Assembly: GCA_026398515.1 (NCBI GenBank)
Contig: JAPLSS010000446.1
Span: 1 to 40,230, forward strand
Reading direction: 5' to 3'
DNA length: 40,230 nt
DNA from: Candidatus Sumerlaeota bacterium
GTDB lineage: Bacteria; Sumerlaeota; Sumerlaeia; JAPLSS01
The number at the start of each line of letters is the position of its first letter. Position 1 is the first letter of the stretch. The notes under the pieces were generated by a model, which saw only the letters and a program-made list of their open reading frames with translations, did no database searches and was not told where the DNA came from. Positions 1 to 40,230 of the stretch are shown here, in pieces. The position numbers were made by a program, and so were the translations under genes.

Positions 1-197
1 AGCCCCGGGGGCTCCAGAACGGGATCGAACGCCTGATCGGCGCTGTGTTCGCGATTTTTCGCGCCTGGGCGGCTGCCATCCGCTGTGGACTCTGCCACTG
101 CGCTGGGACTCTTGGCTCCGTCTTGGCCGTGTTCAGAGCGATCACTATTGAACTCATCGTTCCGGCACGCTAAAACGCGGCCTTATTCAACGGGCTG

Positions 198-1565
198 TTA
201 GGGCTTGTCCGGCGTTCCGCTCTCCTCCGAGCGCTTCACTTTCGTCATCTTGCCATTTGGATCGTGGCCCATACCCTGCCACTCCGCGAAGCTGTTCGCC
301 ACCTGGTCCTTGGACACGCTCCATTGTTGCTTCGGCCCCGCTTCATCGTAGGTGTTGCGGTCGATCTCAATCCCGCTCGTCTCGACCTTTTTCGACGCGC
401 GCGTGATGTAATAGGCCGTCCCCCACTGGACCTGTGGGCAGAGCGTGTTCCCAATGATCTTGCTGTCGCTGACATGGAACTGAACCGAGATCTCGCCCAT
501 GTTCCACTTCGCCTGGTCGTTGTCCTCCAGGGTATTCCCTTCGATCGTGATGCGGGCGGCGCTTCCGCGCTTGGCGTTGTAACCGCCGATCATGATGCCG
601 CCCTGAAAGGATCGGCTGACTGTGTTGCCGCGGACAGTGATATCGCTGGTCGTTTGGCCCGGCCACTCGGAAGCGACCTCGATGCCGATATCGCAGTCGT
701 GGATTCGGTTGTTCCCGATGAGGATATCCTTTCCCCCATCGACGTAGATGCCGTCGGCGGAGCGGTCCGTGCCATAGGCGGGATTGCCTTGCGAGGTGAT
801 GTTGTAGACGTGGTTGTTCCGGCAGACCCCGCTTCGCGCCTGGTCCAGCGCCGGGTCTCGGCACACCTTTTCGTGCCCGATGAAATCGATGCCGATGTTG
901 CTGTTGTCGTGGATTTCGCAGTTCTGCACGGTGAATTGCTCCACGTTGCCGTTCAGGACCATGGATTCCGAAGAGCCCAGCTTGCAGTCGTGGATTCGCA
1001 CGCCGTCGATGAGGACGTTCCGGATGGGCTCCGCCGGTTGATTTCCATAAACCGCGAGGCCGTGGGCGTCGCCACCGTTCTTTCCAGGGAAGAGAGTCTC
1101 AATGTGGTGGATGTCGATGTCGATCAGGTCGATGTCGCCCGAGGCGCCCGTGAGCAAAATGCCCACGGGCACGACGTCCTTCTGGTCCGATTGGAGTCCG
1201 GCGATCTCCAGTCCCTCGATGCGAATATGGTGGGCATTCTCGATTCGAAGCAGCGCATGTCGATCCTGATCGTGTAGTTCCCGGCCGCTTCCCGAGAGGA
1301 CCGCCTGGCCCTTCGCCTTGATCGTAATGGGGTTCCCCTCCGAGCCGGACCGGGCGACGCGCACCATCTCGTGATACGTTCCCGCGTTCACCGTGATGGT
1401 GTCGCCGGGCATGGCAGCGTCCACCGCGGCCTGGATCCTCGGATAGGCGCCCTTGCCGTCGGCCGATACCACGAGCGCCGCGCCAGGCAGCGGCGCGGCG
1501 ATCGCCACGGCGCCGGCGCACGAGACGAAGGCCGACAGCGCGAGCAAACTGGAATGCGACTTCAC
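198..1565 (-). CDS. Secreted right-handed parallel beta-helix repeat protein (pectate lyase-like fold)
   Basis: ORF 198..1697 re-started at GTG 1565, which has GGAGG upstream. Signal-peptide-like N-terminus, an 'IQAAVDAAMPGDTITVNAGTYHE' start typical of beta-helix proteins, and repeated 'N.IHD' / 'GI.V' turns. Confidence 0.8.
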   Translation of the reverse strand: MKSHSSLLALSAFVSCAGAVAIAAPLPGAALVVSADGKGAYPRIQAAVDAAMPGDTITVNAGTYHEMVRVARSGSEGNPITIKAKGQAVLSGSGRELHDQDRHALLRIENAHHIRIEGLEIAGLQSDQKDVVPVGILLTGASGDIDLIDIDIHHIETLFPGKNGGDAHGLAVYGNQPAEPIRNVLIDGVRIHDCKLGSSESMVLNGNVEQFTVQNCEIHDNSNIGIDFIGHEKVCRDPALDQARSGVCRNNHVYNITSQGNPAYGTDRSADGIYVDGGKDILIGNNRIHDCDIGIEVASEWPGQTTSDITVRGNTVSRSFQGGIMIGGYNAKRGSAARITIEGNTLEDNDQAKWNMGEISVQFHVSDSKIIGNTLCPQVQWGTAYYITRASKKVETSGIEIDRNTYDEAGPKQQWSVSKDQVANSFAEWQGMGHDPNGKMTKVKRSEESGTPDKP

Positions 1566-1670
1566 GGACGCCCCTCCATTCGGCAACGAGGTGGTTGATA
1601 CTGGAATGTAGAATCGGCAATAGTAAAGAGGCAAGCCACAAGTACACCGATGGCCGCTTGGAGGTTCGAC

Positions 1671-3350
1671 ATGAAAACCATGGCGATTAGCATCCATATC
1701 ATCCTTCTCCTATGGCTCGCCTGCGAACCCCTCAACGCGCGGACCATCGAAGCCGACAAAGCGCGTATCAAAACAGTCGGCGGGATGCAGGATGGCGCGT
1801 GGAACCTGTGGTCGATTGGGGAATGGGGCGATTACGTTGAGACCATCTCGCCTGGCGCCTACCGGCTTGCCGTGGAAGCCAAAGGCTCTCCTGCCGCCGG
1901 TCAATGGCCGATCATGGCCGTGGTCGTCGATGGGGAGTCCGTGGACAGAACGGAGGTCCAGACGCCGGCACTGAAGGTCTTCGCCTTTTCCCTGAACCTG
2001 AAGGCCGGGCATCACCGCGTCACTGTCCAGTTCATGAACGACCTTCTGGCCAATGGCGAGGACCGGAACCTCTATGTGAAGCGGATGACCTTGGAATCCG
2101 AGGACGGCGCAGGCGGTGTGGCAATGGGCGACGAAGCGGCTTGGCGGGCCGCTTGGACGAAGGAACAGGCGAGGCAGGAACAAGAGACGCTCGAGCAAGC
2201 CGCCAGCTCCATTGAGAAGTGCCGGAAAGAGGACGCTTCCTTCATTGTCAAAGACCTGGAAGGACGGCCCATCCCGGGAGCGTCGGTGAAGATCGAGCAA
2301 ACCGGCCATGAGTTCCTCTTTGGCGGCAACATTTACATGTTCGATCGCTTCGGCAGCCCATCCGAAAACGACGAGTATAAGGAGCGGTTCGCCGCGCTGT
2401 TCAACTATGCCACAGTGGGCTTCTATTGGCGCGCGTACGAACCGCAGCGCGGCAAGCCGGACTACCCATACACCGATCGAGTGGTCGCCTGGTGCAGAGA
2501 GCGCGGCATCCGAATGAAGGGACATCCGCTGCTTTGGGCCGAGGAATCCGGCATCCCGGCCTGGTCGAAGGGGCAGCCTTCCCCCGAGATTCAGCGGAAA
2601 CGAGTGTCGGACATTCTCCATCGATACCAGGAACAAATCGAGTTCTGGGAAGTGGTGAACGAGCCGGCGCATCTTCCCGATTTGCCGATTGACGACGCCT
2701 ACCGCTGGGCGCGCGAAGCGGATCCCGGCGGGCATCTCATCGTGAACGATTACCAGGTCATGGCCGACGGGTTCCCGCCGTTCTTTGACCTGCTGAAGGG
2801 GGCCATCGCGCGAAAGGTGCCGTTCGACGGAATCGGCATACAGGCGCACGAGCCGAACACGATGCGATTCCCTCTCGCGTCGGTTCACCGCACTTTGGAC
2901 CACTATGCCGAGTTGGGCAAGAAACTCCATATCACGGAGTTTACGCCGACGTCGGGCGGCGAACCCGTCATCGGCTCACCCGTGGAGGGAGTCTGGGACG
3001 AGACGACGCAGGCGGATTATGCGGCAAAGTTCTATACGGTCTGTTTTTCGCACCCGGCGGTCGCGGCGATCACATGGTGGGATTTGTGCGACAGGGGCTC
3101 ATGGCTGAAAGGCGGCGGCCTGCTGCGGAAGGATCTCACACCCAAACCGGCCTACGCCGCTTTGATGAAACTGATTCATGACGACTGGACAACAAGAGCC
3201 GCGGGCCAGACGGACGAAAACGGCTGCTTCCCCTTCCGCGGCTTCCGGGGAAGATACTCGGTCGATGTTGAGGCGGACGGAAAGCGCGCCAAGCGGGAAT
3301 ACAGTCTGGCTAAGAACGAATCCAACCGGATCGAGGTGACACTGAAATGA
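1671..3350 (+). CDS. Glycoside hydrolase family 10 (endo-xylanase-like) with N-terminal carbohydrate-binding-like module
   Basis: GH10 motifs 'KGHPLLW', 'WEVVNEP' (acid/base), 'DGIGIQAH', 'HITEF' (nucleophile). N-terminal 'FMND...EDRNLYV' resembles the CBM60-type module. GGAGG precedes ATG 1671; signal peptide. Confidence 0.88.
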   Translation: MKTMAISIHIILLLWLACEPLNARTIEADKARIKTVGGMQDGAWNLWSIGEWGDYVETISPGAYRLAVEAKGSPAAGQWPIMAVVVDGESVDRTEVQTPALKVFAFSLNLKAGHHRVTVQFMNDLLANGEDRNLYVKRMTLESEDGAGGVAMGDEAAWRAAWTKEQARQEQETLEQAASSIEKCRKEDASFIVKDLEGRPIPGASVKIEQTGHEFLFGGNIYMFDRFGSPSENDEYKERFAALFNYATVGFYWRAYEPQRGKPDYPYTDRVVAWCRERGIRMKGHPLLWAEESGIPAWSKGQPSPEIQRKRVSDILHRYQEQIEFWEVVNEPAHLPDLPIDDAYRWAREADPGGHLIVNDYQVMADGFPPFFDLLKGAIARKVPFDGIGIQAHEPNTMRFPLASVHRTLDHYAELGKKLHITEFTPTSGGEPVIGSPVEGVWDETTQADYAAKFYTVCFSHPAVAAITWWDLCDRGSWLKGGGLLRKDLTPKPAYAALMKLIHDDWTTRAAGQTDENGCFPFRGFRGRYSVDVEADGKRAKREYSLAKNESNRIEVTLK

Positions 3351-6124
3351 AAACTGTGACGTTGCCATCCGCTAGATTCGCATGCGTGCTATCGACCGCG
3401 GGCGCGATCCTGTGCGCGCTCTTGGCGGGTATGTCACGGGCGACGGAGGCCGGCGAAGCAGCCAACCGCCCGCTCCGGAAAACCGACTCGGCTCCGCAGG
3501 TGAAGATTGCTCCGGGATTGGAGTGGCTCCAGCGCGAGCGACTGCGCGGGACGCTGTTTCATCAGCCCATTGTCGGACCGTTGGCGCCCGTGTTTCTTCA
3601 GGCCGAGCCGTCGGCGGCGCCGGACGGACAGGCCGCCGTCACCCTCCGGGGCGAGCATTATCTGTCTCTCCTCGTCGACAAGCCGGGGGACGTGTCCTTC
3701 CAGTTGGAGACCGTCTGGGCGCATGAACTCTGTCCGGTAAGCATCTTTGCGCTGTTCGGCCCCGACGGGGCGAACATCACCGGCGGGCAGGTCGAAGCCG
3801 GTAAGAACTCTCGGGTAAGAATCCCGGACGCCAAACCCGGCCGTTACATCCTGCAAATCAACTCGGGGATCGCTTCGCGCAATGTGGCCCGCGTGACAGT
3901 TCACGGCCTGCCGTGGGCGATCGAAGGCTCGACCCGCCGGACGTACCTGCAAACCCCGCTGGCGTACCACTTCCTGGGCGAACTCAAGACGGCGGGCCTC
4001 AACCTGGCGATGCTCGACGTCGAGACCCTGCCGCAGGTGTTTAGCACGGACCCGGGTCTGGCCGAGTGGACCGAAGCGGTGGAAGCCTGGGCGGATCAGG
4101 CGCGCCGGTATGACATCCGGCTCATGCCCTCGATTGACCTGGGCGGCTCGGCGACCGAAGTCGAGGCGTGGGGCGACGCGCCGAAGGGCGTTTACATCCG
4201 CGAGATCCCGGACAAGCCGATGGCGCCGTGTCCGCTCAGCCGCGTGTGGTGGGAGCGGGTGTTCCTGCGGCGAGCGCGGGAGGTGGCGCGCCTGTCCACG
4301 CGAAACCCGTATGTGGCGGGCGTCGGCATCGACCCGGAGATGTACCAGTGCTGGGAGTACGGCCACTACATGCTCAGCGGCGCCTGCTTCTGCGATGAGT
4401 GCTTCGGCGGATTCCTGCGCGCGCAGAAACTCGACCTGAATCTCTTGAAGCAACTGATGGATGGCGCGTCGCGGCACGCATGGCTCGAAGGCCAGAAACT
4501 GACGCGCGCCTTTGACGCCCGTCAGGAAGACGAGATGGCGCGGTTGGCCGCCTCGTTGCGCGACGATCTGCAGGCGATCAACCCGGAGTTCCTGATCTGC
4601 GTCTACGTGCTGGACACCGGCAACTGGTTCTGTCGGGGATTGGCCCGGGGCTTCGGCTCCCCCAGCGTTCCCGTGCTCAATTTCTCCGAAACTACGTATT
4701 ATGGCGTGGGCTGCGATCCGGCTTATGTCGCGAAGACCCAGAAGGCGTTCGCCAGTTGGGGCGCGCACGTCACCGCCGGCTTCGCGGTGTGGGACGTGTA
4801 TTTTCCCCCCACCCTGCGCGCCTACCTGGCCGCCCATTGCTACAACCTCGCCTGGAAAGGGGACGGCTACTGGTTCTGGCCCGGCTGCGATTTGATGACG
4901 GGCGCCGGCGGAGCCAATCGATGGGTGTACGAGGGGACAGCCGCCACGCCGCCGGACTACTGGCTCGCGTTGCGCGACGCCAACACCGAGATCGACCGCC
5001 GGATCGCCGCCGGCGCCGACTATGCCAGCCCGCTCGACGATGTCCAGAAAGTCCCTTGGCGAGACGCCTATATCGAAAAGGAAGCCAAGTGGAAGGATTG
5101 GAGCGGAGTGACGCCGCGCAACGAAAAGGAAGACGAGTACCCCATCCACCTCGCCGCTCCCTGCGCGCTGCAGTTCATTGCCCCCGAGCGCGCGGGGGCA
5201 TTTACGATCCGGGCGCGGGCGCAGGGCGGCGAAGGGTCGATCAAGGTCCTCTCGCCGGACCAAGAGGTGGTTCGCGAGGAGCGCTGCCCGGCCGAGGAAG
5301 ACATCCGCCTCGACATCGAACGGTCCGCCAACAACAAGCCGGGCCTCTGGACGCTCGAAGCGGCGCCGCCCGCGGATGGCCAGAGCGACCTGGCCCTCGA
5401 CCTCCAGGGGATTCCGGCCTACCTCTCTCCGCGCGGCGCCGGAGTCCTGGCCCCGCGGGTCAAAGAGGGCGATCTCCTGGGGCTCTGGCGATTCGACGAA
5501 GGTCAGGGCGCGCTTGCAGCCGATAGCGGCGGCCAGCCGGCCTACGACGGGCGGATCTACAATGCGGAATGGGCGCAAGGCCGAGCCGGCCATGCGCTTT
5601 CGTTTGACGGGAAACACAGTTCGGTCCGCGTCGCCCACACTTGGGCCATGGACAATCTCGACCAATTCACGCTGACCGCCTGGGTCAATCTCCGTTCGCT
5701 TCCGACCAAGGGGCACGGCTTCACCATTATAGGCAAGGGGCCCGAGGAGCCAACTCAGCACGTCTGGTGGTGGATCGGCTACGACCACTACCTCGCGCTG
5801 GAGGTCGGCAGCAGCCGGCACGAATGGGGAACCAGCTTCAACACCCGCCCGCTCGAATGGGAGTTGGGCCGCTGGTATCACGTCGCCGTCACGTTCCAGT
5901 GCGACGGGAAGAACTCAACGGCGACTCTCTATCGGGACGGACAGCGGCTTTCCACCAGCACGAAGAAGGAGGCCTTCCACTCCGGCGCCTACGACCTCCT
6001 GATCGGCGCCTACCACGGCGGCGCGATTCACATCTTCGACGGGCGGATCGACGAAGTGGCCTTCTACAACAGGCCACTCACCCCGGACGAAATCGCCGGA
6101 CTTGCGACGTCCGAGGCGCCATAG
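3347..6124 (+). CDS. Large secreted protein: putative glycoside-hydrolase-like domain plus C-terminal LamG/concanavalin-like domain
   Basis: ATGA overlap with the GH10 stop. LamG motifs 'WRFDEGQG', 'WYHVAVTF', 'FDGRIDEVAFYNRPLTPDEI'. Central 'GIDPEMY' and 'CFCDECF' resemble TIM-barrel GH-like proteins (inference). Confidence 0.7.
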   Translation: MKTVTLPSARFACVLSTAGAILCALLAGMSRATEAGEAANRPLRKTDSAPQVKIAPGLEWLQRERLRGTLFHQPIVGPLAPVFLQAEPSAAPDGQAAVTLRGEHYLSLLVDKPGDVSFQLETVWAHELCPVSIFALFGPDGANITGGQVEAGKNSRVRIPDAKPGRYILQINSGIASRNVARVTVHGLPWAIEGSTRRTYLQTPLAYHFLGELKTAGLNLAMLDVETLPQVFSTDPGLAEWTEAVEAWADQARRYDIRLMPSIDLGGSATEVEAWGDAPKGVYIREIPDKPMAPCPLSRVWWERVFLRRAREVARLSTRNPYVAGVGIDPEMYQCWEYGHYMLSGACFCDECFGGFLRAQKLDLNLLKQLMDGASRHAWLEGQKLTRAFDARQEDEMARLAASLRDDLQAINPEFLICVYVLDTGNWFCRGLARGFGSPSVPVLNFSETTYYGVGCDPAYVAKTQKAFASWGAHVTAGFAVWDVYFPPTLRAYLAAHCYNLAWKGDGYWFWPGCDLMTGAGGANRWVYEGTAATPPDYWLALRDANTEIDRRIAAGADYASPLDDVQKVPWRDAYIEKEAKWKDWSGVTPRNEKEDEYPIHLAAPCALQFIAPERAGAFTIRARAQGGEGSIKVLSPDQEVVREERCPAEEDIRLDIERSANNKPGLWTLEAAPPADGQSDLALDLQGIPAYLSPRGAGVLAPRVKEGDLLGLWRFDEGQGALAADSGGQPAYDGRIYNAEWAQGRAGHALSFDGKHSSVRVAHTWAMDNLDQFTLTAWVNLRSLPTKGHGFTIIGKGPEEPTQHVWWWIGYDHYLALEVGSSRHEWGTSFNTRPLEWELGRWYHVAVTFQCDGKNSTATLYRDGQRLSTSTKKEAFHSGAYDLLIGAYHGGAIHIFDGRIDEVAFYNRPLTPDEIAGLATSEAP

Positions 6125-6149
6125 CGTCTCTGTTCGATTCGTTGCGGCC

Positions 6150-7331
6150 CTATGGGCGTCGCTCAACGGCTGGAAACGCCGGAAACCCAACGAGCGCCAT
6201 GACGGTGAAGCCCGCGACGTTGGAGAACTTCTCGCTGTCGGTTGCGGCCGTATCGCGTACGCCGCCGTTTTGGGGATCGAGCCCGTGGGCGACGATCCAA
6301 TCGAGTGAATCTTCAGGGACGGGCCCCGCCAAAGACGACGCGGCGAGGGCAAGCACCGAACTGCTCAAGGTGTATTTTGGATCGTCAGGGTAGCAAGAGA
6401 CAGAGCCATCGGGCTGCCTGCATCCGGCCAGCCACCGAAACGCCGCTTCGCTCTCGGGACTCTTCCCGAATACCCACGGAATGTAGCCTTGGGGGAAGAT
6501 GCCGTCGAATCCATCAAAGTCAGAGTCCAGATCCCCGTCCTTGTCCCTGCCAAGGCCAAATCGCCCCCGCTTCGCGTCGAAGAATCGCGAGCCAATCCGG
6601 TCTTTGATCGAGGACGCGGCCTGGCGATAGCGTTCGTCCCTGAAGAGCAACTCGCCTGAGCGCAACCCCAGGTAGACGTCGCCTTGGTCGGCCGTGTATT
6701 GGTAGCGCCACAGCCGCCATTTTCCATCGCGCTTTTTCTGCCAGGAGCTATTCGAGAAACCATCCGGGCTCCCGTTCCGGTTCAGAACAAAATCAAGGCC
6801 GGCCCGGGCGTTTGCTTCATAGCGCTTGGCCAGCGCATTGTCTCCGGTCAACGAGGAATGGAGGCAAAGCAGGTAACAAAACAGCGCGCTCGTCGCATCC
6901 ACACCGCGCGCGTCCAGGACCCCATCGCCGGGCGACACGGGCTTGGGCGCGTACGGCGGATTCGGCTCATACGCGAGGAACCAACTGCCGCGCCATTGGG
7001 GATCGGTCATCTCCTCCCGGGCCGCCAGCCACTGGATTCCCTTCTCCAGGCCGGTCCGGAACCGTGCGTCTCGGCTCTGCCAGAAGGCAGCGGCCAGGCC
7101 CATGAGCGCGTATTCCATGTTTGAGTCTTCGTTGCAGACGTCGCCGCTGGGAACGTCAGAAATGGCGCCATCGGGGTCCTGTTGGTTGAGGATGAAATCG
7201 GCGATGCGAACGGCCACGTCGCTGTAGTCTCTCCTGGCGCCAGGTTGCCCCGCCGCAGTGTCCGTGGCTATGACCACGTCGCCGATGACCGGCAGCAGCA
7301 GAACCGCACACATCGGGATGCTCCTCAGCAT
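6150..7331 (-). CDS. Secreted hypothetical protein, probable (alpha/alpha)-barrel (six-hairpin glycosidase / prenyltransferase-like repeats)
   Basis: 393-aa ORF with signal peptide and helical repeats ending in 'QQDPDGAI', 'CRQPDGSV', 'RNGSPDGF'. Confidence 0.55.
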   Translation of the reverse strand: MLRSIPMCAVLLLPVIGDVVIATDTAAGQPGARRDYSDVAVRIADFILNQQDPDGAISDVPSGDVCNEDSNMEYALMGLAAAFWQSRDARFRTGLEKGIQWLAAREEMTDPQWRGSWFLAYEPNPPYAPKPVSPGDGVLDARGVDATSALFCYLLCLHSSLTGDNALAKRYEANARAGLDFVLNRNGSPDGFSNSSWQKKRDGKWRLWRYQYTADQGDVYLGLRSGELLFRDERYRQAASSIKDRIGSRFFDAKRGRFGLGRDKDGDLDSDFDGFDGIFPQGYIPWVFGKSPESEAAFRWLAGCRQPDGSVSCYPDDPKYTLSSSVLALAASSLAGPVPEDSLDWIVAHGLDPQNGGVRDTAATDSEKFSNVAGFTVMALVGFPAFPAVERRP

Positions 7332-8310
7332 GGCCAGAGCCTCTCCGCGTCGCGCCCGGCGTTTTGCCCCGGAAAGAGAATCCTTCCGTTTGATCGAGCG
7401 GTATTCGCTTCGTCCAGGACCGACGCGCCTTGCTCATTATGGACGGAATCTGATTCCGGCCTCAAGCCCCGGATTTCCGCATCTTCTCAGGCAGGCCGGT
7501 TCGGATGTTCTGGCCACCTACCAGGCCTTTGGCACTCGTGCGATGCCAAGCCGGAAGCCATTGTCCCTGCCGCAGTTGGGTCGGCAATCGAAAAAAGACG
7601 CAGCTCTCATCATCCTCTCCTGATCCGGGCGTGGGTTCTTGATCACGCTACGAGCAGCCCGTCCACGTTTCTCAGCAATCGGAGCGATCTCGGATCATCA
7701 TGCCCAACCAGACGACTGCGCGCCAACGCCTTGAGAACGCCGAAAAAGAGGAAGTGAATAAGGTTCCTGTAGTGGGAAAGGATGGTTTTGACACTGCTTC
7801 CAGGTGTTGCTCTGCGCGCACCCCATCTCCCGCACGCATGGTTCTGTGAGGGGCGAGCGAGAACTGCCCCATGGTCGGAATCCCGTGGCGCCGCCGAGAA
7901 ACCAGGCGGAAACGGAGAACGCAAACGCCGAACCGCAGCGGTGGTAGAAACTCGTCCACTCGGCCTATATCCCTACGAGGCCACCAAGCTCTCGTGCGGC
8001 ATCGTTGGTGTCGCAGTTGAGATGCGGTTGAGAGATTGCCACCCCCAAGTCTCATCCAAGGCGTCAAGCCCGACCCTTGCAGCCGCCATGCGCAACGAGT
8101 TCGGGGCCGACTCCAGGCTGTTCGAAAGACTCCTGCCCGCAAGCGTTTCGGCGCTGTGAGACATGGCTCAGTGCCAGTTGAGTTGTACAAGGGCTGTACA
8201 TGGAAGTGTTTCTTGAGCGGTATATGCGAGTGTCGCCAGCGTGCTTCGAATGGCCTAAGTGTTGGTTCTTCAATCTCTAAGCCCAATGTTTTCAATGGCC
8301 CTTCGTTCGC

Positions 8311-8355
8311 CTTCTAATCCGACGGTCGGAGGTTCAAGTCCTCCCGGGCGCGCCA
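8311..8355 (+). pseudogene. tRNA 3' half (Arg-TCT-like), att-site remnant
   Basis: CTTCTAA loop, TCCGA, CGGTC, T arm GGAGG-TTCAAGT-CCTCC, acceptor strand CGGGCGC-G-CCA. No D arm or 5' acceptor strand upstream. Confidence 0.85.
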
Positions 8356-8388
8356 TTGAGAACAGCGAACTTGCGCAAGCATCGACCG

Positions 8389-8405
8389 TCGGATTTCATA
8401 TCCGA
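8389..8405 (+). repeat. Left att core TCGGATTTCATATCCGA
   Basis: Identical to 21336-21352; inverted TCGGA/TCCGA arms around a 7-bp spacer, as expected for a tyrosine-integrase core. Confidence 0.9.
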
Positions 8406-8438
8406 CGGTCGCAGGTTCAATTCCTGCCGGGCGCGCCA
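8389..8438 (+). pseudogene. Second tRNA 3' half carried at the left end of the element
   Basis: TCGGA-TTTCATA-TCCGA stem-loop, CGGTC, T arm GCAGG-TTCAATT-CCTGC, CGGGCGC-G-CCA. No 5' half; the loop is non-canonical. Confidence 0.85.
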
Positions 8439-8443
8439 TTCAA

Positions 8444-8456
8444 AATAAAGGACTTA
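8444..8456 (+). promoter_or_regulatory. IHF-like binding site in the att arm
   Basis: AATAAAGGACTTA has one mismatch to WATCAANNNNTTR and lies between the core and the arm repeats. Confidence 0.45.
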
Positions 8457-8483
8457 CGCGACGCATGGCAACAAGCGAAAAAT

Positions 8484-8508
8484 GCTCTAGGTAGCGTGCT
8501 AGGTAGCA
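8484..8508 (+). repeat. Integrase arm-type binding repeats (left)
   Basis: GCTCTAGGTAGCGT-GCTAGGTAGCA; the first 14 bp recur exactly at 21177-21190. Confidence 0.75.
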
Positions 8509-8512
8509 CCCG

Positions 8513-8552
8513 CCCCCGCCGCCCGGACTCCCCCGCCGCCCGGACTCCCCCG
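8513..8552 (+). repeat. 17-bp tandem repeat (CCCCCGCCGCCCGGACT, ~2.3 copies)
   Basis: Exact copies at 8513-8529 and 8530-8546, partial copy at 8547-8552. Confidence 0.85.
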
Positions 8553-8931
8553 GCTGCGTGCGTGTTTTCAGAGAAGCGGGGCGACGAATTCCCTCCACAA
8601 CCAGACCAACCCGGCCACAAGCAGCCGGATTGCCCCCCCCCACAGCATCCGCTGAACGAAACCCTCGTGTGATCGCATGTGCGTTTTCCCTGGACAAAAG
8701 AAGGGTGATTGAGCATGTTCAAGATCGCAAAGTCGAGCGTCGGCGATGGTCGTCACGCTGTGTCCCGGTCGCGAAGCAGATAGTACCGTCGCGCGCCCAT
8801 GCGATTCCCGGAATATAAGGTCTATTGATAGAGAACGCCGCCGGGTGTCGCAAGACGTTCTTTTTTGTGGAAATTCTCAAATCTTTCGCCTATCCTACGC
8901 ATAGAGAAATGTCGAATTGGAGGCGGGGCCA

Positions 8932-9510
8932 ATGCGATCCAAGCGTCCCATGCAGTTCAAACTCGCACCCGACAAAGCCGCGGCAGTTGCAGTCCTCTTC
9001 ATCAAGAAGACGGGCGTTCAAGGCAAGAAGATCAAGTACATGAAGTTGCTGAAACTCATGTATTTTCTGGATCGGATGGCATTGCTGAGGTGGGGTCATC
9101 CCATCGTGGGCGGTCAGTACGTCTCAATGGACTACGGACCCGTTCTCAGTGAAGTCCTTGACATGATCAAGCGCAGAGGTTCTTCGAGTGAATGGGAAAG
9201 TTGTGTCTCTGAACCGTTTGACGATCACTGGGTCCGTCTCAAGGGTGACAATGATCTGCTCTGCTTGAGTGAGGCTGAAGAACGACTTGCAATGGAGATA
9301 GCCCGCAAATTTGGGCGCCATTCCGAATTTCAACTGTCTTCGCTCTCGCATGAGGTATGCCCGGAATGGCAAGATCCAAGCGGCTCGTCAAGACCAATTG
9401 CATGCGAGTCGATTCTCAAAGCTGCGAATAAGTCGTCTGCGCAGATCCTGGAAATTCAAAAGGACGCAGCCGAAACGGAGATGATGAGAAGCATCATGGA
9501 GAGCGCATAA
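8932..9510 (+). CDS. Panacea-domain (SocA/DUF4065 family) antitoxin
   Basis: 'MKLLKLMYFLDR...GHPIVGGQYVSMDYGPV' and 'LSSLSHE.CPEW' match the family pattern (KLxKLxY, GPV, SH..W). GGAGG lies 8 nt before ATG 8932. Confidence 0.85.
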   Translation: MRSKRPMQFKLAPDKAAAVAVLFIKKTGVQGKKIKYMKLLKLMYFLDRMALLRWGHPIVGGQYVSMDYGPVLSEVLDMIKRRGSSSEWESCVSEPFDDHWVRLKGDNDLLCLSEAEERLAMEIARKFGRHSEFQLSSLSHEVCPEWQDPSGSSRPIACESILKAANKSSAQILEIQKDAAETEMMRSIMESA

Positions 9511-10007
9511 TGCCTCTTGCGCGGGGTGACACTTTCAAATCCGATCCCAAGTCTGTCGACGGAGAGAGACACTTGTGGATTATCGTGTTTGATCCACTGG
9601 TGAATGGGAATAAGACTCTGGCGTTAAACATCTCAACTTTCGACAATATGACGTGCCTTGATGACAGTTGCGTCCTAGATCCGTCCGAGTTTGCCCCCCA
9701 CCCGGAATTCGACCGCAAAAGTTACGTGAGATACGACAAAGCCATGTACGGCTCAGCCGATGGGGTTGAAGCCAACATCATATGCGGGGTGCTGATCCGG
9801 CATCCTGCTTTCGATCAAAAGGCCATACCATTGATCTTGGAGGGTGCGCTCAGGTCTAAGTATCTTAGAAGAGACCTTCGCCCGTTAATTCAAGATGAAC
9901 TGAAACGCATTCGAGCCGCGTCACATCCGCCACGTGTTACTCCGCCACATGACCGCCCAGACCAGCCCGCGCGCCGCCAGAACCGTGAGGGACCGGACGG
10001 CCCATGA
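9510..10007 (+). CDS. Putative toxin partner of the Panacea antitoxin, possibly PemK/MazF-like fold
   Basis: TAATG stop/start overlap with the antitoxin. 'RGDTF...HLWIIV...NISTF...HP...SYVRY' resembles a PemK-like beta-barrel pattern (inference). Confidence 0.6.
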   Translation: MPLARGDTFKSDPKSVDGERHLWIIVFDPLVNGNKTLALNISTFDNMTCLDDSCVLDPSEFAPHPEFDRKSYVRYDKAMYGSADGVEANIICGVLIRHPAFDQKAIPLILEGALRSKYLRRDLRPLIQDELKRIRAASHPPRVTPPHDRPDQPARRQNREGPDGP

Positions 10008-10033
10008 GTCGGGTCAGGCTGTGATCGTCGATC

Positions 10034-10702
10034 CTATGCGCCCTGGACGCGCTCTGCATAGGCCCTCATCGTCTTCTCGCCCTGTTCCTTCTTCCAAGTC
10101 GCAATGGCCCAAGACCAGAAGCCCCACTCCCGATCCGCAAGCCAATCGGCGCCCAGCTCTTCCCTATCCTCGGCGTAGGCGGCCAGCCGCTCTTTGTCTG
10201 ACGCCGCCGCCAGCGCCGGCGCCTGATAGTCGGGTATCCGCGCCTGCAACTCAGGATGCTGAATTTTGAGAAGACAGTGCGCCAACTCGTGGCCGATGGT
10301 GCGCAGGGCCACGGGGACGGGGATCTCCAGTAGGGCTTCGCAAAATCGCATCCGCCGATCACCCGCCTCAGCTAAGGAAAACCAATCCCGCCCTTCCCAC
10401 GTCGGCGCCAGCTCAATCCACGGAATCAGCGGCCCGACCTTTTTCATCTGGGCGCGCATCTCCGGCGATTCTTCCCTTTCCGAGGAGACTTGCAGCCTGC
10501 GCCAGTGATCTTGAATCTCGCTCACTGCGGACCTATGGAATTTCGTCGGCCCGCGCGGGATCTTGCCCAAAGCCTCAAGCCACAGGCGCGCGAACCGCCG
10601 GCCCTTCTCGCGGTCATGGAAGCGCAACGTGGCGTATCCTAAAATCAGCGGGATCTCATAGTTGCGCAATTCGTCGAGAGGCAATCTTGTTAAGTCGAGC
10701 AT
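10034..10702 (-). CDS. Zincin-like metallopeptidase domain protein
   Basis: 'TIGHELAHCLL' (HExxH) followed by 'ELGADWLA' (ExxAD third-ligand motif). GGAGG RBS lies in the end of the upstream gene. Confidence 0.7.
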   Translation of the reverse strand: MLDLTRLPLDELRNYEIPLILGYATLRFHDREKGRRFARLWLEALGKIPRGPTKFHRSAVSEIQDHWRRLQVSSEREESPEMRAQMKKVGPLIPWIELAPTWEGRDWFSLAEAGDRRMRFCEALLEIPVPVALRTIGHELAHCLLKIQHPELQARIPDYQAPALAAASDKERLAAYAEDREELGADWLADREWGFWSWAIATWKKEQGEKTMRAYAERVQGA

Positions 10703-10703
10703 G

Positions 10704-11657
10704 TCACCCTCCAGGGATTACGGCGTCAGGATTCTTTTTCCAATCGTCCGTATACCGGGTGATTGTTTCAGCAATGGCTTTCACCTGTTCCCAATCGGGC
10801 CGAATATGTACCCCGAAAATTCGATTCCCGGCGAAGAGTGAGTAATCCCAACGGAAATCGAACGTGGCGACATAGCTTCCATTCCAATAGCCCGTAGCCA
10901 TTGCAATGTGTTCCTTGGCAGAGGCGAGATAGTTTGTGCCCGCCGCCAAGTCGCCGAATGCAGGAATCAGGATCAATTTCTCTCCCGTGTAACCGGGATT
11001 GGCGCAGACCCATTGAATGATTTCAGTAAGGTCCGCCGTCCCTCTTTCATAGTGGACGCCGTTGACTACAACGTCCACGAGAGTGATTTCGAGGCCGATT
11101 CCCGCCGGCCGAATTGTAACAAGGGCTGGAATCGTGGCGTCAGCCAAGGCCCAGAATGCGCTGACTTTGACGTGGGTCTGATAACCGGGTATTGTGGATT
11201 CCTGAAGCTCGCCCAAGACCGTCCATCGGCGCTCGTCTGTTCTAATAGCATTCGTCAACTCGAAAGATGCAACCGCGCAATCGACTTCCAAAGCGTTCCA
11301 ACCGCCGGGGGGCGTCACTTCCCAGCCTTGAAGGAAGCATGTATAGAACCAAGTCGGATTGACTGTCAGGTCATCGGCGGGTCCGCAGCCGTCCTTGTAA
11401 CTATCCGGCGGCGTCTCTTCAACAAACCAGCCAGCCGTGCCAGTTCCTTCATAGGCCGTTCCCTCAAAAGGGTCTTTCAAGACCAGATCGTCCCGCGTGA
11501 AGTTCTTTGGCACGTCTTCCACAAGAGGAATCTTTACTTGGACATCCGCCGGTTTCCAATAGGGATAGCTTGCTCCGTAGGCTTCTCTCGAATACACGGA
11601 CAACAAGAGATTATATGCACTAACTAATTGCCCCACTGCGATCCATGCCATTGTCAT
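10704..11657 (-). CDS. Hypothetical protein (aromatic/beta-rich)
   Basis: 317-aa ORF with an ATGA overlap with the ERCC4 gene; no family recognised. Confidence 0.7.
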   Translation of the reverse strand: MTMAWIAVGQLVSAYNLLLSVYSREAYGASYPYWKPADVQVKIPLVEDVPKNFTRDDLVLKDPFEGTAYEGTGTAGWFVEETPPDSYKDGCGPADDLTVNPTWFYTCFLQGWEVTPPGGWNALEVDCAVASFELTNAIRTDERRWTVLGELQESTIPGYQTHVKVSAFWALADATIPALVTIRPAGIGLEITLVDVVVNGVHYERGTADLTEIIQWVCANPGYTGEKLILIPAFGDLAAGTNYLASAKEHIAMATGYWNGSYVATFDFRWDYSLFAGNRIFGVHIRPDWEQVKAIAETITRYTDDWKKNPDAVIPGG

Positions 11658-12253
11658 GCCTCCAAAGAGATAGTTTCCACGCCTGGCGCAACAAGTTCGT
11701 GGCCCAACGTGTCATATACGCGGACGCCTGTATAATGCTCCGCTTTCGGTTTTGTCAGATCCGCAATCGCCAAGGATACGCCCGGCGGCAAGAGCGGGCG
11801 CAGTTGCTTGCACATTCCGCTGAGAAACTTCTCGAATAACCCTTCCACGCGGCGGGCCATTCGTTCGGCGTCATAGCACCATAGAACTTTGATGGACGTT
11901 CTTACTTCGATTGCTTCAAGTGAACCAAGGATACTTTGAGGATAGGCCCGACTCTTGTACTGTCCCATTTCAATCTGGCAAACCTCGCCCTCTATCACAA
12001 GGAAAGCTCTCTCGAATCGGCATAGTCCTTGAATCTCGCGAAAGAACCGTTCTCTTCCACTCGTCAATGAGCTAACCAAGTCCGCAATGGTCTTTCGCTC
12101 AATCGTGATTCGAGGATTTTCCCACGAGCCAAAGCCCTTTAGTGAGTAGTCGCCCACAGGCAAGCCAACCACTTCCACGGGATACTTAGTGATCGGAAGT
12201 GGTTGTTGTTCCCTGCTATCTTGCAAGACGGTGACGGCCAGCGGGATCTTCAT
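11654..12253 (-). CDS. ERCC4 (XPF/Mus81-family) nuclease domain protein
   Basis: 'DSREQ', 'LPVGDY', 'IERKTIADLVSSL', 'RF..E', 'LVIEG' reproduce the ERCC4 GDxnERKxxxD signature. Confidence 0.88.
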   Translation of the reverse strand: MKIPLAVTVLQDSREQQPLPITKYPVEVVGLPVGDYSLKGFGSWENPRITIERKTIADLVSSLTSGRERFFREIQGLCRFERAFLVIEGEVCQIEMGQYKSRAYPQSILGSLEAIEVRTSIKVLWCYDAERMARRVEGLFEKFLSGMCKQLRPLLPPGVSLAIADLTKPKAEHYTGVRVYDTLGHELVAPGVETISLEA

Positions 12254-12262
12254 ACGGCGTCC

Positions 12263-12469
12263 TTAGAAGGGCAAGTCGTTGCTTTCATCAGCCGGAGAAA
12301 GATGTTCCGAGAACGCCGCCGCCTCTTCTTCATTCCTTGGCCATCTGCATTTTTCATGGCAGACCGGATCGGCTGTCCTGTGGTCACACGTACGCTCGTC
12401 TACGTGCTCGCATCCGTGACAAATGCCGATACTCCGAATATCGTTTTCTGTTTGAATAATGACGTGCAC
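12263..12469 (-). CDS. Small Cys/His-rich protein with acidic C-terminal ...DESNDLPF tail
   Basis: AGGAG 6 nt before the GTG start; CxxCxH, CxH and CxxxC clusters. Confidence 0.65.
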   Translation of the reverse strand: MHVIIQTENDIRSIGICHGCEHVDERTCDHRTADPVCHEKCRWPRNEEEAAAFSEHLSPADESNDLPF

Positions 12470-12502
12470 GATAGACTCCTTCTCGCTTTTGGTTTTGCTG
12501 AT

Positions 12503-12733
12503 TCAGAGTGTTCGCACTTCCACGCCTTGCTCAGTCCAGACGTGGACCTTTTCGAGAAATTGCCGACGTTCGCGCGGTTGCGCCCGCTTCTCTGTCGACG
12601 GGCGAGAGATGCCGGTCACACGGCGTGGCCTTGGCTTTGGCTCCGGCCTCGACTTAATTGGCTCCGACTTCGGTCCGCGACGCGGCCCGGCCAAAGTCCT
12701 GCGCCAATGTTGGAATGTTAGTGATCTTCCCAT
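12503..12733 (-). CDS. Small basic Arg/Pro-rich hypothetical protein (start uncertain)
   Basis: Fills the gap in a co-oriented gene run; in-frame ATG at 12733, but no well-spaced RBS. Confidence 0.35.
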   Translation of the reverse strand: MGRSLTFQHWRRTLAGPRRGPKSEPIKSRPEPKPRPRRVTGISRPSTEKRAQPRERRQFLEKVHVWTEQGVEVRTL

Positions 12734-12819
12734 GGGGCGGTCTTTGAAGTTACTCCTGAAAGATCCCCCAGGCCGCCGGACGAATCGAACGGCCCAGGGG
12801 CTTTCCCTGCAAGGGACAT

Positions 12820-13602
12820 TTAGAGAAGTCCCTGGAGACGCATTGTAACCATCGTGAGTGACAAACAAACACGAACTTCCTCTTTACTCCGTGGACACGC
12901 ATGCATGCATCTCTTCATCACCTCGGCAGACAGGCCGCGTTCGGTCGCTTCCGAAATGATATATTCTAAAATTTCAGTCTCATTCGGGCCAGATGATTTC
13001 GCTTCGCCCGCCGCCGCCTCGCCGCCAAAAGTCGCACTCAACAAACCGCCGGGGTTTGCGGCTGGCACGCTAACAACATCGCAAGCAAACAACACCTTCA
13101 AACGTACGTGGCGGAAGTTTGAAGTGTTCGCAGGGTCGGGGCTTACAAAACCTTTGGCTCCAACGTGCTCCATCAAGAATTGGTTTTCGTCCGTCGGGGA
13201 TCGGTCAAATACTATGGACAAACCGAACAGTTCCGGCGCTTCTTCCGCGAGTGCCAACACAAAATCAGTCAAGTTTCCACCGGGCGCGGATCGGGCTGTT
13301 TTCAAGAGTTCCAAATCGCCGATGGTCCTATTATCTCGCCTGCGAAATCTGACGAGTTTGCCAATGGTTTTTGCGGCGCCCTCATTTGCAGCGGGATGAT
13401 CCAGCCGGGACACAATACCGTTTGGTGCAGCATTGCCTAGTTGTTCAACGGAATTCAGTGTGGTTTCATCGATCCAAAGTTTATGGCCGAGTAGTTCGCC
13501 GGTCGTCATAATACTCACGCCGGAAATTCGAAGATGCTGCCGATCCACCCGGAGATCGGATGCGATACCGACAGCTAGGGTGACTACATTGCTCTTGTTC
13601 AT
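12820..13602 (-). CDS. Phage prohead (capsid maturation) protease-like protein
   Basis: Motifs in the expected order for the HK97/herpes-type protease fold: 'ISGVSIMTTG', 'SRLDHP' (His), 'GDL', 'FGLSIVF' (Ser), 'CDVVSVPAANPGGL'. Strong AGGAGG RBS and ATGA overlap. Confidence 0.72.
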   Translation of the reverse strand: MNKSNVVTLAVGIASDLRVDRQHLRISGVSIMTTGELLGHKLWIDETTLNSVEQLGNAAPNGIVSRLDHPAANEGAAKTIGKLVRFRRRDNRTIGDLELLKTARSAPGGNLTDFVLALAEEAPELFGLSIVFDRSPTDENQFLMEHVGAKGFVSPDPANTSNFRHVRLKVLFACDVVSVPAANPGGLLSATFGGEAAAGEAKSSGPNETEILEYIISEATERGLSAEVMKRCMHACPRSKEEVRVCLSLTMVTMRLQGLL

Positions 13603-14471
13603 GCTAGAACCTCCTGTTCAATTTGAATCAGAGCCGGCGACCAATCGAGCCAGCTTCGGCTCGTGCTCGTCGGTGTGGCCGCGATGCCGTGCGCCTTCAA
13701 CTCGCCCAAAACGTAGGCCTTCCACCGCTGTGAGTCGGATGTGCCGGAGCTCACGCCGTCCATTTTGCGGACACCCTGAAGACTCAGCGTTTCGCTCTTG
13801 GCGATCTGCCCGGTGGCGCGCAACCAAGACACACCTCCATGAATACAAACCCGCTCGATGTGTTCCGCTTGCTCAGTCGCTTTCGTTTTCCGAGTGCGCC
13901 AGTCAGTTAAGATGCTTTGCCCGGCCGCGCGGTCAATCGTGGTAGCCGGATCGGTGAGCAACAACTCGAATTCGTCAGGACTGCCGGCGAAGAAGCACAA
14001 CGAAACGCGGTCTTCGAACCGCGCCAGATCCGCCTCGCGAAGGGCGTCGGCAATGCGTGTTTCGTATTCTTCTGCCTTTGCTTGAACTTCCGCGAGTCGG
14101 GCGCGGGCTTCTTCCAATGTCGGCTCAAGATTTTGGCACGCGCCACGAAATTGGTCGGCGTCAAATTCGAGCGCCGAGGGCCGAAGAGATAGTTCCGCAC
14201 AGACCGCCGCGCCATGACGCTTTGCCAGTTCGGAGAGAAGACTTCGTTGCACGTCAACCGCCGTGCGCGCTGCCATGACCGCTTGGCACCCTTTCGTGTT
14301 CTTCAATTCCCTGCCTTCCACGATGGCCGATGCAGCCGACACCCCGGCCTCTGCCAGCGCGGACTCCGCTTCGCTTTCGAGCCGATGGAGTTCTTCCAGG
14401 CCGCCAACGACCAGCCGCCCCAAGTGTTGGGCTTCAGCGGTTGCTACTTGATAACCCTCTGCCTCAGACAT
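13599..14471 (-). CDS. Hypothetical protein, alpha-helical/coiled-coil
   Basis: 290-aa Ala/Glu/Leu-rich ORF ('LEEARARLAEVQAKAEEYETRIADALREADL'), AGGAG RBS, overlaps both neighbours. Confidence 0.75.
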   Translation of the reverse strand: MSEAEGYQVATAEAQHLGRLVVGGLEELHRLESEAESALAEAGVSAASAIVEGRELKNTKGCQAVMAARTAVDVQRSLLSELAKRHGAAVCAELSLRPSALEFDADQFRGACQNLEPTLEEARARLAEVQAKAEEYETRIADALREADLARFEDRVSLCFFAGSPDEFELLLTDPATTIDRAAGQSILTDWRTRKTKATEQAEHIERVCIHGGVSWLRATGQIAKSETLSLQGVRKMDGVSSGTSDSQRWKAYVLGELKAHGIAATPTSTSRSWLDWSPALIQIEQEVLA

Positions 14472-14688
14472 GATTTATCATCTCCTGTTTGGTTTCAACG
14501 CCGTCATGGGCGGCGTTGTCCTTCTCCGCGCTCGCGGGAGGCTTTTCTATCCACGCTGGGCCCCTGCCGGGCGCGGCGCTGTCGAAAATCACCTTCCCGG
14601 TGCCGTCCGTGATGACCTGCCTCAGCGGACGAGGCGTGGGGAACGGGCCATAGGTCTTCCGAACCGATGGTCTCAGCTTCTCTGCCAT
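14464..14688 (-). CDS. Small hypothetical protein (74 aa)
   Basis: 3' part of ORF 14464..15273 re-started at ATG 14688, downstream of GAGGAG; its stop overlaps the next start. Confidence 0.6.
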   Translation of the reverse strand: MAEKLRPSVRKTYGPFPTPRPLRQVITDGTGKVIFDSAAPGRGPAWIEKPPASAEKDNAAHDGVETKQEMINHV

Positions 14689-14962
14689 TTCATTTTCTCC
14701 TCTCAGATTCCCGGCGCAAAACGCCGTTGTTGCCATTCCCAAACCCCTGATTCCCGCCTGAACCGTGATTTCACGGTAGCAAGGGAAGGGGCAATTTGAG
14801 GTGAAATTCTCTGACGACGAAACATACGGACACGCCTCTTTCTTTGGGCTGGACAGGACCCGTCGATTTCTTGACGCTCGCCAATGCCTTGACGCTTCTG
14901 TGCATCGGTTTACCCACCCAGGGGGGTGCCCATTCGCTATGGAATATGCCGTCTTACCCGCG

Positions 14963-15361
14963 TCATCTTGTCGCACCCCGACGCGCCGATGTAGGTCGGC
15001 CATGACCTGTTCGACGATACCGCCAGCCTGAATCACATGACAGCGCCCTCCGTAGACTCTCGACCGCCACCGGCGGCGCGGGATGGCACCGCGAGCACAG
15101 ACGGCCTGATGGCAAGATCCAGAACGACGTCGACCCGCAGCACGAGCAAGGCGGCAAGGTGTGCATCCGGCCAACCAGATCCCGAATCGCTTCGGCCAAG
15201 CCAGCGTCAAGACAGGCCGATGGCCAGACGAAGATCCCGCCGTTGACCTCACAGAGCACACCGCCAGCGGCATAGACAGCGGCCACAGGATCTGACGCGG
15301 ACGGCGGCGATTGCACTTCCACGGCTTGCATCTGTCGCCTAATCGCTTCGAGAGCGTTCAT
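14963..15361 (-). CDS. Small protein with Zn-ribbon-like motif, downstream of the primase
   Basis: GGAGG RBS; 'CSCCGSTSFW...LCSRCHP'. Confidence 0.65.
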   Translation of the reverse strand: MNALEAIRRQMQAVEVQSPPSASDPVAAVYAAGGVLCEVNGGIFVWPSACLDAGLAEAIRDLVGRMHTLPPCSCCGSTSFWILPSGRLCSRCHPAPPVAVESLRRALSCDSGWRYRRTGHGRPTSARRGATR

Positions 15362-15388
15362 CGCATCCTCCCCTTTGCTCCATGTCGG

Positions 15389-15492
15389 ATATGACGCATA
15401 TGACGCGACTTTCGTACTTCCCTCTCACATATATATGTGCGCGCGTCCGGGGAGAAGTGTAGTGGCAGCGTCATATACGTCATATGCATCAT
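15389..15492. other. Putative replication origin: iteron-like direct and inverted repeats
   Basis: ATATGACGC x2 (15389-15406); inverted copies GCGTCATAT, ACGTCATAT, GCATCAT (15468-15492); palindrome CACATATATATGTG (15426-15439) between them; directly after the primase-helicase stop. Confidence 0.7.
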
Positions 15493-17516
15493 CATCGAAC
15501 CTCAACCCATACGCCGACAAAGCCCCGGATGACGCCGCCGGCAGCCGTACACCACCGGTCGGTTGCCACGCCCAGGCGCTGGAGCTCACGAGTCATGCGG
15601 TTACGGCTCATGGCCTCGTGCCCAGATTCGTTGCACCAAGCGCGGTAGTCGGTGTAGACCGTCTCCCCCGGAATACGCGCCCCAGGACGGTCGACCAGCC
15701 GCTCTTCGCGCCAGGCCTGAAGCGGGTTGCACTCCCGGCGATAGGCTTCGAGTTCGGCCTTGATCCGGTCGGACAGATCGAAGTGGCCACGGGCCGACAG
15801 GCGCCGTAGACCTTCGAGTGACCAATTCAAGATCCCGGGCAGCTCCGCCAGCAGTTTCTCGTCGAGATTCCGGTCTTGCTCTTGCTCGTCGAATTCGCGG
15901 GGAAAGCGAATCGGAATCAGCCGGCGCCAGACGCCATTTGACCGGTCGTTAATGTGCGGCGGGTTGTTCGTGGCAAAAACGAATCGGGCCACGTTCCGCA
16001 TAGTGAAGGGATCGCGGCCCTTACGCTCGACTTCTACGGTGTCGCCGGAAATCAGGGACTTGACCCAACCCTCATCGATATCGTGGGCGAGCTCCATTTC
16101 CGGCAAGACGTTCAACAGCTTCCCTTGTAATGCGGCTGTCGGAAACGTGCGGTCGCTGCGCAGGGCGGACAGGGCCACGCCAGCCACGTTCACCCGGCCT
16201 AGAAGGTTCTCCTGAATGCGTACCACGCGGCCCTTCCCGTTGCCGCCCTCGCCGATGTACACCACCGCCTTCTCTTGAGAAGAGTCGGGGATAAGCGAGT
16301 ATCCAAACCACTCTTGCAGCAGCTCTCGCGCGGCTGGATCATCGGGGAGCACTTCTATTAAGAACCTCTGAAAACGCGGATAGGTAGCTGTAGCGTCGTA
16401 TGTCACGGGGAGAAGGTTGCGGCAACGGAAACGCGGATCGTGCGCCAAGAGATCCGACATTGCGACATTGAGCATTCCGTTCTGGCAGGCAATCAGGATC
16501 GCGCCATCGGTCTGAGGTTCATCAAAGAACGCGCTGGATTGCCACGTCAGGTTTTCCAACAGCCGCATGGCGTCGGCGAGATTAGAGCGCCGCGCCGACG
16601 TCCCCGCCATCGTAATGGCCCGGCTCTCGAGCTGGTGCAGATCGCGTTCCACATAGACCCGGCCATCAAAATCCCAAAAGGCCCCCGTCGTGAAAATGAG
16701 ATAGGGATATTCATTACAAATTGCCTCAGCCACCCGGAGCGGGATGAGCTTCCCGGCCTCGTCGAACACATTCACCTCATATTGGCATGCGGACTTGGTG
16801 ATCCCGTCGAGATCCTTATCTGGCATAGGCGGGACGCACCGTGCGTTTGCAGCCGTCAGTCCCGCTCGAATTTCCAGCGCCTCCAAACCTTTAGAGCGGA
16901 GGGAGCACGCTAGACGAAACAATGTTTGACCCCGCCGCCCGTCAGGGATCTGGCCTTCAATCTTGAGCGGTGCCTTATGGCCATTGCTCTCCGCGCCCGC
17001 GCGCATTAGATCGGCCAACCATGCCGGCATGAGCGCCAGAGGCACGTCGGCGGGATGCTTCAGCCATTCGTACGATCGCCCGTTGGCGTGAATGCTCCCT
17101 GGCGCAACGATGGACCCCCGGTCGTTCTTAACATCCAGACCGGGGAGGAATTTCGTGTCGTTGTTGATGCCTGCCTGATAGTGGAAATAGTAATGCCGCC
17201 CACCGCCGCCCGTTCGCACCATCGGCGTCTCAGGGAGCGGCCCGTGCTTCGCTTCGAGCTCCGCCAGCGTGCGTTGTCCCTCTTCCCCGTCGATGTCGAG
17301 TATGGTGAGACCCGACACCGCGCCAGTGACAATCGCCGGATTCGCTGTAGGAAAATTCTGCCACCATCCCCGAATCATCTCCCGGTCGGTAGTGGCCACG
17401 TCGGGCCAATTATCAAGTATCCCACGTTTACCATTGACGGGGTGGACACAAAATCCCATTTCGGCGAGCGCCAAAGCATGATCACACTTCGGGTTTGTGG
17501 CCGTCAGGGTTTCCAT
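15492..17516 (-). CDS. Bifunctional Prim-Pol fused to PriCT-like, D5_N and SF3 helicase domains (P4-family primase/helicase)
   Basis: Prim-Pol 'ILDIDG', 'RTGGGGRHYYF', 'VAPGSIH'; 'IPDGRRGQTLFRLA' (PriCT-like); 'CQNGMLN' (D5_N); Walker A 'GEGGNGKG', 'FATNNPP', 'WRRL'. Confidence 0.93.
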   Translation of the reverse strand: METLTATNPKCDHALALAEMGFCVHPVNGKRGILDNWPDVATTDREMIRGWWQNFPTANPAIVTGAVSGLTILDIDGEEGQRTLAELEAKHGPLPETPMVRTGGGGRHYYFHYQAGINNDTKFLPGLDVKNDRGSIVAPGSIHANGRSYEWLKHPADVPLALMPAWLADLMRAGAESNGHKAPLKIEGQIPDGRRGQTLFRLACSLRSKGLEALEIRAGLTAANARCVPPMPDKDLDGITKSACQYEVNVFDEAGKLIPLRVAEAICNEYPYLIFTTGAFWDFDGRVYVERDLHQLESRAITMAGTSARRSNLADAMRLLENLTWQSSAFFDEPQTDGAILIACQNGMLNVAMSDLLAHDPRFRCRNLLPVTYDATATYPRFQRFLIEVLPDDPAARELLQEWFGYSLIPDSSQEKAVVYIGEGGNGKGRVVRIQENLLGRVNVAGVALSALRSDRTFPTAALQGKLLNVLPEMELAHDIDEGWVKSLISGDTVEVERKGRDPFTMRNVARFVFATNNPPHINDRSNGVWRRLIPIRFPREFDEQEQDRNLDEKLLAELPGILNWSLEGLRRLSARGHFDLSDRIKAELEAYRRECNPLQAWREERLVDRPGARIPGETVYTDYRAWCNESGHEAMSRNRMTRELQRLGVATDRWCTAAGGVIRGFVGVWVEVR

Positions 17517-17518
17517 CG

Positions 17519-17731
17519 TCAGGCCCTCGCCGGCTGGTCGCTCGTGGACCGGCGCGCCCCGGCCTCGGCGTACTCTTCCAACTCATCTTGTTTATATCTG
17601 ACCGCGCCTTTGAACTTGTGATAAACAGGCCCGCCCCCGCGCGTCCTCCACGACTCCAACGTTGCCTTTGACAACCCAAGGAAGTTCGCGGCCTCCTTGG
17701 TTTTAACATAAGCTTGCAATGTATCCGACAT
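17519..17731 (-). CDS. AlpA/excisionase-like helix-turn-helix protein
   Basis: 'TKEAANFLGLSKATLESWRTRGGGPVYHKFKGAVRY'; AAAGGAG RBS; directly upstream of the primase. Confidence 0.88.
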   Translation of the reverse strand: MSDTLQAYVKTKEAANFLGLSKATLESWRTRGGGPVYHKFKGAVRYKQDELEEYAEAGARRSTSDQPARA

Positions 17732-17761
17732 CCTCCGCTCCTTTCATGGCGTGCTAGATAG

Positions 17762-17791
17762 ACTATGCCGCAAGCGGTGGATGGTTGTCAA
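17762..17791 (-). promoter_or_regulatory. Sigma70-type promoter for the HTH-primase operon
   Basis: Minus strand TTGACA (17791-17786), 18-nt spacer, CATAGT (17767-17762). Confidence 0.55.
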
Positions 17792-17886
17792 GCTATTTTT
17801 CAACCTAAGTTAGTATCATTGAAATCGCGTTTAGCCCGTTTCAAAGATACAAGCGCGATTCAAGAGAGGGCCGAGGGGAAAACGAC

Positions 17887-18621
17887 TTATCGTCGCGGGG
17901 ATTTGGAAATCAGTCTCTGGACTTCTGCGATGTCATCATGGATCGTCTTTTCAGTTGTCTCACATACGATTTCTTGGAGAACGAACGCGATAATCGCTTC
18001 GCGTTCCGCGGCGTCCTTGACATCGGCCACTTGGAGCGCGTCACTCATGGCGAAGTGAACGCAGTTCGCCGGATAAACCGACGTGGCACGGCCTGACGCG
18101 GCCCGTCTCTGGCCAATGGCCAAGATGAATCGTGATTTGAGCGAATGCAAAATCTCATGGCGCGCCTGGTGGGTCTTGAAAATGCCTCGCTCCTCGAATG
18201 CTCTCAGGAGATGGCCATATCGCTCCCCAATGAACACAGCCGCAAGCCGGCGCGTATCGGGGTCGGGAGGAATGCACGCGAGGGAAAGCCATGCGGAATC
18301 TGTATCCGCGTAGCGGGTCTTGTAGTAATCATAAACCGGCTGGAGGAGTTTCATTTCCCGCCGATACCCTTCCACCTGTTCCTTGGACAGGTCGTTGTCC
18401 CTTTTGGCGCCGCGACAGACGGCCAGAAGCATCAGGCAGTGCACCACTTCATCAGATAGGCATGATTTACTCGCTCGCCTCTGGATCTTCGCGCGAATCG
18501 TCGCCAATGCTTCGGCCTGACAATGGCCAGCAAGTCGTTCGGCAAAGAAGCCTTCGGGATGGTCTATCGGTTCTTGTTTAATTGTGATAAGGGTCTTCAC
18601 GGCGCGCCTCCGCTTGCGCAA
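17887..18621 (-). CDS. Hypothetical protein
   Basis: 244-aa ORF, TTG start after GGAG, located between the recombinases and the HTH gene. Confidence 0.65.
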   Translation of the reverse strand: MRKRRRAVKTLITIKQEPIDHPEGFFAERLAGHCQAEALATIRAKIQRRASKSCLSDEVVHCLMLLAVCRGAKRDNDLSKEQVEGYRREMKLLQPVYDYYKTRYADTDSAWLSLACIPPDPDTRRLAAVFIGERYGHLLRAFEERGIFKTHQARHEILHSLKSRFILAIGQRRAASGRATSVYPANCVHFAMSDALQVADVKDAAEREAIIAFVLQEIVCETTEKTIHDDIAEVQRLISKSPRR

Positions 18622-18730
18622 TGTGTTCTCCGCTTTGGGGAAAAGGGGCGTGGCAAGTGCGGAGAGACTCGCCCCGGCGGGTTATAAAGCCGCCGGTCGC
18701 CCCCGATGGTTACACTACCGCTTTCGTGGC

Positions 18731-19801
18731 CTATTGGTCAAGTCCTTTGCCCCTCGCGCCGCCATCAACCCCCGCGTCCAATTTGCCAACGGCGTCCCTC
18801 AATTCCTCCGCGTTCACGCTGACATATATCTGTGTCGTTGCGACGCTTCCATGACCCATCAAAGATCGTATCTCCACAATGTCCACGCCCCGCCGATGCA
18901 ACCCTGTTCCAAAACTATGTCGCAAGGCATGCGGATGGCCCTTGATGGCGGCGATTCCCGCCTTCCTGGCGTGCTTGGCCAGCGCCTTCTCCACCCCCCT
19001 TGGGGAAAGGGTTTTCAGCAAGTAGCTGATGAATAGGCTACCCGTCTTCCCGCCGGGTCGGACTTCTAGGTATTTTTGAAGCGCATCCGACAGCCCCTGA
19101 TTCAACGGGATGGGTCGCTGTTTTCTACCCTTGCCATTTATCAACATCGTGCGATTGACGAAATCCACGTCGTCCACGCCGAGATTGATAAGCTCTTGCA
19201 ACCTCAATCCTCCGAAGGCGAAGGCCGCCAGCATCGCCGCGTCTCTTCGCCCAAGCCACGTTCCCATGTCAGGAATCGAAAGCAACCGATCCAATTCGTC
19301 TTCCGTGAGGTAAACCGGCAGATTGTAGGGTCGTTTTGGATTAGCAAACCCGCGCGCCGGACTGACCGCAAGATGGCCGATGCGGACACCATAGGCGAGG
19401 AAACCTCGAATACTGGATAGGGCGCGGGTTGTGGTGATCGCCCCGCACCCTCGGCGGTGCAGTTTCTCAAGAAACCCCGAAATGGTTTCAGGCCTGATTT
19501 GCTGGACTGTCGGCGCGGGTCCCCCGGATTCTTCCATGAAGGAACGAAATCGGCCCAGATCATAGACATAGGCCGCGATGGTCTTCGGAGACAATCCTTT
19601 GACCGCGGCCAGGTAGCTCTCATATTCGTCAATCGCTTCGGCAAGAGATTTGGGCGGACCCGACTCGACTTCGGCGCCCTTGCCCGCCGCCCGCAGATCC
19701 TCAATGGTTTTGGTCAGGATTTTGATCTGGCGGACGAGCGCCGCCAGCATCGTGTTTTCAGTCTTGCCCTCGCCGGGGCGTTTCGATACGGTTTTCCTCA
19801 C
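18731..19801 (-). CDS. XerC/XerD-like tyrosine recombinase
   Basis: SAM-like N-domain ('KGLSPKTIAAYVYDL') and full catalytic set: 'GLRLQEL' (R), 'GKGRKQR' (K), 'HPHALRHSF', 'LMGH', 'TTQIY'. Confidence 0.92.
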   Translation of the reverse strand: MRKTVSKRPGEGKTENTMLAALVRQIKILTKTIEDLRAAGKGAEVESGPPKSLAEAIDEYESYLAAVKGLSPKTIAAYVYDLGRFRSFMEESGGPAPTVQQIRPETISGFLEKLHRRGCGAITTTRALSSIRGFLAYGVRIGHLAVSPARGFANPKRPYNLPVYLTEDELDRLLSIPDMGTWLGRRDAAMLAAFAFGGLRLQELINLGVDDVDFVNRTMLINGKGRKQRPIPLNQGLSDALQKYLEVRPGGKTGSLFISYLLKTLSPRGVEKALAKHARKAGIAAIKGHPHALRHSFGTGLHRRGVDIVEIRSLMGHGSVATTQIYVSVNAEELRDAVGKLDAGVDGGARGKGLDQ

Positions 19802-19938
19802 GGTCGGACCCTCCTCTTTAGGGTTTGACCCAGGCCCCGTTTGGAGTTCTAGCTCCGTTCGGGGCCGCTTTTCTACCAGCCAAAAGCCGGTAGGGTGTAA
19901 GTGTCAGGCCTCCTCTCTATCGTCGATTGTGGAGGCTC

Positions 19939-21165
19939 TCAGGCCCCTTTTCCCGCCTCTTTCGCCTCTTCCCGCGCGCCCGGCGTGGCGTCCACGATCT
20001 CAGCGCCATCCATTTCCATCATGGCCTTGATGGTCTTCCCTATGAGTTCGGCGGCCGCGTGGAGCGGGTCGTTTTGAAGGTTGGCGTATCGGGCAGTCGT
20101 TTGCGGAACCGTATGGCCCATGAGAGCGCCAATGATCGGCAATCCCAGGCCCAGCCCCGCCGCCGTGCCGCCGTAGACGTGGCGCATATCGTGGATGTTG
20201 AAATCCGCCAGTTTCGCCGCGTCGCAAATCGTCTTCCACGGCTTCGCGGGATTCGTCAACGGCTCCCCCCTCTTCCGGCCTGGAATGACCCAGCCGGACG
20301 GATGGCGTTCGATCCGGTCAAGGACTTCGATGGCCGCTTCGGAGAGTACAACGTCTTTCGGCCCGGTCTTGCTATCCCTGAGATGAAGCGTCTTGTTTGC
20401 CGGGTCGTAATCTTCCCACCGCAGGCCACGGATTTCGCCGCTCCTCATGCCGGTGAACAGCGCCACTCGGAAGAAGTCGATGGACGCCTGGGGGACCAGT
20501 CTCTTTTCTTCATGGTCCTTGAGCGCCCGCGCCAGCCGGATCATCTCCTCGGGGCTGAGGAACCGCCGGCGCGCCGTCTCCCGGAACCGTTTGACGAGCC
20601 GACACGGATTCGAAGCGTCTTTGCGCAGCCCCATGAGCTCGGCCACATTCATCATCTTAGAGAGGCAAGACAAGACACGGTTGGCTGTTATAGGCTTTTC
20701 GGCTATGCTCTCCTGGAGCCGGAGAACGTCGCCCCGGTGAATGGCGTTGACGCGCATCTTCCCCAGCGCCGGCTTGATGTACTTGCTGAGATACCATTCG
20801 TCATCCTTCACGCTCCGGGGCTTCTTGTGGCGCTTGGCGTAATTGTCGATGTAGTGCTGCGCGAATTCCTGAAGGGTCTGGACCTTCCGCGCCTTCTGGC
20901 GTTCGAGGGAAACGTCTTGACCCTGGTCCGCCGCTGAGAGAATCCTCCGCGCCTCCCTCCGCGCCTCTTCCACCGTCATGCGGCCATAGACTCCGACCAG
21001 TGGACGCCGTTGCTGCATTCCAATCCGGTAATAGGCCAGAAACGACCGCTTCCCCTTGGGCGTGACTTTGACCGCGAAGCCCGGCGTCTCGGAATCCCAG
21101 ACGATGATGTCCTTGTCCGCCGGCTTGAGAGAGTCGATCAGGGTCTTCGTGAGTTTCGCTTTCAT
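19939..21165 (-). CDS. Site-specific integrase (tyrosine recombinase with N-terminal arm-binding domain)
   Basis: 'KLTKTLIDSL...WDSETPGFAVKVTPKGKRSF' arm-binding domain; 'TGMRSGE', 'DSKTG', 'HDMRH', 'LMGH', 'TTARY'; adjacent to the right att core. Confidence 0.95.
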   Translation of the reverse strand: MKAKLTKTLIDSLKPADKDIIVWDSETPGFAVKVTPKGKRSFLAYYRIGMQQRRPLVGVYGRMTVEEARREARRILSAADQGQDVSLERQKARKVQTLQEFAQHYIDNYAKRHKKPRSVKDDEWYLSKYIKPALGKMRVNAIHRGDVLRLQESIAEKPITANRVLSCLSKMMNVAELMGLRKDASNPCRLVKRFRETARRRFLSPEEMIRLARALKDHEEKRLVPQASIDFFRVALFTGMRSGEIRGLRWEDYDPANKTLHLRDSKTGPKDVVLSEAAIEVLDRIERHPSGWVIPGRKRGEPLTNPAKPWKTICDAAKLADFNIHDMRHVYGGTAAGLGLGLPIIGALMGHTVPQTTARYANLQNDPLHAAAELIGKTIKAMMEMDGAEIVDATPGAREEAKEAGKGA

Positions 21166-21176
21166 CGCTTGCCCCC

Positions 21177-21200
21177 GCTCTAGGTAGCGTTCAAGTAGCA
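21177..21200 (+). repeat. Integrase arm-type binding repeats (right)
   Basis: GCTCTAGGTAGCGT-TCAAGTAGCA; 14 bp identical to 8484-8497. Confidence 0.75.
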
Positions 21201-21335
21201 GACATTAGCAAACACGCGCAAAGATGTCAAACAAAATCGAAGGCGCGGTCGCTGTGAAGTGCGAAAAAGCCAAGGAAATCGGGCCTTTTCGTGACAACTT
21301 ACAAGGTATGGCAAAACCTAGCAAAGGTAGCGGAA

Positions 21336-21352
21336 TCGGATTTCATATCCGA
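21336..21352 (+). repeat. Right att core TCGGATTTCATATCCGA
   Basis: Identical to 8389-8405. Confidence 0.9.
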
Positions 21353-21373
21353 TTGCCGGAAAGATTCCGGCAA
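21353..21373. repeat. 9-bp perfect inverted repeat next to the right att core
   Basis: TTGCCGGAA-AGA-TTCCGGCAA; function unknown. Confidence 0.6.
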
Positions 21374-21429
21374 AATCCAATGGGCCTCTTCCACAAGGCT
21401 AAGACGCGATGATCCCCCGCCGTGGACCG

Positions 21430-21640
21430 AGCCCAGCCGGGGAATGTGGTGACGCGCCGTGACCGTCCGCGGCGCATGGCCCAGGTATTGCTCAACGACA
21501 TCGGTGAGCAGGCCTTCGCGCGCCTCGAAGGTCGGCAGACAATTGCGCAAGTCCTTCGGCTGCCATTCCAGGCGAGGATTCCAGGCGTCCATCGATTCGC
21601 GCAACAGGACGAGAACACTCGACCAGTCTTTCCGATCGGC
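21430..21640 (-). pseudogene. C-terminal remnant of a tyrosine recombinase
   Basis: 'QPKDLRNCLPTF...VEQYLGHAPRTVTARHHIP' has the xxLR...LGH...Y box spacing, but the expected Tyr reads His (CAC). No intact N-terminus; boundaries approximate. Confidence 0.65.
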
Positions 21641-21781
21641 GAGGACTCCACGATTCAGCGACGACCACCTATTGGACCCGCGGCCCTGCTTTATGCCTGG
21701 ATTTCACGGAGCATTTCACGTTAGATACCGAAACCTTGAAGCTGATCTCAAAGCCCAAACCGCTATGGGAACGGGGGGGCC

Positions 21782-23008
21782 ATGCTCAATCGTTGTGGAC
21801 AGTTGTTGTTGGTCGTCTGCATTACACTACAGTGGGTCTCGATCTCCATCGCCTCAGAGGGAGCGGAATGGCCGGGGTTCCGAGGGCCGAGTCGCGATGG
21901 CAGGAGTTCCGATACGGGACTGCTCAAGGAATGGCCCGCCGGCGGGCCGAAGCTTCTCTGGAAGGCCGCGGACATCGGCAAGGGCTTTTCGAGCGTCGTG
22001 GTCAGCCGCGGGACGGTGTTTTTCACCGGCGACGTGAGCGACACCCTGACGCTTTTCGCCTTCGACCTGGAGGGCAAACCCAGATGGCAAGCGCCGGCTG
22101 GCCTGTCGTGGACCAGCGATCCCGGCGGGGCGCGATCTACGCCAACCGTCGATGGGGACAACGTCTATCTCCTTTCCGGGACGGGCGTCTTCGGCTGCTA
22201 CGATGCCGGGAGCGGCGCTCGCCGGTGGTCCCGGGAGATGAAGGAATTCGGCGGCAAGCCGGGCGGCTGGGGATACGCCGAATCGCCGCTGGCATTCGGC
22301 GACTCGGTGATCGTCAAGCCCGGCGGGGACAAGTGCATTGTCGCGCTCGACAAGACGAACGGACGGGAGGTCTGGGCCACCCAGGGCTACTCCGCCGGTC
22401 CGGAATATAGCTCATGCCTTCTGTTCACTCACGACAACACGCCCATGATCGTCACAGGAACCAAGGCCGGGCTGGTGTGCCTCAACGCCCGGACCGGGGA
22501 GGTCTTATGGTCCAACGACTTCTGCGCGGACAACACGGCCAATTGCCCGACGCCCGCCTATTCGGATGGCTATGTGTTCTGGGCAAACGGCTACGACAAG
22601 GGCGGCATTTGCATGAAACTCGAACCTGGCGGAAAAGCCTCTCCCGTCTGGACCACAAAGGACATGGTCTGTCACCACGGCGGATATATCATAGATTGGG
22701 GCCATATCTACGGCGACAACGGCGGGGGCGTATCGTGCCTGGAACTGAAGACGGGGACGCTGAAATGGAAGGCCCCCGCCATGGGCAAGGGATCGTTGTG
22801 CTGGGCCGACGATATGTTATACCTATTCAGTGAGAATGGCGGCCAGGCGGCCCTCGCGACCTGTTCGCCGAACGGACTGGAGATCAAAGGAAAGGTCAAG
22901 GTCGAAGGCCAGGGTCCCAGTTGGGCGCATCCAGTCGTCGTTGGAGGGAGGTTATATCTCCGATATGACACGAACCTCTACTGCTTCAACGTGAAGGCGG
23001 AATCGTGA
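21782..23008 (+). CDS. Secreted PQQ-like (BamB-like) beta-propeller protein
   Basis: Signal peptide, 'WPGFRGPSRDG', 'GPKLLW', repeated 'ALDKTNGREVW'-type blades, 'WAHPVVVGGRLYLR'. Confidence 0.88.
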   Translation: MLNRCGQLLLVVCITLQWVSISIASEGAEWPGFRGPSRDGRSSDTGLLKEWPAGGPKLLWKAADIGKGFSSVVVSRGTVFFTGDVSDTLTLFAFDLEGKPRWQAPAGLSWTSDPGGARSTPTVDGDNVYLLSGTGVFGCYDAGSGARRWSREMKEFGGKPGGWGYAESPLAFGDSVIVKPGGDKCIVALDKTNGREVWATQGYSAGPEYSSCLLFTHDNTPMIVTGTKAGLVCLNARTGEVLWSNDFCADNTANCPTPAYSDGYVFWANGYDKGGICMKLEPGGKASPVWTTKDMVCHHGGYIIDWGHIYGDNGGGVSCLELKTGTLKWKAPAMGKGSLCWADDMLYLFSENGGQAALATCSPNGLEIKGKVKVEGQGPSWAHPVVVGGRLYLRYDTNLYCFNVKAES

Positions 23009-23017
23009 GAGGGGGAA

Positions 23018-24076
23018 ATGATGAAGGCGCGAAATACTCTTCTATTCCTGGCGCTGACCGCTAGCGTCGCCGTGCAAGCCCAGACCCCGTTTCGAGAGCA
23101 ACTGAATGCCTCGCCCTTCAAGATCTCCTATGAGTGCTATGTTGACAACAACTGGGAGATCTTCGTCGTGAAGGCCGACGGGTCGAACCCCGTGAATCTC
23201 ACGAATACGGCCGATGAGCACGAACACTATCCGCAAGTGTCGCCCGACGGCTCAAAGATCTGCTTCCTGGCGGATCAGGGGGAAGGTCGAGAGGTCATCC
23301 GTAGCCTGTATGTCATGGATGCGGACGGCAAGAACCGGACGAAACTGGCGGCGCGAGCGCGCGAGCCATTCTGGGCCCCGGCTGGCAAGACCATTGGCTA
23401 TCTGCCGCAGGAGTACCCCAAGTTCAGCGTGACCGATTACTATACGGAGGGGATGGCGTTCTATGATCTGACGACCGGCAAGGCAGAACCGCACCCGAAC
23501 AGTGCAAACTTGCATCACTTGTACTGCCCGTCCTATTCCAGGAACGGCAAGTGGATCGTGGCGACCGTGCACGCCGGCATGGGCGTGGATCACGGAACCT
23601 TGCTGATCGAAGCGCACGGCGACAAGGTGATCAACCTGAACATCCCTGGTTGCCGCCCCTGCCTGAGCCCGGACGGCAAACAAATCGCCTGGGGCGCTGG
23701 CGATCACGAGATTGCGGTCGCGCCGATCGACCTGGACGCGGACGAGCCGGCCGTTGGGCCGCGCCGCCTCCGCATCAAGAGCGACAAGGAAACCAAGATC
23801 TATCACGTGGACTGGTCCCCGGACAGCCGGTTTCTCTGCTTCAGCCGCGGGCCCGACGGAAAAGGCGACCCGAGCAAGCCGGGGACTTTTCAGGCGGCGT
23901 GCGAGATCGTGGGTGTATATGCGGCGGGCTGGGATCTCTGCGCCGTTTCCGCGGAACGGGAGGGCGTTTTCGATCTCAACAGCGCCACCGACGCCGATGT
24001 CCTCCCGTTGACTTCGGATGGGCGCAGCAACAAGGAACCTGCGTGGTTTTTGCCCAACGGACCGCCAAAGGAGTAA
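23018..24076 (+). CDS. Secreted TolB-like (PD40) beta-propeller protein
   Basis: 'WEIFVVKADGSNPVNLT', 'PQVSPDGSKICF', 'SPDGKQIAW', 'WSPDSRFL'. Confidence 0.85.
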   Translation: MMKARNTLLFLALTASVAVQAQTPFREQLNASPFKISYECYVDNNWEIFVVKADGSNPVNLTNTADEHEHYPQVSPDGSKICFLADQGEGREVIRSLYVMDADGKNRTKLAARAREPFWAPAGKTIGYLPQEYPKFSVTDYYTEGMAFYDLTTGKAEPHPNSANLHHLYCPSYSRNGKWIVATVHAGMGVDHGTLLIEAHGDKVINLNIPGCRPCLSPDGKQIAWGAGDHEIAVAPIDLDADEPAVGPRRLRIKSDKETKIYHVDWSPDSRFLCFSRGPDGKGDPSKPGTFQAACEIVGVYAAGWDLCAVSAEREGVFDLNSATDADVLPLTSDGRSNKEPAWFLPNGPPKE

Positions 24077-24079
24077 AAA

Positions 24080-24985
24080 ATGCCGCCCATTCGTTATTCT
24101 TTGCTGGCGGCCGCTGTGGCTATAATGGCCTGCAACAAGCCCGGTCAGGATTCGCGGGGAGCGGAGGAGTCCAATTCCGTCCGCGTCACTGAGATTATGA
24201 CCAAGTCGGGCGTCGTCATGGTCTACGTGCCCGGCGGCGAATTCCTGATGGGAGATGAGCACGGCAATCCGGATGAATCTCCGGCCCACAAGATGACGGT
24301 CAGCGGTTTTCTCATGGACAAATTCGAGGCGACGCACGAGATGTTCAAGAAGGCGCAGCTGCCTGACCCCTCGCACTGGCAGGACAACCCGAATCTGCCC
24401 GTCGAGCGCGTGCGCTGGCGCGACGCCAAGCAATACTGCAACGAACGCTCGCTCCAGGAGGGGCTGGCCCCTTGTTACAATGAGAAAACGGCCGATTGGG
24501 ACTGCGACCACTCGGCTAACGGCTATCGCCTGCCCACCGAGGCGGAGTGGGAATACGCCTGCCGGGCGGGAACCGATGGCCCTTACGATTTCGGCGCGCC
24601 GGACCCGCTGCGCCTTTACGCCTGGTTCGCGGACAATGCTGACCAGAAGACGCATCCGGCGGGCCAGAAGAGACCGAACCGCTGGGGATTGCATGACATG
24701 TACGGCAACGTCTCCGAGTGGTGCGAGGATGTCTATGACCCCTCCTACTACAAGGACAGTCCGGCCGTCGACCCGCACGGCCCCCCGAACCCCGGCAAGG
24801 ATGTCCGGCGCGTAATCCGCGGCGGCAGCTGGAAAGCGAGCGCGGACATGTGCCGGGCCACGTTCCGACAGGGAGAACGGACCGGCGATACGGACGCCTG
24901 TTTCCTCACCGACTTCTGCGGTTTTCGCTGCGTTCGGCGAGTCACGATGGAGGAACTCAAGCGCCTCAGGACCGCGGCGAGATAA
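24080..24985 (+). CDS. FGE-sulfatase (SUMF1-fold) domain protein, probable lipoprotein
   Basis: 'GGEFLMG', 'YRLPTEAEWEYACRAG', 'NRWGLHDMYGNVSEW', 'RGGSW', 'GFRC'; lipobox-like 'IMAC'. Confidence 0.9.
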   Translation: MPPIRYSLLAAAVAIMACNKPGQDSRGAEESNSVRVTEIMTKSGVVMVYVPGGEFLMGDEHGNPDESPAHKMTVSGFLMDKFEATHEMFKKAQLPDPSHWQDNPNLPVERVRWRDAKQYCNERSLQEGLAPCYNEKTADWDCDHSANGYRLPTEAEWEYACRAGTDGPYDFGAPDPLRLYAWFADNADQKTHPAGQKRPNRWGLHDMYGNVSEWCEDVYDPSYYKDSPAVDPHGPPNPGKDVRRVIRGGSWKASADMCRATFRQGERTGDTDACFLTDFCGFRCVRRVTMEELKRLRTAAR

Positions 24986-25081
24986 AACACCCAGATTCAA
25001 GTCCTGGGACGTGCCGAGCGCCAGCGAGTCGAGTCTGCTTTCAGCGTTCGAACATCGCCTCTCACAAGGTGATCTGTTCTC

Positions 25082-25918
25082 ATGAATGCCGCAAGACTTC
25101 TACTATGGGCGGCCCTCTTGTCGCTCCCCTCCATCCTTCCGGGCGCCGCGCCGAAGGCCGGCCGGATCGTCTTTTCCAGCAACAGATCGGGCGCCTGGCG
25201 CATCTGGGAGGTCAAGGCCGATGGGTCGGACCTAAAACAGATCATCAAACAGGACGGCGACGAGAGCGACGTCGACCCGATGTTCAGCCCCGACGGGAAG
25301 TCCATTTTGTTCAGTTCCACCCGCGGCGGGTCGACGGGCGTTTGGCGGATGGCGACGGATGGCTCCACGTCCGAGAGGATCTGCGACGGGGACCAAGCCG
25401 AATGGTCGCCGGACGGCTCCAGGATCGCGTTTCGCCGCAACGAGCGCGTTTTCACTCGTGATCTCAACGGCGGCCAGGAGAAGTCCGTCAGCCCCGAGGA
25501 TTGGCCGCATTGTTCGGGGCCGGCCTGGAGTCCGGACGGCAAATCCATCGCCTTCGCCGCGCGGTGGGAAGGCGGCAACGGGATCTACGTGGCGCCAGCA
25601 GAAGGCGGCAAGCCTGCCAAGGTCTATGATCAGGAGGGCGCTTGCGAACCCCATTGGTCCCCGGATGGGGCGCGCATCGTGTATGAGACAGAGACTCACA
25701 TTTGCACGATCAATCCGGATGGGACGAAGAATCGTCTCGTCACCTATTTCGGAGGCGTGCAGCGCTATGCCCGCTACAGCCCCGACGGGACGATGCTCGT
25801 TTTCTGTCAGGGCGTCTCGGAGCAAGGCCCCTGGGATATTTATGTCATTCCCGCAGCCGGCGGCACGCCGGAGAAACTCGTGGTAGGCAATTCGAATATG
25901 TATCCTCATTGGAGATGA
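25082..25918 (+). CDS. Secreted TolB-like (PD40) beta-propeller protein
   Basis: Signal peptide, 'IVFSSNRSG', five '(F/W/Y)SPDG' repeats. Confidence 0.88.
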   Translation: MNAARLLLWAALLSLPSILPGAAPKAGRIVFSSNRSGAWRIWEVKADGSDLKQIIKQDGDESDVDPMFSPDGKSILFSSTRGGSTGVWRMATDGSTSERICDGDQAEWSPDGSRIAFRRNERVFTRDLNGGQEKSVSPEDWPHCSGPAWSPDGKSIAFAARWEGGNGIYVAPAEGGKPAKVYDQEGACEPHWSPDGARIVYETETHICTINPDGTKNRLVTYFGGVQRYARYSPDGTMLVFCQGVSEQGPWDIYVIPAAGGTPEKLVVGNSNMYPHWR

Positions 25919-27537
25919 AAGCGTCGGCAAGTATGCCACATAACGTTGCATTACTCCGGTGTCTTACCTTTCTTCTTGCCAGCCTTGTGGTTGCACCGGT
26001 ATTCGCGCAGGACGAAACCCCATTCACCCAACTATTCGACACCCGCGTCTCTTCCGCTCAACCCCTTGGGGATGACGTGGTCGCCCTTCGAACGGGCTGG
26101 CAACTGGTCCCCGAGGACAACATCGATCACCGGTTCGCCGGGGACGCTGTGTTGTTGAACGACAAACTGGAGGTCATCCTAAGGGATCAGGGGCGCGGGG
26201 CGGAGGTGTACTCGAAAGGCCCCAGGGGCCTCGAGCGGCGAATTGCCATTAGTCACGCCGGCGTGGATTCGGCAATGGGCCAGCCGCTCGACGCCCTCAA
26301 GATCTTTGAGAACAACTCCGGCGCGGTGATGGTGGAAGCGTCGTTCAAAGACGCCAAGCCGGCGGCGCTGCGCTTTCGGCTCACCACCGGCGAATCGATT
26401 CTGGAGATTCGCCCCGGCGAAGGCGCCGCGTTTGTCACTGTTGAATCCAAGACCCGGTATGTGATTGTCCCCGATTTCTTCGGCGATGACCTGGTCTATG
26501 GCGCGGAATCCTTCACGGGCCGCGGCCTTCCGGCGGAGAACTTCTGGCTGAGTCTCCTCGATGGCGGCGACGCCATCGTGATGACGGTCTGCCAATCGAG
26601 TGAACAGAGAGTCTGGCTGGATGAAGCCAAAAGCCAGGCCTCTGGAGCCGACGAGCGCATCTGTTCCACGCGAATCGATTGCATCAAAGACAAGAGCATC
26701 TGGCTGGCCTTCCTCGAATCTCCCGGCATCTGGCGCGCCGCAAATGCGCCGGACAAGACCGAGCCGCCGTTCCCCGCGAAGTGGCGATGCAGCTTCGTTC
26801 GCGCGAATGGCGTCGCCGATTCGTGGGACGCCGGAGGCTCCATTCCTGACCAGGCCATGGGCCTTCACAAGGGACCGCTCATTACGTATCCGATCGACCG
26901 CGTCAGTTCGACTCCGCTTACGGCCGTCTGCCCCACGGATGTCATGCGGAACACCTTGGGCGTTGGCCCTTGTCAGTACATTTTGGCGGTTGAAGGTTTG
27001 TCGGCGGAAGGCGATCCTACGCCCAACAATGTGATGAACTGGGTGGAGAGGGAGTTCGAGCAGAACAAAGAGACGAAGGCCGCTGACGATATCAAGGCAC
27101 GGTTGGAGCAAATGTCCGAGCATGTGGCTGAAGCCCACGCACGAATCGAGCGATACGCGGAATTTGCCGACCAGATCCGGAGCCAGTTGACCGACAAACC
27201 AGGCGCGGAGCCGTTCGTCTCGATCATAGATGACCTCGACCGGTTCGTCGCCGCGGGCCAGACCCCGGCGGCCTCGCCGGAGAGTGCCAGGGAGTTAGCG
27301 GCCGAGGTGGCGGCGCTCATAGGCAAAGAGGATGCCCTTCTTGCCTGCCAGCGCCTCGGCGAGCCATTGCGATCCATCGGCGCGATCCAGGATGGCGCGC
27401 TCGCGAGGTGCCGCACGGCGGTCAGGCGCCTGAGGGAAGAGAGCCGCACGATTGCCGTCAAGCAGTCGCGAGATGCGGCCCTCGCGCAAGAGGTCGAGGG
27501 CCGAGCGCACGAAATGCTACAGAAATCCGAGAGGTGA
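25915..27537 (+). CDS. Secreted hypothetical protein, paralog of 27542..29857
   Basis: Re-started at ATG 25915 (ATGA overlap with the upstream stop); signal peptide; shares 'GDAVLLND', 'GAEVYS', 'PPFPA.WR', 'RNTLGVGPC.Y.L.VEG' with the next gene. Confidence 0.8.
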   Translation: MKASASMPHNVALLRCLTFLLASLVVAPVFAQDETPFTQLFDTRVSSAQPLGDDVVALRTGWQLVPEDNIDHRFAGDAVLLNDKLEVILRDQGRGAEVYSKGPRGLERRIAISHAGVDSAMGQPLDALKIFENNSGAVMVEASFKDAKPAALRFRLTTGESILEIRPGEGAAFVTVESKTRYVIVPDFFGDDLVYGAESFTGRGLPAENFWLSLLDGGDAIVMTVCQSSEQRVWLDEAKSQASGADERICSTRIDCIKDKSIWLAFLESPGIWRAANAPDKTEPPFPAKWRCSFVRANGVADSWDAGGSIPDQAMGLHKGPLITYPIDRVSSTPLTAVCPTDVMRNTLGVGPCQYILAVEGLSAEGDPTPNNVMNWVEREFEQNKETKAADDIKARLEQMSEHVAEAHARIERYAEFADQIRSQLTDKPGAEPFVSIIDDLDRFVAAGQTPAASPESARELAAEVAALIGKEDALLACQRLGEPLRSIGAIQDGALARCRTAVRRLREESRTIAVKQSRDAALAQEVEGRAHEMLQKSER

Positions 27538-27541
27538 AGTG

Positions 27542-29857
27542 ATGAAGACCCGGCGGATTCCGATTCTGACGTGCCTGGCCGCTCTTGCTTCCATCCCGGC
27601 CGCTTGGGCGGCGGGTGAAGCTTCCACGAATTCCTTCGGCAACCCCAGCTTCGAGTTGGGCAGAGATGGCTGGCAATTGGACAAAGCCGGAAAGACGGAG
27701 TGCCAGCTGGTCGTAGATGACAAGGACGCCGCGGACGGTCAGTACAGCGCTCTGCTGACGATGGGTCCGGCCGAAGAGTGGGGCGCGCAGTTCGGCCAGT
27801 CCTTTCCCGCCGGCGATATGGGGAAGACCTACACCTTCGCCGTCTTCGCCAAGAGTGTGAAAGGCCCCGTCGAGGTCACCCTTCAGGTTGAGCGTAGCGC
27901 CGAGCCATGCGACAGAGCCGGCGAGAGCGAGCCGATGCATCTGACGGAGGAATGGCAGGAATTCCACCTGACGTTCACCGTCGAGCAGAAATTCCATCAG
28001 GGCTGGTTTTCTTATGTTAGCTGCACTCAGCCGAACGCCCAGTTCCGCGTCGATATGTATCGGCTTTATGAAGGACAATATAAACCCTATAAGGAAATCG
28101 CCGAACAACAGGCCGCCGTGGCCGCCGTGCGCTTGTTCGACTCCGGCGCGCGATCGTCGGCCCCGCTCACCGCGGAAGACCTAACGAACAGGACCGGCTG
28201 GACCGAGATCGGCCAAGAGGATGTCGCGCACAAATTCAAAGGAGACGCAGTTCTCCTGAATGACCGGCTCGCCTGCGTCCTTCGCCGGGGCGCGCACGGC
28301 GCCGAGGTTTACTCGATCGGCTCCGATGCCGCGACGCCGCGAGCGGTGCTGTCTCCACTAGGCGCTGCAATGGCCGACAAACTTACATCATTCACGATTG
28401 TAGAGAACAATCCCGGCGCCGCGGCGGCCGATGTAGTGTTCGCGACAGGCGATAAAAAGACTCTCACCCTGCGCTATCAGCTAAGAGTGGGTCAGCCATT
28501 CGTTCAAACCGAGGCGCGGGCGGAGGCGTCGGGTCTGCGTGTTGAGGCCCCGTGCCGCTTCGCGGTGATGCTGGACTTCTTCTCGGACGACATCGTGATC
28601 GATGGCGCCGCATTGCCCGTCGCACAGGCCGAGTTGCCCAGCGACAATATCGTCCTTCACCTGGCGCCCGATGGTCAGGCGATCGTGATGACGGTAGTGA
28701 AAACGAGCGAGGAGGACATCCGAGTCTCACTTTCCGGCGACGGCGACGAGCGAAGGATCGACAGCACCGAACTGCGCTATGGCAAAGATGGGAAGATCTG
28801 GGTGGGCGTCATGACGGGCGCGGCGATCTGGCATGAACAAGAGATCGCTCCCGAGCAAGCCGGCCAGGTCGTCCGCATGGATTGGAAGCCGCCGTTCCCC
28901 GCGCAGTGGCGCGTCGATTGGCGGCGGGTAGAGAATGCGACGGACAGTTGGGAAATGATCACCGAACGGCCGGACCGCAGTTATGCCAAACCCGGCTTGT
29001 TCGGCGAGCCGGACACGATCCCCAAGAACCGAAAACGATGGACCACTGTGCTGGGGGACTTTAGATACCCGTGCTGGCTGGATAAGAATGGCCTTGCCTT
29101 CCTCCAACCACTCAAGTCGGACGCGCTTCGTTTCCAGGGACCGGCGATCGTCTACCCGATCAATCGGATCTCTGCCACCGCGCTCGATACCTTCACCGTA
29201 GTCGACATCGTGCGGAACACGCTCGGCGTCGGGCCGTGCGAGTATGTTCTAGATGTCGAGGGACAGCAGTCCGAATACAAAGGCATGGCCACGTGCGCCG
29301 TGAGAGACGCGCTGAATCCGATCTACGAGGCCAAGCAGCAAGTGGAACGCAAGGCCGAGGTCGAGAAAGTCCTCGAAGACCTGATGATCTTCATCCGACA
29401 TATACGCGGGCGTATTGAAAGTTATGTGACCTTCGGACACGAAACCTTCGCCTATTTGGAAGAGCAGAAGAATGCCCATCCAGAACTATCCGAGCCGCTG
29501 GCCGAATTAGAGGCTCTTGCACGCCGGATTGACGATAAGTACGCCGAGCGGCAGGAAAAGATCAAGACGCCGGACTTCGTCGCGCAAACGGTGGAGGATT
29601 TCCGCAAGACAGTGCTGAATGACCAAGGCGACGATGCAGCGGCGCAGTGCAAGCTGTTCACGGAGAGATGGGTGGATATCGGAGGAAACCAGGACGAACT
29701 CGTGGGCGAATGCCGCTGGGCGGCGAAGATGCTCCGCCAACGCGCCGGGCTGATGATGGCCGCCGACCCGCGATTGGCCGACGTTGCCAAGAAGATTCGG
29801 CAGCGCAGCCAGGTCGTGCTGCGGAATCCAGCCAACCACGAAAGCGCGGAACACTAA
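27542..29857 (+). CDS. Secreted hypothetical protein with N-terminal galactose-binding/CBM4-like domain, paralog of 25915..27537
   Basis: GAGGTG RBS and signal peptide; 'NPSFE...W...KTYTFAVFAK...LTEEWQEF' CBM-like module; then the shared blocks and a helical C-terminus. Confidence 0.8.
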   Translation: MKTRRIPILTCLAALASIPAAWAAGEASTNSFGNPSFELGRDGWQLDKAGKTECQLVVDDKDAADGQYSALLTMGPAEEWGAQFGQSFPAGDMGKTYTFAVFAKSVKGPVEVTLQVERSAEPCDRAGESEPMHLTEEWQEFHLTFTVEQKFHQGWFSYVSCTQPNAQFRVDMYRLYEGQYKPYKEIAEQQAAVAAVRLFDSGARSSAPLTAEDLTNRTGWTEIGQEDVAHKFKGDAVLLNDRLACVLRRGAHGAEVYSIGSDAATPRAVLSPLGAAMADKLTSFTIVENNPGAAAADVVFATGDKKTLTLRYQLRVGQPFVQTEARAEASGLRVEAPCRFAVMLDFFSDDIVIDGAALPVAQAELPSDNIVLHLAPDGQAIVMTVVKTSEEDIRVSLSGDGDERRIDSTELRYGKDGKIWVGVMTGAAIWHEQEIAPEQAGQVVRMDWKPPFPAQWRVDWRRVENATDSWEMITERPDRSYAKPGLFGEPDTIPKNRKRWTTVLGDFRYPCWLDKNGLAFLQPLKSDALRFQGPAIVYPINRISATALDTFTVVDIVRNTLGVGPCEYVLDVEGQQSEYKGMATCAVRDALNPIYEAKQQVERKAEVEKVLEDLMIFIRHIRGRIESYVTFGHETFAYLEEQKNAHPELSEPLAELEALARRIDDKYAERQEKIKTPDFVAQTVEDFRKTVLNDQGDDAAAQCKLFTERWVDIGGNQDELVGECRWAAKMLRQRAGLMMAADPRLADVAKKIRQRSQVVLRNPANHESAEH

Positions 29858-29876
29858 GAGAAGGAAGAGATCTGTC

Positions 29877-30782
29877 GTGTCCAATCGCATACCTATCATA
29901 TTGCGTTGGCGGACTCCGCTAGCGTTTGCCTTGGCAGCGCTCTTGATCCTCAGTTGCGGGCCGAGCGGCAAGTTGGCCGACACATCCCTAGCTTCCGCGC
30001 CCAAAATCATCGTAACGACGACCGGTGTCGAAATGGCTCTTCTTCCCGAAGGCGAATTCCTCATGGGGGACGAAAGCGGCGACGCCGATGAGAAACCCGC
30101 GCACAAGTCACAGGTCGGCGCCTTCTGCATGGATACGCGCGAGGTCACACAGAAGGCCTATGAGAGTTTGATGGAGAAGAACCCTTCCAAGTCCAAAGGC
30201 CCTGACAAACCGGTCGAGCAGGTGGACTGGGTCCGAGCGGCGCTCTACTGCAACATGCGTTCTCTCAAAGAGGGCCTGACTCCCTGCTACGACACAAGGA
30301 CCCTGGCCTGCAATTTCGACGCCGCCGGATACCGGCTTCCCACCGAAGCGGAATGGGAATATGCCTGCCGCGCTGGCGCCCGCACGAAGTATTCCTTCGG
30401 CGACGATCCCGCCCGGCTCGGGAGTTGCGCCTGGTTCAAGGCCAATGCCGACCAGACCACGCATCCCGTTGCCCAGAAGGCGCCCAATGCCTGGGGCCTG
30501 TACGACATGCATGGGAATGTGGCGGAATGGTGCAACGACGTTTATGGCGATAGCTTCTACCAGAACGCCGAAGGCAAGGACCCTCGCGGGCCGTCCTCGG
30601 GGGACAAACGCGTCCTGCGAGGGGGCGGCTGGAACTCCAACGCCGATGGTTGCCGATCCTCGGCGCGCACCAGTGAAAACGCGCGGTTCGCCGACGCCTG
30701 CTTTGGGTCGGATTCCTATGGCTTCCGCTGCGTGCGAAGAGCGCCGCCGCAGGAGCGGCAGACGCAGGCACAGTCACAGTGA
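29877..30782 (+). CDS. FGE-sulfatase (SUMF1-fold) domain protein, probable lipoprotein, paralog of 24080..24985
   Basis: 'GEFLMG', 'YRLPTEAEWEYACRAG', 'NAWGLYDMHGNVAEW', 'GFRC'; lipobox-like 'ILSC'; GTG start chosen after the upstream stop. Confidence 0.9.
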   Translation: MSNRIPIILRWRTPLAFALAALLILSCGPSGKLADTSLASAPKIIVTTTGVEMALLPEGEFLMGDESGDADEKPAHKSQVGAFCMDTREVTQKAYESLMEKNPSKSKGPDKPVEQVDWVRAALYCNMRSLKEGLTPCYDTRTLACNFDAAGYRLPTEAEWEYACRAGARTKYSFGDDPARLGSCAWFKANADQTTHPVAQKAPNAWGLYDMHGNVAEWCNDVYGDSFYQNAEGKDPRGPSSGDKRVLRGGGWNSNADGCRSSARTSENARFADACFGSDSYGFRCVRRAPPQERQTQAQSQ

Positions 30783-30823
30783 CAGATTCCCGCCGGCGAT
30801 GACCCTACGAGATCCGCGCGAAC

Positions 30824-32239
30824 ATGCTCTTCCACACCTGGCCATTCCTCCTATTCCTGCTCGTCGTTCTGCCGGTCTTCTACTCGTTGCGAAATACCCC
30901 GCTGTGGCTGCCTTGGCTCACCGCCGCCTCGTACTTCTTCTACGCTTGGTCGAATTCCTATGCCCTTTTGGTTGTATTATATATCACGGCTTTCGATTTC
31001 ATTCTCGTCGCGCGGATCGATCGGTCGCCCGCCGAAAGCCGCGGTCGTGGAATCTGGTTTGCGATCGCCCTTGTGGGCAACCTCTTTCCCCTGCTGTTCT
31101 TCAAATACGCCCGCTTCGTCGCCGAGAACCTTAACGCGCTGTTCTCCTGCTTGCATGTCGCGCTGAGATTGCCCGATCCATCGGGGCTCATGCCGTTCGG
31201 CCTCCCTTATCTCCTTCCCGCCGGCATTTCGTTCTTCACCTTCCAATCGCTGAGCTACATCCTTGATGTCTACCTCGGCAAGGCGCCCCGCGAGCGCAAC
31301 TTGCTCCGATTCGCCAATTTCGTCTGCTTCTTTCCCCAAGTGATGGCCGGCCCCATCGAGCGCCCTGGACATCTGTTGCCACAGTTTCGTCAATTCCCGG
31401 CGATCCGCCTGCGAAACATCACCGACGGCTTGTCGCTTTTCCTTCTCGGGCTGTTCAAGAAGGTGGCGCTGGCCAGCTACCTGTCGTTGTACGTCGACCG
31501 TGTATACGACAATCCCAGCGTGTGCGGCGCCCCGGATCTGATCCTGGCGACGATCGCATTCGCCTGGCAGATCTACTTCGACTTCAGCGGATACACCGAC
31601 ATGGCCCGCGGCGTCGCTGAACTCCTGGGCTTCCGTCTCGTGCTGAACTTCAACAATCCCTACCTGGCGACCGGCTTGGGCGATTTCTGGCGTCGTTGGC
31701 ACATCTCCTTTTCACGATGGATCTTGGATTATATCTTCATGCCGCTCCAGATGCTCTGGCGGGAGCGGCGATTCGCCGGCACGGCGGCCGCGCTGGTGAT
31801 CACCTTTCTCGTCTCCGGCATTTGGCACGGCGCGGCATGGACCTTTGTCATTTGGGGCGCCCTTCATGGCGTCGGCCTCGCGGCGACGTATCAGATGGAG
31901 CGGTCCGCCTGGTACCGCAAGCGCGTGCCATCCGTCCTCAAGCAGGCGGGGGTCTTCGCCTATGTTTGTTTCACCTGGGTATTCTTCCGAGCCAACTCGC
32001 TCGACGATGCGGTGTTGATTATTCGGCGCATCTTCACCGCGGCCTGGCAGGGCCCGCAAGTGCCCGCGCTGATGCTTGGTTCGGTCATCCTGGTGTGGCT
32101 ATATCAGTATTTGTATGAATCGAGATGGCGCGCGATCCTTGAGACCGGCGTCGTCCGCCTGGGGCTGGCGGCCCTGATGGCGCTTAGTCTTTGCCTCTGC
32201 TCCTCGGGCGGCGGCAGCTTTATCTACTTCCGGTTCTAA
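30824..32239 (+). CDS. MBOAT family O-acyltransferase (AlgI/DltB-like)
   Basis: 'LPAGISFFTFQSLSY', 'FFPQVMAGPIER', 'YFDFSGYTDMA', 'FWRRWHISFS', catalytic 'GIWHGA', C-terminal 'FIYFRF'. Confidence 0.95.
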   Translation: MLFHTWPFLLFLLVVLPVFYSLRNTPLWLPWLTAASYFFYAWSNSYALLVVLYITAFDFILVARIDRSPAESRGRGIWFAIALVGNLFPLLFFKYARFVAENLNALFSCLHVALRLPDPSGLMPFGLPYLLPAGISFFTFQSLSYILDVYLGKAPRERNLLRFANFVCFFPQVMAGPIERPGHLLPQFRQFPAIRLRNITDGLSLFLLGLFKKVALASYLSLYVDRVYDNPSVCGAPDLILATIAFAWQIYFDFSGYTDMARGVAELLGFRLVLNFNNPYLATGLGDFWRRWHISFSRWILDYIFMPLQMLWRERRFAGTAAALVITFLVSGIWHGAAWTFVIWGALHGVGLAATYQMERSAWYRKRVPSVLKQAGVFAYVCFTWVFFRANSLDDAVLIIRRIFTAAWQGPQVPALMLGSVILVWLYQYLYESRWRAILETGVVRLGLAALMALSLCLCSSGGGSFIYFRF

Positions 32240-32246
32240 CTCCGCC

Positions 32247-33440
32247 ATGGTAAACGAATCGCCAAACGCGAAGACAAATGGACCTCTGGCCGCTCCCTCG
32301 GTGGCGGAAACGCTTTTTGCCTCGAACGCCTTCCGACTCAACGGCCGGCAATGGCTCGCGGCATCTGCGATTCTATTGGCGGTCACGTTGTTGACTTCGC
32401 CCCTTTGGGAGCGAATCGAGCGCTACGAGACCGGTCCCGATTATCGCATCCCCTATGACCTCAGCAATGACTACTGGCTCTATGAACGAATGCTCCGGCA
32501 AACCTCCGCCCCCAATCGAATCGTCGTTCTCGGCGATTCTGTTGTGTGGGGAGAGTATGTCTTGCCGGACGGCGCCTTGTCGCATTTCCTGAATCAGCAG
32601 GCCGGAGTGTCCGATCGTTACATCAACGGCGGGTTGAACGGTTCTTTCCCGCTGGCGCTGGAGGGGTTGATCGACTACTATGGACAAGCGTTGCGCCACT
32701 GTCGGGTGATCGTGCATTGCAATGTGCTGTGGATGACGAGCCCGAAAGCGGATCTCAGCACGGAGAAGGAAGAGCGATTCAACCACTCCGGACTTGTGCC
32801 ACAGTTTTGCCCGCGCATTCCTTGTTACAAGGCCGACGCTGACGAACGCCTCGGAGCTGTCGTTGAGCGTGAGTTTGGTTTCGTGCAATGGGTGAAGCAC
32901 CTGCAGAGCGCCTATTTTGAGCGGATGAGCATTCCGAAGTGGACATTGGAGGAGGATAACGGGACGCCGCCGCGGCGCCCCAACCTCTGGCGGAATCCGC
33001 TCCGGCAAATCACGCTAACGGTTCCCGAGCCTCCTCCTGAGGATCCCCAACGCGGTCCGACGAGTTCGCGACATAAGCCGTGGTCGGAGGATGGGGAAGG
33101 CGCGGCCCGTTTTGACTGGGTTCCTCTGGGTTCGTCGCTCCAATGGCAAGCCTTCCAGCGTTTGATTGGCAGGCTCCAGGACGGCGGCAATGATGTCCTG
33201 GTGGTCGTGGGGCCTTTCAACGAACATATGATGGCGACGGAGAACCGGCCGGCGTATTCGGAGATTCGGAACGGCATCGCGGCTTGGCTCACGGAGCACA
33301 ACATACTCCATGTGGTTCCGGAGGCTTTGCCCAGCGCGCTCTACGCCGACGCCAGCCATCCCCTCACCGAAGGCTATGAGTTGCTGGCGCAGCGGCTCTA
33401 CGAAAACCCGGATTTCCAGAGGTGGGTCCGAGGAGAGTGA
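32247..33440 (+). CDS. Membrane-anchored SGNH-like protein (AlgJ/DltD-type acyl-transfer partner)
   Basis: One N-terminal hydrophobic helix, 'VVLGDS', 'INGGLNG', C-terminal 'DASHP' (DxxH); directly after the MBOAT gene. Confidence 0.75.
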   Translation: MVNESPNAKTNGPLAAPSVAETLFASNAFRLNGRQWLAASAILLAVTLLTSPLWERIERYETGPDYRIPYDLSNDYWLYERMLRQTSAPNRIVVLGDSVVWGEYVLPDGALSHFLNQQAGVSDRYINGGLNGSFPLALEGLIDYYGQALRHCRVIVHCNVLWMTSPKADLSTEKEERFNHSGLVPQFCPRIPCYKADADERLGAVVEREFGFVQWVKHLQSAYFERMSIPKWTLEEDNGTPPRRPNLWRNPLRQITLTVPEPPPEDPQRGPTSSRHKPWSEDGEGAARFDWVPLGSSLQWQAFQRLIGRLQDGGNDVLVVVGPFNEHMMATENRPAYSEIRNGIAAWLTEHNILHVVPEALPSALYADASHPLTEGYELLAQRLYENPDFQRWVRGE

Positions 33441-33478
33441 ATCCGCTCTTATGACTTCTCGAAGGGAGGGGCTGAAGC

Positions 33479-35098
33479 ATGCTGATCAGGAATAACCAAT
33501 TCAACGTAGGCCACATTTGCACTTGCTTGCAGTGTGAACTTGGCCATTCAGGGAAGCTCGCCATGAAGTGGCTCGGCCCCCGAGGCGAGAAGGCGTCGTT
33601 CACTTTCGAGGATCTGAATCAGCAGAGTTCGCGCTTTGCCAACATTCTCGGGAGCCTTGGCTTTGCGCCCGGCGACGTATTTTTCATCTTTCTGCCAAAG
33701 ATCCCGGAGGTGTACTTCGCCTTTCTGGGCACCCTGAAAGCCCGGGTCATCGTGGGGACGCTGTTCTCCAACTTCGGCGACGAGGCGTTGCTCGACCGGT
33801 TGGGCGATTGCCGGGCCAAAGGCGTGCTCACCCGGAAGAGTTACTTGAAGAAACTGTTGCGCATTCGTGACAAGCTTCCGGCGCTTCGGCGCATCCTGCT
33901 GGTTGATGTGGATGATCATCCGGCTGGCGACATACTTAGCTTGCCGAAGCTACTGGCCGAGTCGTCCCCGCAGTTTGCCACGCCGTTGACGCCTCCGGAG
34001 ACTCCGTCCGTGCTTCATTACACGTCCGGTTCCACCGGCAAACCTAAGGGCGCGCTGCATCGGCATCGGAGCGTGGCGCTGCAACATCGAACAGCCCGCG
34101 ACGTTCTCTGTCTTCAACCGGACGATCGGTATTGGTGCACGGCAGACCATGGATGGGTGACCGGAACCTCCTATGGCATCATCGGTCCGTGGAGCCTGGG
34201 CATCTCTCAGATTCACTATGGCGGAGTTTTCGATCCCGCACGGTGGTCTGAAGTCCTCCAGGACGAACGTATCACCGTCTGGTACACGGCGCCAACCGCC
34301 TTGCGCATGTTGATGCGGCAGGAGCCGGCCTTCTTCTCCCGATATGATCTCTCGCGCTTGCGCCACATTTTTAGCGTGGGCGAGCCGTTGAATCCGGAGA
34401 TCGTGCATTGGGGACGCAAGATCTTCGGCAAGGAGATTCATGACACCTGGTGGCAGACAGAAACGGGGGCGATCCTGATAGCCAATCGGCCGGGGCTGCC
34501 CGTCAGACCTGGCTCCATGGGCCGGCCGCTCGACGGGATTGAGGCCGGAATTCTCGCCGATGACGGCGCGCCTCTTCCCAACAATGAACAAGGAAACCTG
34601 TGCCTCAGGCCGGGATGGGATTCCATGTTCATCGCCTATTATGGCCACGACGACATCTATCAGCAGAAGTTCCGCCAGGGATGGTATTGGACGGGAGACA
34701 CCGCGCGCCGCGACGATGAAGGATACTATTGGTTCATGGGCCGGAGCGATGACGTCATCAATACCGCAGGCCATTTGGTCAGTCCATTCGAGGTCGAGAG
34801 CGCGTTGCTCGAATTGGAGGCCATCGCCGAATCAGGCGTCATTGCGGCGCCGGACGCTCTGTTGTTTGAAAAGGTGGTGGCGTACGTGGCATTGCGGGAG
34901 GGCTTCGTTTGGGACGGTGATTTGGAACTCACTGCGCGTCTGCACGTGTCGAACCGGGTCTCGACCATGGCCACGCCCCAGGAGTTCTTTGTGGTTGATA
35001 GCATTCCCAAGACCAAGAGCGGCAAAATCATGCGGCGGGTTCTCAAGGCCCGCTATCTCGGGATGGATGCCGGGGATGTTAGCGCCCTGGAGATATAG
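33479..35098 (+). CDS. Acyl-adenylate-forming enzyme, acetyl-CoA synthetase-like
   Basis: 'YTSGSTGKPKG', 'WCTADHGWVTG', 'YTAPTA', 'SVGEPLN', 'DTWWQTETG', 'GRSDD', 'PKTKSGKIMRR'. Confidence 0.92.
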   Translation: MLIRNNQFNVGHICTCLQCELGHSGKLAMKWLGPRGEKASFTFEDLNQQSSRFANILGSLGFAPGDVFFIFLPKIPEVYFAFLGTLKARVIVGTLFSNFGDEALLDRLGDCRAKGVLTRKSYLKKLLRIRDKLPALRRILLVDVDDHPAGDILSLPKLLAESSPQFATPLTPPETPSVLHYTSGSTGKPKGALHRHRSVALQHRTARDVLCLQPDDRYWCTADHGWVTGTSYGIIGPWSLGISQIHYGGVFDPARWSEVLQDERITVWYTAPTALRMLMRQEPAFFSRYDLSRLRHIFSVGEPLNPEIVHWGRKIFGKEIHDTWWQTETGAILIANRPGLPVRPGSMGRPLDGIEAGILADDGAPLPNNEQGNLCLRPGWDSMFIAYYGHDDIYQQKFRQGWYWTGDTARRDDEGYYWFMGRSDDVINTAGHLVSPFEVESALLELEAIAESGVIAAPDALLFEKVVAYVALREGFVWDGDLELTARLHVSNRVSTMATPQEFFVVDSIPKTKSGKIMRRVLKARYLGMDAGDVSALEI

Positions 35099-35124
35099 AA
35101 CGCCATGAATGGAATGTGGACACT

Positions 35125-35358
35125 ATGACGACAATGGAGAGACTGACGGAGATCTTCCGCAGGGTGTTCGCGGATGAGGAAATTCACCTCCGTCCCGAGA
35201 TGACGGCCGGCGACGTGGATGGCTGGGACTCGCTGTCGCACGTCAACCTGATTCTCGCGGTGGAGAGAGGCTTCGGCATTCGTTTTCAGCAGAAGGAATT
35301 GCTGGCGTTTCGAAATGTGGGAGATCTGTTGGAAAGCATCGAGAAGAAACTGACTTGA
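35125..35358 (+). CDS. Acyl carrier protein
   Basis: Small acidic protein with 'GWDSLSH' phosphopantetheine attachment motif; start could be 35116, 35125 or 35134. Confidence 0.92.
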   Translation: MTTMERLTEIFRRVFADEEIHLRPEMTAGDVDGWDSLSHVNLILAVERGFGIRFQQKELLAFRNVGDLLESIEKKLT

Positions 35359-35414
35359 TGGAGTCTCGGAGCGGATTCGTTGGCGTGGACCTTTCGGCTG
35401 ACAGGGGGTGTGAC

Positions 35415-38216
35415 ATGAGCGCTCGCTGCGTTCTTCTTCGTCTCGGCGTGTTTATGATCTCCGCTTTGTCATTCGCTATCTCTGGTCATGGCGCCGGAAC
35501 GGTGAATCTCGCGCAGAACGGCTCCTTTGAAGAAGGAGCGGACCCGCAAGGCGCGCCCATCGGTTGGGAAACCTCGGGACGGCGGGAGATCGCGCAGTCG
35601 CTCACCCTGGACGCCGGCCACGACGGAGGCAAGTCGGCGCGGCTGGTATGCACGAAATTCGTGGGTGGCACGCCGGACAGCCATGCCATGATCTGCCAGG
35701 TCGGCAAGATCGCAATTGCGCGAGGACAATGGTACCGGCTGACTTTCTGGACAAGGGGCGTGGGCATCGCGCGGTCGGTATGTCAGGCTGCGCTGTCCAA
35801 AACCAAGCCCTGGGGACCGTCCGGCATCGAGTGCAACTTCCCCATCGGCCCCGCATGGCGGCGCGTCGAACGGGTGTTCCAGGCGGCGGATGACGTGCCC
35901 GCCGAATACAGCCGCCTTCAATTCTGGTTTGGGAGCACGGGCACGCTGTGGCTGGACGACGTAGTTCTCGAACCTATCGAGATGCGCGTTGAGTATCATC
36001 CCGCCCTCTCCACGAGCGGCATTCGAAACCTGATCCCCAACAGCAGCTTCGAGTGTGGCGAAGCCGGATGGGGCAGTTACACGCCCAACTTGGACACATG
36101 GTCGGGCAATCTATATGAGCAACTCGGCGAGGTGGATGACACAACCGCGGCGCGCGGCCAACATAGTCTGCGCATCACCCTCTCCAAGGACCGCGCGCCC
36201 GTCTATTGCTGGGATTACTTCGACCCGATTCGCCAACCCATTCACACGATCCTGGCGGCGTCGGCGGGCTGGGCGCCGATGCAGCCGGGGAAGCGGTACA
36301 CGTTGTCGTGCTTTCTCAAGGCCGACCAGCCCGGCGTGCCGGCGCTGTTGCTGGCGCACGAAAGTACGGGGCGCAACCAGCAACAACGCGTCCAGGTGGG
36401 GACTGACTGGGAGCGCTTCTCCATGACCTTCACGCCCCCTGGGGAATTCGCCTGGTGCGCCATGGGAATCGATCTCTCGAAATCGAGCCTCACGAGCGCG
36501 GCTCTCTGGATCGATGCGGTGCAACTGGAAGTTGCCGACAGCGCGTCGGACTACGCGCCGCGCTCCGAGGTGGAGAGTTTCATTTCCACACCCGCCGTTG
36601 GAAACTTATTCACGGATCCCGCCAAGGGCCTCGCGGTCAACTTGTTTCTCTCGAATGACTCGCCGACGGTTCGCAACGTGCGTGGGAAGATAGTTGTCAC
36701 GGACTACCTCGACCAGGAAGTCGCGTCGCGCGATATCCAACAGGACGTGGCCGCCGGCGCATCCGCGCAGATTCGGATCTCCGACCTGGCAAGCGGGAAA
36801 CGAGGCTTCTTCCGCGTCCGCTGGGGACCCGCGGATCGTGAGGCGCCCGTCCCGCCTACGCTTCGTTGCGCGGTCATTGACCCGTATCCGCACGCCGACT
36901 CGCCGTTCGGCATGAATCACGCGTACCCCTGGGGGTTCCTGCTTCAGATCTCCAAGAGCGCCGGCCTGACGTGGATGCGCGATTGGTCGGTCAAGTGGCT
37001 CACTGTCGAGCCGCGACAAGGCGAATTCGATTTCGCCAGGACCGACCCACAGATTGATCGCGTCCTGACGGAAAATCTGAACGCGCTTTTGTTGCTCCCC
37101 TTCCCGTCTACTCCCTGGTGCAGCTCAGCGGATAAGGACGCGGTTCGAAAAGAGGCGGGCGGCGACAAATACCAGGAACAACAATGCACAATCGCGTGCC
37201 CGGCGAAGGACCCATCGTTGTTCAAGAACTATATTGCACGGACCGTGGAGCATTACCGAGATCGGATTGGTTACTATGAGATTCTGAATGAGCCGCTATA
37301 TACTACATACGCTTTGCCCCAGCGATTCGGCTACGGGATGAAAGATTATCTCCGAATCCTGCAGGACGCCTATGAGACTATCAAGGCAGGCCAACCCGGC
37401 GCCACCGTCATCGGCGGCATCGGCGCGTGGGCCGGCGAGCACTGGGTCCGGCAATTCATCGAAGACGGCGGACTCCGCTCGTGCGACGCGATGGACATCC
37501 ACCTCTACCCGTCGACCATCCCGCCGGAATCATACGAGGAGGAGCTCGCCCAATGCCGCGAGTCGATGCAGTCGCGCGGCGAGGCGAAGCCCATTTGGCT
37601 GACCGAGTTCGGCTGCTACGGCGACGACGATCCGTGGAAAACGCCCGGGGGGATCGGCGATTCAGCCATGAGCAGCGCCAACTGGCCCTCGGAGCGGGAC
37701 GCCTCGGAGGCCCTGGTCAAGACGGCGGCCGTCTTCCTGACCCACGGCGTCAGCAAGATGTTCTTCCACGCCGGAACGTGCGGCCCGATTAATGGAGACG
37801 ACGGCGGCGGCATTTTCTTCGAATACGGCGGCACGCCGCGAAAGATGTACGCCGCGTTGAGCGCGCTCGCCAACCTGCTGGGCCCCGCCCCTCGGTCCTT
37901 GCCTCTTTCGCGTCTCAACAGCCGGCTTCGCGCCTATGCGTTCGACACGGGCCAAGGCGCGGCAGCGATCGTCTGGTCCGCGACAGAAGATGCCGTTCGA
38001 CTGCAATCGGCGCCCGAGGGCGTCGTCGCGCGCGATATGATGGGCAATGCAGTTCCCCCGGACGAATTGGCCGTCGGCTCGACGCCGTTTTACCTGCTCG
38101 CCTCGAATCCCGAGGTTCTGAAATCAGCGCTCCAAGACACGGATCCCTCCCATCGCCTTTCTCGTATGGCTGGCTTGCCAGACGTTCATCGTCACTCAGA
38201 GGAGAATGGGCCATGA
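35415..38216 (+). CDS. Secreted clan GH-A glycoside hydrolase (GH39/GH5-like) with two CBM4-like modules
   Basis: 'NLAQNGSFEEG' and 'NLIPNSSFECG' modules; 'YYEILNEP', 'DIHLY', 'KPIWLTEFG'. Start moved to ATG 35415 (purine-rich RBS, signal peptide follows). Confidence 0.8.
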   Translation: MSARCVLLRLGVFMISALSFAISGHGAGTVNLAQNGSFEEGADPQGAPIGWETSGRREIAQSLTLDAGHDGGKSARLVCTKFVGGTPDSHAMICQVGKIAIARGQWYRLTFWTRGVGIARSVCQAALSKTKPWGPSGIECNFPIGPAWRRVERVFQAADDVPAEYSRLQFWFGSTGTLWLDDVVLEPIEMRVEYHPALSTSGIRNLIPNSSFECGEAGWGSYTPNLDTWSGNLYEQLGEVDDTTAARGQHSLRITLSKDRAPVYCWDYFDPIRQPIHTILAASAGWAPMQPGKRYTLSCFLKADQPGVPALLLAHESTGRNQQQRVQVGTDWERFSMTFTPPGEFAWCAMGIDLSKSSLTSAALWIDAVQLEVADSASDYAPRSEVESFISTPAVGNLFTDPAKGLAVNLFLSNDSPTVRNVRGKIVVTDYLDQEVASRDIQQDVAAGASAQIRISDLASGKRGFFRVRWGPADREAPVPPTLRCAVIDPYPHADSPFGMNHAYPWGFLLQISKSAGLTWMRDWSVKWLTVEPRQGEFDFARTDPQIDRVLTENLNALLLLPFPSTPWCSSADKDAVRKEAGGDKYQEQQCTIACPAKDPSLFKNYIARTVEHYRDRIGYYEILNEPLYTTYALPQRFGYGMKDYLRILQDAYETIKAGQPGATVIGGIGAWAGEHWVRQFIEDGGLRSCDAMDIHLYPSTIPPESYEEELAQCRESMQSRGEAKPIWLTEFGCYGDDDPWKTPGGIGDSAMSSANWPSERDASEALVKTAAVFLTHGVSKMFFHAGTCGPINGDDGGGIFFEYGGTPRKMYAALSALANLLGPAPRSLPLSRLNSRLRAYAFDTGQGAAAIVWSATEDAVRLQSAPEGVVARDMMGNAVPPDELAVGSTPFYLLASNPEVLKSALQDTDPSHRLSRMAGLPDVHRHSEENGP

Positions 38217-39700
38217 TGCCGAGCCTCACTCGCAGAGAATTCCTGAAAGGTGCGGCGCTGCAAGGCGCGTTGCTCGCCGGCGCCGGGATCGTGTCAGCGC
38301 GGGCGGACAGGCCCGACGGTTCGCCGCCGGACTATGACTGCATCATTGTCGGCGCGGGGACGGCCGGCCTGGCGGCGGCGCTCCGATTGCGGCAGGCGGG
38401 ATGGACGCGGCTGCTGGTTGTTGAGAAGCAACCCGGCGCCGGCGGCATTTGCTGGACGAAGACTGAGCATGGCTTTCGCTTCCCCATGGGCACGACGTAC
38501 ATCGCCAAGCCGTGGAAAGGTTCGGCGGTCAAGGCCATCTATGAATCGTTGCCGGAGAAATGGTATCGGCCATTTCCCGAACCCGAGGACAGCTTGTTCC
38601 ACGACGGCAAGATCCTCGTCGACGCCACGGTCTTTCATGATTGGGAGAAGATTCCCGGAATCACCGCCGCCCAGACCGCGGATTGCGCGGCCCTGGCCGC
38701 GTGGTTTCAAAAAGCCTACAAGAAGTGCGAATGGCCTCTCTGGAGCAATCGCGGCGGCCCCCTGGCGGAATGGGAGGCCAAGACCATCCGGGAGTTGATT
38801 CATTCGATTCGCCCGCAATGCGACCCATGGGTGATGGGGTGTCTCGACAGCTTCACGCGAGGCGTGTTCAACGGGAACGTGGACGAAATCGGCGCCTTGC
38901 AGGGCATCGATATGATCGGCGACGAATGCGACAACAAGGGCGAGAACATCACCGGCGCGAGCACGTTCGTCGTGGCCGACCTGGTGGACACGCTGGTCCG
39001 CGAAATCGGCGCGGAGCATTTCTCCTTCGAGACGGAAGCCACCGCCGTCGAACGCGTGGGGAGCCGGGTAAACGTGACGCTCGCCTCCCAGGGCCGGCAG
39101 AGCGTCCAATCCTGCTCGTATTGCGTGGTGGCCGCCGGGGCGGTCGCGGCCCGCGCGCTCGTCGCCGATCTCCCCCCCAACGCGCGGAAGGCGCTGGAGA
39201 GCATTCGCTATGGACGCTACGCCGTCGTCAACCTGGTGATGAAAGACCACACCGTGCCGATCCACGCCTTCGATTGCACGCTGGGAGACAACATCATCGA
39301 CGACATCTATGATTTCACATTCGTCCAGAAGGAAGCCCAAGGCATTCCGCTCGACCAGCCGCCGGGGATCTACGGCTGTTACATCGCCGCGCGCAACCCG
39401 GATGATCTGACGCCGCTACAACCCCGCGACGACCTGGTGAAGATGTGTCTGGCGCAGATCGACCTGATATTCGGCAAGGGAACGTCCGATGGGGTGACGT
39501 CGACGCACGTGGCGCAATACGAGCGCGGGATGCCGGTATTCTATCCCGGGCTGACCTGGGAGCAGGAGTCCAACCTGATGCCAATGATTCAGGAACGGAT
39601 CCTTCTCGCCAACGACTACGTGCAAGGCTCTCCGACCATCGAAGGCGCCATGGAAGCCGGGTGGCATGCCGGCGGAAAGATCGCGGAGGCAAAGGGTTGA
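38213..39700 (+). CDS. Tat-exported FAD-dependent oxidoreductase (flavin amine oxidase-like family)
   Basis: 'TRREFLK' twin-arginine signal, 'IIVGAGTAGLAAA', 'VVEK...GG', C-terminal 'IEGAMEAG'. Confidence 0.85.
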   Translation: MMPSLTRREFLKGAALQGALLAGAGIVSARADRPDGSPPDYDCIIVGAGTAGLAAALRLRQAGWTRLLVVEKQPGAGGICWTKTEHGFRFPMGTTYIAKPWKGSAVKAIYESLPEKWYRPFPEPEDSLFHDGKILVDATVFHDWEKIPGITAAQTADCAALAAWFQKAYKKCEWPLWSNRGGPLAEWEAKTIRELIHSIRPQCDPWVMGCLDSFTRGVFNGNVDEIGALQGIDMIGDECDNKGENITGASTFVVADLVDTLVREIGAEHFSFETEATAVERVGSRVNVTLASQGRQSVQSCSYCVVAAGAVAARALVADLPPNARKALESIRYGRYAVVNLVMKDHTVPIHAFDCTLGDNIIDDIYDFTFVQKEAQGIPLDQPPGIYGCYIAARNPDDLTPLQPRDDLVKMCLAQIDLIFGKGTSDGVTSTHVAQYERGMPVFYPGLTWEQESNLMPMIQERILLANDYVQGSPTIEGAMEAGWHAGGKIAEAKG

Positions 39701-39822
39701 CGAGAAGCGGCGAAGTCGCCCCCCCTCGCGGCACTGTCATCCTTGACAATCTGAAGGAACCGGGATCAGGCTCAATAACTCATCAGGCTGCGACCACAAA
39801 TCGGAAAGGGGACCACCCCGAG

Positions 39823-40230
39823 ATGACTCCTATCAGGCTCAGGGCACGTTTTCTGAAGGCGGCTCTGGTCAGCGCGCTCATCGTTTCCGCGGCCGGATTC
39901 ATCGTGCCGGCGGCGAACGGGGCGGCGCGGACCGTCGACTACACGTGGCACAGTTTCTTTGATGTTCCCATTGTGGAGGACGCCTGGGCCCAGCGCGACA
40001 ACATCGGCTTCCAGAAGCTGCGCAGCAAGGCGTACCCCGTCACCATGGAGGCGACTTCGGTTGATGGGCCGCATGCGTACGCGGGCATTTCCGCCACGAG
40101 CTTTCTGTATGCTCCGGCCCGGTTGAAGATCACGGCTCGCAATCTGGACAAGGTCACGGTCGATACCATCGGCGGGGTCAACTCGCCGGCGCCAGCGGAG
40201 CAACGGGTCGGTCTGGCGCCTTACGACCTG
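39823..40230 (+). CDS. Secreted hypothetical protein, truncated by the window end
   Basis: Frame open from ATG 39823 to the end (MTPIRLRARFLKAALVSALIVSAAGFIVPAANGA...), signal-peptide-like; absent from the ORF track because it has no stop. Confidence 0.65.
   Translation, partial: MTPIRLRARFLKAALVSALIVSAAGFIVPAANGAARTVDYTWHSFFDVPIVEDAWAQRDNIGFQKLRSKAYPVTMEATSVDGPHAYAGISATSFLYAPARLKITARNLDKVTVDTIGGVNSPAPAEQRVGLAPYDL

Follow-up and report, generated by a model that had tools for sequence, protein, structure and literature searches.

A satellite-like island of a Candidatus Sumerlaeota bacterium with a capsid-maturation protease homologue as its sole detectable head gene

The window, that is, the whole 40,230-nt stretch of DNA analysed here (contig C879 of a 7.6-Mb assembly), contains a gene for a prohead serine protease homologue within an island of 12.9 kb, which extends from about 8.4 to 21.35 kb (Table 1). 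The ATG of the protease gene is preceded at 7 nt by an AGGAGG ribosome-binding site, in agreement with the strong site noted in a first-pass annotation of this DNA, and it overlaps the TGA stop codon of an upstream 290-aa ORF in the form ATGA, an arrangement suggestive of translational coupling between the two. The GC content by codon position was coding-like for the protease ORF and for the 290-aa ORF (GC1/GC2/GC3 of 0.67/0.49/0.64).

The island is bracketed by an exact 17-nt direct repeat, whose copies lie 12,947 bp apart and are the only two in the assembly. The left copy (8389-8405) falls within the anticodon stem-loop of a tRNA-like sequence that scored 26.9 bits against the Rfam tRNA model, under the 29-bit threshold. 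The 17-mer and this sequence were also considered as a tRNA-Sec or suppressor gene, which was rejected since ARAGORN called none and the Rfam score was sub-threshold. The remaining ~95 nt of the left end recur almost unchanged beside tRNA-Gln on contig C356, where a sister island of this assembly ends. Both flanks of the window island consist of host carbohydrate-enzyme genes. A search of sequencing runs listed no RNA run with this sequence and one DNA run (27% of words), which gave only exact fragments of the contig at 2-4x, the uncovered parts being uninformative. A read joint from 10223 to 20945 was set aside, one of its sides being 21 letters long and too short to trust.

PICI-like satellites are characterized by an integrase, an AlpA-type regulator, a primase-replicase, a size of ~8-18 kb and att repeats. 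The window island has an integrase, an HTH_17 protein, a Prim-Pol/D5 replication protein, the 17-nt repeats and host-gene flanks, and its gene content suggests that it is probably an integrative, helper-dependent satellite of this kind. Such elements redirect packaging by means of a small terminase, Ppi or Rpp, or carry a capsid-morphogenesis gene. Pfam and PHROGs detected no small terminase in the island, and the protease and the 290-aa ORF are the only candidates for either role. Nor was there a Pfam or PHROG match to the Sid, Psu, Delta and Epsilon proteins of P4-like satellites. The model of the 290-aa protein showed long helices only, with no strands (pLDDT 55), and we would guess that it is scaffold-like. 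In the ESM Atlas it gave leads below 0.9, among them one cluster with 20% Psu carriers (score 0.86, under the usable level), and the 317-aa ORF gave no usable match. Complex prediction for the protease and the 290-aa protein scored 0.00, which is no verdict and weighs neither way. With regard to the cargo, contig C894 carries a pair homologous to the Panacea toxin-antitoxin pair.

Table 1. Features of the island, with coordinates in the window
Feature	Position	Strand	Remarks
Left island end	8373..8530	plus	degenerate tRNA-like sequence 8373-8435, then ~95 nt
SocA/Panacea antitoxin-like gene and overlapping 165-aa partner	8917-9510 and 9510-10007	plus	cargo, tRNA-proximal end
222-aa ORF	10034..10702	minus	HELAH (HExxH) motif, no family match
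317-aa orphan ORF	10704..11657	minus	coding-like composition, no homologues
ERCC4-type nuclease, 199 aa	11654..12253	minus	Pfam/PHROGs
68-aa Cys/His-rich ORF	12263..12469	minus	own AAGGAG site; no Pfam family
Prohead (capsid-maturation) serine protease homologue, 260 aa	12820..13602	minus	ATG start
290-aa orphan ORF	13599..14471	minus	stop overlaps protease start; no homologues
132-aa ORF, Cys-rich (CxxC...CxxC)	14963..15361	minus	zinc-ribbon-like by eye; after primase gene
Replication protein, primase-helicase	15492..17516	minus	Prim-Pol, PriCT_1, D5_N, DUF5906, Pox_D5
HTH_17 small DNA-binding protein, excisionase/AlpA-type	17519..17731	minus	Pfam
244-aa ORF	17887..18621	minus	no assigned function
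Second tyrosine recombinase, XerC/D-like	18731..19801	minus	Pfam
Island integrase with arm-binding domain	19939..21165	minus	Pfam
Right copy of 17-nt direct repeat	21336..21352	plus	likely right island boundary

The protease was characterized by homology searches and structure prediction. A phmmer search recovered 2093 proteins (cluster representatives) at E ≤ 1e-3, the best non-self match having an E-value of 1.1e-42 and 51% identity. In the profile libraries, no Pfam family was matched at E ≤ 0.01 (the sole line at E ≤ 10 was TacA1, with E 0.17 and 12.3 bits) and no PHROG at E ≤ 0.1; the protein did not reach the gathering threshold of Peptidase_S78, the HK97 family, and PF04586 was unmatched across the assembly. 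Nor did any Pfam model match the 26 scanned members of the prohead-protease(-scaffold) family to which it belongs. A profile search of PDB sequences yielded chance matches only, such as a glutaminase (E 0.08).

The structure model comprises a protease domain (about residues 15-190) with a conserved PAANPGGL motif (residues 180-187), a Gly/Ala-rich linker (188-213, pLDDT <50) and a helical tail of ~50 aa, for which three helices were predicted with low confidence (residues 208-259). The mean pLDDT was 64, with values of 77-93 in the core blocks. When the model was compared with 48,161 chains by VIA-align, T4 gp21 (5jbl_A) was the best match (Z 8.6, rmsd 3.7, 135/165 residues over the range 15-179) and the sole chain at Z ≥ 8, at a sequence identity of 13-15%; herpesvirus proteases came next (Z 5.8 and 4.8). 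A structure search of BFVD gave 21 matches at E ≤ 1e-3, several of them named prohead or maturation protease. In the PDB, Foldseek found nothing at this threshold, its match being weak (E 0.15). The silent Pfam and PHROG libraries, the lone TacA1 line, the empty PDB search and the mean pLDDT would all fit an ORF that is open by chance or encodes some other fold. This reading is contradicted by the 2093 homologues, some fused to capsid domains and most in a head-module context, by the confident core and by gp21 as the single top structural match, and we consider it very improbable.

His69 and Ser129 did not vary in any of the three alignments (of 8, 24 and 17 sequences) and on this conservation form a candidate catalytic pair; the first-pass annotation had described the His and Ser motifs as intact. 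His40, His165 and Asp175 were also invariant in the 24-row alignment. The catalytic triad of herpesvirus proteases is His-Ser-His, and the position of His165 downstream of Ser129 presumably recalls this order. The window protease retains every one of the 24 columns that do not vary in the 24-row alignment. A comparison with 115 other rows gave 44 columns with conservation of 85% or more; of these it keeps 35 and departs at nine, where the median row departs at one (overall mean identity 39%), and in the tree it sits on a long end branch (1.17 versus a median of 0.38). Both features fit relaxed constraint, although the nine substitutions are for the most part conservative (F/L, D/E, G/A, Y/F, R/K). 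On the predicted structure and the homologues, the ORF encodes a genuine capsid-maturation protease, as the first-pass annotation had proposed, with the fold of herpesvirus assemblin, T4 gp21 and HK97 gp4. It shares this fold and the conserved His and Ser with those enzymes but differs in having no portal or capsid neighbour and no Pfam or PHROG match. A single-protein search of viral contigs with the window protease gave no match, and neither the assembly nor the 74 further genomes of the phylum yielded a second homologue.

The genomic context of the relatives was examined in loci retrieved by searches seeded with the 24-row alignment. In all ten long genome loci, a portal gene (Pfam) lay directly upstream of the homologue, and in eight of them a capsid gene (Pfam) lay downstream; in a wider census, portals were upstream in 70 of 95 loci and capsids downstream in 93 of 115. 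Four of the 18 homologues scanned were fused to HK97-type capsid domains. This agrees with the statement in the earlier annotation that prohead proteases are normally encoded between portal and capsid genes. The window gene, however, lies outside any head module, with the helical orphan upstream and the 68-aa ORF and the ERCC4 nuclease downstream. The gap where relatives have the capsid gene (12254-12819) holds the 68-aa ORF and otherwise ~300 bp in which the GC content by codon position of the ORFs is not coding-like. Only small ORFs lie there, as had been noted, and tblastx and tblastn detected no remnant of a capsid or scaffold gene.

Other head genes were then sought in the island and the assembly. 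No capsid, portal or terminase gene was recognized in the island by Pfam or PHROGs. When 45 head proteins taken from 10 related loci served as tblastn queries, only the 10 proteases among them matched the window contig. The seven unknown island ORFs gave hhalign probabilities of at most 1.4% against capsid, portal and terminase profiles; this series is no test of fold, since the capsid of the sister island, used as a control, scored 0.49% against a GP7-type profile. Searches of the assembly, which is 92.6% complete, with the Pfam models Mu-like_gpT, GP7, Phage_portal, Terminase_6N and Peptidase_S78 returned nothing; the GP7 control matched in no genome. A helper prophage with a fitting capsid was not detected either, the sole Pfam-detectable capsid of the assembly being that of the sister island. 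By these searches, the protease is the only head gene that can be detected in the satellite-like island, consistent with the first-pass reading of a protease without head-gene companions.

The window protease was also compared with its relatives in length and domain layout. Complete homologous ORFs (n = 127) ranged from 228 to 917 aa, and just one was shorter than 260 aa. Most are ~370-450 aa long, with the protease domain followed by a long C-terminal helical part and, directly after it, a capsid gene of ~310 aa. P2 gpO (Pfam Phage_GPO) is a protease-scaffold fusion protein; most relatives resemble it in this layout, and in one of them the C-terminal part matched GPO below threshold (17 bits versus a cut-off of 33.6 bits), whereas the window protein does not have the long C-terminal part. 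The annotated C-terminal extension is indeed short and follows a flexible linker; the scaffold part of most relatives is absent. The window protease resembles the short forms of the family (286-311 aa). In three of these (L039, L063, L064), the next gene encodes a PF05065 capsid with an N-terminal extension of its own. Its tail nevertheless diverges from the segment after the domain that long and short forms conserve, with which it aligns poorly. The protein is probably a still active, short form of its family. The C-terminal part of HK97 gp4 reportedly delivers the enzyme into the prohead, and the diverged tail and missing scaffold part suggest that the usual route into proheads may be lost.

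To place the window island, it was compared with the sister island (contigs C119 and C356). The integrase on C119 is 67.6% identical to that of the window island, an ORF there in the same position as the Cys-rich 132-aa ORF is 63% identical to it, and the HTH proteins of the two islands share 48% identity. The ERCC4 genes are orthologous as well (45.7% identity across 197 aa), and near the start of C356 an HK97-family capsid gene (PF05065, E 1.5e-36) precedes the orthologue by two genes; the capsid protein bears an N-terminal scaffold (delta) domain. The sister island further retains a large-terminase fragment (hhalign 89%) at the cut end of C119. A related element retaining a capsid gene at the corresponding place (12.5-12.8 kb) was among the findings that the first-pass annotation named as counting against its reading, and the sister island agrees with this in part. 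Capsid-forming PICIs (cf-PICIs), the subject of a preprint by Alqurainy et al. (10.1101/2022.09.08.507074), are described as elements of ~13-14 kb in which an integrase/regulator/primase module is followed by head genes (PMC10690885, PMC10085698). The sister island fits this layout, with its terminase fragment and capsid, while the window island lacks their defining features, having no detected terminase, portal, capsid or head-tail connectors. As the sister island keeps the terminase fragment and the capsid, the lone state of the protease reflects gene loss and is not a kit designed to be minimal. These comparisons indicate that the window island descends from a capsid-forming satellite lineage, and its protease is most likely a remnant of the fuller head-gene set still present in the sister island.

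The direction of change also allows another explanation, in which the island is a decaying capsid-forming satellite and the protease gene has outlasted the deletions of terminase, portal and capsid genes, undisrupted as yet and functionless. Besides the capsid and terminase kept by the sister island, the long branch with nine of 44 conserved columns changed, the diverged and shortened tail, the ~300 bp of non-coding-like DNA at the expected capsid-gene site and the failure of the searches to find close relatives of the island are consistent with such decay. On the other hand, the 260-codon frame is open, with its strong ribosome-binding site and apparent translational coupling, the 24 invariant positions, both candidate catalytic residues among them, are unchanged, and the nine changes are mostly conservative. 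In addition, an independent lone copy occurs in a second satellite-like island (L046), which besides a 228-aa homologue encodes an integrase and an AAA_25 helicase and in which no capsid was detected, and two published studies report the same pattern (PMC9618062, PMC10085698). A functionless remnant is a doubtful explanation, though one of some weight.

The printed cases bear on the first-pass remark that such a strategy was not familiar from described satellites: serine proteases in capsid-less satellites are already on record. De Sousa et al. 2023 (PMC10085698) note that one component of cfPICI, a serine protease ('head decoration module'), is 'occasionally also found in PICI', and postulate capsid modification. 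Those protease-carrying PICIs are likewise capsid-less with a phage-type serine protease; their hosts are Proteobacteria or Firmicutes, whereas the phylum of the window host has only 75 representative genomes, the window protease family matches no Pfam or PHROG model, and no small terminase was found in the window island. Eppley et al. 2022 (PMC9618062) describe marine satellites (VEIME, module 2) that resemble the window island in having serine proteases without major capsid genes; these satellites were found in virions and are packaged as concatemers, and the authors linked the proteases to procapsid maturation. The VEIME proteases are annotated there as periplasmic serine proteases and so probably belong to another family.

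An active, short-form protease that is the last head gene of a helper-dependent, PICI-like satellite and has been kept for acting on foreign proheads is the reading we favour, at about even chances. In this scenario, the island would have lost its terminase, portal and capsid genes and kept the protease, which would still enter, or act on, proheads built from delta-domain capsid proteins. Such proteins could be supplied by a helper phage or by the sister island, and cleavage of their scaffold domains would benefit the window island. Satellites steal or remodel helper capsids via scaffolds (Sid, CpmB, TcaP) or capsid homologues. For a maturation protease carried by a satellite, published work has postulated a role that, to our knowledge, was never tested. 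The earlier interpretation was borne out in part, but use of the island's own protease to reprocess, resize or sabotage helper proheads found no support here.

Sabotage would correspond to interference or defence, in which a protease without the normal targeting tail would cleave the scaffold or capsid precursors of the helper at the wrong time or place and block its capsid assembly. The missing scaffold part and diverged tail would suit such a role, and so would other cargo of the defence-satellite type in the island (the Panacea toxin-antitoxin pair, the ERCC4 nuclease and the HExxH protein). However, PADLOC matched none of the 11 island proteins to a family, and no prohead protease is known to us as the basis of a defence system. 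Interference of satellites with helper capsid assembly is in itself common, according to PMC9618062. Taken together, we regard this role as improbable. A further possibility, which we hold to be equally improbable, is that the protease and the co-translated 290-aa protein form a two-part module that enters proheads made by a helper phage or by the capsid-forming sister satellite in the same cell and re-cuts or mis-cuts their scaffold domains; if its target were the sister island, one satellite would be parasitising the capsids of another.

The lone-protease island and its capsid-bearing sister constitute a natural before-and-after pair for the role of the protease after head-module loss; were the protease a mere relic, they would represent an ordinary snapshot of satellite decay. 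A further outcome of the analysis is the large prohead-protease(-scaffold) family itself, to which the 2093 cluster representatives belong.

The 260-aa ORF starts with ATG, carries AGGAGG 7 nt upstream, and overlaps the TGA stop of the preceding 290-aa ORF as ATGA; its codon-position GC (0.59/0.45/0.53) is coding-like. Scans of the protein returned no Pfam family at E ≤ 0.01 (at E ≤ 10 only TacA1, 12 bits) and no PHROGs family at E ≤ 0.1. Seven relatives, the protein's own record excluded, were found in a word-indexed search, and an exhaustive phmmer search of 1.84 billion cluster representatives gave 2093 proteins at E ≤ 1e-3, of which 1142 reached ≤ 1e-10 and 97 reached ≤ 1e-30. The top non-self match was a 418-aa protein (E 1.1e-42, 51% identity), and nearly all matches spanned only residues about 16–200 of the query.

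An AlphaFold2 model was built from eight input sequences (mean pLDDT 64; core blocks 77–93). In Foldseek against the PDB, nothing was found at E ≤ 1e-3, and the three best rows were T4 gp21 chains (E 0.15–0.25). VIA-align against 48,161 representative chains ranked gp21 (5jbl_A) first, with Z 8.6 and rmsd 3.7 over 135 residues (model range 15–179), as the sole chain at Z ≥ 8; herpesvirus proteases matched the same domain (varicella-zoster, Z 5.8; cytomegalovirus, Z 4.8), and many rows at Z 5–6 matched the helical tail of the model alone. Among predicted viral structures, Foldseek found 21 matches at E ≤ 1e-3, several of them named prohead or capsid-maturation protease. H69 and S129 were invariant across all three alignments, and H40, H165, D175, and the PAAN motif were invariant in the 24-row alignment. 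The first-pass annotation had called the ORF a prohead protease with intact His and Ser motifs and a strong RBS; the gp21 and viral-structure matches, the invariance of H69 and S129, and the AGGAGG site bear it out on all three. We regard it as highly improbable that the ORF is not a protease: the empty Pfam and PHROGs scans lie on that side, and the fold match and invariant residues on the other.

Relatives came from a pattern scan of species-representative genomes (57 loci, mostly Planctomycetota) and from viral contigs, where 600 candidate stretches yielded 545 that qualified, and of these 545 the best 80 were kept. With the viral loci so limited, a complete homologous ORF (228–917 aa) was present in 127 of 136 loci, and one of the 127 was shorter than the 260 aa of the window protease. 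In the ten long genome loci, Pfam placed a portal directly upstream of every homologue (lambda-family in nine, Mu in one), a gpA-type large terminase ahead of the portal in eight, and a capsid (GP7 or Mu-like gpT) downstream in eight. A census with HMMs built from the Pfam-confirmed neighbours found a portal upstream in 70 of the 95 loci that extended far enough and a capsid or fusion downstream in 93 of 115, the viral loci again being the best 80 of 545. When 43 neighbour proteins from the exceptions were run through Pfam, other families appeared, namely Phage_portal in loci L063, L064, L031, and L124, Phage_capsid in L039, L063, and L064, and Phage_capsid_4 in L035; the remaining proteins had no family.

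The family takes two forms. The long form (about 370–450 aa) has a helical C-terminal half, is followed by a capsid of about 310 aa, and looks like a protease–scaffold fusion; the short form (286–311 aa), with which the window protease groups, is followed by a capsid of 427–527 aa with its own N-terminal extension. Pfam scans of 18 relatives showed a C-terminal HK97-type capsid domain (Phage_capsid_4 or Mu-like_gpT) in four and no family in 14. The family (members L002–L138 and P0009–P0157) is common in prophages of Planctomycetota, Verrucomicrobiota, and Bacteroidota and in viral contigs, mostly fused to the helical scaffold-like half. Scans of 25 relatives gave no match to any protease family in Pfam, where the family seems to be uncatalogued. 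Loci L035 and L039 (table) are possible additional examples of head modules that are satellite-like or reduced in some other way.

A FastTree phylogeny was computed from 116 domain sequences; in it, the window protease fell outside the big clade of 87 rows (support 96) and joined L087, L124, and the HK97-type rows L063, L064, and L006 in an unresolved group. At 1.17, the end branch of the window protease was three times as long as the median (0.38), and the placement of such long branches is unsure. The window protease retained every column invariant in the 24-row alignment (24 of 24), together with 35 of the 44 positions shared by at least 85% of the 115 other rows (mean identity 39%); the median for those rows is 43 of 44, and six of the nine departures in the window protease are conservative. 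The tail aligned poorly with the conserved post-domain segment. HK97 gp4 reportedly gets into proheads via its C-terminal part. The nine departures, the long branch, and the poorly aligning tail count for relaxed constraint, and the protease could be a relic, which we consider possible but rather unlikely; the open frame, strong RBS, intact stop–start overlap, and kept invariant columns count for function.

Contig C879 (40,230 bp), which the window covers in full, comes from a fragmented assembly totalling 7.6 Mb in 1012 contigs, with 92.6% completeness. GC changes from about 0.60–0.66 in the flanks, which encode host carbohydrate-active and other enzymes, to 0.52–0.59 between 8 and 21 kb, and an exact 17-nt direct repeat with no other copies in the assembly lies at the two ends of this island. 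The left copy is within the anticodon stem-loop of a degenerate tRNA-like sequence, in which ARAGORN found no tRNA and the Rfam tRNA model scored 26.9 bits, below its 29-bit threshold. The gene layout is like that of PICI- or P4-like satellites.

Features of the island, of its relatives in the same assembly, and of two family loci
Feature	Location	Strand	Remark
Integrase	island gene 1	-	
XerC/D-like recombinase	island gene 2	-	
244-aa ORF	island gene 3	-	
HTH_17 protein	island gene 4	-	
Prim-Pol/PriCT/D5_N/DUF5906 primase-helicase	island gene 5	-	
132-aa Cys-rich ORF	island gene 6	-	zinc-ribbon-like by eye
290-aa ORF	island gene 7	-	
Protease, 260 aa	island gene 8; 12820-13602	-	
68-aa Cys/His-rich ORF	island gene 9	-	
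ERCC4 nuclease	island gene 10	-	
317-aa ORF	island gene 11	-	
222-aa ORF	island gene 12	-	HExxH motif
SocA/Panacea antitoxin-like gene and overlapping 165-aa partner	8917-10007	+	tRNA-proximal island end
17-nt direct repeat	8389-8405; 21336-21352		exact
19-nt direct repeat	8484-8502; 21177-21195		89% identical; near both island ends; right copy just upstream of integrase start
17-nt tandem duplication	8513-8546		perfect; unit CCCCCGCCGCCCGGACT; just inside left island end
tRNA-Arg(TCT) 3' fragment, 45 nt	8312-8356		just ahead of tRNA-like sequence
Further copies of the fragment	C941:6385-6435; C196:3690-3735; C867:11844-11888		
Second SocA/Panacea pair	C894:1574-2472		diverged; 30% and 26% identity
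Integrase	C119 (L140), gene 1		67.6% identity to window integrase
HTH homologue	C119, gene 2		48%
Toprim/AAA_25 replication protein	C119, gene 3		
Homologue of 132-aa Cys-rich ORF	C119, gene 4		63%
Putative small terminase	C119, gene 5		by position and look, without tool support
Putative large-terminase ORF	C119, gene 6		cut by contig end; hhalign against large-terminase profile 89%, E 2e-6; Walker-like motifs
HK97 capsid, 205-aa ORF, ERCC4 nuclease, island end, tRNA-Gln	C356 (L141), in this order		
Small island-like gene set	C178 (L143):1154-5533		adjoins host GrpB gene
Protease and capsid pair	L035:4237-9600		no portal directly upstream; preceded by ATP-grasp gene and 270-aa ORF
Protease and capsid pair	L039:9023-12231		no portal directly upstream; preceded by small-terminase gene and 138-aa ORF

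Within the island, GC was 0.56–0.64 from the integrase to the 290-aa ORF and mostly 0.51–0.54 from the protease through the SocA/Panacea pair (222-aa ORF, 0.61). The step falls at the protease start (13599–13602), and the coupled 290-aa ORF and protease may therefore be the junction of two modules differing in origin.

Neither tblastn nor hhalign revealed a terminase, portal, or capsid gene in the island. In tblastn with 45 head proteins from ten loci, C879 was matched by the protease queries only; seven unknown ORFs compared by hhalign with profiles for capsids, portals, and terminases scored 1.4% or less (positive controls, 99.9% and 89%), in a test that its control showed to be blind across capsid families. 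The 290-aa ORF had no homologues, and its low-confidence model (pLDDT 55) consists of long helices with no strand, which would rule out an HK97 fold. As judged from sequence, the protease appears to be the lone detectable head gene of the island; the 317-aa ORF, which had no homologues, is the main gap in this claim. The earlier observation of a protease without capsid, portal, or terminase genes was upheld by these searches.

A second lone copy in a satellite-like island is present in L046, an 11.6-kb Planctomycetaceae contig (MAG). Its island (169–10798) encodes an integrase, an AAA_25 helicase, a 173-aa ORF (small-terminase-like by eye only), a 228-aa protease homologue, and then a 278-aa ORF of helical type; neither a capsid nor a portal nor a terminase could be detected. 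This protease, shorter than that of the window, keeps H69 and S129, has H40 replaced, and also has a long end branch (1.91).

Searched with Pfam Phage_capsid, the assembly gave a single match (E 1.5e-36), on contig C356. The 519-aa ORF has its capsid domain from residue 224, preceded by an N-terminal region that is coiled-coil by eye from the sequence. The ERCC4 nuclease two genes downstream is 45.7% identical over 197 aa to that of the window, and past it lie about 95 nt near-identical to window 8437–8530, followed by a tRNA-Gln(CTG) gene. We infer that a single island is split over C119 and C356, one end on each; it resembles a capsid-forming satellite, here in a phylum that has just 75 representative genomes. 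The capsid gene of this island occupies the place held in the window by the protease, the 68-aa ORF, and non-coding-like DNA. A second protease homologue was found neither in the assembly, in which the DNA between C119 and C356 is unassembled, nor in 74 other genomes of the phylum. With the same frame, the same end, and a capsid gene, the sister island is a capsid-forming relative in the same genome, and the lone state of the window protease was therefore most likely derived by gene loss.

According to de Sousa et al. (2023, PMC10085698), the serine-protease component of cfPICI occurs occasionally in PICI too, and a role in modifying hijacked capsids is postulated for it. Marine satellites without major capsid genes are reported by Eppley et al. 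(2022, PMC9618062), as are serine proteases in one marine-satellite module, which those authors link to procapsid maturation. Literature searches on phage satellites and cf-PICI turned up no experimental test of a satellite-borne prohead or head-maturation protease.

The first-pass annotation had proposed that the protease reprocesses, resizes, or sabotages helper-phage proheads, and had named a capsid gene in a related element as counter-evidence. Its observation held, and its interpretation was supported in part: the fold and motifs agree with it, and the C356 capsid, with the same frame and end, partly supplies that counter-evidence. An interference role is unlikely. We give about an even chance to the window ORF being an intact, probably active (predicted) maturation protease, left over from the head module of a capsid-forming satellite and kept for work on proheads of the delta-domain type (with the N-terminal scaffold domain of the HK97-family capsid protein). 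Such proheads would be made by a helper phage or the sister island, and the protease would have been retained because it still works on them.

The 19-nt repeat pair could be recombinase arm sites. On C356, the near-identity of the shared island end stops around the region of the tandem duplication. The assembly has only one intact tRNA-Arg(TCT) gene, on C979, and the scattered fragments suggest that islands have integrated at that tRNA more than once or that the assembly draws on a mixed population. The C178 gene set comprises an integrase 37% identical to that of the window, an HTH homologue, a 362-aa ORF, and an AAA_25 protein, and several related integrative elements are present in the source genome.
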